From the IMG/VR virus record IMGVR_UViG_3300027896_005002, positions 352,030 to 416,029 of that record: a stretch of 64,000 bases of DNA; one strand, written 5' to 3'. The notes beneath the pieces were generated by a model. The model ran no database searches, had not been told where the DNA came from, and worked only from the letters and a program-made list of their open reading frames with translations. The position numbers were made by a program, and so were the translations under genes. This document shows, in pieces, positions 1 through 64,000 of this stretch (position 1 is the stretch's first letter; the number at the start of each line of letters is the position of its first letter).

Positions 1-446
1 GAATATCCAAAACCAGTACTAGGATTTAAACCACCACCAAAAAGACCTTGCTCAACAAGTGCGCCTACAGCTTGTGTTTCAGTAAATATTGCTTGAAAAT
101 CAACAATATTTGTTCTTGTTACCGATGGTAAAAATGTTATAGGATCAACATAATTTTTAGTTAACGATGCTCTTGCAATCTCATTAACTAATGTATGTTG
201 CGCCGCAGTTGCAACTGGTGGATTTTGTAAATCCCAACCAGGATCACCAACACCAACTGCTAATCTCATAATTCCAGCAACAGTTGATGGATCATCTTGA
301 ATAGCCCATTGAGCCATTTGTAACGATGCATCATCAACAATAACATTATGATCTTCACGATGTTCAATCATACCATTATTGTGCTTCATCTCCATTACAA
401 TCAATCCACTTTTTATTCGAAAACGACTACCCAAATCTATAAGCAT
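1..446 (-). CDS. Tail-collar/fibre-attachment-like baseplate protein, 3' end outside the window
   Basis: Not in the ORF track. My translation from the ATG at 446 (SD AAGGAG) is open to the window edge: MLIDLGSRFRIKSGLIVMEMKHNNG...LAVGVGDPGWD...EQGLFGG. The A.G.G and E.GLFGG pattern is typical of myovirus collar/fibre-base proteins. Confidence 0.55.
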   Translation of the reverse strand, partial: MLIDLGSRFRIKSGLIVMEMKHNNGMIEHREDHNVIVDDASLQMAQWAIQDDPSTVAGIMRLAVGVGDPGWDLQNPPVATAAQHTLVNEIARASLTKNYVDPITFLPSVTRTNIVDFQAIFTETQAVGALVEQGLFGGGLNPSTGFGY

Positions 447-458
447 GGTTAACTCCTT

Positions 459-590
459 TTAAAATTTGCGTTCTTCAATTCTTCCATCACTATGCTTCAT
501 AACACTAACACAAGCATCTGATTTTACTTTTGAAAATTCTTCAGTATTTGAAGGTTTTGACTTTGGTTTTTCTTTCTTTTTCTCTTGCAT
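459..590 (-). CDS. 43-aa hypothetical protein resembling the N-terminus of the downstream gene
   Basis: ATG at 590 follows AGGAG; translation MQEKKEKKPKSKPSNTEEFSKVKSDACVSVMKHSDGRIEERKF*; fills the gap between two genes. Confidence 0.5.
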   Translation of the reverse strand: MQEKKKEKPKSKPSNTEEFSKVKSDACVSVMKHSDGRIEERKF

Positions 591-598
591 ATTTTCTC

Positions 599-3500
599 CT
601 AAACTACTCGCTCAATTTGATAATACAATAAATTATTAACTGTGTTTGTTACTGAATTAGCTCTATTCGTAGTAAACATTATTTTTACCAAATTAGGCTT
701 ATTTGATTCAATCATTACAGCAGATTCATCAACAATTGTCTGTATTAATTCATCTATCTCAGTTACAAGATCTGAAAATACTACTTCCTCAGGAATTTCA
801 ATATGTGTTGTAATCGTTAATGTTGTTCCATAAAAATTATCTTGAATCCCTGATGTTAAAATTGTTTCATTTCTTGATTCAATATAATTTGAATAACCTG
901 TTTCCTCAGTTAATGGAAATTTCCGTTCAATAAATGGTTCAAATTGCCATTCTACATCTACAAAAGATTCACATATATGTGCATGTAAATCTTCAGGAAT
1001 ATTATAACTAATTATTGTACTAGCATTTGTAATCTGATTCATCAAATACGGTTGTGTCAAATCAAAATGATCACCTTGAACCGTATAAGTATTTAAAAGA
1101 AAATTTAACTGTCTATATATGACGTATTTATTAAATTTATAGATAATTTTTACGATCTCAACAACAGATGGATTGCTATCAAAACAAACTGTTCCTGACA
1201 ATCCATCAACAGAACTAACAGATAACATATTACCTGACTGTGACGTCATCGTTTGCGTTCCAGCACCAATTGTTGTCAATGTAATCGGAAATCCACCTGA
1301 TGTCGCAGATAATTGAATATGTGTTGAATCAATTCTAATTACAAAATATATTACCATTGGCACTAATGGCGCCGGTAATAATGCTGATGTTTCAAATGTT
1401 ACTGTGTCATTATTAAACCAATCTTGATCAATAGTTATTTGCGAATTCAAAAGATTCACAGCTGTTGGAGTAAATTGAATAGAAACAGTAACCTGAATAT
1501 CATTCGGATTATTAGTTATTGTATTTTCACTCCAACTTAAAATTGGCTTATAAAATGTTGTACAACAATGATTTGTACCATTAAACTGAAATGATACATC
1601 TTCAGTTATAATTTGAGCTTGTTTATATTTATCTGCACAATTAGTTCTTACATCATCACTACCTAAAAATTTAAAATCTATTTTTGTTATTTGATCAATA
1701 ATATTCTTTGTTCTTATAGTCTCAAAAAACAAATATCTTAATAAAAAGAAAGTATGGGCAGGTTTTATCAATTTCAGCACATTAGTTGCACTTGTGTTAA
1801 AACTTTGCCAATCGGTAAATTTCTTATTATTTGCGTCAATATCAACAGCAAAAGTAAATTGTCTTGCAATATCATACAAGAAATATTCAGTAATATTTAC
1901 TGATAATGAACTAACAGTATGTTCTAATCCTAAAAACATTGTCAATCCATCAGTAATACTTTCAATTGTTGATCCTTTAAAAAACATTTGCATTAATGTC
2001 AATAATGCTTGTCTATAATCAGAATTTATTGGAAATGCAGGTGATGGCGGCGTCTTCAATAAATAACCCAAATTTTGATACAATAATTCAGTAGATTCCG
2101 ATGTTGATGCATTATAATACATGTCATTATTATAAGATTCTGCTCGTTCTTTTGCTCGAGCTATTTCAGAAGCTATCATTCTAAAATAACCATCAAATAC
2201 TGTCGATTCAGTATCTTTATTATACGTGCTTTCTAAATTATTCAGAATATTGCTAATAATTTCAATTTGATATTTATACCATAAATCTCTTGTCGTTCTT
2301 GACGGTGTAACAATATCTCTGCAAACAAATGAATATGTTTGTGTCGGCATTACATGAGGACCATTTAATCCACTATAAAAATCTTTTGCGTCAATAGCTA
2401 CATTTACTGTAGCTTTATCTTCAAATATTTCATTAGGAGTGATAGCAATCAAATATCCACGACTTCTTGGAATATAAAAGAAATTCTTATTATCGTCAAA
2501 ACTTGCAAGTGATAATACTAATGAATTAACAATTGCAATATTATACAAATTTATTAAATCAATACTTGGTAAATATGCATAATTATCATTCAAAATTGTT
2601 GAACTAAAATATGGCAATGTATTAATATAGTTGTTAACTTTCTTTATAGTTGAAAATTCATCTCTTGTCAAATTCATTGTAGCAATAACAACGCCATCAA
2701 CTATAATTCTCAATAAATATTCATCCAATGTTAAAAATACTTGAGTTGATGACCCAGAATAATCTATTCTTAAGGCGTCTTTTACAACCAATTGATAAGT
2801 AGTATTTGAAATCTTAACTTTTACTGTTCTTATATCAACACCAGATACATCATCATCAATAAAAAACATTACATTTGTTTCTCGAGAAACATCAACTGCT
2901 TTATCACGAGGCCAGCAACCTTTTAAATACGGCGCGCTTGAATCAATCGGTGTCAAATTGATAGTCTTAATATTTGCTAAATTTCCAGCAACATCTTTAG
3001 CATAAATAACAACACTATCAATATCATCAAAATTTGGAATATTTGCTACTGGCCCAATTTGTACCTGTAATGAGTAATACCCACCACCAGGATTAATTGG
3101 GCCAACACCAGTATAATTAAAGAATGACGAATTTTTAACAGTTGAATATTCGATGTCATCAACAAATATTTTAACTGAATTAACATCAATTCCAGAACAA
3201 GTACTATCTGTTGATGATAATGGATCATAAAGATTTATTGTTAAATATGTATATAATGTAAAATCTAAATCAGCAGGAACAACTGATGTCACTATAGGTT
3301 TTATTACATCCAAATAAAAAAAGCGCTCAACTGGTGTAGTTGCTACAATATAATTTGTCTTTATTTCAGTCGCAGAATATGATCCTTTTGTAGCTGTCAA
3401 AGTAACAGTATATACTCCGGCAGTATTATAAACATGAATAGGATGTTGTAAACTACTATGTGGCGTTGCATCACCAAAATTCCAATTCCAGCTAGTTGGA

Positions 3501-5032
3501 CCACCAGTAGTCAAATCTAGAAAACTGACAGCTAAATTAATATTACCTATAGTCGGAGAACCACTGAAATCTACAACAATCGGTACTGTCACTATAATAT
3601 AATTTGGTTTAACATTAATAGAAGAGCTAATACCTCTTGAAGCAGTTAAAGTAACAGTATAAATGCCAGGAACATTATAAATGTGACTTGGATTTTGTAA
3701 ACCACTATGAGGCGATGCATCACCAAAATCCCAATCCCAACTAGTAGGATTTCCCAATGTTGAATCAATAAAATTTACAGTTAAAGGAGCATTACCAGAA
3801 GTAGTAGAACTAGAAAAATCAGTTATAATATTAACAGTAATATAATCTGTTTTTACTGCAGTAGAAGTATGTAAACCATCTGAAGCTATCAAAGTAACAG
3901 TATATATTCCGGCAGTGTCATAAATATGAATCGGATTTTGATCACCACTATGAAGTGATCCATCACCAAAATCCCAATCCCAAATTGTTGCTCCGCCTGT
4001 CGTTAAGTCAGTGAAATTTACTGTTAAATTGGCATCACCAGAAGTAACAGAAGCAGAAAAATCTGCTACTATAACAACTAAATCTTCATAAGCACCTATA
4101 CTTGGAGGATTTAATCTAGTTGTTTTAAGCACATCATCAACCGGACTATCAGTAAAATGATGACCTGTATGTCTGGCTGGACTGCCATCTTGTAATGCAT
4201 AAGGTTCTGCACCAGAACCTATAAAAAGAGGATCACCCTGTATTTCAGTAATATCTGGCGAAAATGGAACTGAATGATCTGTATAAGTATAAGCATCATA
4301 GCCATTATATTTCAAAACAATATTATAAGAATGTTGAAAATCAGCTATAATATGACCAAATAAAAGCGTATTATCAATTGTTATTCCCCCATATGTTGTA
4401 ACTTCATTCTCAGTGACTATATTATTTCGAATATATACTTTATTAACTGCTTTATTTCCACGAATAGCAAAATTTATGTCGGTAGTTCTAATAAATGTAT
4501 TATTTTCTATTATTATATGATCGACATCACCTGCAGCATCAGTATCTATAAGAACATCACCATAACCAACACCATCACAATAAAAAATATTATTTGTGAT
4601 TATACAATCATTTCCATAATTACCATGAATGAATAAATCACATACTTGTGATGGAGTACCTACAAAACCAATCTTACAATACTTCATGTCTTTACAATCT
4701 ATAATGATAAGACCACCTGAAGTATCATCATTTGTCCAAATATGTAAATCTCTAAGTTCTCCAATATTTTCAAACCAATTATCTACACCCAAATAAATCT
4801 CATCAGTATGAAAATCAGTACCATGCATTGTACAGGCGCCCATTCCATATACAAAACTAGAAGTCACTGATTCAGTAATAACTCCTCTAACTTCAACAAC
4901 ATCAGTTGGACTCAAAGTTACACTATGGGCATCCAATCCTACAAAAAGATCATTAAAAGTGAGTGCGGCTTTAACTTCAGTATCAAATGGCCAAGTATTT
5001 GATCCGGTTGCTTTTACATAATAAACAGCCAT
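599..5032 (-). CDS. Baseplate wedge protein (gp7/P2 gpI-like core) fused to an N-terminal beta-helix and 3 PKD domains
   Basis: Beta-helix-like IIIENNTF/VYIRNNI repeats ending in PYALQDGSPA..IGAYE; three DFS..TSG...W.WDFGD..HS..QNP.H.Y...G.YTVTL PKD repeats; wedge-like LGYLL..YRQAL...GST.ESI..LKLIKPAHT; located downstream of the baseplate J-like gene. Confidence 0.7.
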   Translation of the reverse strand: MAVYYVKATGSNTWPFDTEVKAALTFNDLFVGLDAHSVTLSPTDVVEVRGVITESVTSSFVYGMGACTMHGTDFHTDEIYLGVDNWFENIGELRDLHIWTNDDTSGGLIIIDCKDMKYCKIGFVGTPSQVCDLFIHGNYGNDCIITNNIFYCDGVGYGDVLIDTDAAGDVDHIIIENNTFIRTTDINFAIRGNKAVNKVYIRNNIVTENEVTTYGGITIDNTLLFGHIIADFQHSYNIVLKYNGYDAYTYTDHSVPFSPDITEIQGDPLFIGSGAEPYALQDGSPARHTGHHFTDSPVDDVLKTTRLNPPSIGAYEDLVVIVADFSASVTSGDANLTVNFTDLTTGGATIWDWDFGDGSLHSGDQNPIHIYDTAGIYTVTLIASDGLHTSTAVKTDYITVNIITDFSSSTTSGNAPLTVNFIDSTLGNPTSWDWDFGDASPHSGLQNPSHIYNVPGIYTVTLTASRGISSSINVKPNYIIVTVPIVVDFSGSPTIGNINLAVSFLDLTTGGPTSWNWNFGDATPHSSLQHPIHVYNTAGVYTVTLTATKGSYSATEIKTNYIVATTPVERFFYLDVIKPIVTSVVPADLDFTLYTYLTINLYDPLSSTDSTCSGIDVNSVKIFVDDIEYSTVKNSSFFNYTGVGPINPGGGYYSLQVQIGPVANIPNFDDIDSVVIYAKDVAGNLANIKTINLTPIDSSAPYLKGCWPRDKAVDVSRETNVMFFIDDDVSGVDIRTVKVKISNTTYQLVVKDALRIDYSGSSTQVFLTLDEYLLRIIVDGVVIATMNLTRDEFSTIKKVNNYINTLPYFSSTILNDNYAYLPSIDLINLYNIAIVNSLVLSLASFDDNKNFFYIPRSRGYLIAITPNEIFEDKATVNVAIDAKDFYSGLNGPHVMPTQTYSFVCRDIVTPSRTTRDLWYKYQIEIISNILNNLESTYNKDTESTVFDGYFRMIASEIARAKERAESYNNDMYYNASTSESTELLYQNLGYLLKTPPSPAFPINSDYRQALLTLMQMFFKGSTIESITDGLTMFLGLEHTVSSLSVNITEYFLYDIARQFTFAVDIDANNKKFTDWQSFNTSATNVLKLIKPAHTFFLLRYLFFETIRTKNIIDQITKIDFKFLGSDDVRTNCADKYKQAQIITEDVSFQFNGTNHCCTTFYKPILSWSENTITNNPNDIQVTVSIQFTPTAVNLLNSQITIDQDWFNNDTVTFETSALLPAPLVPMVIYFVIRIDSTHIQLSATSGGFPITLTTIGAGTQTMTSQSGNMLSVSSVDGLSGTVCFDSNPSVVEIVKIIYKFNKYVIYRQLNFLLNTYTVQGDHFDLTQPYLMNQITNASTIISYNIPEDLHAHICESFVDVEWQFEPFIERKFPLTEETGYSNYIESRNETILTSGIQDNFYGTTLTITTHIEIPEEVVFSDLVTEIDELIQTIVDESAVMIESNKPNLVKIMFTTNRANSVTNTVNNLLYYQIERVV

Positions 5033-5059
5033 GTATTACTCCATACTATAATTTTTATA

Positions 5060-8000
5060 CTAACCAACTTTTATAGATTCAACATTACCAGCAACATCAA
5101 CAGAAAAATATTTTATATGATAAATTCCGCTCAATGGTACAGTTATTGTAAAAGTTTCAGTATACGGTGAAAGTAATGTTGGATCTGGTACTGGAATAGA
5201 TGATAATCTTATTTCATAATATGTCCGTTTTGCACCAGATACATTGTCAATAGCTGTAAATGTAATCACTGGATTATTTGTCCATTGACCTGAAATATTA
5301 TCAATTGTAGTCGGCGGATTTACATCTAATTTAAAAACATAACTTTTAATTTGTTCAGTATTTCCAACATTGTCAACACTAAAAAAGTATAAAGTATGAA
5401 TGCCTTCAGATGGTATTAAAAATACGCCAGTATATACCATAAAGAAAATACTATTGTCCCATTTATAATAAATAGCATTTACACCTGAATGCGCATCAAC
5501 AGCTGTTAAGCTTATATTTGGATTTGTAACATACCAATTTTCTAAACCGTTAGGTGGACTTACAACAACACTTGTAATTGGCGCAATATTATCAATTTGA
5601 ACAATATCTGTAGCGGTTTGAACTAATTCAATATTTCCTGCATAATCTTGTGCGAAATATTTAATTGTATATTGACCTGAAATATCAAGTATTATTGATG
5701 CATCAAATATATCAACGGGTGTAGGACTTGTAACAACTACATCAGGCACTAAACCGTGTATATTGTAAGTTATGCTCTTAATTCCAGAATTGTTCGGTGT
5801 ATTAAAATCTGTAGCTGACAATGTAACTATAGCAGATGATACCCAACCAGTATGACCTGGAGCGGGATTCCAGCCAATTATTGATGATGTGTCATCTGTT
5901 GTTACGGGAATAAAAGTATCTAATTTTATGATATTATTGAATCCGACCAACTGTGTGATAGTAGATTCAATTGTAAGATTATTATTTTTATCAATTATTG
6001 CTACAAAAGCAGTATGTTGACCCTCAAAATTATATGTATATGATACGCCATTGAAGAATAAATGCGGACTTAATTGATTGTAAAAATCATCAACATAACT
6101 AACAGTAGATGTTGAATGTGGTATAATATCAATTTGTTTTGATAACGGTGTCACATTATCCTGAGAAGTCGTAAAAATATAATCAATTTCAAAAGTATCA
6201 TTGCCTAAAAGAGCAACATTTGTTGCAGCAAAAAATCTACTAGGATTTATATCCAAAGTAATAGAAGAATATATTCCACCATGAATAGTGTTAACAATAC
6301 TTGAAACTGAAATCATTTGTTCTATAAATGGATCAACTCTAAAGGCTTCAAATGTAACTATATATGCGCCACTTATAGAAATAGTTTCTAAATAAACAAC
6401 TGTTGATGATGATGTTACAAAAAATGTATCACCTTGAACAATTGATGATCCTTTAGCAGCTGCGAGTGCTCCATCACCTGTATCAGTACCATCACCTGAA
6501 AAAAATCTATTTGCATTGTTTAAGGATCCACTGCCGTCAGTCGTTAAATCAATGAAGATATTATTTACAGCATCATTATATGTTAATGCTAACTTTAATT
6601 CAGTAGATGACACATAAATTGCATAATATGCTGTCATTGTAGTTAACGGTGTCGGTAATAAATCTGGAAATATAGGAGCTATAATTTCAACAACATCACC
6701 TGTTTCATAAGTATTTACTGGAACAGTTAATATATCTGTTGCTGCACTTGCAACAAATGATGTTTGTGGAAAATATGAAATTAATAAATTTTCAGTTGTC
6801 GTTAATTGGGTTAAATTTGCATATAATGATGGAATGACAGATTTATTGATACTAACAACAAAAGAACTTTCTTTAAAAACATAATGTAATTGATCTTCAA
6901 ATGTTACCTTTATTTCGGGTGATGTCCCGTTAATATACCAACCATCACTATTTGGAGATAACGGATTATTTGTATGTAAACTATCAACAATGTCTGTTAT
7001 AATTACTGGTCTTTGATTTATAATAGCAATTTTTGCAGGATATGTTTCAAATGGTTCAACATTACCTGCAATATCAGTCGATCTATATTGTAAATTGTAA
7101 AATCCACTATCTGCAAGAATGACAATTAAACCAGAGCCTGATCGTGTAGTGAAATTAATATCATCTGCTGAATATGTAACTATATAATCTGTGGACGTTA
7201 TTCTAGAATATGTGTAATTAACCAATATATTATCACTTACGCCAAAAGGTTCTAATATATAAATTTTGTTGTCATTAAAATAGTCAACTGTTAAATATTG
7301 ACTTGTAGTATCATTAAATACTGTAACAATACTGTCTATAATGCCACTAACAGTTAATATATTATTGACAACATCTCTATCTATCGGTAATTCAGTAACA
7401 GTAACAGATAAATCATCAGTAGGTAACAAATATAATCTGAAATCTGTTATAATATTTCCTGAACCTAATGATGCTAATTCAATAGCATTATTTGCAATTG
7501 CATTAGCATATGAATATGCAAGCTTTATTGCAATTGGAGACAATTTAATAATGTAATAAGTTTGATTTCGTACTAATGGTTCTGGTAATGATAGACCTGT
7601 CAGTTTTACTGCATCTCCAGTAGCATATTTATAATTAGGTTCTGATAAATCTAAAGTGTCATCTATTATTATTGATACAGTAAATAATGTTGGTGCATGA
7701 CTATTAAAAATTGTTGCTTCTGGCGTTACTCTAACTAAATCGCCATTACCACTAGATGTTAAATCAATCGGTGTAGGAACAATTGCAATTGCATCAGCAT
7801 AAGTTGCTGCAAGTTGTAATTGTGTTGCAGACAATCTAATTGCATAATAATTTGTTGATTCAGTTAATGGTGCTGGTAATGAAGATCCTATAACATTTAC
7901 AACATATCCCGTTTGATAAATATTAGAGCTAACAGTTAATATATCAGTTAATGAGTCAGCTGTAAATGCTATATGAGTATAATTTAAATTTAAAGTTGCC

Positions 8001-11000
8001 AAATAAGCATCTAATTCAGTCCATGTTCTAAAATATTGTAAAGTTTGTCTTAATGACGGCGTCATCAATGATGTAATTTCATATTGTCTCGTAACATCAT
8101 TATAATCAACTACAGGAGCTAATGTGCAAAGAATATCATATCTAGAAGGTACGATAAATCCTGCATCTTGTATATGATCGCCAATGGGTCCATAATTATT
8201 TTGCCACTTTTCATCAGTTTCTTCATCAGTATCTTGAATTCTATCAATATCGGTAAAATCGTTAATATAATTTGTAGATACACTATTTATTGATGTTATA
8301 GGTGGCGCGATATCAAAATTTAATATTATTTCATGTGGTGATTCAATATTTCCAGCAATATCTGATGAAAAATAAACGAATGTTATTGTTCTAGATGCTA
8401 ATACAAATGGTAATTGTATGGGTCCCGTATAATAGCGGATCGTGGGATCCTTATCCATTTGATAAATAATTTTGTCAACGCCTGAAATATTATCTGTCGC
8501 AGTTAATGTTATTTGCTGTTGTTGTGTATAATAATTATTAATTGATCCAGGAAAGATACTTATACTGGTTTCAGGATTTGTTGAATCAAGATAATAAATC
8601 TTTTGTGTTATTGCAGTTTCTGTATCAGTAACAGCTTTAGCACTTACCAACCAAATATTATCACTTGGTAATGTAAATAGATTTGTATAGGTCTGATATA
8701 AATAAGTTTCTGTAAATGTATATTCTGGTTGAAGATCAAAATCAAGACCAAACACAGTTAAAGTAGCATCAAATTTTCCAGGATTAACAAATTTTATTTC
8801 TGATGTTGCAACTCCAGTTGCTGCAGCCGGTGATGTAACAGTAATATATCCAGTTCCAGCTAAACCATCAACACCAGTTTGCGTTGCTATAACTGTACCA
8901 ATAGCATTGTTGATGCCATCAATAATGTCTTGAATCGATGTATTTCTAGAGTCGACACCTCTAATGTCAATTGTTAATGGTTGACCTGATTGATCAATTT
9001 CAAGAGAAATTAATGACCCATTAAATAAATCAATTGGACTTGTTATTTGAACTGTACTAGTATAGGTTGCTGTCGTTGGTTTGCTGTTTGGAGCAATTTT
9101 ATATTGTAATGTGTTTATTAAGTTAGGTTTGTTTGTAACAACACCAATATCAGGCGATGATCTATACCAACCGTGTTTTCCGTTTATTGGAAAACTTTCA
9201 GTTAATATTACTTGTAGAGTTGTTTCACCAAGCTCAATTCTAAATGGATCAGATTGTTTTACACTTTCAATATTTCCAGCATCATCTACTGAAAAGAATT
9301 TTACAACATATAATCCAGAATCTTTAATTTCAAAAGATGATCCCGATTTAGAATTAATTGTAGGAGTTGTTCCATCAATTGTATAATATGTTGTTGTATT
9401 ATCTGATGCACTATCTGTTGTTAAAAAAGTTATTGTAACTGGTTCATGAGAAACAGTTAATGGGATTAAAATTTCAGTTGATGGAACAATATTATCATAT
9501 TTGAACACTTGCGTTAAAGCATCTTCTTTATTTCCTGCTATATCTACAGAATAAGCTTGTAAATAATGAACACCAATATTTGGTATTGTTATAAACAATG
9601 ATGTATATTCTTGAAATGGTTGACCATCCCAAGAATAAAATATTTGTTTTAACCCAGATACATTATCAGTAGCAGATAATGAAATAATCGGAGATGTTAA
9701 ATACCAATTATTTGACCCATCAGGTACAATATTAGTATTTACAGTTGTAATAGGCGAATGACTGTCAATTTTTACATATTCTGTTTGTACATCATTTATC
9801 TCGCTAGTAGAATGGCTTATTGAATAATATCTTATTCTTAATCCGGTTATTGTTATATCACCAGTGCCTGCAAAAGTAAAATCAATAAAATTATTAGCTA
9901 CTGCATTGGCAAAAGTTGTCGCAAGTCTTATAGTTGTTGAAGATAATCTAATAACATAATATTGTGTACCTGAAACTAATGGTACTGGAATAGATGGTCC
10001 TGAAACAGTAACAATATCTCCAGTAAAATAATTATTGTCGTTGCTTATTGTTATTATACTAGTTATTAACCGTCCTATACCTGTTGAAGCAATATCAACA
10101 AAATTAATATCTCTAGCATTTTCCTGAGATATCGACAATCTTATTTGCGTGTCAGATAATCTAATGATATAATAATTAGTTGTTTCTGACAATACTGAAG
10201 GTAACGAGTCATCAAATAAAACAGTACTTAAAGTATCAACTGTAAAGGCATCATCTGCATTAAGTGACGCAGCCTTTGCAGTCGTTAATTCTCCACTAGT
10301 AACATCTGACCCGTCAGCAGTATTAAATATATCTGATATACTTAAATTTTCGCCAATAATAAGATCTGCCAATGTGGCATAATTTGACGGAATAACTGGT
10401 TTTCCTGCTCCAGATACAGTAGTAATAGAATAACTACGGACAGTACCAGATCCATTATTTGTTAAATGAATTGCAATATTCGCTTTTGCATCATCAAATG
10501 TTAAAGCAAGTTTTAAAGAACTTTCAGAAATTCGAATCGCATAATAATTTGTTGATGTATTTAATGGTGATGGTAAAGAATTTCCAGAAACTGTTATGAT
10601 ATCACCAGTAGTATAAATGTCTAATGACAAATTCAAATATAATATATCATCACCTAAATCAGAAATGAAATTAATCGGCATATCACGAATAAATAAAATT
10701 TCACTCGCTGTTGCTGCACCACCAGTTGTTAAATCTATAGGTATATTAGCCAATGCATCAGTATACGATGCTGCTAGTTTTATTGAAGTATTACTAATAT
10801 GAATTACAAAATAATATATATTTTCTTGTAACGGTGTGGGTAATGATCCACCAGTTAAAGTTACGATATCTCCAGTATTATAAGAATTATTGCCAATCAA
10901 AAGATCTGTTATACTATCACACACAAAAACATTCGCAGGAATATCAACATTCAATATACTTGTTTCTAACTGTCCTCCAACACCTGTGCTAATCAATGTA

Positions 11001-11443
11001 ATAAAATTGTTTAAAATAGCATCATCATATGTTAAAGCTAATTGTATTGTTGTCGGAGATGTAATGATTACATAATAATTTGTTCCTACAACTAATGGAT
11101 CTGGCAACGCAAATCCCGAAACATTTACAATATCACCAACAGTATAAATACTAGAATCAAAAACATTTAATTCGCTTGTTAGTATATTAGCAATAAAAGA
11201 TACTGGACCATTTACTGTGAAATTAAATGCATTACTCGACCAAAAACCTTTAGCAACTATGGGATAAGTTTCGTCTTGTAATATAAATGGACTGATATAT
11301 TGTAATCTTGTAATCGAAGTTTTAGGATCAGTACCATCTAAAGTATAATATGTATCACTTGGTTCATTTACTGTAAAATAAACTGCAAAAAAACTATTAC
11401 ACCACTGTGTTGAAATATTGCTAACAGTTATTGGAATTCCCAT
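5060..11443 (-). CDS. 2127-aa baseplate/fibre-associated repeat protein (OmpL47-like Ig repeats, Fn3-associated domains, 8 LPxPL-YY modules)
   Basis: About 7 D..P.T...YFS.D.AGN.E repeats, two YYT.DGT.P motifs and 8 TGD.V...LP.PL....YY.I..S...LA modules; sits between the J-like and wedge genes. Confidence 0.6.
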   Translation of the reverse strand: MGIPITVSNISTQWCNSFFAVYFTVNEPSDTYYTLDGTDPKTSITRLQYISPFILQDETYPIVAKGFWSSNAFNFTVNGPVSFIANILTSELNVFDSSIYTVGDIVNVSGFALPDPLVVGTNYYVIITSPTTIQLALTYDDAILNNFITLISTGVGGQLETSILNVDIPANVFVCDSITDLLIGNNSYNTGDIVTLTGGSLPTPLQENIYYFVIHISNTSIKLAASYTDALANIPIDLTTGGAATASEILFIRDMPINFISDLGDDILYLNLSLDIYTTGDIITVSGNSLPSPLNTSTNYYAIRISESSLKLALTFDDAKANIAIHLTNNGSGTVRSYSITTVSGAGKPVIPSNYATLADLIIGENLSISDIFNTADGSDVTSGELTTAKAASLNADDAFTVDTLSTVLFDDSLPSVLSETTNYYIIRLSDTQIRLSISQENARDINFVDIASTGIGRLITSIITISNDNNYFTGDIVTVSGPSIPVPLVSGTQYYVIRLSSTTIRLATTFANAVANNFIDFTFAGTGDITITGLRIRYYSISHSTSEINDVQTEYVKIDSHSPITTVNTNIVPDGSNNWYLTSPIISLSATDNVSGLKQIFYSWDGQPFQEYTSLFITIPNIGVHYLQAYSVDIAGNKEDALTQVFKYDNIVPSTEILIPLTVSHEPVTITFLTTDSASDNTTTYYTIDGTTPTINSKSGSSFEIKDSGLYVVKFFSVDDAGNIESVKQSDPFRIELGETTLQVILTESFPINGKHGWYRSSPDIGVVTNKPNLINTLQYKIAPNSKPTTATYTSTVQITSPIDLFNGSLISLEIDQSGQPLTIDIRGVDSRNTSIQDIIDGINNAIGTVIATQTGVDGLAGTGYITVTSPAAATGVATSEIKFVNPGKFDATLTVFGLDFDLQPEYTFTETYLYQTYTNLFTLPSDNIWLVSAKAVTDTETAITQKIYYLDSTNPETSISIFPGSINNYYTQQQQITLTATDNISGVDKIIYQMDKDPTIRYYTGPIQLPFVLASRTITFVYFSSDIAGNIESPHEIILNFDIAPPITSINSVSTNYINDFTDIDRIQDTDEETDEKWQNNYGPIGDHIQDAGFIVPSRYDILCTLAPVVDYNDVTRQYEITSLMTPSLRQTLQYFRTWTELDAYLATLNLNYTHIAFTADSLTDILTVSSNIYQTGYVVNVIGSSLPAPLTESTNYYAIRLSATQLQLAATYADAIAIVPTPIDLTSSGNGDLVRVTPEATIFNSHAPTLFTVSIIIDDTLDLSEPNYKYATGDAVKLTGLSLPEPLVRNQTYYIIKLSPIAIKLAYSYANAIANNAIELASLGSGNIITDFRLYLLPTDDLSVTVTELPIDRDVVNNILTVSGIIDSIVTVFNDTTSQYLTVDYFNDNKIYILEPFGVSDNILVNYTYSRITSTDYIVTYSADDINFTTRSGSGLIVILADSGFYNLQYRSTDIAGNVEPFETYPAKIAIINQRPVIITDIVDSLHTNNPLSPNSDGWYINGTSPEIKVTFEDQLHYVFKESSFVVSINKSVIPSLYANLTQLTTTENLLISYFPQTSFVASAATDILTVPVNTYETGDVVEIIAPIFPDLLPTPLTTMTAYYAIYVSSTELKLALTYNDAVNNIFIDLTTDGSGSLNNANRFFSGDGTDTGDGALAAAKGSSIVQGDTFFVTSSSTVVYLETISISGAYIVTFEAFRVDPFIEQMISVSSIVNTIHGGIYSSITLDINPSRFFAATNVALLGNDTFEIDYIFTTSQDNVTPLSKQIDIIPHSTSTVSYVDDFYNQLSPHLFFNGVSYTYNFEGQHTAFVAIIDKNNNLTIESTITQLVGFNNIIKLDTFIPVTTDDTSSIIGWNPAPGHTGWVSSAIVTLSATDFNTPNNSGIKSITYNIHGLVPDVVVTSPTPVDIFDASIILDISGQYTIKYFAQDYAGNIELVQTATDIVQIDNIAPITSVVVSPPNGLENWYVTNPNISLTAVDAHSGVNAIYYKWDNSIFFMVYTGVFLIPSEGIHTLYFFSVDNVGNTEQIKSYVFKLDVNPPTTIDNISGQWTNNPVITFTAIDNVSGAKRTYYEIRLSSIPVPDPTLLSPYTETFTITVPLSGIYHIKYFSVDVAGNVESIKVG

Positions 11444-11451
11444 AGTATCCC

Positions 11452-14400
11452 TTAGATAATATTGATGATTAATGATTTAAGATTCAAATAATCTAAATCT
11501 GATACAATGATGTCATTCGCACCAGATTCTCCATGTACATTATATGCGACAGTCACATTAAAATTTGTCACGCTTGAACTAATCTGACTGACAATTGTAT
11601 GATTCCCTGTACCTTGATTTATAAAAGGTATTGCAATTCCGGACTGAGCATTAGCTAGTGAACTTGCAATTCTAATATAAATATTGTTAAGAAATATCAC
11701 ATAATAATCTGTTAATGGTAGTAAAGGATCAGGTAATGATCCTGTTGAAATAAATTGAACCTTTGTTCCTGTTTCCCATACTTGACTTACAAGAATAGTG
11801 TTATTTACTATATTTATATCAGTTGCGGCAACAACTTCCTGTTGATAATTAACAGATAAATAGATAGATCCATCACTACTAATATATGCTTGATTTGCAA
11901 AAGTTTTGACATCATCTGGTGTCGCAACTAATGTAAGATCAACATTATCTTTTGTCACTCTCCAAAATTTTGAAATATCACTGCTACTACCCAATGTCTT
12001 ATATCTTAATATACCAGCTAATGTTTTATAAACAATAGCATTTCCAACTTGATAAATAAACCAATTAATACTGTTTGGTATTACCTCGTTTGCAATATGA
12101 ACACCATCAGATATTTTCATTGTTGTCATAGGCAAACTAACATAATCAACATCTGCACTATCATCAATTACAGCAACGACATCACTTTGACTAATTCTAT
12201 CACCCATTTTCTTTTGATCAAATATTGTAAACAATTTAGTTGAAAGTTGATCTTTAACTACTGGAGTATTTGCACCAGTAGCTAATTTTACATTAAATTC
12301 TAAGTCAACATCAATTTGATTTGCAGCTTTAACCAAAACATCTGCAGTAACGTGTCTTGAAACATTTATTTTATCTTGTATAGTTTTAATTAATGAATTC
12401 ACAGTATAAGTTGCAGTCATTTGTTCACCATATTTATAACTTACGATAACTGTTTGACCCGTTGATATTGAAGATGTATTTGATCTTGCAATTTGAACAT
12501 AATTAAATGGTGTTTCTGCAGACAATATCAAATAATCATTATTTAATTCATATGTTATTGTTTGTGTTAAATCAGTAACTACAATTGTATGCTCATCAAT
12601 TCCTTTTTTATTTAACGACTTGTAATCAAGTCCGGCAAGCACAACATTCTCACTAAAATCATATAATTGTCCTTCAGGCATTCCTGTACTAGGATTATAT
12701 AGTAGTGTCACACTTCGTTGTGATCTTACTGAATTTCCTTCAATTAAAATATCGTCAACCTTATTAAATGTGTATCCTGAACCTTCCTGTAAAACTGTCC
12801 CATTAGCTGTAACAATAGAAACAATAGTATCAACTGGTTGATTTGAAAAAATAATCGGCGGCGATTTACGATAACGATATGTCATTCTAACAATATCTGT
12901 TGACAATAATCCAATAGTACTATTAATAGCATTATGAGTATTAATATTAATAGTTTTTCCATCAGCTTCTATTAATATCGCTTCAACAACATTGTCATGA
13001 CTTAATAATGCTGTTATTTCTCCACCAGAAGCACTTGCAATAACAACTTCATTTAATACTGTTGTAACATATTTATAATCTGCAGTCAACATGTCACCAA
13101 CAGCAATAAATGTATTATAAAATCTTTGTGTCGTCAATGCACTATTTATTGTTACAATGCCCGTACTATAATCTATTGTATAATCTAAATCTTTTACTAA
13201 TGTCACTTTTGTATCAGGAGTAATTACTAATGATCCAAAACCAGCATCAACAAAACCAATTGCCACACCTGCTAATGCATTTTCTATTGTTGTGGCTAAT
13301 TTCAACTGTCTTGTTCCAGTTTCTGTTAATCTACTACAAATCACATAATAGCCTATATCAGCTACTAATGGAGCAGGTAATATTCCTGAAGGACTTGAAA
13401 CTAAGACTTTATCACCAGTTCTGAAAATATGACGTTCACCTGTTGTTATTGTTATAACTGATACTGGAAAACCAACTGTTGATATTGTCCACGGATTAAA
13501 TGATCCTGATCCAGCAGTAGACGTCACATTCACGACTAAAATTCCTGTCATCACATCATATGATGTTACAGCTCCTTGCATTTTATGTGTATCATCATAT
13601 TTAAGTTCAATGACTTCATCAACACTAAACATCAAATTCAAATCATTTGTAATTACAGTTTGTAATCCTGTACTTATTGAAACTATCGTATTTGATGTTG
13701 TTAAATTTCCAACTACAAAATTATTTGTTCTCGATCCATAAATTATCTCAGAAAATAATGCTACTGGATTATTAATAGTTTGAATAGTTTGGGGATCAAG
13801 AACTATTACTGTTTCATTTGTAATTGCAACTTTATAATCATAATCTGCAACTATTTGATCACCAAACGATAATGGTGTATCAAATGTCATTTCTCCCGTT
13901 ATTAAATCCATTGAATATTGATCTTTAGGTAAAATAACAGCATTTCTTTTAATTGTAAAATTGCCTGTCAAATCATATAATTTACTTTTTGTTATATTCT
14001 CAATCATTTGTATTAAATAAACAGGATCATCAATTGAAACATCTGGATTTATAACTTGAATTCTCCACTGTACTGGTAAACTAGCAACAACAACCACTAC
14101 TGTTTCATCAATCACACCATTATATACAAAACCAAAAGTATCAGTATAACTTATTTCTGAAAATCCTTTAAAATAAATATCAACTTTTCCATAAGCATGC
14201 TGCTTTCTTACAATATCATAATCTCTTTGCATTAATGGATGACCTGCATCAACTACTAAAACATCTTGAACGTATTGAACACCAATAGTTGTTCTTAAAT
14301 ATCCGTCAAGAGTTCCAATATCTAAACCAGTAAAAGCCAACATTGCTCTAAAAGCTAAATTACTATTACTTTCACTATCAGATCCTTCTTGCGTCGGCCT

Positions 14401-15483
14401 TATATTTGTTACCTGAAATTGTGTAAATGTAGAGTTTGTAATTGTGCCAGCATCAACATTTGTTATAGAGCCTGTTTGAACAGATTGTACTGGAGCAGTT
14501 ACTTCATATCGTTGTGTAGCTTCATTAAAATATTGATCAATTGAAGATATCAACATTTTAGCTTCAGCCAATGTTTGAAAATTTATGGCAGGCACTGTTG
14601 ATGTTGCTGTCGTTGACACAATAGTATTTAACGGTACAGTTATTGTTGCTGTTGGTTTTATTATAGTATAAAAAACAACTTCACCTATAGATCCAGTTGC
14701 AGGCTCTCTAAATGTTTGACTATTTGCTGCAAGTTTGTCAAAAGAAAAATCAATCAAACTTTGTACATCTGCATCTACAGTTAAATGTAATGCTGCCTTT
14801 AACTGTTGTTTATATACAGAATTTGATACACTGATTGATGATCCAGTATTATTAGGATCATCAATATTTAACAACGTTAGAAAAGATTGTGACCTCAAAA
14901 GAAAATCAATATAAATGTATAAATCACCATAATTAGCAGCATGTGGATCAATATGAATGTCTCTAGTCATTGTACCAGGTTTAACATCAAGATCAGGATA
15001 TCTATCAAGCATTCGACCAATCATTGTTTGAGCTACATCACTTGTAGATCTAACAGGAAAATCAACAATACTTGATGTTATTATTATTGGTACATCGCTT
15101 ATTTCAATAGAAAATAAACTTTCTTCATTACCATTATTAACAGCAGTAATTACATAATATTGTCGTCTATTATCAACAAGCCCGCTATGAGTATAAGCAT
15201 AAATTGATATATTTTGAAAGTCTTCAACTGTTGTTGTAGTTTTTACACCACCTATTACTTGTACTGTAGTTGTAGAATCAATCACTTTTTGAACAACACT
15301 ATTCACAACTGTAATTAATTCATTATTTAATTTAGCATATCCACTAACACCACCACCAGAAGTAGTGGCATTATAAATATTATAACCTTTAATATCAGTT
15401 TCAGGATTGGCATCCCATTTTATGATGACTGCATTTCCTGATGATTCTGTAAATAGACCGGTAGGCTGTGAAGGTCTAGACAT
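11452..15483 (-). CDS. Baseplate J-like (T4 gp6-type) wedge protein with N-terminal FN3 and inserted modules
   Basis: LDVKPGTMTRDI, REPATGSIGEVVFY and GSDSESNSNLAFRA are baseplate J motifs. N-terminal FN3-like PSQPTGL..IIKWDAN.ETDIKGYNIY. Start moved to the ATG at 15483 (SD AAGGA). Confidence 0.85.
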   Translation of the reverse strand: MSRPSQPTGLFTESSGNAVIIKWDANPETDIKGYNIYNATTSGGGVSGYAKLNNELITVVNSVVQKVIDSTTTVQVIGGVKTTTTVEDFQNISIYAYTHSGLVDNRRQYYVITAVNNGNEESLFSIEISDVPIIITSSIVDFPVRSTSDVAQTMIGRMLDRYPDLDVKPGTMTRDIHIDPHAANYGDLYIYIDFLLRSQSFLTLLNIDDPNNTGSSISVSNSVYKQQLKAALHLTVDADVQSLIDFSFDKLAANSQTFREPATGSIGEVVFYTIIKPTATITVPLNTIVSTTATSTVPAINFQTLAEAKMLISSIDQYFNEATQRYEVTAPVQSVQTGSITNVDAGTITNSTFTQFQVTNIRPTQEGSDSESNSNLAFRAMLAFTGLDIGTLDGYLRTTIGVQYVQDVLVVDAGHPLMQRDYDIVRKQHAYGKVDIYFKGFSEISYTDTFGFVYNGVIDETVVVVVASLPVQWRIQVINPDVSIDDPVYLIQMIENITKSKLYDLTGNFTIKRNAVILPKDQYSMDLITGEMTFDTPLSFGDQIVADYDYKVAITNETVIVLDPQTIQTINNPVALFSEIIYGSRTNNFVVGNLTTSNTIVSISTGLQTVITNDLNLMFSVDEVIELKYDDTHKMQGAVTSYDVMTGILVVNVTSTAGSGSFNPWTISTVGFPVSVITITTGERHIFRTGDKVLVSSPSGILPAPLVADIGYYVICSRLTETGTRQLKLATTIENALAGVAIGFVDAGFGSLVITPDTKVTLVKDLDYTIDYSTGIVTINSALTTQRFYNTFIAVGDMLTADYKYVTTVLNEVVIASASGGEITALLSHDNVVEAILIEADGKTININTHNAINSTIGLLSTDIVRMTYRYRKSPPIIFSNQPVDTIVSIVTANGTVLQEGSGYTFNKVDDILIEGNSVRSQRSVTLLYNPSTGMPEGQLYDFSENVVLAGLDYKSLNKKGIDEHTIVVTDLTQTITYELNNDYLILSAETPFNYVQIARSNTSSISTGQTVIVSYKYGEQMTATYTVNSLIKTIQDKINVSRHVTADVLVKAANQIDVDLEFNVKLATGANTPVVKDQLSTKLFTIFDQKKMGDRISQSDVVAVIDDSADVDYVSLPMTTMKISDGVHIANEVIPNSINWFIYQVGNAIVYKTLAGILRYKTLGSSSDISKFWRVTKDNVDLTLVATPDDVKTFANQAYISSDGSIYLSVNYQQEVVAATDINIVNNTILVSQVWETGTKVQFISTGSLPDPLLPLTDYYVIFLNNIYIRIASSLANAQSGIAIPFINQGTGNHTIVSQISSSVTNFNVTVAYNVHGESGANDIIVSDLDYLNLKSLIINII

Positions 15484-16267
15484 GAAATGTCCTTTCAACT
15501 ATTTTATTTCTAATTTTTCTTGTTATAATCAATGTCTTAATAATTTTAGATAATTTTTTTCCTTTTTTTGATTCACCAATTTTTCTTTTTGTTTCTTCAG
15601 ATAATTTTTTTCCTTTTCTTGACTCACTAATTTTTTTCCTAGCTTCTTCAGACATTTTTTTACCTTTTTTTGATTCACTAATTTTTCTTCTAGTTTCATC
15701 AGAACATGGTCTATTATAAAAATTAGGATTGTTTTTTCTTGTTTCATTCATTTTTCTTTTCACTTCATCTGAAAGATGTTTACCAAATAAATAATGATTT
15801 TCACCTTTATTTGATTCACTTATTTTCTTTCTAGTCTTTTTTGAATGATGCTTGCCAAACATTGGATGATTTTTACCTGACTTTATTTCACTTAATTTCT
15901 TTTTATGCTCTTCAGTAAATTTCCTACCCTTTGATGCTATACTTAATTTTTTTCTAGTTTCTTCTGATATTATTTTACCCTTACCACCTTCATTTAAGTT
16001 ATAACCTTTTTGTGGATTCATAGTATTATGCATTTTTATAAAATACTGTTCAGCTTTATCTAAAGTAGAGTTGTCTAAAGTATTACATTTTATACTCCAC
16101 TCAAATTTATCAAACCCATACTTTCTAAGAGCTCTATGAAAATAAAGATCATCATTTTTCATAGCATCTTTAAAATGTTGAATCCTTCGTTTTTCTAAAG
16201 TTCTAGTAGTCTGACCAAAATAAAGTTTTCCGTTTATTTTATTTTTAACTTGATAAATTATAGACAT
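15476..16267 (-). mobile_element. Free-standing GIY-YIG homing endonuclease with NUMOD3 repeats
   Basis: IIYQVKNKINGKLYFGQT..LEKRRIQH, E..FI, GYNLNEGG and repeated SEETRKKISES motifs; Lys-rich composition unlike its neighbours. Confidence 0.9.
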
Positions 16268-17763
16268 TAATTTCCTTGAAAGAGCGGCTTGTTAAACATT
16301 AGTGATGTGTCCAACTGAATAGCTGTCGCAGCTTGAGATACAACAGTAGCATCTATATCATAAAAATCTGGATCAATATCACTCTGTTCAACAATAATAT
16401 TACTAAGAAAACTAAAAAATTCTTCATCATCAACTTGTTGATACTGTGTCTGTTGTGTTTGTAAATCTTTCATCTTCTCACCAGCATCAATAATCTCACC
16501 TTTAAATTTCGGTATATAATATTCCGATGGCTTAGCTGTACCAATATAAGATATTAATGATGTTCCATACCATGGATGTGCTGTATTTGTTCCTTTTATT
16601 GCTGTTACAAGTTTCAATAAATCTTGCAACATTTTTTGCTCTTTAACCACTGTAATTACATCATGTAACTTATCATAATCATAATCATTAACTTGACCAG
16701 TTCTTCTACATTTTCTGCATTTTAATATTGTGACTTGATAATCTAATGATATTATATCTGTCGGCACATTTTCATCTCTATAATTATATGAAATTGTCAC
16801 AGTATCAGTTATTTTTGGTACAAATCCTAAATTAATTTCACCTGTTATTGCATCCATATTAACTGGAGTAATACGTTGTCCATTAACTAATACAGCTACT
16901 TGAGTTATCATTGTTGCATTTGGATCTGTTCTTATTTTTGCTTTTGGTGGAATTATAGGTTTATGTTGTGTATAAAAATAATTTTCAATACCAGTAAATT
17001 GATTTGACACATCTTCATCCTGAATCAAAAATTGATTTGTTTGTTTTTGTTGATCAAAAATAATCTTACTTACACCAAATGTGTTATCAAATGTTAATTG
17101 CCACCCATCCTTAAATAATGGATAATAAAATATTGCAACAGTTTGATTCGTTGGAATAACCTCTTTAATTGTTATTCTACCTGTTGTTGCGTCAACATTC
17201 TTAACATGCGCCCTATATATATAAGATACAGTCACAATTGCACCAGCAACCGGCGCATTTTTTAATATTATTTTACCAAATATAGGTTCAATAGAATCAA
17301 TATCTACAATAACAGAATTAACTTTGACTGTAATATCATTTTTTGTTAGTTGTGTTGCATATATGTCATATTTTGACATTAAAGGTCTATGTTGTGTCAC
17401 TAAAAGTGTATCTATACCTGTAAACTGAGCTGAAGCATCTTCATCAGTAATAGTTACTTGTACAATTACATCATAAGGTCTTGATGCCAATATTTTTCTA
17501 TTTGAACCATCATAAATTGGTATTTTAGATGCTACATAAATAGTATTTGATCCTGTAATTTGTGATGTTACATCTTCTGTAAATAAAAGTTCTGTTGTGT
17601 TATTTCTATTTAAAGGCACACCATCAACTCTAACAATCATACTATCAGGATTTGCAACAATAGAACTAATTGTCACTGTTTTGAAATCAGTATCTTCAAC
17701 ACAGTATTCATCCTCAGATACTTTATGATCACAATATCGTAAAAGTTTTGTATCAAATGACAT
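16267..17763 (-). CDS. Baseplate gp25-like (sheath initiator) protein with three inserted EDVSxQ modules
   Basis: C-terminal KMLQDLLKLV...GTNTAHPWYGTSL matches the gp25/GPW pattern; adjacent to the J-like gene. Confidence 0.75.
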   Translation of the reverse strand: MSFDTKLLRYCDHKVSEDEYCVEDTDFKTVTISSIVANPDSMIVRVDGVPLNRNNTTELLFTEDVTSQITGSNTIYVASKIPIYDGSNRKILASRPYDVIVQVTITDEDASAQFTGIDTLLVTQHRPLMSKYDIYATQLTKNDITVKVNSVIVDIDSIEPIFGKIILKNAPVAGAIVTVSYIYRAHVKNVDATTGRITIKEVIPTNQTVAIFYYPLFKDGWQLTFDNTFGVSKIIFDQQKQTNQFLIQDEDVSNQFTGIENYFYTQHKPIIPPKAKIRTDPNATMITQVAVLVNGQRITPVNMDAITGEINLGFVPKITDTVTISYNYRDENVPTDIISLDYQVTILKCRKCRRTGQVNDYDYDKLHDVITVVKEQKMLQDLLKLVTAIKGTNTAHPWYGTSLISYIGTAKPSEYYIPKFKGEIIDAGEKMKDLQTQQTQYQQVDDEEFFSFLSNIIVEQSDIDPDFYDIDATVVSQAATAIQLDTSLMFNKPLFQGN

Positions 17764-18227
17764 TAGGTCACAATCCCTTCTGTCTTTAAATACCTATGTT
17801 TATTGTCAAACAATGAATTAATTGTTTCGATATTAGTTCTAAAATCTGACTTAGTAATCCGTAACAAATGAATTCTTTCTTGCAATTGTTCTATTTTATC
17901 AAGAATTTTTCTATTTCGATGTTCAATATTATCTCTTACTTTAATATTTGAATAAAAAGGTTCTTTTATTCTCTGTACTAAAATAGCAGAATCAATGTCA
18001 TCAACTTGTGTAGGTACTACTCTAAAAAAAGATTTTTCAAAAGTTTTAAACTTAACATTCATACGATTGGAATAATCTGATAAATCAGATAATGTTTTCT
18101 GTAACTGGCCTATCTCAAAAATCATATGATTAATTTGTGCATCTACACTATCAAGTTGACTTTGCAGATACGTACGTAAAGATTCAAGTTCTTGTTTTGA
18201 AAATATTCCCAAAAAATCAAATGCCAT
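17763..18227 (-). CDS. Hypothetical coiled-coil protein (baseplate region)
   Basis: 154-aa helical ORF whose stop overlaps the start of the gp25-like gene (TAATG). Confidence 0.6.
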   Translation of the reverse strand: MAFDFLGIFSKQELESLRTYLQSQLDSVDAQINHMIFEIGQLQKTLSDLSDYSNRMNVKFKTFEKSFFRVVPTQVDDIDSAILVQRIKEPFYSNIKVRDNIEHRNRKILDKIEQLQERIHLLRITKSDFRTNIETINSLFDNKHRYLKTEGIVT

Positions 18228-18295
18228 GAATGTCTCTTTTCATAATTGTAAGATATTATGATTTTATAAAACGATTATCGATATTGAGAGGATAT

Positions 18296-18332
18296 AAAGA
18301 CATTCTCCCTTAATAGGTCGATGAATGTCTTT
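18296..18332 (-). promoter_or_regulatory. Kink-turn hairpin, copy 1
   Basis: Minus-strand RNA: AAAGACAUUC-AUC-GA-CCU-AUUA-AGG-GA-GAAUGUCUUU, i.e. 10-bp C-stem, 3-nt bulge, tandem G.A/A.G pairs and 3-bp NC-stem. Confidence 0.7.
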
Positions 18333-18363
18333 GAGGGATAAAAGAAGCAAGAATTATAAATTT

Positions 18364-19122
18364 TTAATCGTACATCTCACCTTCTCGATGTTGTGCTAAA
18401 GATTTAAGATCACTAATAAAATAACTGTCAACTTTTGAAATTTCAGGACCCCAGTCACCAGATCTTAGTACTGCTTTTTTATGTTCTTTTGTTGGAATAA
18501 CCATAAGAGTCATACCGTCAGGATCTACACCACCATGTGGTCCCTCACCAACAGAAAATAATTGTTTGGGATATTTCTTCTTCAACTTAATAATTCTATT
18601 TACCATTCTTTTAGGACTAGTATGTGACATATCAAAATCAAAAGTTTTTAAACCTTTTACTAATTTTTGATCAGCATCTTCTAATTCTTTATTTTCTTTT
18701 GTTAAAATACTAACAACAGTATTTTTACTATATTTCTTATATGAAAGTATAATTTCATTTCCATCTTTATTCCATGTTCTGACGCCAATATGGTAATCAG
18801 TTTTAGGTAATTTCTTACTTTTTCCATAATGTTCATTAAATTGTTTAAATAATTCTTTATATTTTCTTTTAGATTTATCTGGAAACGATTCACGTATTGC
18901 ATAATCTCCATCACCTTCAGGCTCATTTTGCAATAATGATTTAATAGATTCAGAATGTTCTTGCGTGTCTTCTCCAGAAACTTCACGTTTTGGTCTCGCA
19001 GTTAACCGTCTTTTACTTTTCCTATGTCTTTTTAAATAAGCCCTTTGTTCATCTAAAGACAAATCATCCCATTTTCTTGCTTCTTTAACAAATTCTGATT
19101 GAATTATAGCCAAATGTTTCAT
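18364..19122 (-). CDS. Hypothetical basic/charged protein
   Basis: 252-aa ORF with a strong AAGGAG SD; contains KWDDLSLDEQRAYLKRHRKSKRR; no recognisable family. Confidence 0.65.
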   Translation of the reverse strand: MKHLAIIQSEFVKEARKWDDLSLDEQRAYLKRHRKSKRRLTARPKREVSGEDTQEHSESIKSLLQNEPEGDGDYAIRESFPDKSKRKYKELFKQFNEHYGKSKKLPKTDYHIGVRTWNKDGNEIILSYKKYSKNTVVSILTKENKELEDADQKLVKGLKTFDFDMSHTSPKRMVNRIIKLKKKYPKQLFSVGEGPHGGVDPDGMTLMVIPTKEHKKAVLRSGDWGPEISKVDSYFISDLKSLAQHREGEMYD

Positions 19123-19169
19123 TATTACTCCTTGAATGTTTCTTAAACTATAACTGACTTATCAATTGA

Positions 19170-22100
19170 TTAAAAAAACAAATTCAAAAAGCCTTGAATC
19201 TTATCTACATTCGGTCCACCAATCAATAATACCAATCCAGCAGTATAACCATTTTGACCTGAATCAGGACCTCCAATTGCAGATTTAACCTGAGCTTTTA
19301 TTCTTTCAACACCACCAGTTTTAACATCAATTCTAAGAATATAAAAACCTGCATTCGGAGAAAAAATAGTCTTTATAGTATCAATAATTTTTTCAATTTG
19401 ATCTATAAAATCTGCCAATGTATTAATCTTAACAGTCAACAAATCTATAAATTGTGTTACAGATTCAGATCCTTTTTGAATTGCATCAAGTTCTGAATTA
19501 ACCCAAGCTTCTAATGATTTAATAAAATCCTCAACGGGTTTAAATAAACTTTGTGCAGTCATATTCATCCAATTTGGGTATGTACCAGTAACACCTTCTT
19601 CTATTGATGTATAACCGGCACAAGAACCTGATGAATTACCTATCGTTGGCAAACAATAATTTGGATCATTTCTATATTGCTTATTATAATATTGTACTTC
19701 ACCACCTATTGTTCCATCCTGACATAAAACAGTATCAAAAAATAATCTATTTGGCACACATTTAGTACCTAACTTTGTATAACCGACATTTAAGCATGCG
19801 TTTCCACTATCATAAACACATCGTTTATTTACATATTGTTCACAAATTTGTTTATTGACACCATTAGCACACAAAATTTCATCAAAATTTATATTTTGTT
19901 TTCTACAAGCTGGTGAATAAGCCTTTATAGTATATTCTACGTATATATCATCACCATTTTGATAACCAATACTTGAAATATCACTAATTGTTAATATAGT
20001 TTTATTATTCTGTCTAGCTATTAACAAATCCCAACCATAAGTTAACTTTGTATCATTTAGTACTGTTATAAATCGATCATATCCAGGAGCATTTGTATCA
20101 ATTTTGCTCGTTTCCACATCAATGAATCTATCATAGTTAAAATTTAGATCATTACTTTTCATTCTACGTATAGTTTCACTCAAATTTCTAATTGAGATAT
20201 ATCTCATGTCAATCATATCATCAATTGTAAAAGTAAATGTATTTACTTGTTGAAATCCTGCATTAATTTGTATTTTTGTACTAACAGAAAAATTACTAGA
20301 TTGCTTCGCAATACCACTTCTATTAATAGATTTTACAATTACATTACTAAGTTTTTTGATCACAGTTGTTTGTGACTTATCAATATTACAAGCAAAATTT
20401 GCACATCTTTCAAAAATAACAGAATCTATCGATGGTTTTGCAAATAATTTTGATGAACCTACAACTTCATTTGATAATACACTACCACTACTCGATCCCA
20501 TTGTAGTTCTAATAGTATAATAATAATTTGTACCATTTTCAACACTTAAATCTTGATACTCATATCCTAACGGCATTGCAGGTTGAACATCTTTGCTCCA
20601 ACCAACAGCAAAATTGCTAAATCTAAGTTTATATTCAGATGCTTTCACACTACCTATCGGTTTTAACTTTTGTTTTGTTTGAGAATCAATAACATCACCT
20701 CTATTAGATATTATTGTCTTATTATCTGTATCATAATAATCTTGTTGAGCAATTATAGCATTTGATTGTAGTTGAGTCCTGTAAATATCAAATCCAGAAA
20801 CTAAATCAATTAAATTTTGTTTATGAAATATTCCAGATATACTAAATGTTATAAATTCCGGCAATTCCCATCGTACTATAACTTTTGAACTTCCAGAAAC
20901 AGCTGTAACATTTTTTGGTTCTTGAACCTGTGGTTGCCAATCTATTGACGTAAATATTTTCTGTAATGATTTTATTCCATTTATCACGTCAACAAGGTTT
21001 CCAGAATCAATAGCAATAATATATGCACCTACATCCGCTGATTCAGAAAATTGTGGTCGTTTACTATCAAAAATATCATCAAAAGAATCAGTAACTCTTT
21101 TCTTAAAAGCTTCAGATCCACCTCCAACACTTGCCAAAAATTTTGCAAATCCAGGTTCAGCTTCTACAGTCGGATCATTATAATTTATATTTGGAAATAC
21201 AGGCAATAAATAAACACCAGATGCAGCTAAATCATTAACATATTGTTCAATAGCTTTTGATAATGCAGTCAATATTGCTTTTAATGCACTTCCAGTATCA
21301 ACCAATAATACTTTAACAACACTTAACACACTATTAATTAATTTTAATATTGTCTTCATTGGATCTATTACATTTTTAATAGCATCTGCTGTTGATATAA
21401 TAGACTTCGGTAACATTGACTGTAAATCAAATGATTCCCATGCACCTTCAGGAACAACTCCAAGACCTTTTAACACAACATCTACTTGAGGTCGATCTAT
21501 ATCACTACTATTTATTCGAATTTTTCCTAAAAGATCACCTGATGTACTTGGTGCAAATATTATTGAATAAAACGCTGAACCGCCAGGAGCTATAGTTGTC
21601 GGTATAAATCCTGCAACACTATACGAAGATGAAGCACTATCTATAACACTAATATTAGTAACACTCAATGTATCATTACCAATATTATTAATCGTCACAG
21701 TTCTTTGACTTGAAGTTTTAACATTAGTATCTGCAAATAATATTTTATCTTCAACTTCAATAATTGGTTTATGAACACCAGTACCAGTGATAGTAATAAT
21801 AATTTGACTATTTATAGGATCATCACATGTAATTCTTAATTTAGCTGTATATGACACTGTATCTAATGGTTTGAATATTACATCAAAATTATAGAAATTA
21901 TTTGCTAAAACAATAGCTGATATTGGAGAAATTACAAAAACATCTGATATTAATTGTATTGAAACAATCAAATCAACACTATTAATGTTTTGTATTGACA
22001 ATATATGCTTACTTTCAATATTAGTAGGTTGATTTCCAAAATTTATATCTGATGTATCAACTAAAATTTGAGGATATATACCTTGACCAGTGACATGAAT

Positions 22101-22979
22101 TGATAAATCATTTAGTGAATTACTTTGTACAACAATATCTTGATCCACCAATGCATCATCAGTAGGTTGAAAAAATATGCCTAAAGTATAAATATTTCCA
22201 GGATTAATACTAAAAGGATAACTCTCATTTACAGAAAATGGCAAACTAAAATTTATGTTTGAAACTGTAATTACAACATTTCCTGTGTTCTTAAGTTCAA
22301 CTTTTTGCTCAATTTTTTGACCAACTTTTGTTTCAAATTTTGATGGTATACTATTTAAAAATAATGATATTATTGGTTCAATTCCTGCGCCAGAACAAAC
22401 TATTGGATCAATCAATATATTTGCAGTAAAAGTTAATTGAGCAGCTATAAGTTGCTCAACTGTAGTAGGAGTAAAAGTTACAGCAACAACGATAGATTCA
22501 CCGCTAACAACTTCAAAACTTGTTTGACTAATAGTTATATCAGGATTTAGCAATGCTTGAATGTTTGTTATATTTAAAATCGAACCATTTGTAGCAATAT
22601 TAGACACAGTCATTGATAAAGTTAACAATTCACCAATAACAACATCTCCAAAATTAAGAATTCCTGGATCAATAGATACAATGGGTTCTAATATTACAGC
22701 TATTGCATCGATAATAACATCGGGACCAGCATTATTTGAAATAGTTATTGTAGCAGATTGATCAGTATTTGCAGTATATACAAATGTAATTTGCACCCAG
22801 TCATAAGCAGCAATAGTAAAAGGTACAGCATTAGTATTAAAATCTACACTTGAAATATTTATATTAGTGATATCAACGGGATTATTACTAGTATTATATA
22901 GCGACAATATTTTTGATGCCGAATATCCTTTAGATACTGGGTCAAAATCAATTACAGTTAATGATGGTGTTACACTCAT
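19170..22979 (-). CDS. Baseplate-region protein with tandem ASH/choice-of-anchor-D Ig domains, FN3, a Cys-rich segment and a duplicated helical domain
   Basis: Four to five P.I.V....L.FG.V.......I.N.G...L.V repeats; FN3-like PKNVTAVSGSSKVIVRW; about 11 Cys in the C-terminal third. Confidence 0.6.
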   Translation of the reverse strand: MSVTPSLTVIDFDPVSKGYSASKILSLYNTSNNPVDITNINISSVDFNTNAVPFTIAAYDWVQITFVYTANTDQSATITISNNAGPDVIIDAIAVILEPIVSIDPGILNFGDVVIGELLTLSMTVSNIATNGSILNITNIQALLNPDITISQTSFEVVSGESIVVAVTFTPTTVEQLIAAQLTFTANILIDPIVCSGAGIEPIISLFLNSIPSKFETKVGQKIEQKVELKNTGNVVITVSNINFSLPFSVNESYPFSINPGNIYTLGIFFQPTDDALVDQDIVVQSNSLNDLSIHVTGQGIYPQILVDTSDINFGNQPTNIESKHILSIQNINSVDLIVSIQLISDVFVISPISAIVLANNFYNFDVIFKPLDTVSYTAKLRITCDDPINSQIIITITGTGVHKPIIEVEDKILFADTNVKTSSQRTVTINNIGNDTLSVTNISVIDSASSSYSVAGFIPTTIAPGGSAFYSIIFAPSTSGDLLGKIRINSSDIDRPQVDVVLKGLGVVPEGAWESFDLQSMLPKSIISTADAIKNVIDPMKTILKLINSVLSVVKVLLVDTGSALKAILTALSKAIEQYVNDLAASGVYLLPVFPNINYNDPTVEAEPGFAKFLASVGGGSEAFKKRVTDSFDDIFDSKRPQFSESADVGAYIIAIDSGNLVDVINGIKSLQKIFTSIDWQPQVQEPKNVTAVSGSSKVIVRWELPEFITFSISGIFHKQNLIDLVSGFDIYRTQLQSNAIIAQQDYYDTDNKTIISNRGDVIDSQTKQKLKPIGSVKASEYKLRFSNFAVGWSKDVQPAMPLGYEYQDLSVENGTNYYYTIRTTMGSSSGSVLSNEVVGSSKLFAKPSIDSVIFERCANFACNIDKSQTTVIKKLSNVIVKSINRSGIAKQSSNFSVSTKIQINAGFQQVNTFTFTIDDMIDMRYISIRNLSETIRRMKSNDLNFNYDRFIDVETSKIDTNAPGYDRFITVLNDTKLTYGWDLLIARQNNKTILTISDISSIGYQNGDDIYVEYTIKAYSPACRKQNINFDEILCANGVNKQICEQYVNKRCVYDSGNACLNVGYTKLGTKCVPNRLFFDTVLCQDGTIGGEVQYYNKQYRNDPNYCLPTIGNSSGSCAGYTSIEEGVTGTYPNWMNMTAQSLFKPVEDFIKSLEAWVNSELDAIQKGSESVTQFIDLLTVKINTLADFIDQIEKIIDTIKTIFSPNAGFYILRIDVKTGGVERIKAQVKSAIGGPDSGQNGYTAGLVLLIGGPNVDKIQGFLNLFF

Positions 22980-23176
22980 ATTTTTGACTTCAATTCTTTT
23001 ATTTTGTTATTAAATATTTCATCATCAATTTGAATCACACCTAATTTTTTTAAATTCTCTAACTTATGTATCAATTGTTCTTGTTCATGTACTAAAGCTT
23101 CTTTTAAAGACTTTAATAATGGTTCTAAAATATTATCTTGAAGGCCTAATGATGTTTTCTTTTCCCAAGTAGCCAT
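22976..23176 (-). CDS. Small hypothetical protein
   Basis: 66-aa ORF overlapping the next start by ATGA. Confidence 0.55.
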   Translation of the reverse strand: MATWEKKTSLGLQDNILEPLLKSLKEALVHEQEQLIHKLENLKKLGVIQIDDEIFNNKIKELKSKI

Positions 23177-23178
23177 AT

Positions 23179-23697
23179 TTATCCTTTTGTCAATTCAGCA
23201 ATTTTCTTTTTAAGTTCAACTATTTCCAATTTAGCTTTCTCTAATTCCGTTTTTTCATTTATACATATTGGCAATAATGCATCAGATTGTTCTATTGATA
23301 AAGACTCTGGCAACAAATTTTCATCTATCAGGAATGGATCAATTTCAACTTCTTCATTCATTGCAGCTTGCACATCCATGACTGAATATTCTTTTATTAA
23401 AGTTTCTAATTCTTTACCAAAATTATCCATGTCTTGTAGCACATAATTATTATCCATTATAGTCGGCATGTTTTTTTCATTTTTTATTGAATATTTTTGA
23501 CATAATATTCGTCGTTTCTTTTCAAATTCAACTAAAGGTCTTTCAATATCAATTATAACAGTCATCTCTTCATGAAATCTTACTTTATTTTTAGAAATAG
23601 CTATAGCAAATTTTGTATTAACTTTTTCTTTACTAAAACTATTTATTATTACATGTAATTTTTTCAAACTATTTCGACTAATTTTAATCATATTCAT
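23179..23697 (-). CDS. Small phage protein, DUF1617-like (possible fibre chaperone)
   Basis: KFAIAISKNK...FEKKRRILCQKYSIKNEKN pattern recalled from DUF1617-type phage proteins; follows a fibre-like gene. Confidence 0.35.
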   Translation of the reverse strand: MNMIKISRNSLKKLHVIINSFSKEKVNTKFAIAISKNKVRFHEEMTVIIDIERPLVEFEKKRRILCQKYSIKNEKNMPTIMDNNYVLQDMDNFGKELETLIKEYSVMDVQAAMNEEVEIDPFLIDENLLPESLSIEQSDALLPICINEKTELEKAKLEIVELKKKIAELTKG

Positions 23698-23701
23698 CTC
23701 C

Positions 23702-26700
23702 TTAAATCATTGATTTTAATTCATTAATTTTAGAATTATTATTTGAAATCATGTTTGTCGCTGTTACAATGTTCTGTTGTTTTTCACCAACTTTATAATA
23801 AGACCCAGTTTTCTTATTCAAACGTTTTATCACTTGCTGCCATCTATTATCATAATATGATCCTGGATTATAAAAATACAAATAATTTTCAATATTAATT
23901 AGTCTAGTAATAACCCAGGGTATCCTACCATTAGGAGAATTATTAATTGCTGCTATTCTATTACCAATGAGATTAAATCTTGCAATTCTATCACTATCCG
24001 TCATTCCCGACATACAATGTACTAAACTACTATAATTATTATTTTCACTTGTAATAGCAGTTATTAAATCAGGATTTGGATTACCACTATTAATCGGATC
24101 ATACATACTATTTGAAAGTTCTTGACCCAATACTAATAACTCATTTCCTGCAACAGACAATTCTGAACTTGCAATAGTATGCCAACTACTAAAACTAAAT
24201 GATGGTAATACATACCAACTATTAAAAGTGCCTGATCCAGTTATAGATGTTATATTAACAATTAATGTTCCAGGACCTGGATTGTATGATATTACAGTAC
24301 CTATCATTGTATGAGTATTATCATAATAAATTGTAATCGACTGTCCAAATGACAATGATAAAGTAGAATTAACATGTAACGTCTGACTACCAGTTGAAAT
24401 TAACAGTGATGTATTACTTGTAGATAATAATAATAATGTATGTTCAGATTGTAAATATCCTAATTCAGGATAAACTAAAAAATTATAAAAAACATTCCAA
24501 TAATCATATGACCCTGAACCTACAGTTGATGTTATGTTAACAACTAAACTTCCATTTAAAGGATTATAAGATGTCACTGTGCCAATCATTTCATTTGAAC
24601 TAGTATTTGCTAGAACAATATACTGTCCTGGATTTATTATTAATCCTAAATCAACTGTTATTAAAGTTTTTGTTCCTAAACCTATTGTCAATGGTGTTCC
24701 TGATAAAGTAAATGAACATTCTTTAAGACTATTGACAGTATAATACGGTGGCTGATAATTAAATACTTGTTTTTGTACAAATTGCGGAATTTCTGACATA
24801 CTAAAAAAATCAGCACCAGAAAAAGTTACAGAATAATTTGCTGTAAAAGTTCCCGGTCCTACTAAATCAACTTCTGAAAAACCTAAATATCTTGCCATGC
24901 TAAAGGCTTTATTTGATCCTGAACCAAATAAAAATGAACCTGCTGTAAGGGTTATAATAAATTTTGATAATGATTGTTTATATTGAACAGTACAAATTGG
25001 TATAGTATCCTGAATTAATGTTGCTAATTCTGATTCAGAATAATTACCATAAGCGAATGCATAAGGTCCTATAGGTATATCAATAATATTATTACCACCA
25101 TCAATTTTTAATTTTCCACCATATAATCTTGGTTGCCCTAAACTAGCAGTATCGTATTCATTTGTCGTTTGTAAAACCAAACCTGTATTTAAAACATCTG
25201 TTGATATGATCATCGGATTTTGTATTGAAAGTAATGAATAACATGAATGCCAATAATCAGTTGTTAAATCTGAACAACTAAATCCATTACTATTTAGAAA
25301 ATCATACAAAGCTTTTATTGTATCATATGATGTCTCATTATTTCTTACTTCTGTTGGTGTTACCATTCCAATAAAAGGACTTAAATCTCTAAGAGGATCT
25401 TCTGCAGCTAAAAATTGTATTGACGACGTCGGACCAAAAGTCGGAGAATACACTGTAAATTTATTATTTGTAGTATAATAATCACATTCAACATCAGGTA
25501 CAGACTCCCGAATTTTACTTTGAATCAATACTGCTAATGCAGAACCATTATTTGCCTGTGCGGGCTTCAATAAACTATCAGTAAAATCCCATCGCCAATC
25601 AGAACTGAAATCATCTAAAGCATACCCTAAATTATTGTTAAATTCTGGTTTTCTAATATCACCATAAGTAAATTCTAATCTATATACATTACCATCAATA
25701 TTTACTTTCAATTTATTATTAGCATATCTACCGATAATTTGTTTTTGATTGTCAAATCCCATTAAACTTGATAATTCAATTGTTGAAACTATCCAATACC
25801 TATAAACTTGTGATGGAGGACCTGAAGAAACAATGCTTGTAGCATTTATTGCTATTTCTCCATTTATAGGATTATATGAAATAATATTGCCTCTCATAAA
25901 ATTCAAATTGTCATAAATAATATCAACCATTTCACCAACAAATAAAGTTGTCAAATTCTTTTCAACATTAAATATTCGTAATCCAATATTTATTGTAAGT
26001 GCAGAATCAGAAATTGTCAATATTTTTCTATTTATTATCCAATTACTATACATTCCAGAACCAATCACAGTTGTAATATTAACAATTAATTTGCCTGTGA
26101 CTGGATCATATGATACAACACTACCGACCATTCTATTATTTTCGTCATTAAATAATTCAACAATCGAATTTACAGGAAATATTAATTTAGTATCTACAGT
26201 TAAAGTCTGTTGTTCTGCTACTAATGCCAAAGTATCAAAAGATTGTATTGTCTTATTTACAATAACTTGTGCTGTCGATGTCGGACCAACATTACTTGAT
26301 GCAATTGTAAAAGTTTTTGCTGAACTATTATAAATACATTTTGCATCTGCAAAACCAGCAGCACCTAATGCTAATGTAATTTGTCCGGCTAAAGCATCAG
26401 CTGCAATATCTGATTTACCACTTAAAGCATTTAAAATATCTTCAGTATAAACTTGAACATCAGTATCAATACCGCCATCAAAATTAACAGTTATGAAATT
26501 ATTACTATTATAAATTGTATAACTTAATGGTACATTTCTATATGTTGTTGTTGACCCATGTCTATCTCTAGTCCACAATTCAAAATTGGGACTAGTTATA
26601 TTACCTGAAACATTATAAGCTCGAGAAGAAATAATAGGAACATTTATTGGCGGAGTAGTTGCTATAAATCTACTATCATTTATAGTGATTCTAACATCAA

Positions 26701-27943
26701 ACGTTGTACTAATAAAAGATGCTCTTGCTGATCCTTGATATATCCAATGTATTGTTCTTATAACATTACTATTATTGAATGCTAGTACTCTTACTAAAAT
26801 TCTATCAGTTACAAGCAAAGAAATATCTGAAGAAATAATATAATTAACAATTTCATTTTGTGCAGACAAAGATGACACAGCAGTAATAGCTGATGTAGAA
26901 TCTGTAATAAATAATGAAGTTATTATTCCATTAACATCTATTTTACAAACTTCAAATTTTACAGTTACTATTCCAATACTTATTGAATCAACCCAAAACC
27001 AACCATTAAAAGTCCAAGTTCCAGCACGTATAACATTATTGTTAGTAAATGTTCGTCCAGGAAAATCTATAGCAGTTATATAATTTTCAATTACATCACC
27101 ACTATTGTCAATATTGATGATTTCAAATGATCTATCTTGTTCTACACCAAATGCTATTCCTTCAGTAAATTGTTTATTGTTAATAACAAAAGTAACAAAT
27201 GATTTTCCTGTATCTTCATATGTTAATATAGTACATGCGCTTAAAATTAATTCCAAATCATTGACAACTATCACTGTATAAATACCATCATTTAATGATG
27301 AATTTGTTACTTTAAGTCTACATTGTGATATCCAACCATCTTGAATAAAACTACCTGATCTTCTAGTTATTATATTTGGATGTATAAATTTTACTTTGTT
27401 TACATTTGCCTCGGACATTACTGTTTGATCAAGTATTAGATATAAATCATTAACATTTGTTATTGTATAAATACCATCATTTAATTCAGACCCTTCTATT
27501 TTAAGTCTTTGTTGCGATAACCAACCATCTTGAATAAAACTGCCTGATCCTCTAGTGATTACATTCGGATAAACAAATGTTACATCAAATACCTGAATAA
27601 AAGGTGCAAAAATTATATGATCTATTGTCGTCGTTGGAAAATTAATAATATTACTATCATTAGTATTAAAAAATAATCTACAAATTGAAGTTATTGAAAA
27701 AGCAGGTTGTTGAACTGGATTAATAATTGTTTTTCCATCAAGTATTCTTCTTTCTTCTTCCAATTCAAATACTTGTGCATGAGTTTCATCAACATATTTT
27801 TTACTAGAAATATCGACTAACATTAAATTATTAACTGTTTTAATATCTGATGAAATACTGTCCTGTAATTGTTTATTTTGACTAATCAAATCATCGATTT
27901 GTTTTTGAATTAGTCCTTTATCCCTGTCACTTAAAGTCGGCAT
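23702..27943 (-). CDS. Large baseplate/tail-fibre-like protein with repeated beta modules and coiled-coil termini
   Basis: Start moved to the ATG at 27943 (MPTLSDRDKG; SD AAGGAG). Four TI..G..T....G.V.SY.P..G.L.VNIT...GSG...W modules. Confidence 0.6.
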   Translation of the reverse strand: MPTLSDRDKGLIQKQIDDLISQNKQLQDSISSDIKTVNNLMLVDISSKKYVDETHAQVFELEEERRILDGKTIINPVQQPAFSITSICRLFFNTNDSNIINFPTTTIDHIIFAPFIQVFDVTFVYPNVITRGSGSFIQDGWLSQQRLKIEGSELNDGIYTITNVNDLYLILDQTVMSEANVNKVKFIHPNIITRRSGSFIQDGWISQCRLKVTNSSLNDGIYTVIVVNDLELILSACTILTYEDTGKSFVTFVINNKQFTEGIAFGVEQDRSFEIINIDNSGDVIENYITAIDFPGRTFTNNNVIRAGTWTFNGWFWVDSISIGIVTVKFEVCKIDVNGIITSLFITDSTSAITAVSSLSAQNEIVNYIISSDISLLVTDRILVRVLAFNNSNVIRTIHWIYQGSARASFISTTFDVRITINDSRFIATTPPINVPIISSRAYNVSGNITSPNFELWTRDRHGSTTTYRNVPLSYTIYNSNNFITVNFDGGIDTDVQVYTEDILNALSGKSDIAADALAGQITLALGAAGFADAKCIYNSSAKTFTIASSNVGPTSTAQVIVNKTIQSFDTLALVAEQQTLTVDTKLIFPVNSIVELFNDENNRMVGSVVSYDPVTGKLIVNITTVIGSGMYSNWIINRKILTISDSALTINIGLRIFNVEKNLTTLFVGEMVDIIYDNLNFMRGNIISYNPINGEIAINATSIVSSGPPSQVYRYWIVSTIELSSLMGFDNQKQIIGRYANNKLKVNIDGNVYRLEFTYGDIRKPEFNNNLGYALDDFSSDWRWDFTDSLLKPAQANNGSALAVLIQSKIRESVPDVECDYYTTNNKFTVYSPTFGPTSSIQFLAAEDPLRDLSPFIGMVTPTEVRNNETSYDTIKALYDFLNSNGFSCSDLTTDYWHSCYSLLSIQNPMIISTDVLNTGLVLQTTNEYDTASLGQPRLYGGKLKIDGGNNIIDIPIGPYAFAYGNYSESELATLIQDTIPICTVQYKQSLSKFIITLTAGSFLFGSGSNKAFSMARYLGFSEVDLVGPGTFTANYSVTFSGADFFSMSEIPQFVQKQVFNYQPPYYTVNSLKECSFTLSGTPLTIGLGTKTLITVDLGLIINPGQYIVLANTSSNEMIGTVTSYNPLNGSLVVNITSTVGSGSYDYWNVFYNFLVYPELGYLQSEHTLLLLSTSNTSLLISTGSQTLHVNSTLSLSFGQSITIYYDNTHTMIGTVISYNPGPGTLIVNITSITGSGTFNSWYVLPSFSFSSWHTIASSELSVAGNELLVLGQELSNSMYDPINSGNPNPDLITAITSENNNYSSLVHCMSGMTDSDRIARFNLIGNRIAAINNSPNGRIPWVITRLINIENYLYFYNPGSYYDNRWQQVIKRLNKKTGSYYKVGEKQQNIVTATNMISNNNSKINELKSMI

Positions 27944-27953
27944 CTCATCTCCT

Positions 27954-28571
27954 TTAAAATATTTTACCTGTATCAGTCCCAACGCTCGGGATTGGAGGAA
28001 ATGCTGGCGGTACTGGTCCAACTGCAACACCAGTTATTGTCGTGTTTACAATTGCAGTTTGAAAAGCAGCCGCAACTCCATATCCTATTCCATTTGCTAA
28101 TTGAAAATTTTTTGTTCCTACTAAACCTACAGCAACCATTTGAGCTAATATAATTGATGCCATCATCGGTCCTATTATACCAACAATTATTCCTGTACCA
28201 GTTCCAATACCTACTATAGTTGATACACCTTGAACTATAGCTGTTGTCATGTGAGAAGCCACTGCATTTCCAATTGCCATTGACATTGGTTGCATTTTAC
28301 TGCCTATCAACCCTTGTGCAGTACATTGCAAAAAAATCAAATTTCCAACAGTTGATCCTATAATTATTCCACCAGATAATGTACCAATTGATGCACCTGT
28401 TCCCAATCCCAATCCAGTTGACACCCCATTATATATTGCAGTTGACAATACATTAGTTACAATTCCATTTCCAATAGCCATTGACAATTGTGGCACCATT
28501 GTTCCTGTAAATCCTATAGAAGCAAGTTGTGCCTGGATTTGAGCTCCAAGCAATGATCCATTAATTGGCAT
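27954..28571 (-). CDS. Gly/Ala-rich protein with an internal 3-fold repeat; candidate spike-tip protein
   Basis: Three repeats of I.AQ....G..G.....L..AIG.GV; first structural gene after the spike. Confidence 0.45.
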   Translation of the reverse strand: MPINGSLLGAQIQAQLASIGFTGTMVPQLSMAIGNGIVTNVLSTAIYNGVSTGLGLGTGASIGTLSGGIIIGSTVGNLIFLQCTAQGLIGSKMQPMSMAIGNAVASHMTTAIVQGVSTIVGIGTGTGIIVGIIGPMMASIILAQMVAVGLVGTKNFQLANGIGYGVAAAFQTAIVNTTITGVAVGPVPPAFPPIPSVGTDTGKIF

Positions 28572-29964
28572 GATTAATTACATTTCTGTTTTTATGTCGT
28601 AATTTAGTATAAAAACCTTCTTGTTTTATCTGTACATTATTTTCATATAATATTTTTTTCACTCTTTTTTTAAGAACATTATATTTATAACATATTTGTC
28701 TAATCGACGTATTATTCTGATAATCTATCAGAATATTTTTTTTAATATCATCAGTAATAATTGTCAAATTATGATCTTTATTAACTTTATCTAAATGTTT
28801 ACCATAATTTTCATTATATTTTTCAATTTGTTTTTTCTTTCTATCATCCTTAGCATCTTCTGGCAAAATTTTATTAAGATCTTCTCGTTTTATTTTATAT
28901 TTTTTATCAAGTTTATGTAAACTACAATTTGTACGATATTCACTAATAATGTCATTAATACAATATGACATTACAAACTGACGAAATTTTTCAATATCAT
29001 TTAAATAATCTTTTATCCATAAATGATATATTTGATCAATAATTCTATATGTTGTATTATATTTTTCTGCAAGTTTTGTTAAATTCAATCTATTAATTAT
29101 ACAATCTTTAATTATTATTATTTTGTCTTTTTCATATATTTCAATAAATTTTTTTAATGATATATCTTTAGTATAATCTAATTCATAAAAATCAAGTCTA
29201 ATATTTAATTTTTTGTCAATATCAAGTATATCAAACACATTCAATTTGTTTTTATCATAAATTTCAAATTGTTCATTAGGATATAATTTTTTAATAATTT
29301 GCATTTTTTGTTGATCTGATTTTTTAAAATATCCTTTTACTTCAACAAAAATATTATCGTCAATTAAATAAAAATCAGGACAATAAGTATGATCTATATT
29401 ATTTATTTGATAAGTAAATTGTCTTACATGTTCATGACAATAGAATCTTTTATTTTGTTGTATTAACCATAAACCAAATTTAAATTCCCATGATCCTTGA
29501 TATGTTTTTCCTTCATAAAAGTACCATCGACATTGACCAGCTCCCACTGATGGAGCTTTACCAAAATTCGGATGATTTTTGCCAACACCTAATCCTAATT
29601 TTATTTGTTCTTGTCTAGCTTCATTACAAGTTTTCAATTTAATATTAGCGTGTTTAAGTATAATACTTATAGTTTTTCTACTTAAATTATATTTTCTTTC
29701 AAGTGATCTTAAATTATTGCCAGACTTTTGATATTCATTAACAATGTTTTTGCCAATATCTGATTCAAAAATTTTTTTATTTTTTTGTATTAAAAATGAA
29801 CGTTTAATTTGAATATTATTATATTGTAATAGATCTTTAATTACTGATCTACTTACATTATATTTTTTAGAAATTTTTCTTATTGGTAAACCATTTTTGT
29901 ATTCTTTAATTAAATTTAAACCTTCATCTGTTGTTGATAATTCTCTAATTTTTTGAATTGACAT
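28561..29964 (-). mobile_element. Free-standing PD-(D/E)XK homing endonuclease with multiple HTH-like repeats
   Basis: YQGSWEFKF...HTYCPDFYL..NIFVEVKGY catalytic motif; repeated Y..G..IR.I..KYN.SR helix-turn-helix units; K/I/N-rich insert between structural genes. Confidence 0.75.
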
Positions 29965-29974
29965 ATTAATTTCT

Positions 29975-29999
29975 CCTTTAAATAATTGTCATTTAAAGG
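29975..29999 (-). promoter_or_regulatory. Hairpin sequestering the SD of the endonuclease gene
   Basis: Minus strand CCUUUAAAU-GACAAUU-AUUUAAAGG(AG): a 9-bp stem whose 3' arm contains most of the AAAGGAG SD just upstream of the ATG at 29964. Confidence 0.6.
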
Positions 30000-30021
30000 T
30001 TGACCAGTTATCAATTAATTA

Positions 30022-31965
30022 TTAAAATGTTGCGCTCACAGTTTTAGAGCCCATTAGTGGAAGTCCCGTCAAATAATCTAAATGGCTAGGAGGGCCGCTA
30101 CCAGGCAATCCTGTGACAACACCGTTTTGAACAGCAGTACCTCCTATTTTTACTAATGGTGCTTTAACATTCACAGTTGTTGCGCTTACTATATCAACCC
30201 CTAATAATCCATTAACTGTTACTTTTTGAGTGCTTGCATTTACATCAACAGTTCCAGATAAAGTTTTTATTGAAATATTTCCAGCTGTGACACTAACTGT
30301 AAAATTTCCAAGAACTATTGATATTGTTTTGTCGCCTAATAATAATGTTTCTTTACTACTACCGGCAATTAATTTTACGTCTTTACTTCCTAAAGTCAGT
30401 AATTCTTTTTTATCACCTAATAAAATATTCTCAGTATCACCTTTAGTTGCTATATCTCTAACTACACCTTCACCATATTTTTCTTGTTTTTTACCAACAA
30501 CAATTTCTTGATAATCACCACCATAATTTGTCATTTTGTCATTAACATAATTTTCAACCTTAGCACCTAAAATATTTTCTTGTATCTTACCTTTAACAGT
30601 TAAAGTATATGACCCATCAACATCTACAGTTTTATTTCCTCTAACTTTTTCATACATATTTCCCGTATAATCAGAATATGCTGCATATCCATCAATATCA
30701 GGTCCATTAACTATAATTCTTAATGACCGATCTAATGTCCATTCACAACTTCTCAATGTTTGAGAATCTGATCCGTAATGTATCAATACTTTACCCTTTG
30801 TGTCAAGCTCAATTGATTTTTCACCAACATTTGTTTTACCTATAGACATTCGAATACTACCATCAGATGCAAATTCTAATGACCGACCAGCACCTAATGG
30901 ATGCACTGAAGATGAAGCAGCAAGATATACAAATGCATGACCTTCTTTGTCAACATCAAATTTTGAGCCACTACCAAATTTTAACTGATAAGCAGATGCA
31001 AGATTATACAATTCATTTGGTTTACAAAGTATATCTGCAATAGCTATAGAATTATCTGCAGATGGAAAAATTTGAGGTCTTAATACTTTACCGTAGCGTT
31101 CAATATCTGATCGTTGATTACCTACTAAAGTACCAAGAATTTGACTGACCAATAATCGACCTTTTGATGTGTCTTCAGCAAAATCATCTATATCGTATTT
31201 TTCAATTATATCAAGAGCAGCATTTGCTATTTCTTTTACTTCAGTTCGTACTTCCGTAAATGCTTTACCATTTGCATCAACTACCTGTCCATCAGTAACT
31301 ACATATAATAATTGACCGTTTTCTAATATTATTGGTTCTATTGTCGGTGCATTTGGTCTAATAACTAATCCATTTAAAATTCTTGCACCACCTGTATAAA
31401 TATGATTGTTTGTCGAATTACTATAAATGGTTTTATCTATGCTCGAAATGAGTATTTCATTAAGTTTTGAATCAGATAATAAAATATTTTCATCAAGATA
31501 AACTTCAGAACCATGAGTAGACTCAAGACCAACATCGCCAGGATATTGTTTTCTTTTCTTTAATCTTTTGATGTTGTATCCAATTTTATCATGAACATCA
31601 TTTATAGATAGAACATCATCAGTAGCTTTACCTTGAGTATAGATGTAATTTAATGCTCTAAAGTATTCAGCATCTATATAACTTAATATTATTGGATGTC
31701 CAATTTTGTTTGTGAATTTTATGAATCCGCAAATAACAATTGATCCAACTTCAGGCATTCCACCAATAAATGCTCTACCTGTAAAAAATGGGTTTGTAAC
31801 AGGAACATTTTTGGAAAGAATAGGATTTGAACTAAATTGAATGTCAACTACATTTCTTTCATTGTCAACGCGCACAATTCTACCAATTTGTAAAAACTTA
31901 TAGAAGTCTACAAATTGTTTTAAAGATGGATCATCACCTTTTTGTACGTATGCTTTCTTTGGCAT
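30022..31965 (-). CDS. Baseplate central spike (gp5/VgrG/gpV-like)
   Basis: N-terminal OB-fold GRIVRVD...GGMPEVGSIVICGF and C-terminal beta-helix repeats (VRGNKTVDVDGSYTLTVKG); follows the hub gene. Confidence 0.8.
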   Translation of the reverse strand: MPKKAYVQKGDDPSLKQFVDFYKFLQIGRIVRVDNERNVVDIQFSSNPILSKNVPVTNPFFTGRAFIGGMPEVGSIVICGFIKFTNKIGHPIILSYIDAEYFRALNYIYTQGKATDDVLSINDVHDKIGYNIKRLKKRKQYPGDVGLESTHGSEVYLDENILLSDSKLNEILISSIDKTIYSNSTNNHIYTGGARILNGLVIRPNAPTIEPIILENGQLLYVVTDGQVVDANGKAFTEVRTEVKEIANAALDIIEKYDIDDFAEDTSKGRLLVSQILGTLVGNQRSDIERYGKVLRPQIFPSADNSIAIADILCKPNELYNLASAYQLKFGSGSKFDVDKEGHAFVYLAASSSVHPLGAGRSLEFASDGSIRMSIGKTNVGEKSIELDTKGKVLIHYGSDSQTLRSCEWTLDRSLRIIVNGPDIDGYAAYSDYTGNMYEKVRGNKTVDVDGSYTLTVKGKIQENILGAKVENYVNDKMTNYGGDYQEIVVGKKQEKYGEGVVRDIATKGDTENILLGDKKELLTLGSKDVKLIAGSSKETLLLGDKTISIVLGNFTVSVTAGNISIKTLSGTVDVNASTQKVTVNGLLGVDIVSATTVNVKAPLVKIGGTAVQNGVVTGLPGSGPPSHLDYLTGLPLMGSKTVSATF

Positions 31966-31972
31966 ATATCCT

Positions 31973-34105
31973 CTATGTTTTTGGCGCCATAGTTAATGGA
32001 ATGATAGATTTTGCTGTTTGTGATTTGACTTGAACATTTGTTATTTGATCTAATGTTAATGGCTGTTGAAAACTTAATGTTGGTCTTTCGCCAGCTTTAG
32101 TTGATATCGTCATTGATGAAATTATAGCTGCTTTTTCATTACTTTCTTGACCTTTAGGCACAATTTTTAAATCTTCAGTCAAAACTAATCCTCGTCCAAA
32201 AGGAAATCCATTTCCTAATAAACTATATCCTTCATTATCTGTAACCTGTTGAAATTGTCTGGGATCATATTGTGATTGTTGTGTTTTAAAATATTTAAAT
32301 GACCCTTGAAATTGTAAAATGTCATCAAGCGTTTTATAATGATAATTTGGTCGTTCAGCTACAAATTGTAAATAAGCTTGTGAATCACATAATTTTGTAA
32401 TATTCTTAAGTAAATTATCTTCATTAAAATCGACATTTTTTCCTGCAACATTTGGCTGTACAGTACCGGCACCTTCACATTGTGTAAGTAGTTGCTTAAT
32501 TGGATTGCCGTCTGGATCCAAAATTTTCTTTCTTCTAGCTGTTAAAGTTAAAGTCGTGTCAAAAGATGATCCAAAAGAAAACGAATGATCAATTCCTGTT
32601 ACATAATAAAATTCATCTTTACTAGTTATATATACCGGATAACCTAGTTTAATTTCAGGTCGACCAACAATTGTTATAGAACCATTTACTATTAAACTAT
32701 TTCTTCTTGCAAGTTCTCTTTGAGCATACAACATTGCATCCTGAGGACTTGTTAAAAAATTTGTTTGTGCTTCTTCAATACGTAATCCATATTTTTGTAA
32801 TTTATCAAAATCAATAGCATATCCATAAGATGAATTCACATCTTTACCATATAAATATCCATTTACAGGCGTTCCACATACATCAATTCTAGTAATAACC
32901 TGACTTTCATCTTCAGTTGAACTCATACTGACAATATCAATATCATTAATAACATATACGGGATTTTTTCTAGTGTCCATATTGTAAAATTGCGGTTTTA
33001 ATACAATAGTGCCGTCAACATCTTGATAAAATTCAAGGTGCGCCTGGTCTTTTGCTTCATTGGCTACATCTAATCTATTTTGAAAATTTGATTCAAAAAC
33101 TGGAGGTTCTGCCGAATTAAAAGGTGCTGCACCAAATGAAAACATTTTTGAAATATCCATCCACGGTAAATCTTTACTTACAGGAGGTATTGCTGGATCT
33201 TCATTCGTTATTGTTACTGGTCTTGATCCATAAATATATTTATATGCATCCATGTCTAAAACAAGGTCACTTACTCCAGTATATTGATTTGCATTTTTAT
33301 CAATGTCCTTATAACCGTAAACATAAAAAGCACCAGCTAAATCTTTAAACTTTTCTTGCCATGCTTTCATTAATTGATCAGAATATTTTCTATTACTATC
33401 AATAGTTATGTTAACAGTCTGTCCATTTGCCAAAACACTACCTGATCTATTATCTAAATTTTGAGGCAATAAAAAGTTTTCACCAGTTGTAAAATTCAAT
33501 AAATCTCTAATAACACCAGGAGTACTTAATTGAACATAATATGATCCATAAGGATGAGCTGTGTCTTTACTTAGTTCTTTTTGACTAACCTGAGCCGTTG
33601 GATCTGTCACCATAGCTGTTGTATACACAGAAGCATTAACATTAACTTTAGTAATTGCTAACCATCTCATCATATCTTGACATGTAACAGTGACTGATAG
33701 TAAATCACCTGCAACTTGTACTTCTGATAAATTGCTTATAACACCCCAAAATACTGGATAATAAGGATATTCACCATTAAGAACAAATCTACCCTTCATA
33801 TAAACTTGAATTTCCATCATTGTAGATAATATATTTTTAATACTGCCATAAACACCATCCATCATATGTTTTGGTGCTTTAACATTTATAGTTGCTTCAC
33901 CTGGTACTCTATCTATACCTTTAGAAACTGTTATACTTTCTACAAAATTCATAAAATCAACTTCAATATTATTACCTGAACCATCTTTCATTGTAATTGT
34001 TCGCTTCAAATTATTATTGTTCTGACTACCGCTATCAATGAATATTATGGCATCAGGTGCAACTGCATCAACTATTGGTTGTTTATAAAAATTATTTCCA
34101 GTCAT
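31973..34105 (-). CDS. Baseplate hub protein (T4 gp27/Mu gp44-like)
   Basis: ESITVSKG...ATI, VFWGVISN, EFYQDVDGTIVLKP and GSITIVGRPEIKLGYPV...YYVTGIDHSFSFG.SFDTTLTL motifs. Confidence 0.8.
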   Translation of the reverse strand: MTGNNFYKQPIVDAVAPDAIIFIDSGSQNNNNLKRTITMKDGSGNNIEVDFMNFVESITVSKGIDRVPGEATINVKAPKHMMDGVYGSIKNILSTMMEIQVYMKGRFVLNGEYPYYPVFWGVISNLSEVQVAGDLLSVTVTCQDMMRWLAITKVNVNASVYTTAMVTDPTAQVSQKELSKDTAHPYGSYYVQLSTPGVIRDLLNFTTGENFLLPQNLDNRSGSVLANGQTVNITIDSNRKYSDQLMKAWQEKFKDLAGAFYVYGYKDIDKNANQYTGVSDLVLDMDAYKYIYGSRPVTITNEDPAIPPVSKDLPWMDISKMFSFGAAPFNSAEPPVFESNFQNRLDVANEAKDQAHLEFYQDVDGTIVLKPQFYNMDTRKNPVYVINDIDIVSMSSTEDESQVITRIDVCGTPVNGYLYGKDVNSSYGYAIDFDKLQKYGLRIEEAQTNFLTSPQDAMLYAQRELARRNSLIVNGSITIVGRPEIKLGYPVYITSKDEFYYVTGIDHSFSFGSSFDTTLTLTARRKKILDPDGNPIKQLLTQCEGAGTVQPNVAGKNVDFNEDNLLKNITKLCDSQAYLQFVAERPNYHYKTLDDILQFQGSFKYFKTQQSQYDPRQFQQVTDNEGYSLLGNGFPFGRGLVLTEDLKIVPKGQESNEKAAIISSMTISTKAGERPTLSFQQPLTLDQITNVQVKSQTAKSIIPLTMAPKT

Positions 34106-34656
34106 TATACATTCCTAACATCGAAAGTTTCAGTAATCATGAATTGAAAATCAAATTCAAAATTAAATGGTTTTTGATCAGTTTCATTTATTGTCATAGA
34201 TTCAAATGATCCTCTATAAATAACATCATCGTATGCAATAATTACTCTACCGACTGATTTTATTAATCCACCACCACCTGTAAGTAGTGGACTTGAATTT
34301 GTTACTCGTCTATTATAATTTCTACCATTATTACGATAAATTTCAATAAGACTTTTTAAATTTCTGTAACCTAATGTATCCTTTCTACCATCTGTAGTCA
34401 ATCCATTTGTACCATAAAACATTGCGGATTTTCCTGAACAATTCATAACATCAAGTTCATCATAATCAAAGTTAAAAACATATGATGCACTATTTCTAGT
34501 TGCTGGTCTGTTTCTAGCTTGTGTTACTTTTTTTACAAATGTTTTATTAAATTCTTCAGGATTTATTGCAAGTACTAATGTAGGCGGCGGTTCATCAATG
34601 TCCAATTCAAAAAACATCGGTTTTGAAGCTAGTTTGCATCCTAAAATATTAACCAT
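34105..34656 (-). CDS. Tail tube initiator-like protein (paralogue 2)
   Basis: Tube-like fold signature INP...G.....YRG.F.S..I.E...KPF...F.F; located after the tape measure gene. Confidence 0.65.
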   Translation of the reverse strand: MVNILGCKLASKPMFFELDIDEPPPTLVLAINPEEFNKTFVKKVTQARNRPATRNSASYVFNFDYDELDVMNCSGKSAMFYGTNGLTTDGRKDTLGYRNLKSLIEIYRNNGRNYNRRVTNSSPLLTGGGGLIKSVGRVIIAYDDVIYRGSFESMTINETDQKPFNFEFDFQFMITETFDVRNV

Positions 34657-35377
34657 TTGTTTGTCCTGTTGGTATGTTGACTATATCAAGAGTTGATCTA
34701 TCATTTCTAATAGCACCTGGTGTTGGAACAGTTGTAACATTAGTAAATGATAAAACTCTACCGGGATAAACTTCTTTTGTTACTTTGAATGTAAAATCAT
34801 ATTCAAGTTGATATGGTTTTTCTGCAATTTCATTAAGATTAAAACTATCAAAATATCCTCTATACACGGCATCGTCATAATTCATTACTACATAGCCTTG
34901 AGCAAGTATACGATTAGTTTTAGAATCATACAATGTTCCATTATTTCTATAAATCTGTACAAATTGTTCAAACGATTTAAAATTATCTGTGTCTCTACGA
35001 CCATCACTTGTTAATCCTAATTGACCGTAAAAACTTGCAGATTGTCCAGATGCTGATAATGAATCTAATTGTTCACCCCAATGTTCTTCAACAAAACCAG
35101 CCCAAGTTCTTTTATGATTAATTAATTGACTGTATTGTTCAGATAAATTATGTGGATTAATTTTCATTGTCAAATCTGGTAATGTATAACTACTTGGTAA
35201 TCCACCAATTTGCCAAATAATTAATTTTTTATTTCTAACTGTACCTTGTCTTACTTGACTAGGAATAGGAATACCTGAATATTGATCAAGATTCCTATTA
35301 AGTCTGATATCAGTTTCACTAATAGTATTTATCGTGTTTTGTAATCCAAAAATTGCATCACTTGTACTTATACCCAT
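34649..35377 (-). CDS. Tail tube initiator-like protein (paralogue 1)
   Basis: Aligns to the neighbour: GLTSDGRRDT/GLTTDGRKDT, IYRNNG in both, YDDAVYRGYF/YDDVIYRGSF. Confidence 0.65.
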   Translation of the reverse strand: MGISTSDAIFGLQNTINTISETDIRLNRNLDQYSGIPIPSQVRQGTVRNKKLIIWQIGGLPSSYTLPDLTMKINPHNLSEQYSQLINHKRTWAGFVEEHWGEQLDSLSASGQSASFYGQLGLTSDGRRDTDNFKSFEQFVQIYRNNGTLYDSKTNRILAQGYVVMNYDDAVYRGYFDSFNLNEIAEKPYQLEYDFTFKVTKEVYPGRVLSFTNVTTVPTPGAIRNDRSTLDIVNIPTGQTNG

Positions 35378-38034
35378 TAAGCACCTACCGTTTTCTCATC
35401 ATACAAAACTCTATAGATTATTTGCTCAATTTCTTGTCTGTCGCGCTGATTAATATTAAGTGTAATATGATTTGTTATTGCTGGCCTTGTATCTACAGCC
35501 TTGGCAACACCACCGCCTCCTTTAAGCATAGACATTAATGTATTTAAATTATTAATGCCAGCTTTTTGTGTTGCATCTTTATCAAAAACATACTCATTTT
35601 TATGAACTGCACCTGCAATATCATTATCAGATCCTGTACCAGTATATCCACCACGTGCATAACCTGCACCTTTTACTACTGGTGTATTTGGACGAGCAGC
35701 AGCAGCCATTCCCTCTGATGCAGCTAATTCTCGACCAGTCATTGTACTTCTATTAACTTCTATTGTTTTAATATCGACAGGCTTTTGCTTCTTTTCAAGT
35801 CCAAAAAATTTTGTAAGATTTTCAATTGCTTCAGCAGCAGATGCTAATAAAGGACCCATTGTGTTTGTCAACCAATCATAAATTTGTTCTATTACTTGCC
35901 AAATTTTTTCTTGTATAGATGTTAATGCAGCTCTTGTACCCATTTCAATTATATGAGCTTGTTCTTTTTCCTTTTTTCTTAATTCCTTAGCTTGTTCTGC
36001 ACCAATTTGTGTTCCAATACCTTCAAATTTTTTACCACTTTTAGAAAATTGCTCTATTAATCGTAATACTCCAGGTGATATTCCTATTGTTGGCATCAAT
36101 TTATTAAGTTCAAATCTATGTGATTCAATTGCTTCTCCAAGTTTATCAGGAATAATTTTGCCAAATTTATCTATAGTTCCACTTAAAAGACCACCGCTTG
36201 CTTTAATCATTGCTTTAACTTGTGCTTCAATTCGCGGTCCCACATCCATTTTCTCAAATTCATTTAATAATGTAGATGCAGATTTTCCAATAGCACCATT
36301 TGTACTCAATTGCATAACTAAAACTTTTTGAGTATCAGTCATTGTGTTAACACTATTTAACATTTCAGTTGCAAGTTGTTCAGCTTGTTTTTGCGGCATC
36401 TTAAGACCCTTTGTCAAGTCTCTAAATGAAGCAGAAACTTGAGTTATATCATTGCCATATATAGCTAAACCTTGAGCAGCATTCATGACATTTGAATAAA
36501 ATCTTGATGTTGTTATGCCTGCTTCTTTAGCATCATTTTTCATTATAACAAAAGTATCAGTAATTTGTTGACCCGTTTTCTTAAATTCATTTCTAAGATC
36601 ACCAGCTTCAGATGCAACCTCTTCAAAAGATTGACCGGTTATTGTACCAATTTGTTCAATATCTGCCATAAATTCTTTAAAATTATGTCTTGCAGTTTTT
36701 TGTGTAATATCAAGTGCAAAACCAGCTTTAGTTAATGCTTCAACATTTTTTACTGCATCTTCATATGTCATTCCAACTTCATTATAAAGACCTCTTAATG
36801 ATTCTCTAAATGCATTAGCTTGACCAACTGCACCTTTATCAATTGCATCTCCCAATTTGCCAAATCCTATAGACCCTGATGCTGCTAATTTTAAAATATT
36901 CTTCTGTGCAGTTTTAATCTCTTTATTAAAATTCAACAACATCATAATAGCAGTTGCAATTCCACCCAATGCCATTAATGGTCCCGCAAGCTTTCCTGCT
37001 ACAGTCATTAATTCACCACCCACATATCCTGCAGCTCCTGCTCCTGGACCACCACCAGCAACAACACCAGCTGCAACTCCTCTACCAGCGCTTTTAACAG
37101 CTTGTCGTTTTTCTTCCTTCAATATTTTTTTACGTTCAAAAAATCCAATACCTTGTTGTTTAAGTAATAATCCATGTAACTTTATTTCATTAAGTTGATC
37201 TTTTAGATCTTCTTTCTTCATCTTTCTAGTTTTCTTGTATAAATCAAATTGCTTTTTCTCAAATTTTGATTGCTTTTCATTAAGCGGTAGCATCTGCTTT
37301 GCTCGTTTTAATCTCTCTTTTTCAGTTAATTCTGGATGAGTTTTTTGCATTTCTTCAGCTAATTTTTCTTGCATTGCTTTGCGCTGTTTTATAATATCAT
37401 TCATCTCAGTATTTAATTCATTTAATCTATCACTAGATCTTTCCTCTTCTTGTGAAACATCCAAAGCAGACTTATCCAGATCTTTTATATCACTTTTAAT
37501 TTTTAATTTACTTTTATTTAATTGTGATAATTTATCCTCTAATTCATTACTGCGTTTTTTCAATTTATTTTCATTTTCAATATCAGTTGTTAATTTCTTA
37601 TTTAAAACACCTTCTAATTTTTTAATTTTTAATGCATCTTCATCAGAATCTGTCCCATTTTCTTTAAGCTCCTGTATCTTCTGTTGAATCTTAATTAATT
37701 CATCTTCTGTTGCTTTTCTAGTTTCTATAGCTTTATTAGTATCAACTTCCAACATTTTATTTTCAATATTCAATTTTTTAATCTGATCTACAACCAACTT
37801 ATGTTTACCTTTGGTTTTAGTAATATTGTCAGCAATGGCACTCTGCTTATCTAATATAGTCGAATGTTCTTTCTGTAATTTCAATAAATCTTTTTGAGTT
37901 TTCATCCATTTTGGATCAATCTCTACAGAACGTAACCCTTCAGTTATTTGTTTACTCAATTCCTGCATTTTTTGTTTGTCAATTTTACCAAAATTGACAT
38001 CAACAGTCATTGATGCATCACTGTTCCGTGCCAT
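35377..38034 (-). CDS. Tape measure protein
   Basis: Long coiled coil, a hydrophobic Gly/Ala stretch and the C-terminal GYARGGYTG....AGAVHKNEYV motif; canonical position after chaperones. Confidence 0.85.
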   Translation of the reverse strand: MARNSDASMTVDVNFGKIDKQKMQELSKQITEGLRSVEIDPKWMKTQKDLLKLQKEHSTILDKQSAIADNITKTKGKHKLVVDQIKKLNIENKMLEVDTNKAIETRKATEDELIKIQQKIQELKENGTDSDEDALKIKKLEGVLNKKLTTDIENENKLKKRSNELEDKLSQLNKSKLKIKSDIKDLDKSALDVSQEEERSSDRLNELNTEMNDIIKQRKAMQEKLAEEMQKTHPELTEKERLKRAKQMLPLNEKQSKFEKKQFDLYKKTRKMKKEDLKDQLNEIKLHGLLLKQQGIGFFERKKILKEEKRQAVKSAGRGVAAGVVAGGGPGAGAAGYVGGELMTVAGKLAGPLMALGGIATAIMMLLNFNKEIKTAQKNILKLAASGSIGFGKLGDAIDKGAVGQANAFRESLRGLYNEVGMTYEDAVKNVEALTKAGFALDITQKTARHNFKEFMADIEQIGTITGQSFEEVASEAGDLRNEFKKTGQQITDTFVIMKNDAKEAGITTSRFYSNVMNAAQGLAIYGNDITQVSASFRDLTKGLKMPQKQAEQLATEMLNSVNTMTDTQKVLVMQLSTNGAIGKSASTLLNEFEKMDVGPRIEAQVKAMIKASGGLLSGTIDKFGKIIPDKLGEAIESHRFELNKLMPTIGISPGVLRLIEQFSKSGKKFEGIGTQIGAEQAKELRKKEKEQAHIIEMGTRAALTSIQEKIWQVIEQIYDWLTNTMGPLLASAAEAIENLTKFFGLEKKQKPVDIKTIEVNRSTMTGRELAASEGMAAAARPNTPVVKGAGYARGGYTGTGSDNDIAGAVHKNEYVFDKDATQKAGINNLNTLMSMLKGGGGVAKAVDTRPAITNHITLNINQRDRQEIEQIIYRVLYDEKTVGA

Positions 38035-38431
38035 CTACAATCTCCGTTTGTTCAGTTCCTAATTTTTTGTCAATACTACTTTTAATCTTACCATCTAAGA
38101 TACAATATTCATTAAATAGCATTTCTACTAATTCATCACCAAAAGATAAAACAATTTGCCTCTTATCGTCAACAAATGATTTCGGATCTAATTTTACATC
38201 ATTTATAGCAATAATAGATCTTGCTATTGTTTCAACTTTTAATGTATGAGTAGCAGCATCAGCATCATTATATTTTGCACAACTTTCAAAAACATCTATT
38301 GTTTCTTGTGAGGTTAATGGTGCCAGTAATATTTTTACTTTGGCTATTTCTACTTGTCTTTCACTATAACCAAAAGATTCTAATGACTTTAATGCAGTTA
38401 ATGCATCTACAACTTTTTTAATTTGATTCAT
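38018..38431 (-). CDS. Tail assembly chaperone-like protein (paralogue 3)
   Basis: Likely start is the ATG at 38431 (SD AAGGA); LAPLTSQE...KVETIARSIIAIND motif. Confidence 0.65.
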   Translation of the reverse strand: MNQIKKVVDALTALKSLESFGYSERQVEIAKVKILLAPLTSQETIDVFESCAKYNDADAATHTLKVETIARSIIAINDVKLDPKSFVDDKRQIVLSFGDELVEMLFNEYCILDGKIKSSIDKKLGTEQTEIVDGTEQ

Positions 38432-38888
38432 TTGAATTTTCCTTTTTTTGTTCTTCTTTTTTAATCTGTTCTTCTTTTTTAATTTGATCTTCTTTATATC
38501 CAACAACATTTGTTTCTGCAGTCAATTTTATTTTTTCAAAATATTCATCAATATCACCAACCAATTTTGCATATTCTCTATACACATAATCAACCAATGT
38601 TTGTTGCCACTGTCCTATAACTGATTTTTTAATATTTATATCAATAGTTTCAGTCGACATTCCATTAATTTGCGTTATTGATCTACTTAATGTTTCAATC
38701 TTATGTTTATAGACAAATGCCTGTCCCCACGTATTCATACATTCAATAAAAGTAGCAGTTTCATCTTCTGCACCTAATGACTTTATTACTACTTCAAACT
38801 CATCACCAATTGTTACAGTTGCAGTCCGTTTTTCCAGTTCAGCTACAGCATTTAATGCATCTAAAGCACTATCAAACTTTTTTACCAT
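38418..38888 (-). CDS. Tail assembly chaperone-like protein (paralogue 2)
   Basis: Likely start is the ATG at 38888 (SD GGAGG); IKSLGAEDE...KIETLSRSITQING motif. Confidence 0.65.
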   Translation of the reverse strand: MVKKFDSALDALNAVAELEKRTATVTIGDEFEVVIKSLGAEDETATFIECMNTWGQAFVYKHKIETLSRSITQINGMSTETIDINIKKSVIGQWQQTLVDYVYREYAKLVGDIDEYFEKIKLTAETNVVGYKEDQIKKEEQIKKEEQKKENSNESN

Positions 38889-40251
38889 GATTAACCTCCA
38901 TATGAATTTCATCTAAATTTTGTTGTTTAATTTGTGATATCATATTCTCTTGTTCATTCTCAAATTTATTTTTTGCAGATTTATTTGTTAAAATACTATC
39001 CCTCATATTAAGCACTCGTTCTTTACTATCAGTAATCTTAGGATTTTTAAGTGATTCTATTATTTTCATTACCTCAGTTTTTTGATCTTCTTCCTCTTTA
39101 ATATATTGTTCAATAAAATTAGTTGTAGTTTCATCACTCTCATTTGCAACTTCATTTAATATACTATCTTTATTTTTCAACATTGAAAATGATGTTATAG
39201 TTACAATGTCTGAGTAATCTACTCCATTAATGAAATACTTATTTGATTTCATTTCTTCTTTAATATTTTCTGCAACTACATCATCACCTAATGTAGATAC
39301 CTGAATAAATCCAACGTTAATTCCTTTTGGCGCCTCTGGTAAATTAATAACTATTGCGTTAGATAATTTTTTCTCATGTAATATTTTTGCTCGACGTACA
39401 TTTTCTTTTTTGATTCTAAGTTCTTTATAGAATTGATATTCTTCATGTTCTCGAACTATTCTGTCATGTTCATCTTCAACAAACGCCTTTGTTAATATTT
39501 GTTGTACTCTACTATTTCGATCAAGAATAGATTCATCAGGTCTTTTCACTAAAGCATCAAATAATTCATCTGCTGTATTTTCTATCATAATTTTTCCATT
39601 TTCATTTTTTTGAATTTCTGCGCGCTCTTCACGTTCTAACTGTTCTTCCTGTAAAATTCTTTTCTTATTTTGAATTTGTTGCATTGCTTTTGGATTAACA
39701 AATGCACAAATACTATCTGTCATATATTCAACTCTAGCCCAATCAATTTTATTCTGATTTAATAAATCTTCTTGTTGATTTAAATAAATCCAAATTTGTT
39801 GAATATATGATATTCCTTTTGACTCAAATTCAGGATTACCAGTTATTACTGCACTATTAAGGGATGATTTAGTAGCTTTTAATACTGACCAATATAATCT
39901 TGAATCATCAGTTTTAACGAAATCATTGATAAGTTTGATTGCATTATGATAACGATTCATTAATTTCAAATATTGTTCAAAAACTTTTATAATTACTTGT
40001 TTTGGCCAGTCTTTTATTTTCTCTCTACAATCATTTATCTTACAACCATTAATTGAGTAGATCGATCTTTGAACGGTATCCATCGCTGCAAGTAAATTGT
40101 AATCATTATGTAAATCTTTATATGTTTCGACAATAAAAGATTCTTCAGATGCACACAGCGTTCTAATAACAATAATAAAATCATTACCGAACGTTAATGT
40201 CTCTTTTAAATAACCATCAAAAATTAACGCTTTAATATCATTAAATTTCAT
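38872..40251 (-). CDS. Chaperone-like N-terminal domain plus long helical extension (paralogue 1)
   Basis: IRTLCASEE...MDTVQRSIYSING motif. Start is uncertain; the track's 40320 ATG lies inside the K-turn hairpin. Confidence 0.55.
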   Translation of the reverse strand: MKFNDIKALIFDGYLKETLTFGNDFIIVIRTLCASEESFIVETYKDLHNDYNLLAAMDTVQRSIYSINGCKINDCREKIKDWPKQVIIKVFEQYLKLMNRYHNAIKLINDFVKTDDSRLYWSVLKATKSSLNSAVITGNPEFESKGISYIQQIWIYLNQQEDLLNQNKIDWARVEYMTDSICAFVNPKAMQQIQNKKRILQEEQLEREERAEIQKNENGKIMIENTADELFDALVKRPDESILDRNSRVQQILTKAFVEDEHDRIVREHEEYQFYKELRIKKENVRRAKILHEKKLSNAIVINLPEAPKGINVGFIQVSTLGDDVVAENIKEEMKSNKYFINGVDYSDIVTITSFSMLKNKDSILNEVANESDETTTNFIEQYIKEEEDQKTEVMKIIESLKNPKITDSKERVLNMRDSILTNKSAKNKFENEQENMISQIKQQNLDEIHMEVNHGKKV

Positions 40252-40271
40252 AGAATTTAAACCAACAAATT

Positions 40272-40286
40272 TTGTGAATGTAATTA
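40272..40286. repeat. 15-bp inverted-repeat arm (partner at 44249-44263)
   Basis: ttgtgaatgtaatta is the exact reverse complement of taattacattcacaa at 44249-44263. Confidence 0.8.
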
Positions 40287-40304
40287 GAGAAAAGAGAGGA
40301 ATTG

Positions 40305-40340
40305 AGGGCATTCTCCTCATTTAGAGTCAATGAATGCCCT
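40305..40340 (-). promoter_or_regulatory. Kink-turn hairpin, copy 2
   Basis: Minus-strand RNA: AGGGCAUUC-AUU-GA-CUC-UAAAU-GAG-GA-GAAUGCCCU, followed by a pyrimidine tract; 20 nt after the tube stop codon. Confidence 0.7.
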
Positions 40341-40360
40341 TGGAGGTTTCAAATATAAAT

Positions 40361-40999
40361 TTATGCCAACGATATCAATTTACTGATAGTAGTAGGATCA
40401 CGATCAACAAGTGTATCACCATAAGCACCGCGACCAGCAGCAGGATCATAAACATCAGTAATGTTTACTGCACAATCCTGCATAATCGTTGATGCACCAA
40501 TTTCAAATGTAATATTATAATCTTGCATCCAGCAACCTTCATAATAAGTCTGAATAATATTACCTGTCAGTCCACCTGTTTTACTTGTTCCTCTTTGTAC
40601 TGTATAGGATCCTGTGCCAATGAAATCAGGAACAATAATTTGTTCCTTAATATCAAAAGGCCAACGATGATGTTTCAATGACCGAATAATTCCTGAAGCA
40701 CCAGCATTATAACCAAGAACCTGCATAATATTTACAAGATACATTACAGCAATACTTAAAGAACCAGTTAAATCAGTGACACCAACTGATTGTTCAGCTG
40801 TTCTATCACCATGACCGATTCCTCTTACGGGTTCTGTCGGTCTTGATTGTGCCGGCGCCCAAGATTGTAGTAAACCAATTTGGTTTGCTGTAGGATCAGC
40901 TCCACCTGGATGAGCAGTAAATACTTTTACTTTTTGACTATTAAGTAAACTAGTATTTGGAGTAGATCCTTGTTGATAAATATAACTATTAGTAGCCAT
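40361..40999 (-). CDS. Tail tube protein
   Basis: IGLLQSW...SRPTEPVRGIG, GSLSI and YYEGCWMQDYNITF motifs; downstream of the sheath; strong GGAGG SD. Confidence 0.85.
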   Translation of the reverse strand: MATNSYIYQQGSTPNTSLLNSQKVKVFTAHPGGADPTANQIGLLQSWAPAQSRPTEPVRGIGHGDRTAEQSVGVTDLTGSLSIAVMYLVNIMQVLGYNAGASGIIRSLKHHRWPFDIKEQIIVPDFIGTGSYTVQRGTSKTGGLTGNIIQTYYEGCWMQDYNITFEIGASTIMQDCAVNITDVYDPAAGRGAYGDTLVDRDPTTISKLISLA

Positions 41000-41021
41000 T
41001 TGAACCCTCCATTATTATAAA

Positions 41022-41390
41022 TTAATCGTCTAACATTGCCTTTTTTATTTCATCAACCATTTTTTCATCTTCATTACTAAATGTCGTTAATACTGGATCA
41101 ATCATTTCCCCGGCTTCGTCAGCAGTAACAGATGATTCCATGTCCTTAACAGGTTCCATTTTCGGTACAACACCTTTTGGTTGACCAGGTGTTTGTTCAA
41201 AATCATGTCTTGGCGAATTAAACCTGTCAGTATTTATTGCATCATATAAATAATTATCTGAATCTAATTTAATCGGCTTTTCTTCAAATCGATCAACATC
41301 ACCAGGTAATGACCAAAATTTATCTTCATCACCTAAGTGAGGTTGATCTCTTTGTAAAACATTACCATAATAAGACGCCGACTTTTTCAT
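41022..41390 (-). CDS. Acidic hypothetical protein between sheath and tube
   Basis: 122-aa ORF starting immediately after the sheath stop (TAA ATG). Confidence 0.6.
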   Translation of the reverse strand: MKKSASYYGNVLQRDQPHLGDEDKFWSLPGDVDRFEEKPIKLDSDNYLYDAINTDRFNSPRHDFEQTPGQPKGVVPKMEPVKDMESSVTADEAGEMIDPVLTTFSNEDEKMVDEIKKAMLDD

Positions 41391-44162
41391 TTAGAGTTTT
41401 GCTCTAATATTAAATGTCACTCTAATATATGATAATTCAAATACTGGCTTATAGAAAGCTTCAGCTACTAAATAGTTAGGATCAGTGTCTGACGGTGTAG
41501 CTGTAACATTTGTATAATCAGAAATAATTTCAGCTTCCTTAAGAGCTGATAATGTTGCAGCGAGAGTAGAAGCAACATTACTTGCAGTATTGGGTAAGAA
41601 TTTCTTACCAATATACTGATCAAGACTAGATCTAGCCTGAATTTGAACCTCATCCATAATTGTAACAATGTTCGGTGCTTTATTAAATGGGTTACTCATA
41701 TCAGTTGTTAAAGCATGACGAACTTTCAAAATTCCACTATCAGAAACAATTACTGTTATACCAGCAGAAGCAGTTTCATCCATTTCAATCTCATCCATAT
41801 CTCGAACTAACCGTTTGAATCCAGTAATTGTCTTTCTTGTCATAGGTTCTGCAACATCATATGCTGTAGTTACATTCAATCCTACAAGAGCGGCAGCAAT
41901 GTAACTACCATCAACAATATATTCAGATTCAACTCCTCGTTCATCAGTTAATCCAATTACAGCACCATCAGGATAAACTGCAACAATACGAGAATAACCT
42001 AAAGCTTTTGCATAAACTGCAGCATCTTGAGATTCGGTTCCTACAGCAAATCCAATAAAAGCAGTTCTTTCTGATCTTCGTCTTTCAGATGACATTGTAG
42101 CTAAGTTAGTCTTAAGTGCAGATATTACTGTAGCAGAAGTAGTAACAACATGAATTACTCGAGGTTTAATTCCATTAATCGGCTTTTCTGTCTCAGCTAA
42201 AGCTTCAATAAATGCTTCATCTGATGCTACATCCTGACCAGGTTCCTTTAAAACTTGTTTACACATAACAGCAACAGCACCATTAACCATCATTAAAAAT
42301 GCTGATAATGTAATTTGATTACTAATGTCCAAAGCACCATATTCATTAGTAATATCTTTAAATAGTGTAAATACTTTAGGCGTAAAATCTGTCTTTTGAT
42401 AATAATATGTGATGTAATATGTAGAACCTACTGAAGGTTCACGTCCACTTCTATCAAAAGTCTGAATATTTGTTACATCACCAACACCAGTGTTCAAAGT
42501 ATCAGAAACAATCAACCTTAATCCATACATAACATATTCTGGTCCTTGACAACTAGTTATTACAGCTGACGTTCCGGTCTTGAATGGACCTGCAATACCA
42601 GTACCAGGACCACCAGATCTTGTGCCAGGAATGTCATCATTATGACAATGAATTGTAATTGTGTCACCTGGTGAATATGTTCCATCTGGTGTAATAGTAA
42701 ATTGTAATCCTGTACGAGCATCAATATATGTACTTCCTGTTTTACCGGCACCATTAGATCCTAAAATATTAGTAGATGTAACAGCAAAAACAGTCGAACT
42801 TGAAAATTGAATTGTTACAACTTCGTCAACTGCTTTAGTTTTACTAGCTTTTAGATGCGCACCAGAAGCGTCCATAAAAGTCGGTGTAGGTGTAGTTGAA
42901 TATCCTGTAACCTTAGCATTAAATAATGAACCATTAGCTGAAGTACTAATCTTATATGTTCCAGTTCCTGCAGCACCTGCAATAACAACTTGTATTGCAT
43001 AAGATTCATCCATTAGCTGACTTCTCCAGTATGACACTTCAACTAAAGATCCACCACCAGGAATATTCTTCAAATATACTTTTCCTGTTTCACCATCAAC
43101 TCTTGTAACTGCAACTTGTGTACCATTTACATATACAGCTGCTTTTGTTGGGTCATCAGTAATAACATTGCGACCATTACCGTCAACAATTGGTAAATAT
43201 TTGACTGTTAAAACATTTTCAACACCGGTAAATTGTGACGAAACATCTTCTTTAATAATTCGATCATCAACTAACATTGTTGCAATCTGGTCTTCAAAAT
43301 AAATGGATCCAGAAGTATGCGTCATTACAGTTTCTAACACTCCAGCACCCCATTGTATCTTATTGCCATCAAGAACAACAAAATCAACACCTTCAACATA
43401 GTTTGCTAAATCTGGAGAATCACCAACTGAAACAACACTCGTTAATCCACTTTGCGGCAATAAATCAAAAGTATCAGCATATTGATTAAAGTAGTAAGTC
43501 AATGTTACTGTATCAGTTATTAATGGTGCAACAGCAAATGTTACAACACCATCAATACCATTAACATCAGAAACTGTAACAACTAAACCATTAACTTTTG
43601 CAACAACATCAGTAATAGTTGTTGTTGGAACACCACTACCTCGACCATCAACAATTGGTTTATGTGATGTATAAAATATTCTATTAGTTCCATTAGCTTG
43701 TGTCGATTCATCTTCATTATTGATCTTTGTATCAGTCAATTTGAAATAATAAGTAATTGCAACAAAATCAGTAGCTTTTGGAGGTAATTGAAGAGTTACA
43801 AGACCATTAAGACCATCAACTCTAACAACAGGTACTGGATTATTATTAACACTTGCAATTACATCAGATACTCTATTTGTTATGGTCCCAGTACCATCAC
43901 CAGTTACTATGGGATAATAAGTAACTTGAAATACCGTATTTAAACCATCAGCTTGTCCAGAAACATCTTCATTAGAATACTTGTTGTCGATATAAGCAGA
44001 TGATCCACGAACAACATCCTGATTCAACAACAATTTCTGTTCTTGACCTGTGCCAATAACAATAGGAATTCTTAATCCGCCAAGTAAACTTGCAACGTTC
44101 GGATCTAACAAAGTCCTATCATACACACCAGGCGCCAAATAACCGGAAACAAATGCTGCCAT
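41391..44162 (-). CDS. Contractile tail sheath protein with inserted surface modules
   Basis: N-terminal YLAPGVYDRT and C-terminal IVTIMDEV...YIGKK...ISDY..V.....AFYKPVFELSYIRVTFNI are classic sheath termini. Confidence 0.95.
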   Translation of the reverse strand: MAAFVSGYLAPGVYDRTLLDPNVASLLGGLRIPIVIGTGQEQKLLLNQDVVRGSSAYIDNKYSNEDVSGQADGLNTVFQVTYYPIVTGDGTGTITNRVSDVIASVNNNPVPVVRVDGLNGLVTLQLPPKATDFVAITYYFKLTDTKINNEDESTQANGTNRIFYTSHKPIVDGRGSGVPTTTITDVVAKVNGLVVTVSDVNGIDGVVTFAVAPLITDTVTLTYYFNQYADTFDLLPQSGLTSVVSVGDSPDLANYVEGVDFVVLDGNKIQWGAGVLETVMTHTSGSIYFEDQIATMLVDDRIIKEDVSSQFTGVENVLTVKYLPIVDGNGRNVITDDPTKAAVYVNGTQVAVTRVDGETGKVYLKNIPGGGSLVEVSYWRSQLMDESYAIQVVIAGAAGTGTYKISTSANGSLFNAKVTGYSTTPTPTFMDASGAHLKASKTKAVDEVVTIQFSSSTVFAVTSTNILGSNGAGKTGSTYIDARTGLQFTITPDGTYSPGDTITIHCHNDDIPGTRSGGPGTGIAGPFKTGTSAVITSCQGPEYVMYGLRLIVSDTLNTGVGDVTNIQTFDRSGREPSVGSTYYITYYYQKTDFTPKVFTLFKDITNEYGALDISNQITLSAFLMMVNGAVAVMCKQVLKEPGQDVASDEAFIEALAETEKPINGIKPRVIHVVTTSATVISALKTNLATMSSERRRSERTAFIGFAVGTESQDAAVYAKALGYSRIVAVYPDGAVIGLTDERGVESEYIVDGSYIAAALVGLNVTTAYDVAEPMTRKTITGFKRLVRDMDEIEMDETASAGITVIVSDSGILKVRHALTTDMSNPFNKAPNIVTIMDEVQIQARSSLDQYIGKKFLPNTASNVASTLAATLSALKEAEIISDYTNVTATPSDTDPNYLVAEAFYKPVFELSYIRVTFNIRAKL

Positions 44163-44248
44163 AGTAATTTCCTTTCACAAAATATATACAATAACTTTTG
44201 TTTTACAGCAATGAATTTAATTTTAATGAATTTTAATTTAATTAATCT

Positions 44249-44263
44249 TAATTACATTCACAA
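44249..44263. repeat. 15-bp inverted-repeat arm (partner at 40272-40286)
   Basis: taattacattcacaa in the sheath upstream intergenic region. Confidence 0.8.
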
Positions 44264-44275
44264 CAATAAGGCAGG

Positions 44276-44300
44276 ATTATAAATCATACAGTAAATGGTC
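44276..44300 (-). promoter_or_regulatory. Candidate promoter for the sheath-tube cassette
   Basis: Two TATAAT hexamers, one within TTTATATAAT, in a 165-bp AT-rich gap. No convincing -35 or BRE, and such motifs arise easily at this AT content. Confidence 0.3.
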
Positions 44301-44327
44301 ATTATATAAAACAAATATTAAATCAAA

Positions 44328-45467
44328 TTAAGAAATATTTGTCGCTTGCCAAGTTGTTTCTACGCCAACATTATTAAAAACTTTTTCAATATTTATTTTC
44401 TTTAAAACGAATCTCCACTGTGGCGATGTTGGAAATAAAGCTCCTGTTATATACACATTAATTCTCATATTAAACGGAGAACTTGTGTATTGTTCAACAG
44501 TATATCTGGCAATGTTAGTTCCATCATTATACGGCAATGGTATAAAACAATCACTGGTCGTATGAGTTGTATTCCTTTGTACCATTGCTGCAACTACTAC
44601 AAAACTATCCCATGTTAAACTAACATCTAAATCAAACCACGCACCACTATTTAACGACGCATTTAAATAAACATATTCTCCAGTATTAATCATTATCCCA
44701 TTATATAAAACATTGCCATAAGAATCAATTGAAAAATTACCTATCTGTGGAATAACTTGTCTAAAATCAACTATGTCAGCTGCAAGAATATTTGGATTAC
44801 CACTATGTCTGTGAATTTCAGCAAGTTTGTAATAACGATGATAAACACTATTAGCATCTAAACCATCTACTGGAATTGATGTTGTTCCTTCAGCCACTAA
44901 CACATCTTGAACAATTCTAAATCTATTAGCAGACTGTACATTCAAAGTTGCATCTTTTATAGTAGTATCATGATATTCGCTACCGGCTTCTGAACTAACT
45001 TCTGCCAGATAAGTATCAACATATACTGTATCTATACGGTCAGATCCTGGCACGCTAATTGTGGGTATGACTGTTGTAGTATAATTATCATCTTCTAATG
45101 TTCCCGATGTTCCTTGTTGATTATATTCTATACTACCAAATAACAATAATGGATAACCTTTAACTATTAACATTGCAGGTTGATCTGCTGATCCACCAGT
45201 TACTGTAAAATTACTAACAGTTGTAACTACGCTTTGTGATACTGACCAAGAATTTATACCAATAGCACCATCACCAATATTTGATTCAAGAAATCTTCTT
45301 ATAAAATCAAAACTTCTATAAGAAATTTCTGACAATTCATAATCTAATACTGCCTTACCTGTTTGTTCTGCAAACAAATACCTTCTTTTTGCTTTACTTT
45401 CTAATTTTGATATTGGTAGAGGAATATAAGAATATATTCCAATATATGAACCAGCAGGATTACTCAT
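44328..45467 (-). CDS. Hypothetical virion structural protein
   Basis: 379-aa beta-rich ORF with a good SD, upstream of the sheath. Confidence 0.55.
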   Translation of the reverse strand: MSNPAGSYIGIYSYIPLPISKLESKAKRRYLFAEQTGKAVLDYELSEISYRSFDFIRRFLESNIGDGAIGINSWSVSQSVVTTVSNFTVTGGSADQPAMLIVKGYPLLLFGSIEYNQQGTSGTLEDDNYTTTVIPTISVPGSDRIDTVYVDTYLAEVSSEAGSEYHDTTIKDATLNVQSANRFRIVQDVLVAEGTTSIPVDGLDANSVYHRYYKLAEIHRHSGNPNILAADIVDFRQVIPQIGNFSIDSYGNVLYNGIMINTGEYVYLNASLNSGAWFDLDVSLTWDSFVVVAAMVQRNTTHTTSDCFIPLPYNDGTNIARYTVEQYTSSPFNMRINVYITGALFPTSPQWRFVLKKINIEKVFNNVGVETTWQATNIS

Positions 45468-45480
45468 TATTTATCTCCCT

Positions 45481-45642
45481 TTATTGTTCTCGTTGTTTCA
45501 ATGGATCTAAATACTTTGGAAAATTTAATGATTTTCCAAGCGTATTATCTACATCAGAATATAAATTAGGATTGTCAATCGTCCTCGGTGTAGGCTCTAA
45601 CATTTCTTTTACAATTTCATCAATCATTTCTTCATCATCCAT
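45481..45642 (-). CDS. 53-aa acidic hypothetical protein
   Basis: Not in the ORF track. My translation is MDDEEMIDEIVKEMLEPTPRTIDNPNLYSDVDNTLGKSLNFPKYLDPLKQREQ*, which fills the gap between genes. Confidence 0.55.
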   Translation of the reverse strand: MDDEEMIDEIVKEMLEPTPRTIDNPNLYSDVDNTLGKSLNFPKYLDPLKQREQ

Positions 45643-45653
45643 TGTACACTCTC

Positions 45654-46883
45654 TTATAACACCATTGTTTTTGAATTAATTAAAGAATACCTTGGAACGG
45701 GTCTTACAAGCATCGGTGTCAAATCATCAACAGGCTGTAGACCTACTTTATAATCAACACCGACTTGTGTAGAATCAAATGATCTTGCAGCTCTAACACC
45801 AAATTCAGCATCATCATATCGACCCGTGTCTTCAACTCTACTCAAAAATACTTGTTTAATTACACCTAATATTGGTTGATACGCTTCCCATTCAACATTA
45901 ATATCAAATGATAAATCTGCTAAAAAAGCTAACTCATTTGATGTTTTTACTTCATCTTCTTCAGTCTCGCCTGATATATTAACATTCTCAATGTATATTC
46001 CATCATTTACTAATTTATCTTGTAACACTGACCACAAATACATTGCTGTTAGATCTGTTAATTGTTCTTCAGTATCAGTGTCTTGTGCTGTTATAGATAA
46101 ATTTACCGTTAATTTCCATTTGCCCAAATAAGATCTTGCGACTTCCTGTCTTGATGGATACACTACTACAACTTGTAATCCACCCTTTTGCAAAAAATTA
46201 CCAAATGCCAAAATTACACCAGGAATTGCAGTATTATTATAAGTTTCTGATTCAACTTCAATTACCTGTGATTTTTCACCAATATACTGATAATCTGCAG
46301 TAATTTGTCCATAATCCTCTATCGGTTTTAAAAAGATAATTCTACCATTAACATAATCTATTGTATAATGTAAATCTCGTAACAATCTTTGAGCAGTTTC
46401 AGATATTAGATATTCACTTCCTGGATTTATGTTCTTATATTTTAAATCTGCATATGTTACAGGAGTCACTTGATATTCAAGTATTCCAACTTGAATATCT
46501 AATACCTCATCTGCAACAGTTAAATATGGTTGAACTGTAAACTTTTCATTATCAACCATTTCAACAACATAAAATCCCGGCTTTACAAGATTTTCAACAT
46601 TTCGAATATCTTCTCTAACCCATTCAATCATACGTCCAGGTCTATTTTTCAAATTTGCTAATGTCGTATAAGATGTTATAATCCCTTTAAAATTATCAGC
46701 ACCCAATTTAACATATTGCGCACTTGCAGTTTTAACAACAATAGAAAATTTTGGTCTTTCTGGCAATTGAAATTTGTTTGTTATAACAAGACTGCCATTA
46801 CCAAACACTGGATGGTCTACAAATAAAGCTTGCAACTCCTGTATTATAATTTTTTTTACAACGTTCGTGATTCGAAAGAACAT
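45654..46883 (-). CDS. Tail terminator/completion-like protein
   Basis: IIIQELQALF...ERPKFSIVVK and GKWKLTVNLSITAQD...EQLTD pattern of gpU/gp15-type terminators; upstream of the sheath. Confidence 0.5.
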   Translation of the reverse strand: MFFRITNVVKKIIIQELQALFVDHPVFGNGSLVITNKFQLPERPKFSIVVKTASAQYVKLGADNFKGIITSYTTLANLKNRPGRMIEWVREDIRNVENLVKPGFYVVEMVDNEKFTVQPYLTVADEVLDIQVGILEYQVTPVTYADLKYKNINPGSEYLISETAQRLLRDLHYTIDYVNGRIIFLKPIEDYGQITADYQYIGEKSQVIEVESETYNNTAIPGVILAFGNFLQKGGLQVVVVYPSRQEVARSYLGKWKLTVNLSITAQDTDTEEQLTDLTAMYLWSVLQDKLVNDGIYIENVNISGETEEDEVKTSNELAFLADLSFDINVEWEAYQPILGVIKQVFLSRVEDTGRYDDAEFGVRAARSFDSTQVGVDYKVGLQPVDDLTPMLVRPVPRYSLINSKTMVL

Positions 46884-46938
46884 ACTCTGTCACCTTGTTT
46901 GATCAATGCTATTAGGATTAATTGTTTTCATATACTCA

Positions 46939-47214
46939 TTAAAATGATTTATGAAATCTTGTAAATCTATCTACAGGAAATTCACCTTCAATATCATCAC
47001 CTATTTTATCTTCTTCAGGTGAATAATTAGCAATAGAAATCTTTCCAGGTGTAGCAATCTTTGTTACTTTATAAATAGATCCCTTATTGAGACCTTGTAC
47101 CTGATCAACTAATGTCACAGGATCACCAACTTTAAATACTTTTGCAACTTTGTCAGTAATTCCTGCTTCTTTCATTAATCGATCAATAACCCTAGATTCA
47201 AGTTCATTATCCAT
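46939..47214 (-). CDS. Small protein with an SH3/KOW-like domain
   Basis: Likely start is the ATG at 47214 (SD AGGAG); FKVGDPVTL..GSIYKVTKI motif. Confidence 0.5.
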   Translation of the reverse strand: MDNELESRVIDRLMKEAGITDKVAKVFKVGDPVTLVDQVQGLNKGSIYKVTKIATPGKISIANYSPEEDKIGDDIEGEFPVDRFTRFHKSF

Positions 47215-47227
47215 ATTTTCTCCTTTT

Positions 47228-48274
47228 TTATTCTTCTTCATATTCGGATATAGCACTATATAGACATCCTCTAGCTACTGCAAACATGGGATCCTGTGCC
47301 ATTCTAATATCTTTAATATTAAATGGAAATTTAATTTTTTCAATTTCTTTTTTGAAAACAACATCAAAAGATTTTATAAGTGATGTTCCACCAGCTAAAA
47401 CAATTGAAATAGGTTCTGGAAATTCGGGAACATCTTCAGCTTGTGACAATTTCTTTTCAAAACATTTAATAACATAATTTATAAGATTTATATAAAAAAT
47501 GCGTATAGATTCTTCATGTCGACCTTTTGGAGCTAATAAATCAATGCCTGCTTCTTTAATTGCAGTTATTTTTGATGTTCTTTCACCAATTGCCATGGCA
47601 GCACTATTATCAATCCAATCACCTGATCTTGATACTGAAAATTCAATTGATGCTGTCCCTAAATAACTCAAACATGCATTACACATACCGGCACCAAAGC
47701 TAATTGCTAATCCAGTAAAATTTTCCTCATCAAGTTCAGAATAACAAATAGCTCTTGCTTCATTAATGGGCTGTGCATCAAAGCCAAAAGATTCAATAAA
47801 TGATTTTAAAACATTCTCGTGATAAATAATATTATAATCGGCATCAATTGGATTTGCAGGAATTGAAAATTTACAAACTTCTTTATCACAAATAGGTTCA
47901 CCCAAAACATTTTTAATAATTGTTTTTATCATTAATAATGCTTCAGGTTCTCTTGTACTAATGACACCTTTTTGTAAAGGTCTGCGAACTTCTCTCTTAA
48001 ATATATTTGCAAAATTAAGAGCTTCTTGACCGATTACATATAATGATTTAGCATCATCAGATTCAATATAATGTGCTTTATTTAATGTCAACATATTACG
48101 AGAAAGTTTATCATTTTCAATATCAAAAAAAGCATCTCGTTGTGTTCTAATCTTTACTTCATCATCTTCTTGCATTATGGCACTATTAATAAATGCTGTG
48201 CCGATGTCTGCACCTATACCTTTTTGACGTTTAACTGGGATGTCCGTCTTTTCTTGTTTTTCATCAGTTGACAT
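47228..48274 (-). CDS. Actin-superfamily ATPase (volactin/MamK/MreB-like)
   Basis: All five actin-fold motifs in order: GADIGT (phosphate 1), PINEARA (connect 1), ISFGAG (phosphate 2), LAGGTS (adenosine), DPMFAVARG (connect 2). Start at the ATG at 48274 (SD AAGGAAGG). Confidence 0.9.
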   Translation of the reverse strand: MSTDEKQEKTDIPVKRQKGIGADIGTAFINSAIMQEDDEVKIRTQRDAFFDIENDKLSRNMLTLNKAHYIESDDAKSLYVIGQEALNFANIFKREVRRPLQKGVISTREPEALLMIKTIIKNVLGEPICDKEVCKFSIPANPIDADYNIIYHENVLKSFIESFGFDAQPINEARAICYSELDEENFTGLAISFGAGMCNACLSYLGTASIEFSVSRSGDWIDNSAAMAIGERTSKITAIKEAGIDLLAPKGRHEESIRIFYINLINYVIKCFEKKLSQAEDVPEFPEPISIVLAGGTSLIKSFDVVFKKEIEKIKFPFNIKDIRMAQDPMFAVARGCLYSAISEYEEE

Positions 48275-48326
48275 CTTGACCTTCCTTTTTAATTGTTTAA
48301 TTTTCATTTGTTTCATAAAATCTCCT

Positions 48327-48974
48327 TTAATTTTTATTAATCTGCTTTATCTTCTTAGCAACTGATTTAGCTTTAATATCTTTTTGCTGTGTTACATCAC
48401 CAATATCACCATTGATATTTGTTTTTAATTCTTTACCATCATCAATATTAACAAAAACATTACCAACAGATTTATCTATTTCATTATTAACTTTCTGTGG
48501 TTGTACTGTCGGTAATTTATCTACAATCTTATTTACAATTTCATCAACATCAACATTTTTTGATGATTCCTTTTTTAATTCCTGTAATATTGCAGCTGTT
48601 GATTGACCCAACATTTCGCGAAATAATTCTTTTATTTCATCTTTATTTATACTAGGTTTCTGTTCTTGATAAACTACAGGTTCATTAATAACTGGTTTTT
48701 CAGATGAATATGACATCTTCTGAACATATTGTTTACCTTCAATAACATCAATCCAATCTTTTGAATAAGCTGCTAATAAATCAGCAGATCGTCTAACTTC
48801 ATCAACAGAAATATCTAATATTTGATTATATTGAACAATTTTATTAATATCTCTTATTATTACCTGACCAACAACTCTACCAATAATTCTAACATTCTCA
48901 GGCCTCAAAGTCTTCATATGCTCATACCACATTTGCTCAGTTAAAGAATATCTATCATTTAAAATGATATTCAT
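48327..48974 (-). CDS. Hypothetical protein, possible actin adaptor
   Basis: 215 aa directly upstream of the actin gene: globular N-terminus, low-complexity linker and a basic C-terminal helix. Confidence 0.5.
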   Translation of the reverse strand: MNIILNDRYSLTEQMWYEHMKTLRPENVRIIGRVVGQVIIRDINKIVQYNQILDISVDEVRRSADLLAAYSKDWIDVIEGKQYVQKMSYSSEKPVINEPVVYQEQKPSINKDEIKELFREMLGQSTAAILQELKKESSKNVDVDEIVNKIVDKLPTVQPQKVNNEIDKSVGNVFVNIDDGKELKTNINGDIGDVTQQKDIKAKSVAKKIKQINKN

Positions 48975-49423
48975 GTTAAACCTTCATCAATTGCAATATC
49001 CATACAGGCATCTCTAATTTTATTGACAGATATATCAAAAAAACCTTTGCCACGTTTAAATCCTGGATGAACCCACTTTCCAGATTTATTTATATTTCGT
49101 CTATTGGCAACACGAAAAATTGTTTGTCCCCTACTAGTTGTAATTGGTATCGGACCTGCATCAACTAAATATCTCATTTTATGACGTTTAACACCATCAT
49201 TCAATATACCGGCGTAATCTGCTCCAATTTCAAATTTTACACCATCTCGTTTAATTGTTGCACCAACATTATCAATCAAATTTCTAGTATTTATTAAATG
49301 TCGTTTAGTAATCTCATGTTTAAAAATCTTTACACCTTTTCTTGCAACTTTCTCAATAATTTGACGTCGTTTTGAATCTAAAGCTCTATCATTAACAACT
49401 ATTGTTTTAAGTTGCAATTTCAT
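48971..49423 (-). CDS. HK97 gp10-like / neck-associated protein
   Basis: Basic protein with A.YAGILNDG and WVHPGFKRGKGFF motifs. Confidence 0.55.
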   Translation of the reverse strand: MKLQLKTIVVNDRALDSKRRQIIEKVARKGVKIFKHEITKRHLINTRNLIDNVGATIKRDGVKFEIGADYAGILNDGVKRHKMRYLVDAGPIPITTSRGQTIFRVANRRNINKSGKWVHPGFKRGKGFFDISVNKIRDACMDIAIDEGLT

Positions 49424-49425
49424 AA

Positions 49426-49878
49426 TTATACAACATCAGGATCTATTGAAGGATCCGGCATAATTGGTGCATGCGGTATAATAAATGGTTCAGCTGTCGT
49501 AAATGGAAATGATACTAAATTATACCTTGATTGTTGATCCCATTCATATTCAGAAATTGTTGCTCGATCACTATTTTTTTTATTATAAACATTCATCGCT
49601 GTTTGATCAAATATAGCTTGCGGCATCTCACTTGACTGCTTACCGACTAAAGACCGTTGTTCCTTAAATAATTCAGGCTCAACATAATTTTTATTACGTT
49701 CAACAGGATCACTTATATTAACAGTTGCAATTTCTGTTGAAATATCGTCATCATTAAACTTTTGTTTTATTGTTGCAGTATTTGGTCCTAATGGCAAATT
49801 TGCAACATCATTTAAAGATCCACCCAAATTTCTTTTGCCTAAAATATTTGCCGGAGCTATAATTACATCATTTGACAT
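49426..49878 (-). CDS. Hypothetical protein
   Basis: 150-aa ORF tightly packed in the operon. Confidence 0.55.
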   Translation of the reverse strand: MSNDVIIAPANILGKRNLGGSLNDVANLPLGPNTATIKQKFNDDDISTEIATVNISDPVERNKNYVEPELFKEQRSLVGKQSSEMPQAIFDQTAMNVYNKKNSDRATISEYEWDQQSRYNLVSFPFTTAEPFIIPHAPIMPDPSIDPDVV

Positions 49879-49886
49879 AATTAATC

Positions 49887-50327
49887 CTATGACACTGTTA
49901 TTACTATATGATTACTTTCAAACCCACCACCAATTTTTGCATAAATTTCTGCTGTACCTGTCGCAACAGCTGTCACTAATCCTTCAGAAACTGTTGCATG
50001 ACTAGCATTAGTTGTAAACCATGTTGCAACACCAGTAACATCTTTACCTTGAGCATCTGGTGTAATTGACGGTGAATATTGTTTCTCTCTAAACAATAAT
50101 GCTAATAACTGAATTGTATTACCAACAACCATTGTTTGAGAAAGACCACAATAAATTACAAGATTTCTTGGATTATTAAGAAATCCGTCTTTCATTAAAG
50201 TTCTAGCATTTGCAAGTGAAAACGGCGTTAATTGAGAAAAAGTATCTACATCAGAATTTGTTACTACAGATTCATTATACTCTCTTAACGCAGTACGAGA
50301 TTGACCTAATTCAATAAAATCGCTCAT
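49887..50327 (-). CDS. Virion protein with a C-terminal Big_2 Ig-like domain
   Basis: ATWFTTNASHATVSEGLVTAVATGTAEIYAK is a Big_2 signature. Confidence 0.75.
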   Translation of the reverse strand: MSDFIELGQSRTALREYNESVVTNSDVDTFSQLTPFSLANARTLMKDGFLNNPRNLVIYCGLSQTMVVGNTIQLLALLFREKQYSPSITPDAQGKDVTGVATWFTTNASHATVSEGLVTAVATGTAEIYAKIGGGFESNHIVITVS

Positions 50328-50441
50328 ATATCACTCCTTTACCAGTAGAAAATTTATCAAAATTTAATTACTTCTTCATTTGTCATCCAATTACGATAAT
50401 AAAAAATTGGACAATTTATTTTATCAGTTACTTCAATCATA

Positions 50442-52469
50442 CTAAAACATGGAATTTTCAAAATTTATAGTTCTGCCCTTAGGATCATCAAAATCAGGTC
50501 CTTTATCAGTTCTTATCTTATCAGCTTCTTGAAGCTCTCCATCTTTTATAACATTGTCATCTGTATAATGAGCATGTGGATTTCTTAATCCAACAAAATT
50601 TCTATAATTAAGTAAATCTAACTTCATTGATGTCACAAACTCATATCTTATATCTGTCATGTCGACACTTTCAACTGAAAAATGTTGTTGTGTCGGAATA
50701 CCTTTTATATCCGGTGTTGAAATAGGACCTATAGCATATATTTGTCCTCGTCTACGAACAATAAAATCTCTTTGCGTAATCGTTGGCGAAATTGTTGTCC
50801 ATGTTTCTTCTATATTTTCAAGTTTCATACCTCGTTCAGTCCACATTATCTTTTGATCAGACTTAAATGGCGATATTCTTATTTCATAAGGTCCTTCATA
50901 ACCACCAATAAAAGCAGTTCCCCAACATTTTTTACAAGGACCAACTTTTGCTTGTTTATGTGTGCGTTCATCTTTCAAATAACATTCACATTTCCTGCCT
51001 GTTGTCTTTTTAATAAATAATAATACTCTTTCTCCGGCTTGATCTAATAACCATGAATTTCTTCTTATTGCCTCTAAATACATATAATCTAATCGTTCAC
51101 CGTTTGCTGTCACAGGTTCACATATATTAAGTCTAGTCTCACTACCATCACTTAAAATAGTTGTAACTTTATAATGAGGTAATGCTGACAAATTCATTCT
51201 AAATAAATTGACCATATACTTATAAGTAATTGTTACAACAGATGTCGGTAATGGAACAACAGGTTCAACCCATTTATTTAAAACATTATCAAATACTCGT
51301 TCAGTTTCAAGTTTAACAATGCCCGCTAGACCATCAACAGATTTTATTGTAGCTAATCTATTATCAACAAGAACTTGAACCGATGCCGGTTTATCAGAAT
51401 ATGGATCTAGATTTGTAGTTGTATTTGTTTTATTGGTAACTATAGGAACATTTCTAACTTGGATATTATAATCACCTCTAACATCTTTTATTAATGGCAA
51501 AAATGTTAATCCATCATTTATATGAAAATAATCAAATTGTACTTCTAATGGTTTATCTGAACTTTTAGCATAAAAACTTACTTGTAAATCAATACCAGAA
51601 AATCCTAAATAAGATCTCATTAACACCCAACTACTACCATCAAAATAAGATGTTGATACATCAGTTCCTGTTCGACTTATTCTAAATTTACCTTTAAAAT
51701 CAACTGTTACAATCTCAGTTCTATCAATTATTTGTGAACTAACCATTAATGTACTAACATAATAATCAAATGCAGCAGTGCGATATCTAGATATTTTTAC
51801 AAACGAATAATCATCAATAGATACAATAAACCCGACCTCAGAATTAGATAAAACATCAGTCACAGGCCAATTAAATATTTCAAATTGTGTCTCAATATCA
51901 AATTGATCTCTCATATAAAATTTTGATCTAAAATATGCTTGTCTATTGTTTCCAAATACATCAACAAAATGAAGAGCACCAGATTGATTTATTAATCTAT
52001 CAGGATCTAATGCTTGCCATCTGCTATCATTCACAATTTGACCAGGAAAATCGGTAGCAGCATCGTCAACTTTCATTTTAAATTTAAATTGTTCTGATAC
52101 ATCTTCTTGTACAACCAAGACATTCAATGCAGAGTCTCTATAAAATGTCGTCGTTACTGGAACGTCATTTACTTTAATAAAGGTTTTGTCTTTTACAGAA
52201 TAAACATGATCTGCAGTTATCGAATCATGTGAAACAATATTCTGTAAATATTGAGCATCAACTTGTGATCGATAAATATTATAGCCAATAATATCAGAAT
52301 TCATAGGCATCATATCATCCCAACAAATATCTAATGTGTTTTTAATATAAGGAAAACTTACCGTCGCATTAGTTGGAACAATATTATTTTCTTTTGGCAC
52401 AATTGTTATTGGCGGTACAACATGACTATGTTCATGTTCAATGCAATTTTCATCATCAAAATCGCTCAT
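50442..52469 (-). CDS. Head-closure/neck-like protein with FN3 and ConA-like beta-sandwich additions
   Basis: C-terminal EAIRRNSWLLDQAGERV..KCEC...CKKCWGT..IGGY Cys-cluster domain of myovirus neck proteins; N-terminal W....IIGYNIYRS. Confidence 0.5.
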   Translation of the reverse strand: MSDFDDENCIEHEHSHVVPPITIVPKENNIVPTNATVSFPYIKNTLDICWDDMMPMNSDIIGYNIYRSQVDAQYLQNIVSHDSITADHVYSVKDKTFIKVNDVPVTTTFYRDSALNVLVVQEDVSEQFKFKMKVDDAATDFPGQIVNDSRWQALDPDRLINQSGALHFVDVFGNNRQAYFRSKFYMRDQFDIETQFEIFNWPVTDVLSNSEVGFIVSIDDYSFVKISRYRTAAFDYYVSTLMVSSQIIDRTEIVTVDFKGKFRISRTGTDVSTSYFDGSSWVLMRSYLGFSGIDLQVSFYAKSSDKPLEVQFDYFHINDGLTFLPLIKDVRGDYNIQVRNVPIVTNKTNTTTNLDPYSDKPASVQVLVDNRLATIKSVDGLAGIVKLETERVFDNVLNKWVEPVVPLPTSVVTITYKYMVNLFRMNLSALPHYKVTTILSDGSETRLNICEPVTANGERLDYMYLEAIRRNSWLLDQAGERVLLFIKKTTGRKCECYLKDERTHKQAKVGPCKKCWGTAFIGGYEGPYEIRISPFKSDQKIMWTERGMKLENIEETWTTISPTITQRDFIVRRRGQIYAIGPISTPDIKGIPTQQHFSVESVDMTDIRYEFVTSMKLDLLNYRNFVGLRNPHAHYTDDNVIKDGELQEADKIRTDKGPDFDDPKGRTINFENSMF

Positions 52470-52473
52470 AATT

Positions 52474-52959
52474 TTATTCTTTCAAAAAGTTTTCAATGAT
52501 TGGAAATAATTCATCTGCTGTATTAAAAGCATTAACATTTTGTTTTGTGTTAGTCCAAACATCAAATTGATTAACTCTCAAAAATGATTTTGATTTCAAA
52601 ATATTTTTATTATATGAATATCCAAAAATATTTGGATCAGACAATCCAAAAATAGCTATTCCTGGAGTTACCAAGCTCATACAATTGCACATATGAGGTA
52701 AAAAATTATCAACACTTATCCAAGAATAACAATCAGATAACTTTTGTTGCAACTTTTCAAATGATAACCCGTACATTACGTCATCTACATTTTGTAAAAC
52801 TTGTTCACCAAATGTACCAATCTGAATTAATTTGTAATTTAATGTTTTAAGTAATGGTATTAGTTGTATCCAATATGGATACGACTTTGGATGTGTAGGT
52901 GTAAAACTATAAGGACTAATAATAATAAAATCACCAACCTTTTTAGTTCTAATATTCAT
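52474..52959 (-). CDS. GT9 (heptosyltransferase-like) C-terminal Rossmann half
   Basis: IIISPY...KSYPYW..LI, WISVDNFLPHM and GIAIFG.SDP..FGY motifs. Confidence 0.7.
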   Translation of the reverse strand: MNIRTKKVGDFIIISPYSFTPTHPKSYPYWIQLIPLLKTLNYKLIQIGTFGEQVLQNVDDVMYGLSFEKLQQKLSDCYSWISVDNFLPHMCNCMSLVTPGIAIFGLSDPNIFGYSYNKNILKSKSFLRVNQFDVWTNTKQNVNAFNTADELFPIIENFLKE

Positions 52960-53537
52960 TTATTTTTCCATAATTTTTTATGTGATTTACTTATTTTTCT
53001 TTTAGTTTCTTCAGAATGATGAAATTTACCTTTTAAAGCTTTACTTAATTTCTCTTTTGTTTCTTTAGAAAGATGTCTACCTAACATCGGTGGTTTTTGA
53101 TTTTTTCTAGCTTCTCTTATTTTTGTTTTTGTTTCTTCTAAAAGATGTTTACCTTTCCAAAAACCTTTTCGTCCAAACATTCCATTTTTTTTACCTCTAT
53201 TAGCTTCACCGATTTTTCTTTTTCTTTCATCAGAACATGGTAATCCGCATGAACCATCACCGCCTTCAGTATCATTAGTTAATGGCCATTTTAATTTTCT
53301 ACCAAAAGCTATCCAATTTTTTTCTCTTTCCTGCCAAATATTTTCATCACATTGTTCTAAAATACAATAATTTGGTTTTAATCCTTGTTTAAGTAAAGAT
53401 TGAATCCAATAATATTTATGTGAAAGGCGCTTACTCTTAAGATGACCATTAAATCTATCATATGGATTATTTGCTTTACCAATATAACGTACTTCTAAAG
53501 TTTGAGGATCAATTAATCCATAAATAAATGTTTTCAT
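52956..53537 (-). mobile_element. Free-standing GIY-YIG homing endonuclease with NUMOD3 repeats
   Basis: FIYGLIDP...VRYIGKANNPYDRFNGH, E..WI, LTN.TEGGDG and HSEETKRKIS motifs; ATGA overlaps at both ends. Confidence 0.9.
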
Positions 53538-55267
53538 ATATTATACATTTGTTTATAAGCTTCAGCCAATGTCTTTTTCCATGCTTTATCCGTCATGAAT
53601 TTATAAACGTTGTATTGATCTATATTATTTAATAAACTTTTAGCATCTGCAATCGAAGCTTGTTTTATATTCTTTATATCATTAAAAACTTCGGGATAAG
53701 TTGTAAAAAATATGTGTGTTTTATTTTTATTTTTATTAAAATAATCATTCAAAATACTTTTAAAACAAAAATGATCTCCAATTCCATTTTCTAAAACAAC
53801 AAATGAATAATCATTTGGTCTTACATTCCACTCAAACATCTTTCGCATAAAGACTTGTTCATCTTTAAGTGCCATATTAGCAGCTTCATCATGTGATCTA
53901 TTTCCTCCTGCCGGATTACAGAAATGCCATGTTTTAGCACTTGGATCAATTAATAACTTATAACCTTTTCTCTTTATCTCATAAGTCAACATAGTTTCTT
54001 CTCTATGTCCTATAGGAGATAAATTCAAATTATAAGCTGCAATTGACTTACGATATATGAATGAGCTATATAAATGATCAACTTCTTTGATTAAATAATC
54101 AGTTTGTAAAAACCATTGATCATTTAGTCCTAGAAAAATATCTTCAATTTTATTTGATGTAATTGCTGGTGCATACTTTATTGCAGTAGAATTAATTACT
54201 AGTCCTGCAATTGCTCCAACATTATAATCAACATGTCGTATAAGTTTTTCTAATACATCATTTTCTGGTACATTATCATCATCTAGACGCCATATCCATT
54301 CAGTTTCTGCAATTTCCAATGACTTGTGATAATTTAAAACTTGACCTTTTGCTTCACCAAATATTACTTTCCAAGATATATTGTAAAAATCAAACAATGA
54401 AAAAATATGACTATATATTGGATCCGTTCTTAAGTCTTTATGTTCGTTCCAGCGTTCAGGCGGTAAAGAATCATCAAAAATAATAATGCACTTTGGTTTA
54501 TAAGTTTGATTACATACTGCAGTTAAAGTTAATGGTAAGGTTGAAAACTGACGATTTTTTGATGAAATTACACAAGTAATATCTACATTTTTTGCCTTTG
54601 TTTTTTGTATCTTTTTAAATTTATAAATCTTATTTGATCCTATACTTACTTGACCTTTGTCACCATAAACATAAAAATGATTTACTTTCATAAGTAAAAA
54701 ATTATTAAAATCAAGAAATTTTATAATCTCATCTGGCCAATGATCTTTTACTGTATGAATCTCAGCATAAATATAGTCAAGTTTATCAATAAATTCCGTT
54801 TTAAGACTCAATAAAATATCATATTCAGCACCTTCACAATCAATTTTTAAAATAAAACTTTCATCTTTATATTCTGTCATTATTGCAGATAAAGTATTTA
54901 CTTTAACAGATTCACTATTATTTTCACATTTATCAGTTGTAATAGCTAATCCACCAGTGCCAACTGTATATAATGTCTTAATTTCATTACTAATAGCTTC
55001 ATTTCTAATAATAATATTTTTAATTTTATATTTTTCAATATTTTTTGATAATTTTCCAAAATTTTTAGATTCAGGTTCTATTGCAATTATTTGCTTTGGT
55101 TTGAATTCAGATGCAAATATTGAAAACATTCCAACATTTGCACCAATATCTATTACAATTTTATTTTTTATTTCTTCTTCTTCTACACAATATGAATTTT
55201 TTACAAATACTTCATCAAAAATAAAATTATCTTCTCTTTTTAAATCAATGTACTTCTCTTCAAACAT
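53534..55267 (-). CDS. FkbM-family methyltransferase + GT2 glycosyltransferase + GT9-like N-terminal half
   Basis: VIDIGANVGMFS and LKIDCEGAEYDIL (FkbM); CVISSKNR, IIIFDDS and WIWRLDDDNVP (GT2); C-terminal VVLENGIGDHFCF (GT9 start). Confidence 0.85.
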   Translation of the reverse strand: MFEEKYIDLKREDNFIFDEVFVKNSYCVEEEEIKNKIVIDIGANVGMFSIFASEFKPKQIIAIEPESKNFGKLSKNIEKYKIKNIIIRNEAISNEIKTLYTVGTGGLAITTDKCENNSESVKVNTLSAIMTEYKDESFILKIDCEGAEYDILLSLKTEFIDKLDYIYAEIHTVKDHWPDEIIKFLDFNNFLLMKVNHFYVYGDKGQVSIGSNKIYKFKKIQKTKAKNVDITCVISSKNRQFSTLPLTLTAVCNQTYKPKCIIIFDDSLPPERWNEHKDLRTDPIYSHIFSLFDFYNISWKVIFGEAKGQVLNYHKSLEIAETEWIWRLDDDNVPENDVLEKLIRHVDYNVGAIAGLVINSTAIKYAPAITSNKIEDIFLGLNDQWFLQTDYLIKEVDHLYSSFIYRKSIAAYNLNLSPIGHREETMLTYEIKRKGYKLLIDPSAKTWHFCNPAGGNRSHDEAANMALKDEQVFMRKMFEWNVRPNDYSFVVLENGIGDHFCFKSILNDYFNKNKNKTHIFFTTYPEVFNDIKNIKQASIADAKSLLNNIDQYNVYKFMTDKAWKKTLAEAYKQMYNI

Positions 55268-55277
55268 AAACCACTCC

Positions 55278-55925
55278 TTATAGATTCCATTTATTTTGAT
55301 AATAACTTTTATCTATGCAAATATCTTTAACTGCTGATACATGATTTACTAAATGAGGTATCACTTTTATTTTATAATTATTTTTTCTCATTACATTACA
55401 ATAATCTAAATCATATAAATGAAATCCTTTTATATCTTCAGAAAATTTTAAATCAGTATTAGTTGCCATAAACATGCCATCAATATAATTTACATCATCA
55501 AAACTCTCATTAACTGTCCATAACCAAAATTCTTTCTGTTTACCACTTAATACTTGTCCCACTATATCTGATCTATTACACTCCCACCAAAAACCACGTG
55601 GATTTCCTTTAGTACCTACTAAACCAACAAGACCTGTATCTGGAAAAGAATTAAAAATAAAATCTACTCTACAAAATAATGGATTTAAATTATTATCCAT
55701 TAAATCAACATCTTCATGAATGAAAAATTTTGTTTTAAATTTACACTGTAGTATAGCTCTATTATAATTTTCACATATTGAAGTCTCTCCACAAACCTCA
55801 ACTACTTGTAAATCAGGCAATTTATTATTGTTTAAATAATCTTTAATGGGATTAAGAGATGGTAATAATACGGATTCAAAAACATCATGATTTTTTATAC
55901 TACAAATTACTGAAAACATTATCAA
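55278..55925 (-). CDS. GT2-like (GT-A) glycosyltransferase
   Basis: SICENYNRAI, FFIHEDV, DGMFMAT and GFHLYDLDYC motifs. Confidence 0.8.
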   Translation of the reverse strand: MIMFSVICSIKNHDVFESVLLPSLNPIKDYLNNNKLPDLQVVEVCGETSICENYNRAILQCKFKTKFFIHEDVDLMDNNLNPLFCRVDFIFNSFPDTGLVGLVGTKGNPRGFWWECNRSDIVGQVLSGKQKEFWLWTVNESFDDVNYIDGMFMATNTDLKFSEDIKGFHLYDLDYCNVMRKNNYKIKVIPHLVNHVSAVKDICIDKSYYQNKWNL

Positions 55926-55996
55926 GTTTCTTTTTGTTCAATTTTCTAATATCAAATATTCATATTCATATTTATTTGCATTAATTTTACTTTACT

Positions 55997-57640
55997 TTAC
56001 TTTGAATTTTGATAACAATTTATGATACAATTATAAACTTCATCAATCTCAGGTAAATAGTCACTCCAAGGACCTTCTTTAGATTCAGCGGTTGCACCAC
56101 CTTCAATCCATGTTGTTGGTCTTTGATCACAATCATCCAAAGTTAACTTCTTATATAGTGCAATTGCTCGATGATAGTTAGACACTTCACCTTGTTCAGT
56201 TTTTCTATAAGGTAATACATGATCTGGATGTTTACATGTAGGTATAAGAACAATCCAATTATTGAATGCACCTGCTATATGAACTGGAGCAGAATCATTT
56301 GACAATAAAACTGGAGCTCTAGATATAGCACTAATAAGACTTCCAACAGTCGTGCGATCAATTAAACTAAAAGAATTACTTGGTAAATCTAATTGAAATG
56401 CACCTCTATTTGTCTGATTATCAGTTCCAATTAAACAAACAGGGGCTTTAGTAGATATTTTATTTACAAGTTCTTGCCACCATTCTCTTGGAAATGTTTT
56501 ACTTTCCCAATGTCTTCCAGGATGAACAAGAACAGCTTTACTAAGATCAAAACCTTCCAATGTAGCATTTAATTCATCATCATCTTCTTTTTCTACAGAG
56601 AGTTTTATAATCTTTTCTTGCAATGGAAGAATTCTATGCATAGTGGCTAAAGAACAATAATCAACTGTATGGCACATTAAATTAGAGACAACAGAATATG
56701 TAACAGTCGTGGGATCAGGAAATGTTAACATTCTAAAATAAGGATAATCACTTTGTGATTGAAATTCCTGATGTCTACATACATTATATGGTATATGTTT
56801 AAAAAGTCTGGGCCAATGAGTTAAAATATTAACATCAGCATCTTTATAAACTTTTTTAATGTATTGTATTGTAGGTTCTGCATCAATCTGATCACCCATT
56901 CCCCCAGAAACAATTACAGCTATATGTCTTTTGTAATCATAATTTGGAGAATCTTCTCGCCATTTTTTCAAATCTTTGCCAATTAAGTCTTTAATACCTA
57001 CTGTTGTTGTAAAATACTTATAACCTGCATAATGTATAATATATGAAGCATGTCTTTCTTCACCGGAAAAATCTAAACATGTCATTCGATTAAATTTATA
57101 AGACAAATCGTACATTAAAGATTTATCTTCAGGAATTCTTCCAGCTTCATCAAGAGCAATTGTTAAATTCAAATAACCTTGTTCAAAATAGCTTGAAAAT
57201 TCTAAATCAGGTTTTTTAAAAATATGTCTATGACATTTTGATGCAATAATCACTCCAGTGTTATAATATTTGCCATTCCATCGAAGCTTTTCATAGTTCA
57301 CACCATAAGCTTGAGATGTTTCTACCAAAGAATATTCACGAGAAACAAACTTAGCTTCATTAAACATTCCAAGTTGACCATAAGGAACTTTATCAAATAA
57401 ATTGGGACAGTCATCACGAATAATAAGATCAGTATCAAGATAAATAATTCTATCAAATTTATTAAGAAGGTCTGCTATTCTAAATTTTTCCCAATGTGGA
57501 GTCGATGAAAAAGACACACCATTAAGAATAATAAATTCTGCTCCTATTTTGTCAGCATAAGCTTTTAAAATAGGATGTGTAAATTCCGCTAATGATTCAC
57601 TTTCTTCACCTATGCACAATGTAACTATTGCATATTTCAT
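55997..57640 (-). CDS. GT8-like + GT9 bifunctional glycosyltransferase
   Basis: IIYLDTDLII, YYNTGVI and YIIHYAG (GT8); GGMGDQI, VLVHPG..W.SK.FP..WW and LLSNDSAPVHIAGAF (GT9). Confidence 0.85.
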   Translation of the reverse strand: MKYAIVTLCIGEESESLAEFTHPILKAYADKIGAEFIILNGVSFSSTPHWEKFRIADLLNKFDRIIYLDTDLIIRDDCPNLFDKVPYGQLGMFNEAKFVSREYSLVETSQAYGVNYEKLRWNGKYYNTGVIIASKCHRHIFKKPDLEFSSYFEQGYLNLTIALDEAGRIPEDKSLMYDLSYKFNRMTCLDFSGEERHASYIIHYAGYKYFTTTVGIKDLIGKDLKKWREDSPNYDYKRHIAVIVSGGMGDQIDAEPTIQYIKKVYKDADVNILTHWPRLFKHIPYNVCRHQEFQSQSDYPYFRMLTFPDPTTVTYSVVSNLMCHTVDYCSLATMHRILPLQEKIIKLSVEKEDDDELNATLEGFDLSKAVLVHPGRHWESKTFPREWWQELVNKISTKAPVCLIGTDNQTNRGAFQLDLPSNSFSLIDRTTVGSLISAISRAPVLLSNDSAPVHIAGAFNNWIVLIPTCKHPDHVLPYRKTEQGEVSNYHRAIALYKKLTLDDCDQRPTTWIEGGATAESKEGPWSDYLPEIDEVYNCIINCYQNSK

Positions 57641-58858
57641 CTATCTTAAGTCCCTTGCTGGTCTGCCCCATGTTCCAGACGCATTAATGTTTGATAATAA
57701 TGATCTTTTCCAAGTTCCCGCAACATTAACCCATAATATAGGTCTACGTTTCCATACTCCTGCTATATTTATCATTATGTCAATTCCTGTTTGCATTGTT
57801 ACGAAACTATGAGCACCAATAACTGCAACAGGAGATGAATAATTAGTAAGTGTATTATTACCAATTTGTCCAAATGTATTTGTTCCCCAACCCCAAATAG
57901 TCCCAGTACTTTTCAAACCAAATATGCATGGTCCTCCAGTAGTTCTAATTTGAATAAAACTATGAGCACCTATTACTGCTACAGGTGATGAATAAGAATT
58001 TGTTGTGTTATTTCCTATTCCATTACCAAAACCCCATGTCCAAACAGTTCCATCAGATTTTAAACCAGCAGTCGTAAAATTTGTAGCTTGTTGAATATCA
58101 ATAAAACTATGAGCACCTACAACTTGTACAGGTGACGAATAAGACGTAAGATTATTAGTACCAAGTTCGCCATAAGAATTACTTCCCCAACACCATACTT
58201 GTCCTGTTGATTTTAATCCAAATGTTGCATATGTACCCAAAGCAAATGCAATAAAACTATGATTACCAACAACAGCCACTGGAGATGTTTTTGCAGTTAT
58301 ACTATTATCACCTAATTGACCAAATCCATTAGAACCCCAAGTCCATAAACTACCATCAGCCTTTAACCCAGCAGAAAAATTAGCAGAAGTTATACCACCA
58401 GTTCTGATTACTCGAAAACTATGACTTCCTACAACCTGAACTGGAGAAGAACGATTTGTAAATGTTCCATCACCTAATCCTGCAGCTTGATTATTTCCCC
58501 AAGCCCAAGCTTGTCCATTAACTTTTAATCCCATACACAAACGAGCACCTGTTATAACTTGAATAAAACTATGAGCCCCTACAATAGTTACTGGAGAAGA
58601 ATAGGAATTTGCAGTATTATTTCCTATTTGTCCATAATCATTTGCACCCGTTACCCAAGCAGAACCATCTTGTTTAAGTCCAATGTCATTTGTAAGTCCT
58701 GCTTCAATTATCATAAAACTATGAGCGCCTAAAACAGCAACTGGGGAAGAATAAGATGTTGGTTGAGTATTAATGCCTATTTGACCATAAGAATTACAAC
58801 CCCATGACCACATTAACCCGCCGGTTTTATAAGCCGTCATATTATTTGCACTACCCAT
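57641..58858 (-). CDS. RCC1/BLIP-II-like 7-bladed beta-propeller, putative fibre-tip adhesin
   Basis: Seven GLK.DG..W.WG.N..GQ.G.N....YSSPV.V.G.HSF repeats plus three C-terminal N(I/V/A)(A/S)G.W units. Confidence 0.85.
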   Translation of the reverse strand: MGSANNMTAYKTGGLMWSWGCNSYGQIGINTQPTSYSSPVAVLGAHSFMIIEAGLTNDIGLKQDGSAWVTGANDYGQIGNNTANSYSSPVTIVGAHSFIQVITGARLCMGLKVNGQAWAWGNNQAAGLGDGTFTNRSSPVQVVGSHSFRVIRTGGITSANFSAGLKADGSLWTWGSNGFGQLGDNSITAKTSPVAVVGNHSFIAFALGTYATFGLKSTGQVWCWGSNSYGELGTNNLTSYSSPVQVVGAHSFIDIQQATNFTTAGLKSDGTVWTWGFGNGIGNNTTNSYSSPVAVIGAHSFIQIRTTGGPCIFGLKSTGTIWGWGTNTFGQIGNNTLTNYSSPVAVIGAHSFVTMQTGIDIMINIAGVWKRRPILWVNVAGTWKRSLLSNINASGTWGRPARDLR

Positions 58859-58958
58859 ATTACTCCTTAGAATCTATAGACTAAGTATATGCAATCTACT
58901 TAAATAAGAAAGCTATAATTTCAGAAATTATTTGAGTTTTTGTCATAAGATCCCTACT

Positions 58959-61900
58959 TTAAGTTACATATTGTACATATATTGTTCCATAAGGAATACC
59001 TGAAGTAGATGGTGGATCACCTGTTCCATAACGAATCGGTGCAACAACATTTGAAGTTCCTGCAACATCGCCTGTAATAGTAACAGAGTTAAATGATGGA
59101 TCAGTCCCAACATTTCCAGAATAACCAGAAATTCCACTATATCCTGACTTTCCTGAATAGCCTGACGTCCCTGAATATCCTGAATATCCTGATATGCCTG
59201 AATATCCACTTGTTCCTACACCTGAATAACCTGAAATACCCGAATATCCACTATAGCCTGATATACCTGAATATCCTGATGTTCCTACACCAGAATATCC
59301 TGATGTTCCTACACCAGAATATCCTGATGTTCCTACACCACTATATCCACTTTGTCCTGAATATCCCGATTGTCCTGAATAACCAGAAATCCCTGAATAT
59401 CCACTATAGCCTGATATACCTGAATATCCTGATATTCCTGAATAACCACTTTGTCCAGAATATCCCGATTGTCCTGAATAACCAGATGTACCTACACCAC
59501 TATAACCACTTTGTCCTGAATATCCTGAAGTTCCTACTCCAGAATAACCGCTCTGTCCAGAATAACCGCTCTGTCCAGAATATCCTGAAATGCCTGAATA
59601 TCCTGATGTTCCTACACCACTATATCCACTTTGTCCTGAATATCCTGAAATACCTGAATACCCTGAAGTTCCTACACCCGAATAACCTGATGTTCCAGAA
59701 TAACCACTTTGTCCTGAATAACCACTTTGTCCTGAATATCCTGAAATACCAGAATATCCTGAAAGACCTGTAGTAAGAGGACCAAATATTGATGAAGATG
59801 TACTACCTTCATATACGAAATGAATCTTTGTTGTGCTTGCACTACGTCCATATATTTTTACAACAATTTGATCTGTTACATTTAACCCATGTGATGACGA
59901 ATCATATTTATATACTACAAATTCTTGAGCACTTAATAAAGTAGTTGATGTTATAGCAGGTGATACTATTTCAAATAAAAGAGTTTCAGTTCCACTAGGA
60001 TATGCTCGGGTATAAACTTTTGCAACTACAAAATCTCCAGTTGAAACAGCATCTACATAACTCCATGCATGAAATACCCAATAGCCACTTGGTATGTAAG
60101 TTACAGTAGGATCACCATAAACAGTAACATAATTTTTAATCAAAATATCATCAGGCGGAGCAACAGTTCCAGAATCATCTTGTTGTCCTCCAGATGGAAT
60201 AGATCTATTAAGTTTATTGTATAATGGAAAAACAGTTACATTTTCAAAGAAAAATGTTGTCCCTACCAATCCACTGTAACCTGATGATCCTGAATAGCCG
60301 CTTTGACCTGAATATCCTGAAGTACCTGAATAACCAGATGTGCCTATACCAGAATATCCTGAAGCACCAGAATATCCTGAAGTACCTACACCAGAATATC
60401 CACTTTGTCCAGAATATCCTGATATGCCTGAATATCCTGAAGTTCCTACTCCAGAATATCCTGATTGTCCTGAATAACCAGATGTACCTACACCAGAATA
60501 ACCACTTTGTCCTGAATATCCAGATGTACCTGAATAGCCTGATGTTCCTACGCCAGAATAACCACTTTGTCCTGAATATCCTGACAAACCATCAATTCCA
60601 CTATATCCTGATATTCCAGAATAGCCTGATATTCCTACACCACTATATCCACTTTGTCCTGAATATCCCGATTGTCCTGAATAACCTGACGTTCCTACGC
60701 CAGAATAACCTGATGTTCCAGAATAACCTGACGTTCCTACGCCAGAATAACCACTTTGTCCTGAATATCCCGATTGTCCTGAATAACCTGATGTTCCTAT
60801 ACCCGAATAACCACTTTGTCCAGAATATCCTGACAAGCCATCAATTCCACTATAACCTGATATTCCTGAATAGCCACTTTGTCCCGAATATCCAGATACC
60901 CCACTATATCCTGAAGTGCCTGAATATCCACTTGTACCTATGCCTGAATAACCTGATATTCCTGAATATCCCGATGCACCATCAACTCCAATATAGCCTG
61001 ATGCTCCTGAATATCCTGACACTCCACTATATCCACTTTGACCTGAATAACCTGATGAACCACTATATCCTGATGTTCCTATTTGACCTGAATATCCTGA
61101 TATTCCTAGTGTACCATCAATTCCTGAATAACCAGATTTTCCACTATAACCACTAACTCCTGTTGTTGCAGTCAATTTGCCACTATATCCAGAAACACCA
61201 CCAGTAACTACTATTGTAGATCCATCTGCAATATTAGTCAAATTTACGTCTAATGTAATATCATTTATACCTGGTTGATCTACAACATAAAAATTGCTAG
61301 ATCCAGGTATTAAATTCTTAAATTGAAGATCAACACCTTGTTTTATTTTAAATAATCCAACTCCTCCTACTCCGACATTAGACGCAGTATTTGCTTCTCC
61401 AGTTCCTCCACCAACTCTACCTGAAAGAGTTCCAAATTTATTTGCATTAACGATCTGAGCTTCTAAAGGATCATTTAAATCTGTACAACCCTGTTTAACT
61501 ATTATCCAACATCTAAAAACATCTGCTGAATTAAAAGGATTTTGCGCAATCAATTTATTTGTAGCAGCTTGAGCATATGCTAAATCTGGATATACTACTT
61601 GACCGTATTGAAGATCATTTGCATCTTCTGGAGCATAAAGCGACATTGTTTGAATTGTCCAGCCTCCAGGTGTAATGTCAGACACAAGACCCAATCCCGA
61701 CCCTGTGTCATAATGTTCTGGATCTATGATTGTTGTCGGTGCTAAATCATTTACCCAAACACCAGGAGCTGATTGATAATAATATTGAAACGTCACTGGC
61801 TGTTCTGAAGCTGTAGGATAAATATTAGGTTGTTTTTTGTCAACAGTATAATATGTACCATTATCCCATACATGACCTTCTGATCGATCAATACTTAAAT

Positions 61901-64000
61901 TTACTCCACTATCAGTTCTCGGAAAATATTCATTGCCATCAATATTAAATGGCCCAAATGAATCCCAAAAACATTGTGTTTGAACCGCCATGTCAGGTTC
62001 AAAATTAGGCTCTGTCAAACAATTAATAAGTGTTAACCTATTATTATGATCTATCCAACCTATTCTAATAATACTTCTAAGTTGAACAGGTGTAAATTCA
62101 GATACTTGTAAAACTATAGATCCACTTGAATTAATTCCTACAATTGTAGTATCATCTGTTGTTCTATAAGGTGTTGTTTGTCCTGTAAATGTTGACCAAC
62201 TAACAAACTGTACTGTTGGATTTAAAGTATCTGTAGTATTATCAACAATTACTCCTGTCCCAGCAGATAGTTGAAATGTATGATAAGGAGCAATGTTTTC
62301 AAGTGATAAAATACCTCCAACCAATAAACCCGTGGAATTTGCATTGTATAGAAGTTCAATTTGTTGAGAACTTAATGGTTGACCAGAATATCCTGATATT
62401 CCTGAATATCCACTGTGTCCAGAATATCCCGATGTACCTACACCACTATAACCACTTTGTCCAGAATATCCAGAAATACCGCTATAACCACTTTGTCCAG
62501 AATAGCCACTAATGCCAGAATAACCTGATGTACCATCAATTCCTGAATATCCACTAATACCACTATAACCTGATAATCCTAATTGTCCTGAATATCCACT
62601 GCCTCCCGAATAGCCAGATATACCACTGTAACCTGATGTGCCATTAATTCCCGAATATCCACTTTGTCCTGAATATCCTGAAGTTCCTACGCCAGAATAT
62701 CCGCTTTGTCCAGAATAACCACTTGTACCTACACCAGAATAACCACTTTGTCCTGAATACCCTGAAGTACCAGAATAACCTGATGCTCCAATATTACCTG
62801 AATATCCACTTATGCCTATTTCTCCCGAATAACCTGATGTGCCTACACCAGAATATCCTGATGTTCCTACGCCAGAATATCCACTTTGTCCTGAATATCC
62901 AGATGATCCTATACCTGAATAACCACTATATCCTGAATATCCTGATGATCCTATACCTGAATAGCCTGATACTCCTATACCTGAATAGCCTGATGTTCCT
63001 ACACCTGAATAGCCAGAATAACCACTTATTCCTGAATATCCTGATACAGCTGATACTGTAAAAGTAGTATCAATAAAAGATGCTCGTGATGATCCTTGAT
63101 ATACAAAGTGAACAGTTCTTGCAGTCGCATTGTTATTAAAAACTAATACTCTAACAACAATTCTATCTGTAGTCAATAATGTAATATCATTTACGACTGT
63201 ATAAATTACTACTTTATTTTGTGCAGTCCCAGATGTTGTTGCTGTTATTGCAGATGTTGCATCTGATATAAACAAAGAAGTAGTACTACCATCTATTCCT
63301 CGCTTACATACTTCAAATTTTGCAGTTACTATTGGACCACCACCTACGGCACTTACCCAAAACCATCCATTAAAAGTCCAGTTTCCTGCAGGTATTGATA
63401 ATTGTCCGGGAACATTAATTTTTGTTATATAATTGTCTATAGGCACACCGTTCGGGTCATCATTTGTAATAGATAATGATTCATCTATCTCAATGCCAGT
63501 TGCAGGCACTCTAGTTAATGTTTCATTATCCACTGTTAATGTAACACTAGCTCCTGCAATTTCTGCAGTTAATGTATCAGTAAATGCTAATGTTAAAGTT
63601 AAAGCAGATACTATACTTATTTCATAGACACCATTATTAAAATTTGACCCTGAAACTGTTACTTTTTGTCGTGCAACCCAACCATCAGAAATAAAACTTC
63701 CTGATGTTCGAGTTATAGTATCAGGATCAGAATTAACAAAAGCTATATTTGTTCCAGTAGTTATAGGTGTAACTAAATCACTATTAGGGTTATCAAACCA
63801 CAATCTAAGTCCTGCTGATGCTCCATTTATTCCTGAATAACCACTCCATCCAGAATATCCTGATATTCCAGAATATCCACTGTGTCCAGAATATCCTGAT
63901 GTACCTATACCAGAATAACCTGATTGTCCACTGTAACCAGATATGCCTGAATAGCCACTTTGTCCAGAATATCCTGATGTACCTATTCCAGAATATCCAC
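58959..64000 (-). CDS. Gly-X-Ser (GYS-GxS) repeat fibre protein, 5' end outside the window
   Basis: The track start at 63803 is an internal TTG; the frame stays open upstream (...GYSGWSGYSGINGASAGLRLWFDN) toward the window edge. Four repeat blocks alternate with three globular inserts; fibre-like C-terminus DPP...GTIYVQY. Confidence 0.8.
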   Translation of the reverse strand, partial: GYSGIGTSGYSGQSGYSGISGYSGQSGYSGIGTSGYSGHSGYSGISGYSGWSGYSGINGASAGLRLWFDNPNSDLVTPITTGTNIAFVNSDPDTITRTSGSFISDGWVARQKVTVSGSNFNNGVYEISIVSALTLTLAFTDTLTAEIAGASVTLTVDNETLTRVPATGIEIDESLSITNDDPNGVPIDNYITKINVPGQLSIPAGNWTFNGWFWVSAVGGGPIVTAKFEVCKRGIDGSTTSLFISDATSAITATTSGTAQNKVVIYTVVNDITLLTTDRIVVRVLVFNNNATARTVHFVYQGSSRASFIDTTFTVSAVSGYSGISGYSGYSGVGTSGYSGIGVSGYSGIGSSGYSGYSGYSGIGSSGYSGQSGYSGVGTSGYSGVGTSGYSGEIGISGYSGNIGASGYSGTSGYSGQSGYSGVGTSGYSGQSGYSGVGTSGYSGQSGYSGINGTSGYSGISGYSGGSGYSGQLGLSGYSGISGYSGIDGTSGYSGISGYSGQSGYSGISGYSGQSGYSGVGTSGYSGHSGYSGISGYSGQPLSSQQIELLYNANSTGLLVGGILSLENIAPYHTFQLSAGTGVIVDNTTDTLNPTVQFVSWSTFTGQTTPYRTTDDTTIVGINSSGSIVLQVSEFTPVQLRSIIRIGWIDHNNRLTLINCLTEPNFEPDMAVQTQCFWDSFGPFNIDGNEYFPRTDSGVNLSIDRSEGHVWDNGTYYTVDKKQPNIYPTASEQPVTFQYYYQSAPGVWVNDLAPTTIIDPEHYDTGSGLGLVSDITPGGWTIQTMSLYAPEDANDLQYGQVVYPDLAYAQAATNKLIAQNPFNSADVFRCWIIVKQGCTDLNDPLEAQIVNANKFGTLSGRVGGGTGEANTASNVGVGGVGLFKIKQGVDLQFKNLIPGSSNFYVVDQPGINDITLDVNLTNIADGSTIVVTGGVSGYSGKLTATTGVSGYSGKSGYSGIDGTLGISGYSGQIGTSGYSGSSGYSGQSGYSGVSGYSGASGYIGVDGASGYSGISGYSGIGTSGYSGTSGYSGVSGYSGQSGYSGISGYSGIDGLSGYSGQSGYSGIGTSGYSGQSGYSGQSGYSGVGTSGYSGTSGYSGVGTSGYSGQSGYSGQSGYSGVGISGYSGISGYSGIDGLSGYSGQSGYSGVGTSGYSGTSGYSGQSGYSGVGTSGYSGQSGYSGVGTSGYSGISGYSGQSGYSGVGTSGYSGASGYSGIGTSGYSGTSGYSGQSGYSGSSGYSGLVGTTFFFENVTVFPLYNKLNRSIPSGGQQDDSGTVAPPDDILIKNYVTVYGDPTVTYIPSGYWVFHAWSYVDAVSTGDFVVAKVYTRAYPSGTETLLFEIVSPAITSTTLLSAQEFVVYKYDSSSHGLNVTDQIVVKIYGRSASTTKIHFVYEGSTSSSIFGPLTTGLSGYSGISGYSGQSGYSGQSGYSGTSGYSGVGTSGYSGISGYSGQSGYSGVGTSGYSGISGYSGQSGYSGQSGYSGVGTSGYSGQSGYSGVGTSGYSGQSGYSGQSGYSGISGYSGISGYSGYSGISGYSGQSGYSGQSGYSGVGTSGYSGVGTSGYSGVGTSGYSGISGYSGYSGISGYSGVGTSGYSGISGYSGYSGTSGYSGKSGYSGISGYSGNVGTDPSFNSVTITGDVAGTSNVVAPIRYGTGDPPSTSGIPYGTIYVQYVT
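59110..64000 (-). repeat. Coding tandem repeats of 18/24-nt units (SGYSGx, SGYSGxGT)
   Basis: Blocks at about 59110-59770, 60270-61200, 62380-63050 and 63820-64000; synonymous variation throughout, with a local near-perfect 24-nt triplication around 59270-59340. Confidence 0.9.

What the first reader, a model, noticed from the sequence alone, without database searches (positions are those of the whole stretch)
18296..18332. Repeated kink-turn RNA element with compensatory base changes (copy 1)
Two intergenic hairpins 22 kb apart share the architecture stem-CAUUC / AUY bulge / GA / 3 bp / loop / 3 bp / GA / GAAUG-stem (seen). This matches the established K-turn consensus. The stems differ in sequence but keep pairing (AAAGAC:GUCUUU vs AGGGC:GCCCU; CCU:AGG vs CUC:GAG). 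Both are preceded by CCUC and followed 4-5 nt later by CCUCUC. K-turns are bound by L7Ae (archaea) or YbxF/YlxQ (bacteria). I know of no described K-turn-based control of virion gene operons, so this may be a viral system using a host L7Ae-family protein to set structural protein stoichiometry (inference).
Basis: partly seen in the sequence, partly recalled or inferred. Interest (0 to 1): 0.85.

Follow-up and report, generated by a model that had tools for sequence, protein, structure and literature searches.

The report
Kink-turn RNA hairpin in jumbo phage
A small, strongly conserved RNA hairpin with the classic protein-binding "kink-turn" shape sits at two gene boundaries in the tail-gene block of a 416-kb bacterial virus and its relatives. 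It is an RNA family not described before, and its job, probably marking transcript ends or controlling neighbouring genes through a bound protein, is untested.

Summary
Two hairpins on the transcribed (-) strand, at 18296-18332 and 40305-40340, share a standard K-turn core: C-G closing pair, AUY bulge, tandem G.A/A.G, then a Watson-Crick stem. The stems differ but still pair.

The window is the tail module of a 416-kb jumbo myovirus with a bacterial host. I found 18 further members in related uncultured phages, always at one of two places. One is 15-28 nt after the tail-tube gene. The other is about 30-100 nt before a conserved 154-aa gene.

The K-turn nucleotides are invariant in 20/20 sequences, apart from a one-base insertion in one member. 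Both stems covary (9 of 13 pairs compensatory).

Eleven members add a covarying pseudoknot between the hairpin loop and an upstream hexamer. Both window copies lack it.

There is no Rfam match, no literature precedent, and no copy in 185,579 cellular genomes with the pattern tried.

3b:3n is always C:G. By published rules such K-turns do not fold without a protein or a tertiary contact.

Function is inferred. The best reading is a protein-clamped boundary element (terminator or transcript-end barrier). No L7Ae gene was found in the 158 kb of the genome that I could read.

The parts
18296..18332 (-). K-turn hairpin copy 1. C-stem 18323-18332 pairs with 18296-18305. Bulge AUC 18320-18322. Tandem G.A/A.G at 18318-18319 with 18306-18307. 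NC stem 18315-18317 pairs with 18308-18310. Loop 18311-18314.
   Evidence: Sequence read. Pattern match. Covariance models score it 51.2 and 53.4 bits.
18333..18337 (-). 5' flank CCCUC directly before the stem. A C/U-rich 5' flank is found in all 9 simple-class copies.
18286..18291 (-). 3' flank CCUCUC, 4 nt after the stem.
   Evidence: Similar CUCC or CCUC tracts occur in 8 of 9 simple-class copies.
40305..40340 (-). K-turn hairpin copy 2. C-stem 40332-40340 pairs with 40305-40313. Bulge AUU 40329-40331. G.A/A.G at 40327-40328 with 40314-40315. NC stem 40324-40326 pairs with 40316-40318. Loop 40319-40323.
   Evidence: Scores 52.7 bits. The orthologous hairpin is present in all 7 close relatives.
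40342..40346 (-). 5' flank CCUCC of copy 2.
40294..40299 (-). 3' flank CCUCUC of copy 2, 5 nt after the stem.
40361..40999 (-). 212-aa tail-tube-like virion protein gene. Copy 2 begins 20 nt after its stop codon.
   Evidence: It follows the sheath gene 41391-44162 (PHROG tail sheath, Pfam Phage_sheath_1C). It has a weak PHROG virion structural hit. It is 37% identical to a 'virion structural protein' of Tunturiibacter phage Tunturi_5.
38872..40251 (-). 459-aa gene downstream of copy 2. The real start is at 40251 and it has no Shine-Dalgarno sequence.
18364..19122 (-). 252-aa orphan ORF upstream of copy 1. It is absent at this place in the five closest relatives.
17763..18227 (-). 154-aa gene (N-terminus MAFDFLG) downstream of copy 1. 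It is the conserved neighbour of all pseudoknot-class members.
18226..18234 (-). GACAUUCAU, a repeat of the hairpin's 5' strand (18321-18329). It overlaps the AUG of the 154-aa gene and is a possible alternative partner for the hairpin's 3' strand.
   Evidence: Read directly. Seen only in this copy. Its significance is unknown.

Best explanation
WHAT IT IS (well supported)
- It is a member of an undescribed family of about 40-nt RNA hairpins transcribed with the tail genes of a low-GC clade of jumbo myoviruses.
- Each hairpin carries a standard K-turn between a 7-10 bp outer stem and a 3-5 bp apical stem.

HOW IT MOST LIKELY WORKS (inferred)
- The hairpin forms in the long late transcript at two fixed gene boundaries.
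- Its 3b:3n pair is always C:G, so the kink is not stable on its own. It is clamped by a K-turn-binding protein. This could be a host L7Ae-family protein of the YbxF/YlxQ type or an unidentified phage protein.
- In the pseudoknot variants the loop-to-upstream pairing may hold the kink instead.
- The clamped hairpin acts as a boundary element: an intrinsic-terminator-like stop and/or a barrier to 3' exonucleases.
- This uncouples the amount of the upstream message (the abundant tube protein) from the genes behind it.
- The phage carries its own sigma-like and NusG-family proteins, so host RNA polymerase and regulated termination are probably in play.
For: Structure and conservation:
- 20 sequences are 92.6% paired, against 78.0% when shuffled. 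9 of 13 pairs show double-sided changes. The covariation score is 0.486 against 0.212. Slid controls give 42-57% paired.
- RNAalifold finds the same fold on an alignment that was not fitted to a model.
- The K-turn positions -2b U, -1b C, L1 A, L2 U, 1b G, 2b A, 3b C, 3n G, 1n A, -1n G and -2n A are 20/20. 2n G is 19/20 as aligned. L3 varies.
- G.U pairs and the G.A tandem fit only the coding strand.

Need for a ligand:
- K-turns with 3b,3n = C.G do not fold in Mg2+ alone, like the protein-bound U4 K-turn (PMC5061560).

Boundary role:
- The tube-position copy always begins 15-28 nt after the stop codon, while the distance to the next gene varies from 52 to more than 130 nt.
- In 6 of 7 relatives a GC-rich stem is followed by 6-8 U in 9 nt.
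- Distant relatives have a plain 13-bp hairpin at the same place.
- Only two copies exist in 158 kb of this genome, both in the tail module.

Transcription context:
- A sigma70_r2 protein and a NusG/LoaP/UpxY-like protein are encoded elsewhere in the genome.
Against: - The two window copies have weak U-tracts (5 and 4 U in 9 nt) and fail a simple terminator scan.
- The pseudoknot-class copies have AU-rich stems and near-background U content.
- At the 154-aa-gene position the distance to the downstream start codon is the more constant one. This suggests a 5'-UTR role instead.
- No L7Ae-family gene was found in 38% of the genome, and the host phylum is unknown.
- No transcript data exist.
- The conserved C/U-rich flanks remain unexplained.
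Confidence: 0.4

Rival explanations
1. It is a 5'-UTR operator for the downstream gene. The K-turn, with or without the pseudoknot, binds a repressor or activator, or acts as a 5' stabiliser. It would control translation or stability of the 154-aa and 459-aa genes, as L7Ae does on its own mRNA in archaea or gp32 does on its leader pseudoknot in T4.
For: - At the 154-aa-gene site the element lies 30-54 nt before the AUG in 10 of 12 members.
- Several downstream genes lack a Shine-Dalgarno sequence. Relatives without the element have a strong GGAGG there.
- In the window, the hairpin's 5'-strand 9-mer is repeated at the AUG. This allows an alternative pairing that would mask the start.
Against: - At the tube site the distance to the next start varies from 52 to more than 130 nt, too far for direct occlusion.
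- Presence of a Shine-Dalgarno sequence varies among pseudoknot-class members.
- The 9-mer repeat occurs in one genome only.
Confidence: 0.2
2. It is a stand-alone small RNA, or the 5'-terminal module of its own transcript, made from a phage-specific promoter just upstream. It could act, for example, as a decoy that titrates a K-turn-binding host protein.
For: - In pseudoknot-class loci the motif TCTAnnnTTTTTAT occurs twice on the coding strand. One copy lies 20-28 nt before the pseudoknot and one 15-33 nt before the gene start.
- A relative without the element has one copy of the motif.
- Tube-site copies in relatives end in U-tracts, as small RNAs do.
Against: - The motif has not been shown to be a promoter.
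- Only 15-28 nt separate the tube stop codon from the hairpin, and no conserved motif lies there.
- There is no expression evidence.
Confidence: 0.15
3. It is a recruitment or target site for the phage's NusG-family paralogue, giving processive antitermination or regulated termination. This would be analogous to LoaP and its small leader hairpin, or to lambda N and boxB.
For: - The genome encodes a 172-aa NGN+KOW protein. It scores alike against NusG, LoaP and UpxY (71, 66.9 and 66.6 bits). It lies next to a sigma70_r2 protein.
- LoaP binds a small RNA hairpin to bypass terminators in long operons (PMC12691694).
- The window is a gene array of at least 64 kb on one strand.
Against: - The hairpins are internal, not in a leader.
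- LoaP's hairpin is a UNCG tetraloop without a K-turn.
- No co-occurrence data exist for the relatives.
- All three scores fall below the family cut-offs.
Confidence: 0.12
4. It is an ordinary terminator or stabiliser hairpin. The internal loop merely resembles a K-turn and no dedicated protein is involved.
For: - Tube-site relatives show a terminator-like layout of A-tract, GC stem and U-tract.
- Plain hairpins occupy the same site in distant relatives.
Against: - Eleven loop and closing positions are invariant across 20 sequences, while both stems and the apical loop change freely. A plain terminator would not be expected to show this.
- The pseudoknot variant needs the kink geometrically.
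Confidence: 0.08
5. It is a DNA-level signal, such as a promoter, a recombination or homing site, or a cruciform, rather than an RNA.
For: - The 252-aa ORF plus copy 1 differs from the closest relatives at that site.
- Homing endonuclease genes lie nearby.
Against: - G.U pairs (for example the U.G in CCUU/GAGG of most pseudoknot-class members) and the G.A tandem make sense on one strand only.
- The opposite strand scores only 14-16 bits.
- Apical stem and loop lengths vary, which breaks any fixed spacing.
- There is no sigma-70-type promoter match.
Confidence: 0.03

Closest known systems
U4 snRNA 5' stem-loop K-turn (bound by 15.5K/Snu13) and other protein-dependent simple K-turns
   Same: - A hairpin with a C-G closing pair, a 3-nt bulge and tandem G.A/A.G.
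- A Watson-Crick 3b:3n pair, so folding is expected to need a protein (PMC5061560).
   Different: - This one is bacteriophage mRNA or intergenic RNA, not a spliceosomal RNA.
- 3b:3n is C:G rather than G:C.
- The ligand is unknown.
Archaeal L7Ae binding to K-turns in mRNA 5' UTRs, including its own (PMC5539422)
   Same: A K-turn hairpin inside a messenger acts as a protein-binding regulatory site.
   Different: - The host here is bacterial.
- The element is not next to a ribosome-binding site at the tube position.
- No L7Ae gene was found in the part of the genome that I read.
OLE RNA K-turn recognised by OapC, a YbxF-family protein in Bacillota (PMC9723947), and YbxF/YlxQ generally
   Same: This is a bacterial precedent for an L7Ae-family protein recognising a specific K-turn. 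It is the most plausible kind of host ligand if the host is a Bacillota member.
   Different: - OLE is a 600-nt non-coding RNA, whereas this is a 37-45 nt hairpin in phage late transcripts.
- The host phylum rests only on a weak hint.
SAM-I riboswitch P2 K-turn that enables a loop pseudoknot
   Same: In the pseudoknot-class relatives the K-turn lets the apical loop pair with a distal strand. That is the architectural use K-turns have in riboswitches.
   Different: - SAM-I K-turns almost never have C:G at 3b:3n (0.1%).
- Here there are too few conserved unpaired nucleotides for a ligand pocket.
- The window copies have no pseudoknot.
Intrinsic terminators and intercistronic stabiliser hairpins after major structural genes
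   Same: - The position is right after the tube gene.
- Most tube-site relatives have an A-tract, a GC-rich stem and a U-tract.
   Different: - The apex is an invariant K-turn module.
- The window copies lack a good U-tract.
LoaP (NusG paralogue) with its leader RNA hairpin, and lambda N with boxB
   Same: - A small conserved RNA hairpin sits in a very long operon.
- The genome encodes a NusG-family paralogue.
   Different: - Those hairpins have no K-turn and lie in leaders.
- No link between the phage NusG-like protein and this hairpin has been shown.

Membership tests
Standard (simple) kink-turn motif | A three-nucleotide bulge followed on the same strand by G then A. These form tandem trans sugar-Hoogsteen G.A and A.G pairs with a GA on the opposite strand. 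| tested here: met
   The sequence requirement is met in 20/20 members. The bulge is A-U-N. 1b G, 2b A and 1n A are invariant. 2n G is 19/20 as aligned, and the one exception has a one-base insertion. The definition is taken from PMC5061560.
Standard (simple) kink-turn motif | A canonical (C) helix ending in a Watson-Crick pair, usually C-G, at -1b:-1n. | tested here: met
   C:G is 20/20 and U:A at -2 is 20/20. The five pairs beyond them (-3 to -7) covary.
Standard (simple) kink-turn motif | A non-canonical (NC) helix continuing beyond the G.A pairs. | tested here: met
   The stem is 3-5 bp and its length varies. 3b:3n is C:G in 20/20, and the next two pairs covary.
Standard (simple) kink-turn motif | The kinked three-dimensional geometry with its A-minor contacts. 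| not testable with these tools
   This needs FRET, gel mobility, crystallography or chemical probing.
L7Ae/YbxF/YlxQ-bound regulatory K-turn | Direct binding by an L7Ae-family protein. | not testable with these tools
   There is only an indirect argument: 3b:3n = C:G K-turns need a protein or a tertiary contact to fold.
L7Ae/YbxF/YlxQ-bound regulatory K-turn | An L7Ae-family gene (PF01248) is available in the virus or its host. | tested here: inconclusive
   - None among 30 window ORFs scanned against Pfam.
- None among the precomputed Pfam hits for record positions 257,419-366,918.
- 62% of the genome and ORFs under 100 aa in the window were not examined.
- The host is bacterial but its phylum is unknown. 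There is a weak Bacillota hint.
Intrinsic (Rho-independent) terminator | A GC-rich stem followed immediately by a U-rich tract. | tested here: inconclusive
   - The window copies give no terminator call. They have 5 and 4 U in the 9 nt after the last G-C pair.
- Tube-site relatives have 6-8 U in 6 of 7 cases.
- Pseudoknot-class members have 3-6 U.
Any Rfam 15 family (including box C/D, L10 leader, T-box, riboswitches, small ribozymes) | A score at or above the family's gathering threshold. | tested here: not met
   - No hit in the whole window at gathering thresholds.
- Only chance-level hits at E of 0.7 or more around copy 1.
- None around a pseudoknot-class member.
Box C/D sRNA | C box RUGAUGA and D box CUGA, with guide regions and C'/D' boxes. 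| tested here: not met
   The strands read UCAUYGA and GGAGA. The whole element is 37-45 nt with no guide region.
K-turn-mediated pseudoknot fold (as in SAM-I) | The apical loop of the NC stem pairs with a distal strand. | tested here: not met
   - Not met for the two window copies. Their loops are 4-5 nt and have no partner.
- Met in 11 relatives. The pairings seen are GACUAC:GUAGUC, GACUAU:AUAGUC, AACUAC:GUAGUU, AGCUAC:GUAGCU and GGCUA:UAGCC.
- The pseudoknot helix is 95.5% paired.

The most novel reading that the evidence does not exclude
The hairpins are recognition sites of a phage-specific ribonucleoprotein switch. A dedicated K-turn reader re-programmes host RNA polymerase termination, or transcript fate, at defined boundaries inside the tail operon of at least 64 kb. 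The pseudoknotted relatives would be a self-folding version of the same switch. This would be the first natural K-turn-dependent gene-control system in a virus of bacteria.
Probability: 0.15. Interest if true: 0.85.

Novelty: new variant of a known kind. Interest (0 to 1): 0.62.

Why it matters
K-turns are among the best-understood RNA-protein recognition modules and are widely used as synthetic switches. Natural regulatory K-turns in messengers are few: archaeal L7Ae, yeast L30 and some riboswitch scaffolds. I found none described for bacteriophages.

This is a covariation-supported family confined to huge phages. It sits at fixed boundaries of the tail-gene array and comes in a simple form and a pseudoknotted form. 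Three things follow:
- It gives a directly testable entry point into how jumbo phages partition expression within very long late operons.
- It raises the question of which bacterial or phage protein reads K-turns in that setting.
- It gives RNA structural biologists a natural pair, one version apparently protein-dependent and one stabilised by tertiary contact, for testing the 3b:3n folding rules.

Tried and rejected
1. Rfam. The whole window at gathering thresholds gave nothing. E-value mode around copy 1 and around a pseudoknot-class member gave nothing meaningful.
2. Near-identity search of GenBank phages with 8 kb around copy 1 gave no match. A protein search with the tube protein gave only relatives at 35-37% identity, and 40 kb around the tube gene of one of them holds no K-turn.
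Stricter cores recovered only the already known sites. That means 2 in the 416-kb contig and 1 per related contig.
4. GTDB genomes. A protein scan with the 154-aa family found nothing. A DNA core pattern gave 78 matches, about the number I estimated for chance, and none was hairpin-like.
5. Sigma-70 promoter and simple terminator scans at both sites found nothing at the elements.
6. Recoding. The frame of the 459-aa ORF has a stop inside hairpin 2, so a tube-459 fusion by frameshift is excluded for that frame.
7. Flank pairing. I found no consistent Watson-Crick partner for the C/U-rich flanks.
8. The 122-aa ORF between the sheath and tube genes as a possible L7Ae-like binder. Its homologues are D/N/E-rich and look disordered, so I did not pursue it.
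9. The 252-aa ORF has no family or fold lead.
10. Hunt for a phage L7Ae gene by walking about 95 kb beyond the window found none.
11. Host identification gave only weak hints. The bacterial-type informational genes found in the walk argue against an archaeal host.

Full report
OBSERVATION

All large ORFs of the window are on the - strand, so I read the element on that strand. Copy 1 is a 37-nt hairpin at 18332-18296. It has a 10-bp outer stem, a 3-nt bulge AUC, GA, a 3-bp inner stem CCU/AGG around the loop AUUA, then GA and the return strand. Copy 2 at 40340-40305 has the same plan with different stem sequences.

The shared core pattern occurs exactly twice in the window and never in 100 shuffles.

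CONTEXT

The window is the last 64 kb of a 416,029-bp IMG/VR contig. The same genome was assembled independently as a 415,903-bp ENA contig. GC content is 30.8%.

The genes are a myovirus tail module:
- neck or tail-completion protein
- 923-aa sheath
- 212-aa tube-like protein
- a tape-measure-like protein
- tail and baseplate proteins, including a gp6-like wedge subunit
- a tail-fibre-like giant

Copy 2 starts 20 nt after the tube gene's stop codon. Copy 1 lies between a 252-aa orphan ORF and a 154-aa gene (N-terminus MAFDFLG) that precedes the baseplate genes.

CONSERVATION AND COVARIATION

Seven related contigs have tube proteins 80-86% identical. All of them carry a hairpin 15-28 nt after the tube stop codon. 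It has the same core and different, compensating stems.

On a plain MAFFT alignment of the 9 sequences:
- 93.2% of cells pair, against 79.3% when shuffled.
- 7 of 13 pairs show double-sided changes.
- Slid controls give 36-55% paired.
- RNAalifold predicts the same structure independently.

A covariance model found only the two copies in the window with filters off (52.7 and 51.2 bits). The next best hit is the opposite strand of the same sites at about 15 bits.

The second site, upstream of the 154-aa gene, behaves differently:
- It is empty in the five closest relatives. These have a short spacer with a strong GGAGG, and no 252-aa ORF.
- It is occupied in a more distant group, where the 154-aa protein is 31-39% identical, in IMG/VR and JGI metagenome contigs.

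With all 20 distinct sequences:
- 92.6% of cells pair, against 78.0% when shuffled.
- 9 of 13 pairs are compensatory.
- The covariation score is 0.486 against 0.212.

ANATOMY

Across the 20 sequences these positions never change: -2b U, -1b C, L1 A, L2 U, 1b G, 2b A, 3b C, 3n G, 1n A, -1n G and -2n A. 2n is G in 19 of 20 as aligned, and the exception (L226) has a one-base insertion. L3 is U, C or A. The apical stem is 3-5 bp and its loop is free to vary.

This is the definition of a standard K-turn: a 3-nt bulge, then G.A and A.G pairs, with a C-G pair at -1 (PMC5061560). The same review states that 3b,3n = C.G K-turns are unfolded in metal ions alone. Such sequences typify protein-bound K-turns (U4) and are almost absent from self-folding riboswitch K-turns (0.1% in SAM-I). 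The invariant C:G here therefore predicts a need for a protein or a tertiary contact. G.U pairs and the G.A tandem place the functional strand on the coding strand.

A PSEUDOKNOTTED VARIANT

In the 11 members upstream of the 154-aa gene in the distant group, the apical loop is longer. It is complementary to a hexamer that starts 19-23 nt 5' of the K-turn core. The pairings change together:
- GACUAC:GUAGUC (5 sequences)
- GGCUAC:GUAGUC
- GACUAU:AUAGUC (2 sequences)
- AACUAC:GUAGUU
- AGCUAC:GUAGCU
- GGCUA:UAGCC

On the MAFFT alignment this helix is 95.5% paired, despite two alignment shifts. Geometrically this is the use K-turns have in riboswitches: the kink brings the loop back towards the base of the outer stem.

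Window copy 1 sits at this same site. Its stems are nearest to members L230 and L224. However, it has a 4-nt loop and no upstream partner, so it looks like a derivative that lost the pseudoknot (inference).

DISTRIBUTION

- Model R2 found no further sites in 527 kb of related loci.
- It found none in a further 95 kb or so of the same genome.
- Strict core patterns find 2 copies in the whole 416-kb contig and one per related contig.
- Relatives with about 35% tube identity and 52-64% GC lack the element. These include a 485-kb GenBank phage. Tunturiibacter phage Tunturi_5 belongs to this wider group by tube-protein similarity (37%), but I did not examine its DNA. Two of the relatives I did examine have a plain 13-bp hairpin after the tube gene.
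- One core pattern gave only about the estimated chance number of matches in 185,579 cellular genomes, and none was hairpin-shaped.
- There is no Rfam family and no paper on natural phage K-turn elements.

CLUES TO FUNCTION

(a) The tube-site copies keep a short, constant distance to the upstream stop codon and a variable one to the next gene. In 6 of 7 relatives a GC-rich stem is followed by 6-8 U in 9 nt, with an A-rich 5' base. This is an intrinsic-terminator layout. The window copies have only 5 and 4 U and are not called by the simple scan.

(b) At the other site the distance to the downstream AUG is the steadier one (30-54 nt in 10 of 12). Shine-Dalgarno sequences are weak or absent in several members.

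(c) In pseudoknot-class loci a motif TCTAnnnTTTTTAT flanks the element on both sides. A relative without the element has one copy. This may be a phage promoter, which is unproven.

(d) In the window only, 9 nt of the hairpin's 5' strand recur at the AUG of the 154-aa gene.

(e) C/U-rich flanks are conserved but have no consistent partner.

HOST AND POSSIBLE LIGANDS

Walking along the same genome showed bacterial-type genes:
- trigger factor
- NAD-dependent DNA ligase
- HU
- DnaB and DnaG
- a split DnaE with an intein
- several tRNA genes

An archaeal host, and hence archaeal L7Ae, is therefore unlikely. A glycosyltransferase's nearest clusters are from Bacillota. This is weak support for a host that would possess YbxF/YlxQ-type proteins.

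No PF01248 protein appears among 30 window ORFs scanned against Pfam, or in the precomputed Pfam hits for the walked region. Together these cover about 158 kb, or 38% of the genome.

The walk did reveal a sigma70_r2 protein adjacent to a 172-aa NusG-family paralogue. It has NGN and KOW domains and scores alike against NusG, LoaP and UpxY, below all three cut-offs. LoaP is known to bind a small leader hairpin to override terminators in long operons (PMC12691694). This is a lead, not evidence.

MOST LIKELY MECHANISM

I commit to a protein-clamped boundary element with a probability of about 0.4. The K-turn hairpin forms in the late tail transcript and is fixed in its kinked form by a K-turn-binding protein. 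In the pseudoknot variants the pairing may fix it instead. The clamped hairpin terminates transcription and/or blocks 3' exonucleases after the tube gene, and again before the baseplate genes. This separates the dosage of neighbouring structural genes.

Shown:
- the fold
- the K-turn consensus
- the fixed positions
- the terminator-like tails in relatives

Inferred:
- protein binding
- the kink itself
- the effect on transcripts

Rivals: a 5'-UTR operator or stabiliser (0.2), a stand-alone small RNA (0.15), a NusG-paralogue site (0.12), a plain terminator (0.08) and a DNA-level signal (0.03).

COMPARISON AND NOVELTY

As a structure it qualifies, on sequence criteria, as a member of the standard K-turn motif. 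Its 3D geometry is untested.

It is not a member of any curated RNA family. It works most like protein-dependent K-turn hairpins (U4, L7Ae-bound mRNA sites, OLE-OapC) grafted onto a terminator or intercistronic hairpin. Its pseudoknotted relatives resemble the SAM-I use of a K-turn.

I rate it a new variant of a known kind. It is a new RNA family in a new biological setting, built on a known motif.

LIMITS

- Only 38% of the genome was inspected for proteins and for further copies.
- The collection-wide pattern scans needed exact cores, so divergent members will have been missed.
- The E-values of the models are rough.
- There are no expression or binding data.

Noticed in passing
window 15476-16267 and 52956-53537 (- strand): Two free-standing GIY-YIG/NUMOD3 homing endonuclease genes. 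The first lies between the 498-aa gene and the baseplate-wedge-like gene. It is absent from relatives L145 and L146, where those two genes are adjacent.
   Followed up: partly
window 18364-19122 (- strand); L012-L018: A 252-aa orphan ORF just upstream of copy 1 is missing at this place in the five closest relatives. Only its basic N-terminal 45 aa or so (an Arg/Lys-rich stretch) recurs, in one or two otherwise different ORFs per related contig. It could be a targeting or nucleic-acid-binding module.
   Followed up: partly
window 18226-18234 versus 18321-18329 (- strand): The 9-mer GACAUUCAU of the hairpin's 5' strand is repeated across the start codon of the 154-aa gene. The hairpin's 3' strand could therefore pair with the start region instead (10 bp with one G.U). 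This is seen only in this genome.
   Followed up: partly
L190, L191, L193, L221, L224, L226, L227, L230 (about 2860 and 2972 in L190): The motif TCTAnnnTTTTTAT occurs twice on the coding strand. One copy lies right after the upstream stop codon and one 15-33 nt before the 154-aa gene's start, bracketing the K-turn and pseudoknot. L192, which has no K-turn, has a single copy. It is a candidate clade-specific promoter.
   Followed up: partly
window 47228-48316 (- strand): An actin-like protein of the Volactin family (Pfam E 8e-81) lies inside the structural region. Atlas neighbours are mostly jumbo-phage and bacterial proteins.
   Followed up: partly
window 38418-38912 and 38018-38509 (- strand): Two ORFs of about 164 aa overlap by 92 nt in different frames, directly upstream of the tape-measure-like gene 35377-38034. 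This is the usual layout of a tail-assembly-chaperone programmed frameshift.
   Followed up: no
window 58959-63803 and on to 64000 (- strand): A 1614-aa ORF with collagen triple-helix repeats. GYSG-type repeats continue to the end of the window.
   Followed up: no
window 53534-58858 (- strand): A cluster of glycosyltransferase and methyltransferase genes (GT2, GT2_5, GT9/GT8, FkbM) and an RCC1-repeat protein lies next to the structural genes. This may serve virion or host-surface glycosylation.
   Followed up: no
window 28561-29964 (- strand): A 467-aa ORF inside the tail module has endonuclease or Holliday-junction-resolvase-like hits and DNA-binding PHROG hits. It may be another mobile nuclease.
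   Followed up: no
L323:13329-14090 and L323:14119-14637 (same genome, record position about 273-274 kb): A sigma70-region-2 protein lies adjacent to a 172-aa NusG-family paralogue (NGN+KOW). The paralogue scores 71, 66.9 and 66.6 bits against NusG, LoaP and UpxY, below all three cut-offs. The phage probably redirects host RNA polymerase and may control termination.
   Followed up: partly
L316-L324 (same genome, record positions 257-352 kb): The phage encodes trigger factor, Cpn10, RtcB, a T4 Rnl1-like RNA ligase, NAD synthase and NAPRTase, NAD-dependent ligase, HU and a DnaE split by an intein. It also encodes tRNA-Phe, tRNA-Ser and two tRNA-Cys. This is a bacterial-type toolkit that argues against an archaeal host.
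   Followed up: partly
L170 and L173, about 3210-3260: Distant high-GC relatives carry a plain 13-bp hairpin, with the same stem and different loops, after the tube gene. It has no U-tract. This suggests that a hairpin at this boundary is older than the K-turn version.
   Followed up: partly

What the first reader, a model, noticed from the sequence alone, without database searches (positions are those of the whole stretch)
40272..44263. 15-nt perfect complementarity bracketing the sheath-tube cassette
The sheath upstream region reads UUGUGAAUGUAAUUA and the region after the tube gene reads UAAUUACAUUCACAA on the same strand (seen). The duplex extends by 3 bp on each side with single-nt bulges. 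It could close a ~4-kb mRNA holding the two highest-copy tail genes, with the K-turn just inside the 3' arm, resembling the processing stems around rRNAs (RNase III or archaeal-type). Alternatives are a DNA operator or an inversion site. A rough estimate gives tens of chance 15-mer inverted matches in 64 kb at this AT content, so the support is that both arms flank one cassette outside well-supported coding sequence.
Basis: partly seen in the sequence, partly recalled or inferred. Interest (0 to 1): 0.65.

Follow-up and report, generated by a model that had tools for sequence, protein, structure and literature searches.

The report
Conserved RNA stem bracketing sheath-tube genes
Two short complementary sequences 4 kb apart flank the tail sheath and tube genes of a giant phage, and related phages keep them complementary by matching mutations on both sides, so they most likely pair in the RNA to close off the message for the two most abundant tail proteins.

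Summary
TTGTGAATGTAATTA (window 44263..44249, minus strand) and its exact reverse complement (40286..40272) flank the sheath, a 122-aa ORF and the tube of a 416-kb jumbo phage.

In this genome alone the match is not remarkable: 18 inverted 15-mer matches are seen in the window and 17-22 are expected. The support comes from relatives.

Four lineages in two separated clades (WIN; L059, L002, L057) carry the same helix with both-sided compensatory changes at six columns. Other lineages have different helices between the same two regions: L011/L024 (12 bp), L062 (14 bp) and L058 (8+6 bp). Unrelated non-cognate combinations never score as high (312 pairs, maximum 14.9 against 14.5-16.5). Excluding the window, the combined p is 4e-4. 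About half of the lineages lack a helix.

A conserved kink-turn hairpin (7 of 11 pairs covary) lies next to the 3' arm.

The best reading is a selected long-range RNA helix closing the sheath-tube message. A role in RNase III-type processing or in clamping the ends is inferred, not shown. No RNA data exist and the transcription start is unknown. DNA inversion, a repeated motif and pure chance are disfavoured.

The parts
44249..44263 (-). 5' arm of the long-range helix (RNA sense UUGUGAAUGUAAUUA), 87-101 nt upstream of the sheath start codon. It aligns with the Cys-Glu-Cys codons at the 3' end of a small zinc-ribbon gene that relatives carry here.
40272..40286 (-). 3' arm of the helix (UAAUUACAUUCACAA), 75 nt after the tube stop codon, 29 nt after the K-turn hairpin, and ending 21 nt before the likely start (ATG 40251) of the next gene.
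44246..44267 (-). Full 5' side of the duplex including the two 3-bp extensions and the bulged G44264.
40269..40290 (-). Full 3' side of the duplex including the two 3-bp extensions and the bulged C40287.
40315..40340 (-). Kink-turn hairpin: 8-bp C-stem GGGCAUUC/GAAUGCCC, 3-nt bulge AUU, tandem G.A/A.G, short NC stem and loop. In this phage it is followed by a pyrimidine-rich tract with only a weak U-run.
   Evidence: 11 pairs, 7 with compensatory changes, invariant AUUGA/GA loop in 14 lineages
41391..44162 (-). Tail sheath gene (923 aa), first gene inside the bracket.
   Evidence: phrog_2839 tail sheath 4e-26; PF17482
41022..41390 (-). 122-aa ORF of unknown function between sheath and tube, present at this position in all relatives.
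40361..40999 (-). Probable tail tube gene (212 aa), last gene inside the bracket. It is very conserved (mean column identity 90% across 11 relatives).
   Evidence: The tube identity is inferred from position, size and conservation; only a weak phrog_985 'virion structural protein' hit supports it.
44264..44327 (-). Non-coding stretch that aligns with the 3' part of the relatives' zinc-ribbon gene, so probably a decayed remnant of it.
38872..40251 (-). Downstream gene (about 459 aa from the homologous start), followed by a 164-aa ORF and the tape measure protein. It lies outside the bracket.

Best explanation
The two arms are the two halves of a long-range RNA helix under selection. On a late transcript that runs from upstream of the sheath leader through the tube gene, the 5' arm pairs with the 3' arm. 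The 5' arm is about 100 nt upstream of the sheath start; in relatives it lies inside the last codons of a small upstream zinc-ribbon gene. The 3' arm lies in the tube-downstream spacer beside a conserved K-turn hairpin. The pairing closes the roughly 4-kb sheath / 122-aa ORF / tube segment into one loop.

Shown: the complementarity, its maintenance by compensatory substitutions, its recurrence at the same two regions with different sequences, and the RNA-level conservation of the neighbouring hairpin.

Inferred: the duplex (15 bp plus two 3-bp extensions here, 12-14 bp in relatives) serves as a double-stranded processing or stability element. It would be cut by a host RNase III-type enzyme, or would simply hold the 5' and 3' ends together. 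Either way the message for the two most abundant tail proteins is set apart from its low-copy neighbours. The K-turn hairpin is possibly bound by an L7Ae-type protein.

My odds: about 0.7 that the pairing is a selected RNA helix, and about 0.3-0.35 that its role is processing or stabilisation as described.
For: (1) Column-by-column comparison of WIN, L059, L002 and L057. Six helix columns change on both sides (T-A/C-G at columns 1, 7, 10 and 11; A-T/G-C at columns 8 and 9, with a G.U intermediate in L002). The five-column GAAUG core (columns 2-6) is invariant. The only non-pairs sit at the edges (L002 A.A at column -2, L057 C.A at column 10, L059 C.U at column 11). The flanks outside the helix are unrelated.

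(2) A synonymous TGT>TGC change in the upstream Cys codon of L057 is matched by A>G in its downstream arm.

(3) WIN's 5' arm ends in AAUUA where relatives have GGCC, and WIN's 3' arm reads UAAUU where they have GGCC/GGUC.

(4) Other lineages have different helices between the same two regions: L011/L024 12 bp, kept identical while their flanks diverged; L062 14 bp; L058 8+6 bp with a 4-nt bulge.

(5) Null of 312 unrelated non-cognate upstream x downstream combinations: mean 10.7, maximum 14.9. Cognate scores are 16.5 (clade A), 15.1 (L062) and 14.5 (clade B). Fisher combined p is 4e-4 and the binomial p is 9e-4, both without WIN.

(6) The sheath tree puts WIN with L058, away from the L057/L059/L002 clade, so the shared helix spans deep divergence.

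(7) Co-folding the two flanks puts the long-range helix in the minimum-energy structure in 6 of 8 lineages.

(8) The adjacent hairpin covaries as RNA on the same strand.

(9) The placement fits cis pairing. Where the 3' arm follows the hairpin, the U-run is weak (longest run 2-4). Where the U-run is stronger, the arm precedes the hairpin or is absent (Mann-Whitney p 0.002, not corrected for phylogeny).

(10) Precedents: B. subtilis RNase III targets are mostly long-range intramolecular duplexes (PMC11780869); the icaR 5'-3' UTR duplex is cut by RNase III (PMC3868564); rRNA flanking stems (PMC6582327).
Against: No transcript data exist. The only run holding this DNA is a DNA run from the probable source sample.

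The transcription start is unknown. A conserved AGAUU(C/A)A motif lies just downstream of the 5' arm. If it is the sheath promoter, only read-through transcripts would carry the arm.

Five or six of eleven lineages show no convincing helix: L001/L012, L003, L009/L025, L010/L061, L016/L063, with L029 weak. The element is therefore dispensable or has been replaced by something I did not detect.

The helices of relatives (12-14 bp) are shorter than the roughly two helical turns usual for RNase III substrates. The duplex is AU-rich in this phage (3 G-C of 15). In relatives the 5' arm is inside translated sequence, so ribosomes would open it.

The phage record (77% complete) has no RNase III or L7Ae gene.

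The covariation rests on four lineages only, and the arms were picked as the best-pairing segments, which flatters the edges.
Confidence: 0.5

Rival explanations
1. It is an RNA helix, but with a different job. It could be a regulatory pairing that shuts off or destabilises the upstream zinc-ribbon gene once the cassette has been transcribed. Or it could tune translation or re-initiation of the downstream gene, whose start lies 20-60 nt after the 3' arm. It would not be a processing or stability clamp for the sheath-tube message.
For: In seven lineages the 5' arm lies inside the last 10-20 codons of the zinc-ribbon gene. The 3' arm sits in the leader of the downstream gene. The icaR precedent shows that a 3'-to-5' pairing can control translation (PMC3868564).
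Against: In this phage the zinc-ribbon gene is gone, yet the helix is kept and is the longest of all. The arms do not cover the ribosome-binding site of the sheath or of the downstream gene.
Confidence: 0.17
2. It is chance. A 15-mer inverted match is expected many times in an AT-rich 64-kb window, and the helices in relatives are likewise coincidences or shared ancestry.
For: 18 observed against 17-22 expected 15-mer inverted matches in the window. Half of the lineages lack a helix. The energy-based score does not separate cognate from non-cognate pairs.
Against: The intergenic-restricted expectation is 0.15-0.21 per genome. There are six both-sided compensatory columns. Three independent lineages beyond WIN exceed 98-99.7% of 312 unrelated combinations, and they do so at concordant positions.
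Confidence: 0.1
3. It is a mutational by-product. Template switching or short-patch conversion between two pre-existing short inverted repeats during phage replication or recombination keeps copying one arm onto the other. This would give perfect complementarity without any function.
For: Such correction of quasi-palindromes is an established mutational process (general knowledge). WIN's arm is perfect over 15 nt even where the sequence is new (AAUUA/UAAUU). The genome has an excess of intergenic inverted pairs.
Against: The arms are 4 kb apart, far beyond the usual range of such events. The repeats are only 12-15 nt. A G.U pair (L002) and edge mismatches show that the two sides are not simply copied. 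Different lineages pair different segments of the same two regions, which looks like selection for pairing rather than copying.
Confidence: 0.1
4. It is a DNA-level element: two inverted binding sites for a DNA-looping regulator, or crossover sites of an invertible segment.
For: Inverted repeats flank a discrete cassette. Each arm lies a short way upstream of an AGATT-type motif that resembles a -10 box. One other inverted pair in the genome (139149/143108) is clearly a shared upstream motif of two opposed genes.
Against: The cassette has the same orientation in all 19 related loci, and the source run's contig is collinear with no inverted joint. No serine recombinase is found in the record. 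The sequence is not a repeated motif. The arm sequences differ between lineages while staying complementary, which a conserved DNA-binding protein would not require.
Confidence: 0.08

Closest known systems
RNase III processing stems flanking 16S and 23S rRNA in bacterial rRNA operons (PMC6582327)
   Same: Complementary sequences kilobases apart on one transcript bracket a highly expressed product. The pairing is kept by compensatory changes. The loop size (about 4 kb) is comparable with that of 23S rRNA (about 2.9 kb).
   Different: Here the enclosed RNA is a translated three-gene mRNA. The helix is short (12-21 bp against much longer rRNA stems). Cleavage is not shown, and the element is missing in about half of the relatives.
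Long-range intramolecular RNase III targets in B. subtilis mRNAs (PMC11780869)
   Same: These are mRNA duplexes formed between distant segments of one message.
   Different: Those span hundreds of nucleotides, not 4 kb, and have mapped cleavage sites. Here nothing is mapped.
icaR mRNA 5'-3' UTR pairing in Staphylococcus aureus (PMC3868564)
   Same: A 3' untranslated segment next to a terminator hairpin pairs with the 5' region of the same mRNA and forms an RNase III substrate.
   Different: In icaR the pairing covers the Shine-Dalgarno sequence and represses translation of one gene. Here the 5' arm is about 100 nt upstream of the sheath ribosome-binding site and the loop holds three genes.
Kink-turn (K-turn) RNA motifs bound by L7Ae-family proteins
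   Same: The hairpin next to the 3' arm has a C-stem, a 3-nt bulge, tandem G.A/A.G pairs and an NC-stem in the canonical order. The loop is invariant and the stems covary.
   Different: It sits in a terminator-like position after a phage structural gene. No L7Ae-family gene is found in the phage record, and binding is untested.
Invertible DNA segments of phages (Mu G segment, P1 C segment; general knowledge)
   Same: Short inverted repeats flank a tail-gene cassette of about 3-4 kb, and in relatives one repeat lies inside a coding sequence.
   Different: There is no invertase gene, only one orientation in all loci, the cassette holds sheath and tube rather than alternative fibre genes, and the arm sequences are not conserved.

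Membership tests
Long-range RNase III processing stem (rRNA-operon type) | Complementary segments flank the product on the same strand | tested here: met
Long-range RNase III processing stem (rRNA-operon type) | Pairing is maintained by compensatory substitutions in relatives | tested here: met
   Six both-sided columns in four lineages. Alternative helices occur in three more lineages. The helix is absent in 5-6 lineages.
Long-range RNase III processing stem (rRNA-operon type) | Duplex of about two helical turns (20 bp or more) | tested here: inconclusive
   WIN has 15 bp plus 3+3 bp with two bulges, 21 bp in all. Relatives have 12-14 contiguous bp with weak extensions.
Long-range RNase III processing stem (rRNA-operon type) | Both arms lie on one transcript and are cut by RNase III | not testable with these tools
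   No RNA run holds the sequence. No RNase III gene is in the phage record, so a host enzyme would be needed.
icaR-type 5'-3' UTR translational control | The 3' segment pairs with the Shine-Dalgarno region of the regulated gene | tested here: not met
   The 5' arm ends 87 nt upstream of the sheath ATG, whereas the ribosome-binding site GAAAGGA is 8-14 nt upstream.
Archaeal bulge-helix-bulge processing stem | Two 3-nt bulges on opposite strands separated by a 4-bp helix | tested here: not met
   The duplex is 15 contiguous bp flanked by single-nt bulges. Ribosome-binding sites are of the bacterial AAAGGAG type.
Site-specific invertible DNA segment | A recombinase gene is present and both orientations are found | tested here: not met
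   No PF00239 match in the record. All 19 related loci and the source run's contig show a single orientation.
Repeated regulatory DNA motif (promoter or operator) | Multiple copies in the genome at equivalent positions | tested here: not met
   Only the two copies exist at up to 1 mismatch in 416 kb.
Kink-turn hairpin | C-stem, 3-nt bulge, tandem sheared G.A/A.G, NC-stem in canonical order, with stems supported by covariation | tested here: met
   This is tested at sequence level only; the kinked fold and protein binding are not testable here.
Intrinsic (rho-independent) terminator | G+C-rich hairpin directly followed by a U-run | tested here: inconclusive
   The consensus scan did not call it in WIN, and its tail UCAAUUCC is weak. 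Relatives range from weak tails to 8 U.

The most novel reading that the evidence does not exclude
A clade of uncultivated jumbo phages closes the messenger RNA of its sheath and tube genes into a 4-kb loop. It does so with a short long-range helix that sits beside a conserved K-turn hairpin. Together these form a protein-bound junction that defines, stabilises or pseudo-circularises the message for the two highest-copy tail proteins. A second, smaller copy of the same module (helix plus K-turn hairpin) brackets another late gene in the same window. This would be a new way for a phage to set structural-protein stoichiometry after transcription.
Probability: 0.25. Interest if true: 0.8.

Novelty: new variant of a known kind. 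Interest (0 to 1): 0.62.

Why it matters
Phages must make hundreds of sheath and tube subunits for every few copies of neighbouring tail proteins, and for most phages it is unclear how that ratio is set within one late operon. A covariation-supported helix that ties the two ends of the sheath-tube message together, next to a K-turn hairpin, would be a concrete and testable post-transcriptional mechanism. It would extend kilobase-range 'processing stem' architecture from rRNA to a translated phage mRNA. It also shows that a match which single-genome statistics would dismiss as chance can be rescued by comparative analysis.

Tried and rejected
(1) Whole-window inverted-repeat count: no excess. 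This correctly shows that the match is not significant on its own.

(2) blastn of the region against GenBank phages: no match.

(3) Unconstrained RNAduplex of 200-nt flanks: every combination gives -35 to -60 kcal/mol through loop-rich duplexes, so it does not discriminate. A 26-nt windowed duplex energy is also confounded by the G+C-rich hairpin stem. The near-contiguous helix score was used instead.

(4) Sigma-70 promoter and terminator consensus scan: fewer promoter-like sites than in shuffles, and the hairpin was not called.

(5) Rfam: only sub-threshold noise.

(6) Sequencing runs: a single DNA run, probably the source, and no RNA. Its contig is collinear, with no inversion joint at the arms. 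The one 'letters between' row joins 44204 to 41915 in a 222-nt low-depth contig and does not involve the arms.

(7) AGATTNA as a genome-wide promoter motif: not enriched, 12 of 233 upstream regions. CCAGAATA turned out to be a coding repeat. The late promoter was not found.

(8) Testing whether other bracketing pairs in the genome are conserved. The gene bracketed by the 7005/7482 pair has homologues in two relatives, but without intergenic space. The 126425/129257 cassette has no homologue in five relatives.

(9) The distant GC-rich clade (L030-L054) has a sheath tightly coupled to an upstream ORF, so it is not comparable.

(11) The treekit run gave no answer and was replaced by MAFFT plus FastTree.

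(12) The zinc-ribbon protein matched no Pfam or PHROG family.

(13) The formal pair-counting tool was not used on the long-range helix, because the two arms cannot be given as one reference. The table was computed in a script instead.


Full report
SETTING. The window is the last 64 kb of a 416,029-bp IMG/VR virus record (linear, estimated 77% complete, 31% G+C). The region of interest is a myovirus tail module on the minus strand:

- a 379-aa ORF (45467..44328);
- the tail sheath (44162..41391, 923 aa; phrog_2839 4e-26, PF17482);
- a 122-aa ORF (41390..41022);
- a 212-aa protein that I take to be the tube (40999..40361), on the basis of position, size and extreme conservation;
- a 482-aa ORF (40320..38872);
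- a 164-aa ORF;
- the tape measure protein (38034..35377).

Ribosome-binding sites are of the bacterial AAAGGAG type.

THE OBSERVATION. In RNA sense (minus strand) the 5' arm is 44263..44249, 87-101 nt upstream of the sheath ATG. The 3' arm is 40286..40272, 75 nt after the tube stop. The two 3-bp extensions across single-nucleotide bulges also hold.

The 3' arm lies inside the longest ORF 38872..40320. Homologues in relatives start at the position of ATG 40251, so the arm is in that gene's leader.

CHANCE WITHIN THIS GENOME. The window has 18 inverted 15-mer matches and Markov simulations give 17-22.

With a crude gene map (549 ORFs, 9.2% intergenic), perfect inverted pairs of 15 nt or more with both arms intergenic and 60-10,000 nt apart are expected 0.15-0.21 times in the whole genome. 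Five are observed, and none of 900 simulations reached five. This pair is the shortest of the five.

Of the other four, one is a shared upstream motif of two opposed genes, one is a 91-nt-spaced pair, and two bracket same-strand genes. I could not test those two in relatives.

The arm is not a repeated motif. The genome has only these two copies at up to one mismatch.

RELATIVES. Protein-guided searches gave 19 loci (about 11 independent lineages) that span both the sheath-upstream and the tube-downstream regions. Their sheath identity to the window is 63-76%. No closer relative exists in the collections apart from identical contigs.

The exact arms occur only in the window's own phage, so by sequence the arms are not conserved.

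I scored the best near-contiguous helix between the 250 nt upstream of the sheath ATG and the 200 nt downstream of the tube stop. Several lineages then showed their own helix at the same offsets:

| Locus | Upstream arm | Downstream arm | Offsets (up / down) |
|---|---|---|---|
| L059 | TTGCGAATGTGGC | GCCACATTCGCAA | -130 / +99 |
| L002 | TGCGAATGTGGCC | GGTCACATTCGCA (one G.U) | -110 / +96 |
| L057 | ATTGCGAATGCGG | CCGCATTCGCAAT | -115 / +105 |
| L011, L024 | AAGTGACGTGAA | TTCACGTCACTT | about -130 / +80 |
| L062 | 14 bp including two G.U | | -128 / +2 |
| L058 | 8+6 Watson-Crick pairs across a 4-nt bulge | | 3' arm directly after the tube stop |

COVARIATION. WIN, L059, L002 and L057 share one helix. 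I aligned them on the invariant GAAUG core.

- Six columns change on both sides: T-A to C-G at columns 1, 7, 10 and 11, and A-T to G-C at columns 8 and 9. L002 has a G.U at column 9.
- One further column pairs only in WIN.
- The only non-pairs are at the edges.
- Outside the helix the two flanks are unrelated.

In the relatives the 5' arm is the Cys-Glu-Cys-Gly codons near the 3' end of a small (89-96 aa) zinc-ribbon-like gene that ends just upstream of the sheath leader. A synonymous TGT>TGC change in L057 is matched in its 3' arm.

The window's phage has lost that gene. No homologue is found in the record, and the 165-nt gap aligns with the gene's 3' part. Its 5' arm now ends in AAUUA where relatives have GGCC, and its 3' arm reads UAAUU accordingly.

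The sheath tree places WIN with L058, apart from the L057/L059/L002 clade, which is sister to L011/L024. The shared helix is therefore old, or has moved with the flanks by recombination. In L011 and L024 the arms are islands of identity in diverged surroundings.

STATISTICS ACROSS LINEAGES. The null is 312 combinations of an upstream region with the downstream region of an unrelated lineage. It has mean 10.7, sd 1.3 and maximum 14.9. Cognate scores are 16.5 (WIN), 16.5 (clade A), 15.1 (L062) and 14.5 (clade B).

Leaving WIN out, because it prompted the question, three of ten lineages have an empirical p of 0.013 or less (binomial 9e-4; Fisher 4e-4).

Five or six lineages show nothing convincing: L001/L012, L003 and L010/L061, which lack the zinc-ribbon gene here, plus L009/L025 and L016/L063, with L029 weak.

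THE NEIGHBOURING HAIRPIN. Between the tube stop and the 3' arm lies a hairpin (40340..40315) with these parts:

- an 8-bp stem;
- a 3-nt bulge AUU;
- tandem G.A/A.G pairs;
- a short inner stem.

That is the canonical K-turn order. In 14 lineages the AUUGA/GA loop is invariant, and 7 of 11 stem pairs show compensatory changes.

Its U-run is weak where a 3' arm follows it (longest run 2-4). It is stronger where the arm precedes it (L058, L062) or is absent (4-8). This gives Mann-Whitney p 0.002, uncorrected for phylogeny. That is what cis pairing would need, because the 3' arm must be on the transcript, but it is only suggestive.

PLAUSIBILITY OF FOLDING. Co-folding the two flanks puts the long-range helix in the minimum-energy structure in WIN, L002, L057, L011, L024 and L062, but not in L059 or L058. 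The whole 4-kb RNA could not be folded with the tools.

WHAT COULD NOT BE SETTLED. There is no RNA evidence. The only holder is a DNA run, probably the source, whose contig is collinear.

I could not place the sheath promoter. A TGATTATA extended -10-like motif marks about 30 other genes but not this one. A conserved AGAUU(C/A)A motif lies just downstream of the 5' arm and again just upstream of the downstream gene, but it is not a genome-wide signal. If it is a promoter, only read-through transcripts carry the 5' arm.

The phage record has no RNase III, L7Ae or serine recombinase gene.

INTERPRETATION. Complementarity is kept while sequence changes. Different segments of the same two regions pair in different lineages. 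There is a G.U intermediate. The orientation is fixed in all loci. Together these point to base pairing in RNA rather than to a DNA site, an inversion system or a repeated motif.

The most economical function is a double-stranded element that marks off or stabilises the sheath-tube message. This is by analogy with rRNA processing stems (PMC6582327), long-range RNase III targets in B. subtilis mRNAs (PMC11780869) and the icaR 5'-3' duplex (PMC3868564). That functional step is inference.

The archaeal-type reading is not supported: there is no bulge-helix-bulge motif, and translation signals are bacterial. One relative's contig is filed in a Nitrosarchaeum bin, which I take to be a binning artefact, though I did not test this.

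VERDICT. This is a new variant of a known kind of element, found in only part of a clade of uncultivated jumbo phages, and its function is unproven.

Noticed in passing
window 18298-18330 (-), with 18341-18353 (-) and 19074-19086 (-): A second hairpin of the same family: the same CCCUCAA lead-in, stem AGACAUUC/GAAUGUCU, AUC-GA/GA K-turn loop, and CCUCUC tail. It follows a 252-aa late gene. A perfect 13-bp helix (AAAGAAGCAAGAA / UUCUUGCUUCUUU) joins the first codons of that gene to the spot right after its stop, just before the hairpin. Against random same-strand 800-nt chunks p is about 0.04, and the 5' word is a common coding word (4 copies in the genome), so this is only suggestive.
   Followed up: partly
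G000 7005-7021 / 7482-7498; 126425-126440 / 129257-129272; 139149-139166 / 143108-143125; 275967-275984 / 276058-276075: Four other perfect inverted pairs (16-18 nt) between intergenic regions, where about 0.2 are expected genome-wide. Two bracket same-strand genes (one 143-aa gene; a nine-gene cassette). One is a shared upstream motif (AAAAAACTGTTGATTATA) of two opposed genes. Conservation could not be tested.
   Followed up: partly
window 44264-44327 (-); L057:1509-1778, L059:2638-2907, L058:2601-2891, L062:2625-2894: Relatives carry a small zinc-ribbon-like gene (89-96 aa, C-terminus ..CxCGQKVIEY) directly upstream of the sheath. It matches no Pfam or PHROG family. The window's phage has only a decayed remnant and no homologue elsewhere in the record.
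   Followed up: partly
whole genome G000; in the window for example 2021, 6185, 8108, 13840, 15531 (-): TGATTATA(A/T) lies 13-50 nt upstream of about 30 start codons, usually followed by ATAGGAG. It looks like an extended -10 promoter of early or middle genes. None precedes the sheath.
   Followed up: partly
window 59116-63988 (+ strand words), overlapping the 1010-aa gene 58959-61991 (-): Dozens of copies of CCAGAATA at multiples of 6-18 nt indicate a highly repetitive coding region (a short peptide repeat). It was not examined.
   Followed up: no
window 18364-19122 (-), residues 1-50: The N-terminal roughly 45-50 residues of this 252-aa protein recur at the start of many otherwise different proteins in related phages (16 matches in one 330-kb relative, 11 in another). 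This looks like a shared N-terminal attachment or targeting domain.
   Followed up: no
window 38418-38912 and 38872-40320 (-): The gene after the tube and the following 164-aa ORF overlap by 41 nt just upstream of the tape measure gene. That is the position where tail assembly chaperones with a programmed frameshift are usual. Not examined.
   Followed up: no
P0009 / L058 (NCBI GCA_030650065.1 contig JAUSEY010000114.1): A 58.7-kb contig of a related phage is filed in a metagenome bin labelled Nitrosarchaeum sp. Given the bacterial-type ribosome-binding sites and terminators, this is probably a binning artefact, but the host of this clade is unknown.
   Followed up: no

What the first reader, a model, noticed from the sequence alone, without database searches (positions are those of the whole stretch)
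40290..40346. Kink-turn copy 2 directly after the tail tube gene
It lies 20 nt after the tube stop and is followed by CCUCUCUUUUCUCU, so it could act as a protein-stabilised 3' barrier or terminator that steps expression down from sheath/tube to chaperones/TMP. An in-frame AUG of the next ORF begins in its apical loop. The flanking CCUC(C) tracts are complementary to its GAGGAG strand, which allows alternative folds (seen; function inferred).
Basis: partly seen in the sequence, partly recalled or inferred. Interest (0 to 1): 0.75.

Follow-up and report, generated by a model that had tools for sequence, protein, structure and literature searches.

The report
Conserved kink-turn RNA hairpin after tube gene
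A short RNA hairpin with a textbook kink-turn sits just after the tail tube gene of a 416-kb uncultured phage; it is conserved with compensating base changes in related huge phages, so it is a real, undescribed regulatory RNA element that probably needs a still unknown binding protein.

Summary
On the minus (coding) strand, 40340..40305 forms a hairpin with all the sequence hallmarks of a standard kink-turn: a 9-bp stem, a 3-nt bulge AUU, tandem G.A/A.G, a 3-bp stem and a 5-nt loop. It starts 20 nt after the tube stop codon.

It belongs to a family absent from Rfam. Eighteen distinct copies from two clades of huge phages keep an invariant core (UC-AUN-GAC ... GGAGA). They pair in 99.4% of cells, and 7 of 10 pairs show double changes. 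Strand-specific G.U pairs place the structure in the mRNA sense.

There are 1-3 copies per genome, all in the tail module: after the tube gene, upstream of a coiled-coil gene (window copy 1, 18332..18296), and one further site in one genome.

The invariant C-G pair next to the G.A pairs predicts, by published rules, that the turn does not fold without a protein. No L7Ae-family gene was found in six of these phage genomes.

The terminator reading is only partly supported. Close relatives have a U tract after the hairpin; this window does not. The second clade has a separate terminator upstream, and its hairpin loop forms a pseudoknot. The loop AUG is not the real start, which is ATG 40251.

No RNA data could be found, so the function remains inferred.

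The parts
40305..40340 (-). Kink-turn hairpin, site A (the finding). Layout: C stem 40340..40332 / 40313..40305; bulge AUU 40331..40329; G.A/A.G at 40328..40327 and 40315..40314; NC stem 40326..40324 / 40318..40316; loop 40323..40319.
   Evidence: Sequence read; fold. Covariance-model scores: 64.3 bits (R1) and 41.7 bits (R2). Covariation.
40341..40360 (-). 20-nt spacer between the tube stop and the hairpin. It ends in the CCUCC tract (40346..40342), a pyrimidine motif kept as CCYC or UCUUC in all copies.
   Evidence: Complementarity of the 5' flank to the purine strand is weak (26 of 500 shuffles reach the observed value).
40252..40304 (-). Pyrimidine- and A/U-rich spacer between the hairpin and the real start of the next gene. 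It contains CCUCUCUUUUCUCU (40299..40286), has no predicted structure, and has no Shine-Dalgarno motif before ATG 40251.
40361..40999 (-). Tail tube protein gene (212 aa), upstream neighbour of site A.
   Evidence: AF2 model from a 48-sequence alignment, pLDDT 61.6. Foldseek best matches are tail tube proteins: phage 812, PVC, diffocin, lambda gpV, Hcp (E down to 3e-6) and Bacillus phage G gp179/gp180. The gene lies after the sheath gene.
38872..40251 (-). Conserved 459-aa gene of unknown function, downstream neighbour of site A. The real start is ATG 40251; the 23 codons upstream, including the loop AUG at 40320, are not conserved.
   Evidence: No Pfam or PHROG family; no informative Atlas hit.
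18296..18332 (-). It has CCCUC upstream and CCUCUC downstream.
   Evidence: Scores: 63.1 bits (R1) and 39.8 bits (R2).
17763..18227 (-). 154-aa coiled-coil (prefoldin/FliJ/YwqH-like) gene, downstream neighbour of site B. It is also the downstream neighbour of the kink-turn in clade II genomes.
18364..19122 (-). 252-aa basic protein gene, upstream neighbour of site B. It is an insertion specific to this phage, lying between the giant Ig-like protein gene and the kink-turn.
41391..44162 (-). Tail sheath gene (923 aa), which sets the context of the tail module.
   Evidence: PHROG 2839, E 4e-26. tblastn matches annotated sheath genes of Tunturiibacter phage Tunturi_5 and Bacillus phage G.

Best explanation
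The element is a conserved kink-turn hairpin formed by the sense-strand late mRNA of the tail gene module. It belongs to a family, not yet described, that is restricted to one lineage of huge (190-425 kb) uncultured phages.

I propose that it is the docking site of a kink-turn-binding protein. That protein would be either a host L7Ae-family protein of the YbxF/YlxQ type or an unrecognised phage protein. Binding would fold and clamp the turn. The resulting RNP marks the boundary between a cistron needed in high copy (the tube) and the next, weakly initiated cistron, and gates how much expression passes that boundary.

In the window's clade the clamped hairpin is also the only hairpin after the tube gene, and in most relatives a U tract follows it. 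There it would act as a leaky terminator or 3' barrier. In the sister clade a separate terminator does that job, and the kink lets the apical loop pair with the 5' flank (a pseudoknot) in the leader of the next gene.

Shown: the sequence motif, its conservation, the covariation of both stems and of the pseudoknot, strand specificity, copy number and synteny.
Inferred: the kinked geometry, protein dependence, the identity of the protein, and the regulatory outcome.
For: 1. Every sequence requirement of a standard k-turn is met and invariant in 18 distinct copies: 3-nt bulge, GA...GA, -1b:-1n C-G, and NC helix.
2. Both helices covary. 99.4% of 180 cells are paired, against 34-56% when the partner is slid, and 7 of 10 pairs show double changes. 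The same holds for the 9-sequence set with flanks.
3. Ten G.U cells would be A.C on the other strand, so the structure belongs to the mRNA sense.
4. The element is genome-specific and rare. There are 2 strong model hits in 416 kb, the next at 13-16 bits, and 1-3 hits in relatives, all in the tail module on the coding strand.
5. Site A is present in all 16 loci of the two clades. Five distant huge relatives, three of them complete genomes, have none.
6. 3b.3n is C-G in all copies. McPhee et al. 2014 show that C-G is unfolded in metal ions alone, that protein-bound k-turns (U4) are biased to Watson-Crick pairs at this position, and that riboswitch k-turns almost never have it (0.1%) (PMC4382518).
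7. Conservation extends 2 bp into the C helix and 1-2 bp into the NC helix plus the bulge letters. That is the size of a protein footprint.
8. Boundary role: a U tract follows the hairpin in 5 of 7 close relatives. In clade II a terminator hairpin lies in the same spacer. The downstream genes in the window have no Shine-Dalgarno motif, although 42% of the genome's ORFs do.
9. The clade II pseudoknot is 98% paired, against 6-44% when slid, and 3 pairs show double changes between site A and site B.
10. Bacterial precedent for a k-turn/L7Ae-homologue RNP: OLE RNA with OapC/YbxF (PMC9723947).
Against: - No Ribosomal_L7Ae (PF01248) gene was found in six genomes of the lineage, two of them 97-98% complete. 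The host is unknown, so no binder is identified.
- No RNA-seq run was listed, so neither a 3' end nor a coverage step is shown.
- The hairpin is predicted stable without any protein (-17 kcal/mol), so a simple fold/unfold switch is unlikely.
- In the window no U tract follows either copy.
- Natural insertions point in opposite directions. At site A, in L006 and L008, an extra gene sits between the kink-turn and the 459-aa gene homologue, so the element stays with the tube. At site B in the window an extra gene sits between the old upstream gene and the kink-turn, so the element stays with the downstream gene.
- Seven close relatives do without site B altogether, so the element is dispensable there.
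- Shine-Dalgarno presence downstream of kink-turns overall (7 of 17) equals the genome background.
Confidence: 0.5

Rival explanations
1. It is a plain Rho-independent terminator of the tube gene. The internal loop is incidental and no protein is involved.
For: The element lies right after a gene needed in high copy. A 9-bp stem with 5-6 G-C pairs is followed by at least 5 U in 8 nt in L002, L004, L005, L006 and L007. No other hairpin lies between the tube gene and the next gene in clade I.
Against: Window copies have 3 U in 8 nt. Clade II copies have no U tract and sit downstream of a separate terminator. A terminator does not explain why the asymmetric loop UC-AUN-GAC/GGAGA is invariant while the stems change freely. 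Nor does it explain copies upstream of other genes (site B, site C).
Confidence: 0.15
2. It is a 5' leader operator or enhancer of the downstream gene. The bound or folded kink-turn controls translation or stability of the next cistron; the upstream gene is irrelevant.
For: - The distance to the next start codon is short and fairly constant: 43-68 nt in window A and B, G006 B, G007 A and C, and L277 B.
- Site B keeps the same downstream gene in both clades even though the upstream gene differs in the window.
- In clade II the element lies after the terminator, that is, in the leader.
- At site B, copies with the kink-turn mostly lack a Shine-Dalgarno motif (G007 has AAGGA), while the 7 relatives without it have a strong GGAGG.
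- In window site B, the 10-nt AGACAUUCAU of the 5' strand is repeated at the start codon, so the 3' strand could alternatively mask the initiation region.
- Precedents: the archaeal L7Ae leader (PMC6298567); the T4 gene 32 leader pseudoknot (my own knowledge).
Against: The element never overlaps the ribosome-binding site or start codon. In L006 and L008 a 1.3-1.5 kb gene separates it from the 459-aa gene homologue. The site B correlation rests on about two evolutionary events. The repeat at the start codon is seen in one genome only. Clade II site A genes have normal Shine-Dalgarno motifs.
Confidence: 0.25
3. It is a ligand-sensing or self-folding RNA (riboswitch-like pseudoknot or ribozyme). 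The kink-turn is only an architectural elbow and no protein partner exists.
For: In clade II the kink-turn lets the apical loop pair with the 5' flank. The same architecture is used by the SAM-I riboswitch (PMC4382518).
Against: Clade I, including this window, has no pseudoknot. 3b.3n = C-G is the worst folder in ions and is found in 0.1% of SAM-I k-turns. There are no conserved unpaired nucleotides beyond the k-turn core that could form a pocket. No Rfam family, including the small ribozymes, matched even at E up to 10.
Confidence: 0.05
4. It is a DNA-level signal (protein-binding palindrome, recombination or homing site) or a chance hairpin.
For: Mobile genes lie nearby: TnpB next to the element in L006, and a GIY-YIG endonuclease 2 kb from site B. 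TTGAC within the core resembles a -35 hexamer.
Against: Pairing, not sequence, is conserved in the stems, with double changes. G.U pairs are strand-specific. The asymmetric bulge is conserved. No -10 element is conserved at the right spacing. There were 0 such hairpins in 20 shuffled genomes.
Confidence: 0.03

Closest known systems
Kink-turn in the 5' leader of archaeal l7ae mRNAs (Daume et al. 2017, PMC5539422; Huang et al. 2019, PMC6298567)
   Same: Both are short mRNA hairpins containing a standard k-turn whose sequence predicts no folding without protein. Protein binding stabilises the hairpin to regulate expression of a neighbouring gene.
   Different: In archaea the hairpin occludes the Shine-Dalgarno site of the gene for the binding protein itself. 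Here the start codon is 43-123 nt away, the neighbouring genes are tail genes, the host is bacterial (class II tRNA-Tyr, TnpB and SD use), and no L7Ae gene is present in the phage. The hairpin here is also stable on its own.
OLE RNA k-turn bound by OapC/YbxF in Firmicutes (Lyon et al. 2022, PMC9723947)
   Same: [quoted passage not shown]
   Different: OLE is a ~600-nt non-coding RNA of cells. The element here is a ~36-nt intercistronic element of phage mRNAs, and binding was not tested.
U4 snRNA and box C/D k-turns (15.5K/Snu13, L7Ae)
   Same: Both have a 3-nt bulge, tandem G.A and a Watson-Crick (or otherwise non-folding) 3b.3n, which makes the fold protein-dependent (PMC4382518). L3 is a pyrimidine in 16 of 18 copies here, as in U4 (AAU) and box C (from my own knowledge).
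   Different: Those belong to eukaryotic or archaeal RNPs and lack the conserved UC/GA C-helix end. The context and function are unrelated.
SAM-I riboswitch P2 k-turn with loop pseudoknot
   Same: Clade II copies use the kink to bring the apical loop to a distal strand.
   Different: The window's clade has no pseudoknot. The 3b.3n rule points the opposite way. There is no ligand pocket and no Rfam match.
Intercistronic hairpins of phage late operons (intrinsic terminators; T7 RNase III sites)
   Same: Both sit between a highly expressed structural gene and the next cistron. A U tract follows the hairpin in several clade I relatives.
   Different: The invariant k-turn internal loop is not a feature of either class. 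The helices (9 + 3-5 bp) are short for RNase III (my own knowledge). There is no U tract in this window.

Membership tests
Standard (simple) kink-turn motif | Three-nucleotide bulge on one strand between a canonical (C) helix and a non-canonical (NC) helix | tested here: met
   The bulge is AUU (15 copies), AUC (1) or AUA (2) in the 18 copies; the length never varies.
Standard (simple) kink-turn motif | Tandem G.A and A.G pairs directly 3' of the bulge (G1b-A2b opposite G2n-A1n) | tested here: met
   GA after the bulge and GA before the 3' C strand are invariant in 18 of 18 copies. The sheared geometry itself cannot be shown from sequence.
Standard (simple) kink-turn motif | Watson-Crick C helix ending in a -1b:-1n pair (usually C-G), and an NC helix continuing beyond the G.A pairs | tested here: met
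   -1b:-1n is C-G in 18 of 18 copies. The C helix is 99.2% paired with 5 covarying pairs; the NC helix is 100% paired with 2 covarying pairs.
Standard (simple) kink-turn motif | Tightly kinked three-dimensional fold with cross-strand A-minor contacts | not testable with these tools
   This needs FRET, probing or a solved structure. The complex prediction with RNA was not folded by the tool.
L7Ae-family protein / k-turn RNP | An L7Ae/L30e-fold protein available to bind (encoded by the phage or the host) | tested here: not met
   There was no PF01248 match at E<=1 in six-frame searches of G000-G003, G006 and G007, while the controls responded. The host genome is unknown, so a host protein could not be tested.
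L7Ae-family protein / k-turn RNP | Sequence that keeps the k-turn unfolded until a protein binds (Watson-Crick 3b.3n) | tested here: met
   3b.3n is C-G in 18 of 18 copies. The rule comes from PMC4382518 and is an inference from it, not a measurement on this RNA.
Rho-independent terminator | Stable G+C-rich hairpin immediately followed by a U tract (about 5 or more U in 8 nt) | tested here: inconclusive
   The window copies have 3 U in 8 nt and the scan does not call them, though it cannot score a stem interrupted by a bulge. Of the 7 clade I relatives, 5 have 5-7 U in 8 nt. Clade II copies have 1-4 U and a separate terminator upstream.
Rho-independent terminator | Transcript 3' ends at the site | not testable with these tools
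   No RNA run was listed for this sequence.
Archaeal-type L7Ae leader operator | The k-turn hairpin overlaps the ribosome-binding site or start codon of the regulated gene | tested here: not met
   The real start, ATG 40251, is 54 nt downstream. The loop AUG at 40320 is absent in all relatives.
Any Rfam 15 family | Match to a curated covariance model | tested here: not met
   There were no hits at gathering score in the 64-kb window. In E-value mode on the element only chance-level hits appeared (E 2.4 or more).

The most novel reading that the evidence does not exclude
The kink-turn copies are the operators of a small post-transcriptional regulon in the tail module of a huge-phage lineage. 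They would be read by a kink-turn-binding protein that is not a recognisable L7Ae homologue, either a new phage-encoded RNA-binding fold or a structural protein moonlighting as a regulator. The RNP would activate or gate translation of tail genes without a Shine-Dalgarno motif, replacing SD-driven initiation. Supporting observation: at site B, relatives without the element have a strong GGAGG, while most relatives with it have none.
Probability: 0.15. Interest if true: 0.8.

Novelty: new variant of a known kind. Interest (0 to 1): 0.6.

Why it matters
Kink-turns are known from ribosomes, snRNPs/snoRNPs, riboswitches, archaeal L7Ae leaders and the bacterial OLE RNP. My literature searches found no natural kink-turn element in phage mRNAs, and Rfam has no matching family.

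This is a clean, very small (about 36 nt) motif with strong covariation. It has two structural variants, a plain hairpin and a pseudoknot, and its sequence signature points to protein dependence. Yet it occurs in phages that carry no L7Ae gene and infect bacteria.

That combination makes a concrete question testable: which bacterial or phage protein reads kink-turns in mRNAs, and is this how huge phages set the ratio of tube to downstream tail proteins? The element could also serve as a compact natural part for L7Ae-type synthetic switches. If it proves to be only a decorated terminator, the finding is of modest interest.

Tried and rejected
- **Rfam.** Nothing at gathering score; nothing meaningful in E-value mode on the element or on a clade II copy.
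- **L7Ae search.** No PF01248 match in the phage's own contig or in five related genomes.
- **RNA evidence.** Two searches for sequencing runs listed only one DNA run, a freshwater metagenome that is probably the source sample, and no RNA run.
- **Complex prediction.** B. subtilis YbxF (RXL7_BACSU) with the hairpin RNA was not folded by the tool and is no evidence either way.
- **Tube structure.** The first AF2 model, from an 8-sequence alignment, was useless (pLDDT 34). PDB sequence searches with tube profiles found nothing. Only the 48-sequence model gave a usable fold.
- **Host identification.** The genome-contig scan gave only one distant tube homologue, in a Lysinibacter MAG.
- **Downstream proteins.** Atlas look-ups were uninformative for the 459-aa protein and gave only a coiled-coil hairpin for the 154-aa protein.
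- **Pseudoknot in the window's clade.** The loops (GAAA, ACAU, AGUCUU and others) have no conserved partner upstream, so I rejected it.
- **Kink-turn GGAG as Shine-Dalgarno for the adjacent AUG (GGAGAAUG).** Rejected: the spacing is 1 nt, and the AUG is absent in relatives.
- **Promoter reading of TTGAC.** Rejected: no conserved -10 element.
- **Triple-helix or antiparallel pairing of the 5' CCYC flank with the purine strand.** Considered; support is weak (26 of 500 shuffles) and I left it open.
- **Tunturiibacter phage Tunturi_5 (nearest cultured sheath relative).** No copy in the 11.6 kb around its sheath gene.

Full report
**Setting**

The window is the last 64 kb of a 416,029-bp linear IMG/VR virus contig (31% G+C, CheckV completeness 77%). 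Nearly all genes are on the minus strand.

Gene order around the finding, in the direction of transcription:
- Tail sheath, 44162..41391 (PHROG 2839, E 4e-26).
- A 122-aa ORF.
- A 212-aa ORF, 40999..40361.
- The element.
- A conserved protein of unknown function, 40251..38872.
- Two overlapping ORFs of about 164 aa.
- Tape measure, 38034..35377 (PHROG tape-measure families).

The 212-aa protein has the tail-tube fold. An AF2 model from a 48-sequence alignment (pLDDT 61.6) matches the tube proteins of phage 812, PVC, diffocin and lambda gpV, and Hcp (E down to 3e-6). It also matches gp179/gp180 of Bacillus phage G, which follow that phage's sheath gene.

The host is bacterial but unidentified. 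The 88-nt tRNA-Tyr is of the long-arm bacterial type, 42% of ORFs carry a 4-mer Shine-Dalgarno motif against 4% background, and a relative carries a TnpB gene.

**The observation**

The minus-strand RNA reads: stop UAA (40363..40361), 20 nt ending in CCUCCA, then AGGGCAUUC-AUU-GA-CUC-UAAAU-GAG-GA-GAAUGCCCU (40340..40305), then CAAUU-CCUCUCUUUUCUCU.

This is the consensus layout of a standard kink-turn placed in a hairpin:
- a 9-bp C helix;
- a 3-nt bulge;
- G.A and A.G positions;
- a 3-bp NC helix closed by a 5-nt loop.

RNAfold returns exactly this hairpin as both MFE and centroid (-17.4 kcal/mol). The energy alone is not unusual (z = -1.4).

**More than chance**

A generic kink-turn-hairpin scan of both strands of the 416-kb genome gives many weak, A+U-rich candidates. 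Only two have long Watson-Crick stems: this one and 18332..18296. With strict criteria (Watson-Crick C helix of at least 7 bp, NC helix of at least 3 bp, loop of 3-9 nt) the genome has 2 sites, and each of 20 shuffled genomes has 0.

The two copies share CAUUCAUYGAC...GGAGAAUG and the flanks CCYC(C)A and CCUCUC. They differ by compensatory changes in both helices.

**Conservation and covariation**

Relatives of the tube protein in IMG/VR define two clades that carry the element at the same place:
- Clade I: tube identity at least 80% to the window; 8 loci, one identical to the window.
- Clade II: tube identity 46-48%; 8 loci, from contigs that include 192, 211 and 424 kb records of 97, 91 and 98% completeness.

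Tube homologues at 50% identity or less lack the element. These comprise more than 60 further loci, and the five distant huge genomes searched whole include three complete ones of 437-470 kb with terminal repeats.

An alignment of 18 distinct hairpins has the invariant columns UC-AU-GAC and GGAGA. Counted on the k-turn structure:
- 99.4% of 180 cells are standard pairs, against 34-56% when the 3' partner is slid by 1-3 columns.
- 7 of 10 pairs show changes on both sides (50 cells).
- The three pairs that never vary are the two closing the C helix and the one next to the G.A pairs.
- Ten cells are G.U or U.G. These would be mismatches on the opposite strand, so the structure is that of the sense RNA, not of DNA or an antisense transcript.

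The smaller clade I set with flanks gives the same picture.

**Copy number and sites**

Two covariance models (R1 with flanks, R2 hairpin only) were used.
- The window's genome has exactly two strong hits: 64 and 63 bits with R1, and 42 and 40 bits with R2. The next hit scores 13-16 bits.
- G006 and G008 have two copies, G007 three, and G002 one.
- All copies are on the coding strand, in intergenic spacers of the tail module.

Site A (tube gene, then element, then a gene of about 460-480 aa) is present in all 16 loci.

Site B lies upstream of a 150-190-aa coiled-coil gene (prefoldin/FliJ-like), 22-26 kb downstream of site A. It is present in the window, G006, G007 and G008, the last with bulge AUA. 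It is absent in seven clade I relatives, which instead have a 29-63-nt spacer with a strong GGAGG.

Site C occurs only in G007, upstream of a 176-aa gene without a Shine-Dalgarno motif. That gene is homologous to window ORF 35377..34649.

**Two structural variants**

In clade II the tube stop is followed by a G+C-rich terminator-like hairpin that itself covaries. Next comes AACUGCA, then a 7-10-nt CU-rich linker, then the kink-turn hairpin. Its apical loop, UGCAGUU, is complementary to AACUGCA. Sites B and C have GACUACA/UGUAGUC instead.

On 8 sequences this pseudoknot is 98% paired, against 6-44% when slid, with three pairs changed on both sides. A kink is the obvious way to bring the loop back to the 5' flank.

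Clade I, including the window, has short variable loops with no conserved partner. There is no separate terminator. In 5 of 7 relatives a run of 5-7 U in 8 nt follows the stem directly. The window copies have only 3 U in 8 nt.

**The next gene's start**

The ORF listed from AUG 40320 is misleading. Homologues start 63-132 nt after the element with M(D/E/N)..F.DIK.L.F.G, which aligns with M24 of the window ORF. No relative has an AUG in the loop. The real start is ATG 40251, 54 nt after the hairpin, with no Shine-Dalgarno motif.

**Protein dependence**

The pair following the G.A pairs (3b.3n) is C-G in all 18 copies. McPhee et al. showed three relevant things (PMC4382518):
- Watson-Crick pairs at this position, 'G-C and C-G especially', prevent folding in metal ions alone.
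- 97% of U4 snRNA k-turns, which are bound by the 15.5K protein, are predicted to be unable to fold in Mg2+ ions alone.
- Only 0.1% of SAM-I riboswitch k-turns have C-G or G-C.

By that rule this family has been selected to kink only with a partner. The invariant letters extend over the bulge, two C-helix pairs and one NC pair, which is about the size of a protein footprint.

Precedents for k-turn/protein control exist. In archaeal mRNAs, L7Ae represses its own leader (PMC6298567; PMC5539422). In bacteria, the OLE RNA carries a k-turn bound by OapC/YbxF (PMC9723947).

However, six-frame searches with PF01248 found nothing in six genomes of the lineage. This step is inference.

**What it does**

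The element always lies at a cistron boundary in a long co-directional operon. At site A the upstream gene is the tube, needed in hundreds of copies. The downstream gene in clade I has a poor ribosome-binding site or none.

In clade I the hairpin is the only structure after the tube gene and usually carries a U tract. In clade II a dedicated terminator occupies the same spacer. So a step-down at this boundary is evidently selected. The kink-turn itself must add something else, because it is conserved where a separate terminator exists and where no U tract follows.

Natural insertions do not settle whether it belongs to the upstream or the downstream gene:
- In L006 (TnpB, Pfam OrfB_IS605) and L008, an extra gene sits between the element and the 459-aa gene homologue.
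- In the window, a 252-aa gene sits between the old upstream gene (the giant Ig-like protein, ending ...NLFF as in all relatives) and the site B element.

I therefore commit to a protein-clamped boundary element that gates expression across the junction. I give the specific 'terminator/3' barrier' reading about one chance in four, and a 'leader operator of the next gene' reading a similar weight.

**Alternative folds**

The CU tract 3' of the hairpin can pair with the purine strand (GGAGAG-type) over 5-8 bp in all copies. The summed best run is 116, against 104 +/- 4.6 for shuffled flanks; 3 of 500 shuffles reach it. The 5' flank is weaker (26 of 500).

The sequences are related, so these numbers overstate significance.

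In window site B only, the 10-nt AGACAUUCAU of the 5' strand recurs at the start codon of the downstream gene. The 3' strand could therefore mask that initiation region. Other genomes do not show this.

**Limits**

No transcript data exist for this uncultured phage. The three-dimensional kink, the binder and the regulatory outcome are all untested. The host is unknown.

Noticed in passing
window 18364..19122 (-); also G000:C1 at 93576, 182050, 58881, 217297, 210051 and others: The N-terminal 45-90 residues of the 252-aa basic protein (MKHLAIIQSEF...KRHRKSKRR) form a multi-copy module fused to many different C-termini. There are 22 matches in this genome, 17 in G002, 11 in G003 and none in clade II genomes. 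It could be a targeting or packaging signal, or a nucleic-acid-binding domain of a paralogous family. This gene is an insertion next to kink-turn site B.
   Followed up: partly
L289 (G007:C1:69200-73200) 2038..2072 (+): A third kink-turn copy (site C, bulge AUA, pseudoknot GACUAC/GUAGUC) occurs in one clade II genome. It lies 46 nt upstream of a 176-aa gene without a Shine-Dalgarno motif that is homologous to window 34649..35377.
   Followed up: yes
window 18227..18245 and 18321..18330 (-): A 10-nt direct repeat, AGACATTCAT, occurs in the 5' strand of kink-turn site B and again ending at the ATG of the downstream gene (18227). The 3' strand of the hairpin could pair with either copy. It is seen only in this genome.
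   Followed up: partly
L006 862..1812 and L008 4890..6224: Extra genes are inserted just downstream of the site A kink-turn in two close relatives: a TnpB (OrfB_IS605, E 8e-14) and a 444-aa ORF without a family.
   Followed up: partly
window 15476..16267 (-): A GIY-YIG / NUMOD3 homing endonuclease gene lies inside the tail module. It overlaps the start of the 1348-aa baseplate-wedge-like gene by 23 nt.
   Followed up: no
window 38018..38509 and 38418..38912 (-): Two ORFs of about 164 aa overlap by 92 nt just upstream of the tape measure gene. This is the usual position of the tail assembly chaperone pair made by programmed frameshift. No family matched.
   Followed up: no
L033-L039, L046, L049, about 30-110 nt after the tube stop: Distant tube homologues (34-38% identity) carry a different conserved G+C-rich structured spacer after the tube gene (GCGGAGGU...CCCGNCCCG), not a kink-turn.
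   Followed up: no
window 19170..22979 (-): The 1269-aa protein has several HYDIN/ASH/Cep192-type Ig-like domains and DUF1573. Its C-terminus (...GYTAG...NLFF) is conserved as the gene upstream of site B in all relatives.
   Followed up: partly
G000:C1:60858-90435 and 312712-316228 (outside the window): ARAGORN finds 28 tRNA genes in two clusters. They include a long-arm (88-nt) tRNA-Tyr, which points to a bacterial host.
   Followed up: no

Follow-up and report, generated by a model that had tools for sequence, protein, structure and literature searches.

A volactin-type actin and its conserved candidate adaptor encoded between the neck and tail genes of huge phages

Phage-encoded cytoskeletons are known from only a few cases, the PhuZ and TubZ tubulins and the AlpC actin, each of which changed how infected cells are understood. 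PhuZ forms a spindle in nucleus-forming jumbo phages and organises infection, including the trafficking of capsids (PMC9067925). It is a GTPase of the tubulin fold, is expressed early and has no known dedicated adaptor of the kind described here. AlpC of the Corynebacterium glutamicum prophage CGP3 is an actin-like ATPase with a co-transcribed upstream adaptor, AlpA, that links DNA to the filaments; alpAC is an early gene pair that supports DNA replication, and AlpA binds a DNA site in its own promoter (PMC4446434). The type II plasmid segregation systems ParM/ParR/parC and AlfA/AlfB likewise combine an actin filament with an adaptor whose C-terminal tail binds the actin, as established for ParR and ParM, whereas in magnetosome positioning the MamK filament places a large non-DNA cargo through the linker protein MamJ. 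Volactin (VolA, HVO_2015; Pfam PF25216) of Haloferax volcanii, the one studied member of its family, forms dynamic filaments in vivo and influences cell shape (PMC10869688). No description of volactin-family actins in phages or in gas-vesicle clusters was found in the literature library searched, although automatic database labels such as ‘Volactin domain-containing protein’ already exist for viral clusters.

The locus examined here lies in a 64,000-nucleotide stretch of DNA (the window) that is 100% identical to part of a 416,029-bp IMG/VR phage contig and carries sheath, tape measure, baseplate J and fibre genes. An initial annotation, made from the sequence alone, had proposed a complete actin-fold ATPase and an upstream candidate adaptor embedded among neck and tail-completion genes; both open reading frames are present on the minus strand as proposed, and that observation is confirmed. 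The features of the locus are the following.

47228–48316, minus strand: volactin-family actin-fold ATPase, 362 residues (alternative start at Met15, position 48274).
48327–48974, minus strand: 215-residue partner, a candidate adaptor and founding member of an unannotated family.
48720–48905, minus strand: N-terminal folded domain of the partner (residues ~24–85), phage-specific, the presumed cargo-binding part.
48330–48479, minus strand: C-terminal tail of the partner (residues 166–215), VFVNIDDGKELKTNI...IG... followed by the basic helix KAKSVAKKIKQINKN, the presumed actin-binding part.
48321–48326, minus strand: Shine-Dalgarno sequence AGGAGA of the actin gene, directly after the stop codon of the partner.
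48971–49423, minus strand: neck1/tail-completion-like protein (150 residues), immediately upstream of the partner.
46939–47256, minus strand: g105, a small open reading frame between the actin and g409, specific to the window’s sub-clade.
45654–46883, minus strand: g409, a conserved probable virion protein that follows the actin in about 70 viral loci.
41391–44162, minus strand: tail sheath (923 residues).
50442–52469, minus strand: g675, a conserved structural-module protein upstream of the neck genes.

The 362-residue protein matches the Pfam Volactin model PF25216 over profile positions 3–321 of 321, at E=7.8e-81 and 272.5 bits against a cut-off of 35, whereas MreB_Mbl (PF06723) gives only 28.5 bits, confined to residues 303–352 at the C terminus. 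There was no Pfam match to ParM, HSP70 or a kinase, PHROGs contains no family for the protein, and a sequence search of the PDB gave no meaningful hit, so that there is no solved volactin structure for comparison. The three motifs on which the initial annotation based its assignment to the volactin family rather than to MreB or ParM, EALNFANIFKREVRRP, PINEARAICYSELDEENFTGLAISFGAGMCNA and FSVSRSGDWID, are present in the translation. Representatives of all four clades of the family pass the same model, with haloarchaeal members at 436–466 bits, the gas-vesicle type at 313, the Planctomycetota type at 279 and other phage members at about 250. The nucleotide-binding motifs DxGT, SFGAG, GDWID and GGTS are invariant across viral and cellular homologues (D23/G25/T26, E172, S192/G194/G196, G218/D219 and G295–T297). 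The phosphate-2 motif begins with Ser instead of the Asp usual in actins, which may alter ATPase kinetics.

The AlphaFold2 model of the actin (pLDDT 90.8, pTM 0.87) shows a complete actin (ASKHA) fold with the phosphate-1, phosphate-2 and adenosine motifs and, in a Foldseek search, is closest to filament-forming proteins. The top 23 hits are MreB, MamK or BeeR, with TM scores of 0.60–0.66 for MreB, where the similarity is at fold level, and 0.67/0.72 for the MamK filament (5ljv), which belongs to a different sequence family; actin is also matched, and ParM ranks only 48th. Grouping with Hsp70 or sugar kinases, which the initial annotation had named in advance as an outcome that would count against it, was not observed. 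EutJ, an actin-fold protein from a microcompartment operon, is nevertheless among the matches, and together with the position among head–tail joining genes and the unusual Ser of the phosphate-2 motif it keeps open a non-filamentous role, in which the ATPase would act like EutJ, FtsA or the Hsp70 nucleotide-binding domain as an ATP-driven factor in building the neck or tail, with the partner as a co-chaperone. We consider this unlikely: the best fold matches are polymerising actins, the protein is the size of a nucleotide-binding domain only and lacks an Hsp70 substrate-binding domain, the one studied family member forms dynamic filaments in vivo, and the architecture of the partner, described below, is typical of filament adaptors rather than of co-chaperones.

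The actin and its partner are translationally packed into the late neck/tail operon. The start codon of the partner overlaps the upstream neck-like gene by 4 nt, and the actin follows 10 nt after the partner on the same strand. No terminators were found across positions 44000–52600, and promoter-like sites were at chance level; an internal promoter or terminator that would separate the pair from the structural genes was rejected on this ground. The upstream neighbour matches phrog_5 (E=6.9e-6) and, weakly, HK97-gp10, and the sheath, three genes downstream of the actin, matches phrog_2839 (E=4e-26) and Phage_sheath_1C. The g409 protein gives repeated weak DUF2460 hits, which are also seen in the N-terminal region of the sheath. 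The late morphogenesis context proposed by the initial annotation, as opposed to a replication module, is thus supported.

The order g675–neck–partner–actin–g409–sheath holds in about 70 of 80 viral loci, with g675 homologues at 30–60% identity and homologues of the neck-like protein upstream of the actin in most of them. Neighbouring genes are 26–45% identical where the actin is 40–45% identical, and the pair diverges in step with the structural genes. In an independent set of loci anchored on g409, 68 of 75 have the actin just upstream. Seven related phage loci lack both genes near g409, showing that the module is not indispensable. An actin is here a near-core, vertically inherited gene of the virion-morphogenesis module across hundreds of uncultivated huge-phage contigs.

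In the phylogenetic tree the viral actins lie on one side of a branch with SH-aLRT support of 95, and the haloarchaeal sequences group with the gas-vesicle-type bacterial clade (97). A first tree had split the viral sequences into two groups with weak support (55), a split that disappeared once three long-branch rows (loci L043, L150 and L081) were left out. The phage protein is a member of the Pfam family but forms a clade separate from the haloarchaeal volactins, to which its identity is about 40%, and orthology with the haloarchaeal cell-shape volactin clade is not supported (haloarchaeal megaplasmid homologues were used in place of HVO_2015). Cellular homologues are common in Planctomycetota, Omnitrophota and other phyla, which makes a host-mimicking origin conceivable, and, given the effect of volactin on Haloferax cell shape, the phage actin might remodel host shape or division, or interfere with the host cytoskeleton, to enlarge or stabilise the cell for production of very large virions. 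This possibility, also raised by the initial annotation, appears improbable, as the viral actins form their own long-standing clade rather than nesting in a host group, the partner carries a phage-specific N-terminal domain, and the pair holds a fixed slot in the structural operon and diverges in parallel with its genes.

The 215-residue partner belongs to no Pfam or PHROG family. An iterative profile search among 12,102 open reading frames found one homologue per locus beside the actin, always on the actin’s strand, in 77 of 84 viral and 78 of 80 cellular (bacterial) loci. Synteny of the pair, the other point that the initial annotation had set as a criterion, therefore holds. Homologues are absent wherever the actin is absent (0 of 7 loci, against 66 of 73), so that the two genes are lost together. 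Pfam searches with ten partner homologues gave only sub-threshold coiled-coil noise, and a profile search of a 5.8-billion-protein database with the partner alignment returned 30 unnamed proteins and no annotation.

The AlphaFold2 model of the partner consists of a folded N-terminal domain (pLDDT 85–97 for residues ~11–85), a disordered linker and a terminal helix (residues 201–214). The N-terminal domain is conserved among phage partners, including distant ones (identity 0.51 in close relatives, against 0.29 for the linker), but is exchanged between lineages. It has no recognisable fold or binding partner: a search of the PDB found nothing at E<0.1, BFVD gave only short, weak matches to small uncharacterised phage proteins, and the ESM Atlas gave only viral hypothetical clusters scoring below 0.8. 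The tail, in contrast, is shared by viral and cellular partners and always lies at the extreme C terminus; cross-group profiles built without iteration hit only partner reading frames. It comprises an acidic stretch, then L-x-T/S-N-I, then a basic helix. The initial annotation had described the C terminus as a basic amphipathic helix like those of ParR/AlfB-type adaptors. The last 15 residues do carry a net charge of +6, but amphipathicity is only weakly above shuffled controls and not significant (muH 0.45 against 0.29 ± 0.14, p about 0.13). A conserved tail, variable linker and lineage-specific N-terminal domain constitute adaptor architecture, and the reading of the partner as an adaptor is supported, although its binding to the actin, with which the conservation of the tail is consistent, is inferred.

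Such an adaptor could instead bind phage DNA, with the filament placing the genome or concatemer, for example for packaging or for segregation of a plasmid-like prophage, as in AlpAC or ParMRC. Several hints point in this direction in parts of the family. In viral clade 1 a ferritin/Dps-like protein (PHROG annotation ‘DNA binding protein’) lies between partner and actin in 38 loci, HU–volactin fusions exist in Acidobacteriota, and partners in gas-vesicle clusters have a winged-helix-like N-terminal domain (weak MarR_2 match, E=0.009). The window’s own clade, however, lacks the Dps-like gene, and no DNA-binding domain, RHH and HTH included, was detected in the phage-type partner by Pfam, PHROGs or fold searches, which cannot exclude an unrecognised DNA-binding fold. 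Between positions 46800 and 50500 only two-copy imperfect repeats inside coding sequence were found, with no iterons or centromere-like array, and the overlapping genes leave no intergenic space upstream of the partner. The pair also sits in the late neck/tail operon, in contrast to the early alpAC. A DNA cargo remains a live alternative, but a less likely one.

Bacterial relatives of the pair lie inside gas-vesicle gene clusters or on Planctomycetota chromosomes. They are not mis-binned copies of this phage type, as none carries sheath, g409 or g675 homologues and several lie on contigs of 1–6.6 Mb. Gas vesicles are another large protein-shelled cargo and in this respect offer an analogy to virions, although the same clusters, in which the pair is next to a Cdc48-like AAA ATPase and a J-domain-fused GvpF/L, would also suit the assembly-factor reading. 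In haloarchaea the volactin gene is preceded by that of a DUF7139 membrane protein rather than a soluble adaptor; its similarity to the partner tail (HMM E=5e-4 in one of three, hhalign probability 21%) is too weak to claim a link.

The locus is best explained as a two-gene cytoskeletal module of a huge tailed phage, a reading to which we assign a probability of roughly 0.5. The analysis itself establishes a volactin-family actin-fold ATPase with intact nucleotide-binding motifs, a conserved and co-inherited upstream partner, the translational packing of both genes into the late neck/tail operon, and their occupation of the same slot in a large clade of huge phages. It is by inference that the actin would polymerise into dynamic filaments, as Haloferax volactin does in vivo, that the C-terminal tail of the partner would dock on it as the ParR tail docks on ParM, and that the N-terminal domain would bind a phage cargo. 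In this view, because the pair is expressed with head–tail joining genes and diverges in step with them, the cargo is most likely a large virion sub-assembly, such as filled heads, tails or whole particles, which the filament would gather or position late in infection. The interpretation given in the initial annotation, a filament that positions or transports virions, or an actin counterpart of PhuZ, is thus partly supported: family, adaptor and late context hold, whereas the function is an inference.

The module would be an actin analogue of PhuZ-type trafficking and of MamK/MamJ positioning. The fold is actin-like, not tubulin-like, and the resemblance to PhuZ, which belongs to a different phage lineage, is functional only; relative to MamK/MamJ, no membrane organelle is involved and the partner is unrelated to MamJ. 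The pair shares the arrangement of an actin-like ATPase with an adjacent, co-oriented adaptor gene with the type II systems, but the actin is not of the ParM family and belongs to a different actin family from AlpC. What differs from volactin is its encoding in a phage neck/tail operon, instead of a cellular cell-shape locus, and its pairing with a soluble candidate adaptor of a previously undescribed family. Actin-based organisation of virion assembly would then be a lineage-defining trait of these phages. A broader reading, which we regard as doubtful, is that a large clade of huge phages runs its own actin cytoskeleton, in which a volactin-type filament coupled through a dedicated adaptor to virion sub-assemblies organises head–tail joining or particle stacking late in infection, and that the same logic of a conserved actin-binding tail joined to a swappable cargo domain defines a cargo-positioning system spanning the domains of life, serving gas vesicles in many bacterial phyla, an unknown cargo in Planctomycetota and, through the DUF7139 protein, the membrane anchoring of volactin filament tips in haloarchaea. 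The gas-vesicle and haloarchaeal contexts offer tractable cellular systems in which the same proposed adaptor mechanism could be tested.

The N termini of actin homologues (MxMKQPKK...) and the Shine-Dalgarno sequence support the start at 48316 and hence the long form of the protein, whereas one database copy starts at Met15 and is 348 residues long. Homologues of g105, which has a weak phrog_4317 match, occur at 44–52% identity in loci L001–L009 only. One close relative is binned in a Nitrosarchaeum MAG, but that contig carries the same phage structural genes.

Both ORFs exist exactly as set out in the initial annotation, on the minus strand, at 47228–48316 (362 aa) and 48327–48974 (215 aa), and the sequence motifs quoted there are present in the translation; the observation is confirmed. 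The genes are tightly packed. The start codon of the 215-residue partner overlaps the stop codon of the upstream 150-residue gene by 4 nt, and the partner's own stop codon is followed at once by an AGGAGA Shine–Dalgarno sequence and the ATG of the actin. Between 44000 and 52600 there are no terminator-like sites above chance, and promoter-like sites occur at the shuffled rate. The pair is therefore part of one long co-oriented operon.

The 362-residue protein is placed by Pfam in the Volactin family (PF25216) at E=7.8e-81, with 272.5 bits against a cut-off of 35, covering profile positions 3–321 of 321, whereas MreB_Mbl matches only the last 50 residues, at 28.5 bits. An AF2 model built from 18 homologs is confident (pLDDT 90.8, pTM 0.87). 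Its closest solved folds are polymerising actins, namely MreB, the MamK filament (TM 0.67/0.72) and the BeeR filament, followed by FtsA, EutJ, eukaryotic actin, crenactin and ParM, with no Hsp70 or sugar kinase near the top of the list. The phosphate-1 (DxGT), connect (E172), phosphate-2 (SFGAG), GDWID and adenosine (GGTS) positions are invariant across viral and cellular homologs. No solved structure shares detectable sequence similarity with the protein. The founding member of the family forms dynamic, ParM-like filaments in Haloferax (PMC10869688). The EutJ match would also be compatible with a non-filamentous assembly chaperone, although the dominance of filament formers among the fold matches and the in vivo behaviour of volactin speak against this reading.

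The window is 100% identical to part of IMGVR_UViG_3300027896_005002, a 416,029-bp viral contig, and all of its long ORFs are on one strand. In order along that strand they are a collagen-like fibre and an RCC1-repeat protein; three glycosyltransferases; a GIY-YIG homing endonuclease; g675, a conserved structural-module protein, followed by an Ig-like protein; a neck1/tail-completion-like protein; the partner and the actin; the small ORF g105 and g409, a conserved probable virion protein; the tail sheath and a probable tube protein; the tape measure; hub- or lysin-like proteins; baseplate J; and very large Ig- and PKD-domain proteins. The description of the pair as embedded among neck and tail genes is correct. 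Features with coordinates are as follows.

58959–63803, collagen-like fibre of 1,614 aa
57641–58858, RCC1-repeat protein
53534–57640, minus strand, three glycosyltransferase genes (GT2 fused to an FkbM methyltransferase, a GT2-like gene and a GT8/GT9 gene)
52956–53537 and 15476–16267, minus strand, two GIY-YIG/NUMOD3 homing endonucleases inserted in the structural module
48327–48974, minus strand, 215-aa partner
48720–48905, minus strand, N-terminal domain of the partner
47228–48316, minus strand, 362-aa volactin-family protein
45654–46883, minus strand, g409
41391–44162, minus strand, tail sheath
599–5032, 5060–11443 and 19170–22979, minus strand, giant tail or baseplate-associated proteins of 1,269–2,127 aa carrying PKD, Fn3-associated and HYDIN/ASH-type Ig-like domains

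The location of the glycosyltransferase genes inside the virion module, next to the RCC1-repeat protein and the collagen-like fibre, suggests glycosylated virion proteins. The g409 homologs and the N-terminal part of the sheath both give repeated weak hits to DUF2460, which suggests a shared decorative β-sandwich domain.

More than 1,000 homologs of the actin exist in a collection of 5.8 billion proteins, all carrying PF25216, and many of them sit on contigs of 100–470 kb; IMG/VR holds at least 177 viral contigs with such a gene. In tblastn searches of 84 viral loci with the neighbouring proteins of the window, the order g675, neck, (partner), actin, g409 and, further along, sheath was found to hold in about 70 loci. 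The neighbours are 26–45% identical where the actin is 40–45% identical, and the actin has therefore diverged in step with the structural genes. As an independent check, IMG/VR was searched with an alignment of g409, which found 338 contigs; of the 75 loci examined that had enough upstream sequence, 68 (91%) have the actin just upstream. One published huge-phage genome, LR745208.1 (485 kb), shows the same arrangement, including the partner, whereas another, LR756511.1 (595 kb), has the actin only. Neither record is annotated, and the paper describing such genomes does not mention actin. A 58.7-kb contig binned as a Nitrosarchaeum MAG (GCA_030650065.1, JAUSEY010000114.1) carries the same neck, partner, actin, g409 and sheath arrangement, with the actin 74% identical; it is a phage contig, either mis-binned or a hint about the host.

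The 215-residue partner has no Pfam or PHROG family. An iterative profile search seeded with it was run against all 12,102 ORFs of at least 50 aa, on both strands, from 164 loci, and converged on 156 hits, essentially one per locus. Hits are present in 77 of 84 viral and 78 of 80 bacterial loci, and every hit is on the strand of the actin; 105 are immediately upstream of the actin, 39 viral hits are one gene further upstream, and a few Omnitrophota hits are about 3 kb downstream. The matches always run to the last residue. The shared region is a C-terminal tail of about 45 residues, made up of a hydrophobic or acidic stretch, then L-(E/K)-(S/T)-N-(I/L), then ...IG..., then a basic helix ending in LKKLKKGG-like residues; in the window it reads VFVNIDDGKELKTNINGDIGDVTQQKDIKAKSVAKKIKQINKN. 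Because iteration can drift, two non-iterated profiles were also built. The first, made from the last 55 residues of ORFs chosen only by their position upstream of bacterial actins, hit only partner ORFs among 7,554 viral ORFs, in 5 loci, and the second, made from the viral tails, hit only partner ORFs among 4,548 bacterial ORFs, in 14 loci. Neither profile produced a false positive, although sensitivity was low, as expected for a short motif.

The N-terminal parts of the partners differ by lineage: a phage-specific domain of about 70 residues, conserved even among distant phages; a winged-helix-like domain in the partners from gas-vesicle clusters (weak MarR_2 match); and a long coiled coil in Planctomycetota. 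The AF2 model of the window protein has a confident N-domain (pLDDT 85–97 for residues ~11–85), helices at residues 111–153, a disordered stretch at 160–199 and a terminal helix at 201–214. Among close relatives the N-domain and the tail are about 50% identical, and the linker 29%. Over about 57 residues (r.m.s.d. about 2.2 Å), the N-domain of the window protein resembles a set of small uncharacterised phage proteins, which include Bacillus phage G Gp158 and a DUF2635 protein (BFVD E from 5e-4 to 5e-2). In the seven g409-anchored loci that lack the actin, the partner is also absent (0/7, against 66/73 elsewhere). Together these results describe a modular adaptor, inferred from sequence and inheritance, that is functionally tied to the actin. 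Manipulation of host cell shape by the phage actin is possible, but it does not explain the phage-specific adaptor or the fixed slot in the operon.

Outside phages, at least 540 bacterial genome contigs encode a relative, mostly from Planctomycetota and Omnitrophota; some of these contigs are 1–6.6 Mb, and none carries the phage structural genes. A tree of 141 sequences, with three long-branch rows left out, gives four groups: all 62 viral sequences on one side of a branch (SH-aLRT 95), a Planctomycetota/Omnitrophota group (53 sequences), a mixed-phylum group (23 sequences) and three haloarchaeal volactins, sister to the mixed-phylum group (97). In the mixed-phylum group, which includes Omnitrophota, Chloroflexota, Nitrospirota, Elusimicrobiota, Saganbacteria, Scalindua and others, the actin and its partner sit inside true gas-vesicle gene clusters (locus L110:1627–10241, also loci L133, L114, L139, L131 and others) containing a Cdc48-like AAA, four GvpF/L genes, GvpG, GvpO, GvpK and GvpA/J, and 18 of 23 loci carry GvpF/L genes within 6 kb. 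One locus reads Cdc48-like AAA, GvpF/L, GvpF/L, partner, actin, GvpF/L, GvpG, GvpO, GvpF/L, GvpK, GvpA/J. The AAA and J-domain neighbours in these clusters are a further argument for the assembly-chaperone reading.

The analysis establishes family membership, an intact ATPase fold in the predicted structure, the operon position, a near-core status that appears vertically inherited within a huge-phage clade, and a co-inherited partner with adaptor architecture; that the actin polymerises, that the tail of the partner binds it and that the N-domain of the partner binds a phage cargo are inferences. Three things favour a large virion sub-assembly as the cargo: the pair sits in a late, head–tail-joining gene block, it evolves in step with the structural genes, and in bacteria the same pair sits in the gene cluster of another large protein-shelled particle, the gas vesicle. 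In this view the filament would gather or position heads, tails or whole particles, comparable to PhuZ-dependent capsid trafficking and to MamK/MamJ. The probability of this composite explanation is put at about 0.5, and the statement that the pair is an actin with a cognate adaptor is, taken alone, much firmer than the identity of the cargo. Of the interpretation in the initial annotation, the volactin-family membership, the adaptor role of the 215-residue protein and the late morphogenesis context are supported, whereas a filament that positions or transports assembling virions or reshapes the host is an inference.

A DNA cargo, as in AlpAC or ParMRC, is the alternative suggested by the precedent of prophage CGP3 and by several features of the family. 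In viral clade 1, the larger viral clade, a ferritin/Dps-like protein (PF00210, E about 5e-8; phrog_3636, ‘DNA binding protein’) is inserted between the partner and the actin in 38 loci (for example, L067:9362–9982 and L075:9312–9956), although it is absent from the sub-clade of the window. Clusters of the ESM Atlas include an HU (PF00216)–Volactin fusion of about 456 aa in Acidobacteriota (69 members), and the partners in gas-vesicle clusters have the winged-helix-like N-domains. Against this reading stand the lack of a detectable DNA-binding domain in the phage partner, the absence of iterons or centromere-like repeats near the pair and the late structural context. The same atlas also contains a viral Volactin of about 710 aa interrupted by a LAGLIDADG/intein (57 members).

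Actin-plus-adaptor systems and phage cytoskeletons are both already known, and automatic cluster names already label viral ‘Volactin domain-containing proteins’. What appears to be new is a volactin-family actin as a near-core gene of a huge-phage morphogenesis module, the adaptor family itself and the link to gas-vesicle clusters, none of which was described in any paper found in the library searched.

The haloarchaeal megaplasmid volactins score 436–466 bits on PF25216 and are about 40% identical to the phage protein. Each is preceded by a DUF7139 four-helix membrane protein (loci L247:4791–5690, L248:5049–5972 and L249:4917–5825), the cytoplasmic part of which contains a segment (VELSWGGVE...KRLN...GLKGLKGGE) that resembles the partner tail only weakly (HMM E=5e-4 in one of three; hhalign probability 21%), and which could be the membrane anchor of volactin filament tips. 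In Halogeometricum the volactin gene lies within 6 kb of rdfA and an SMC-related gene. In 18 Planctomycetota loci (L099:338–838 and 17 others), a single-strand DNA-binding protein gene lies about 2 kb upstream of the partner–actin pair.
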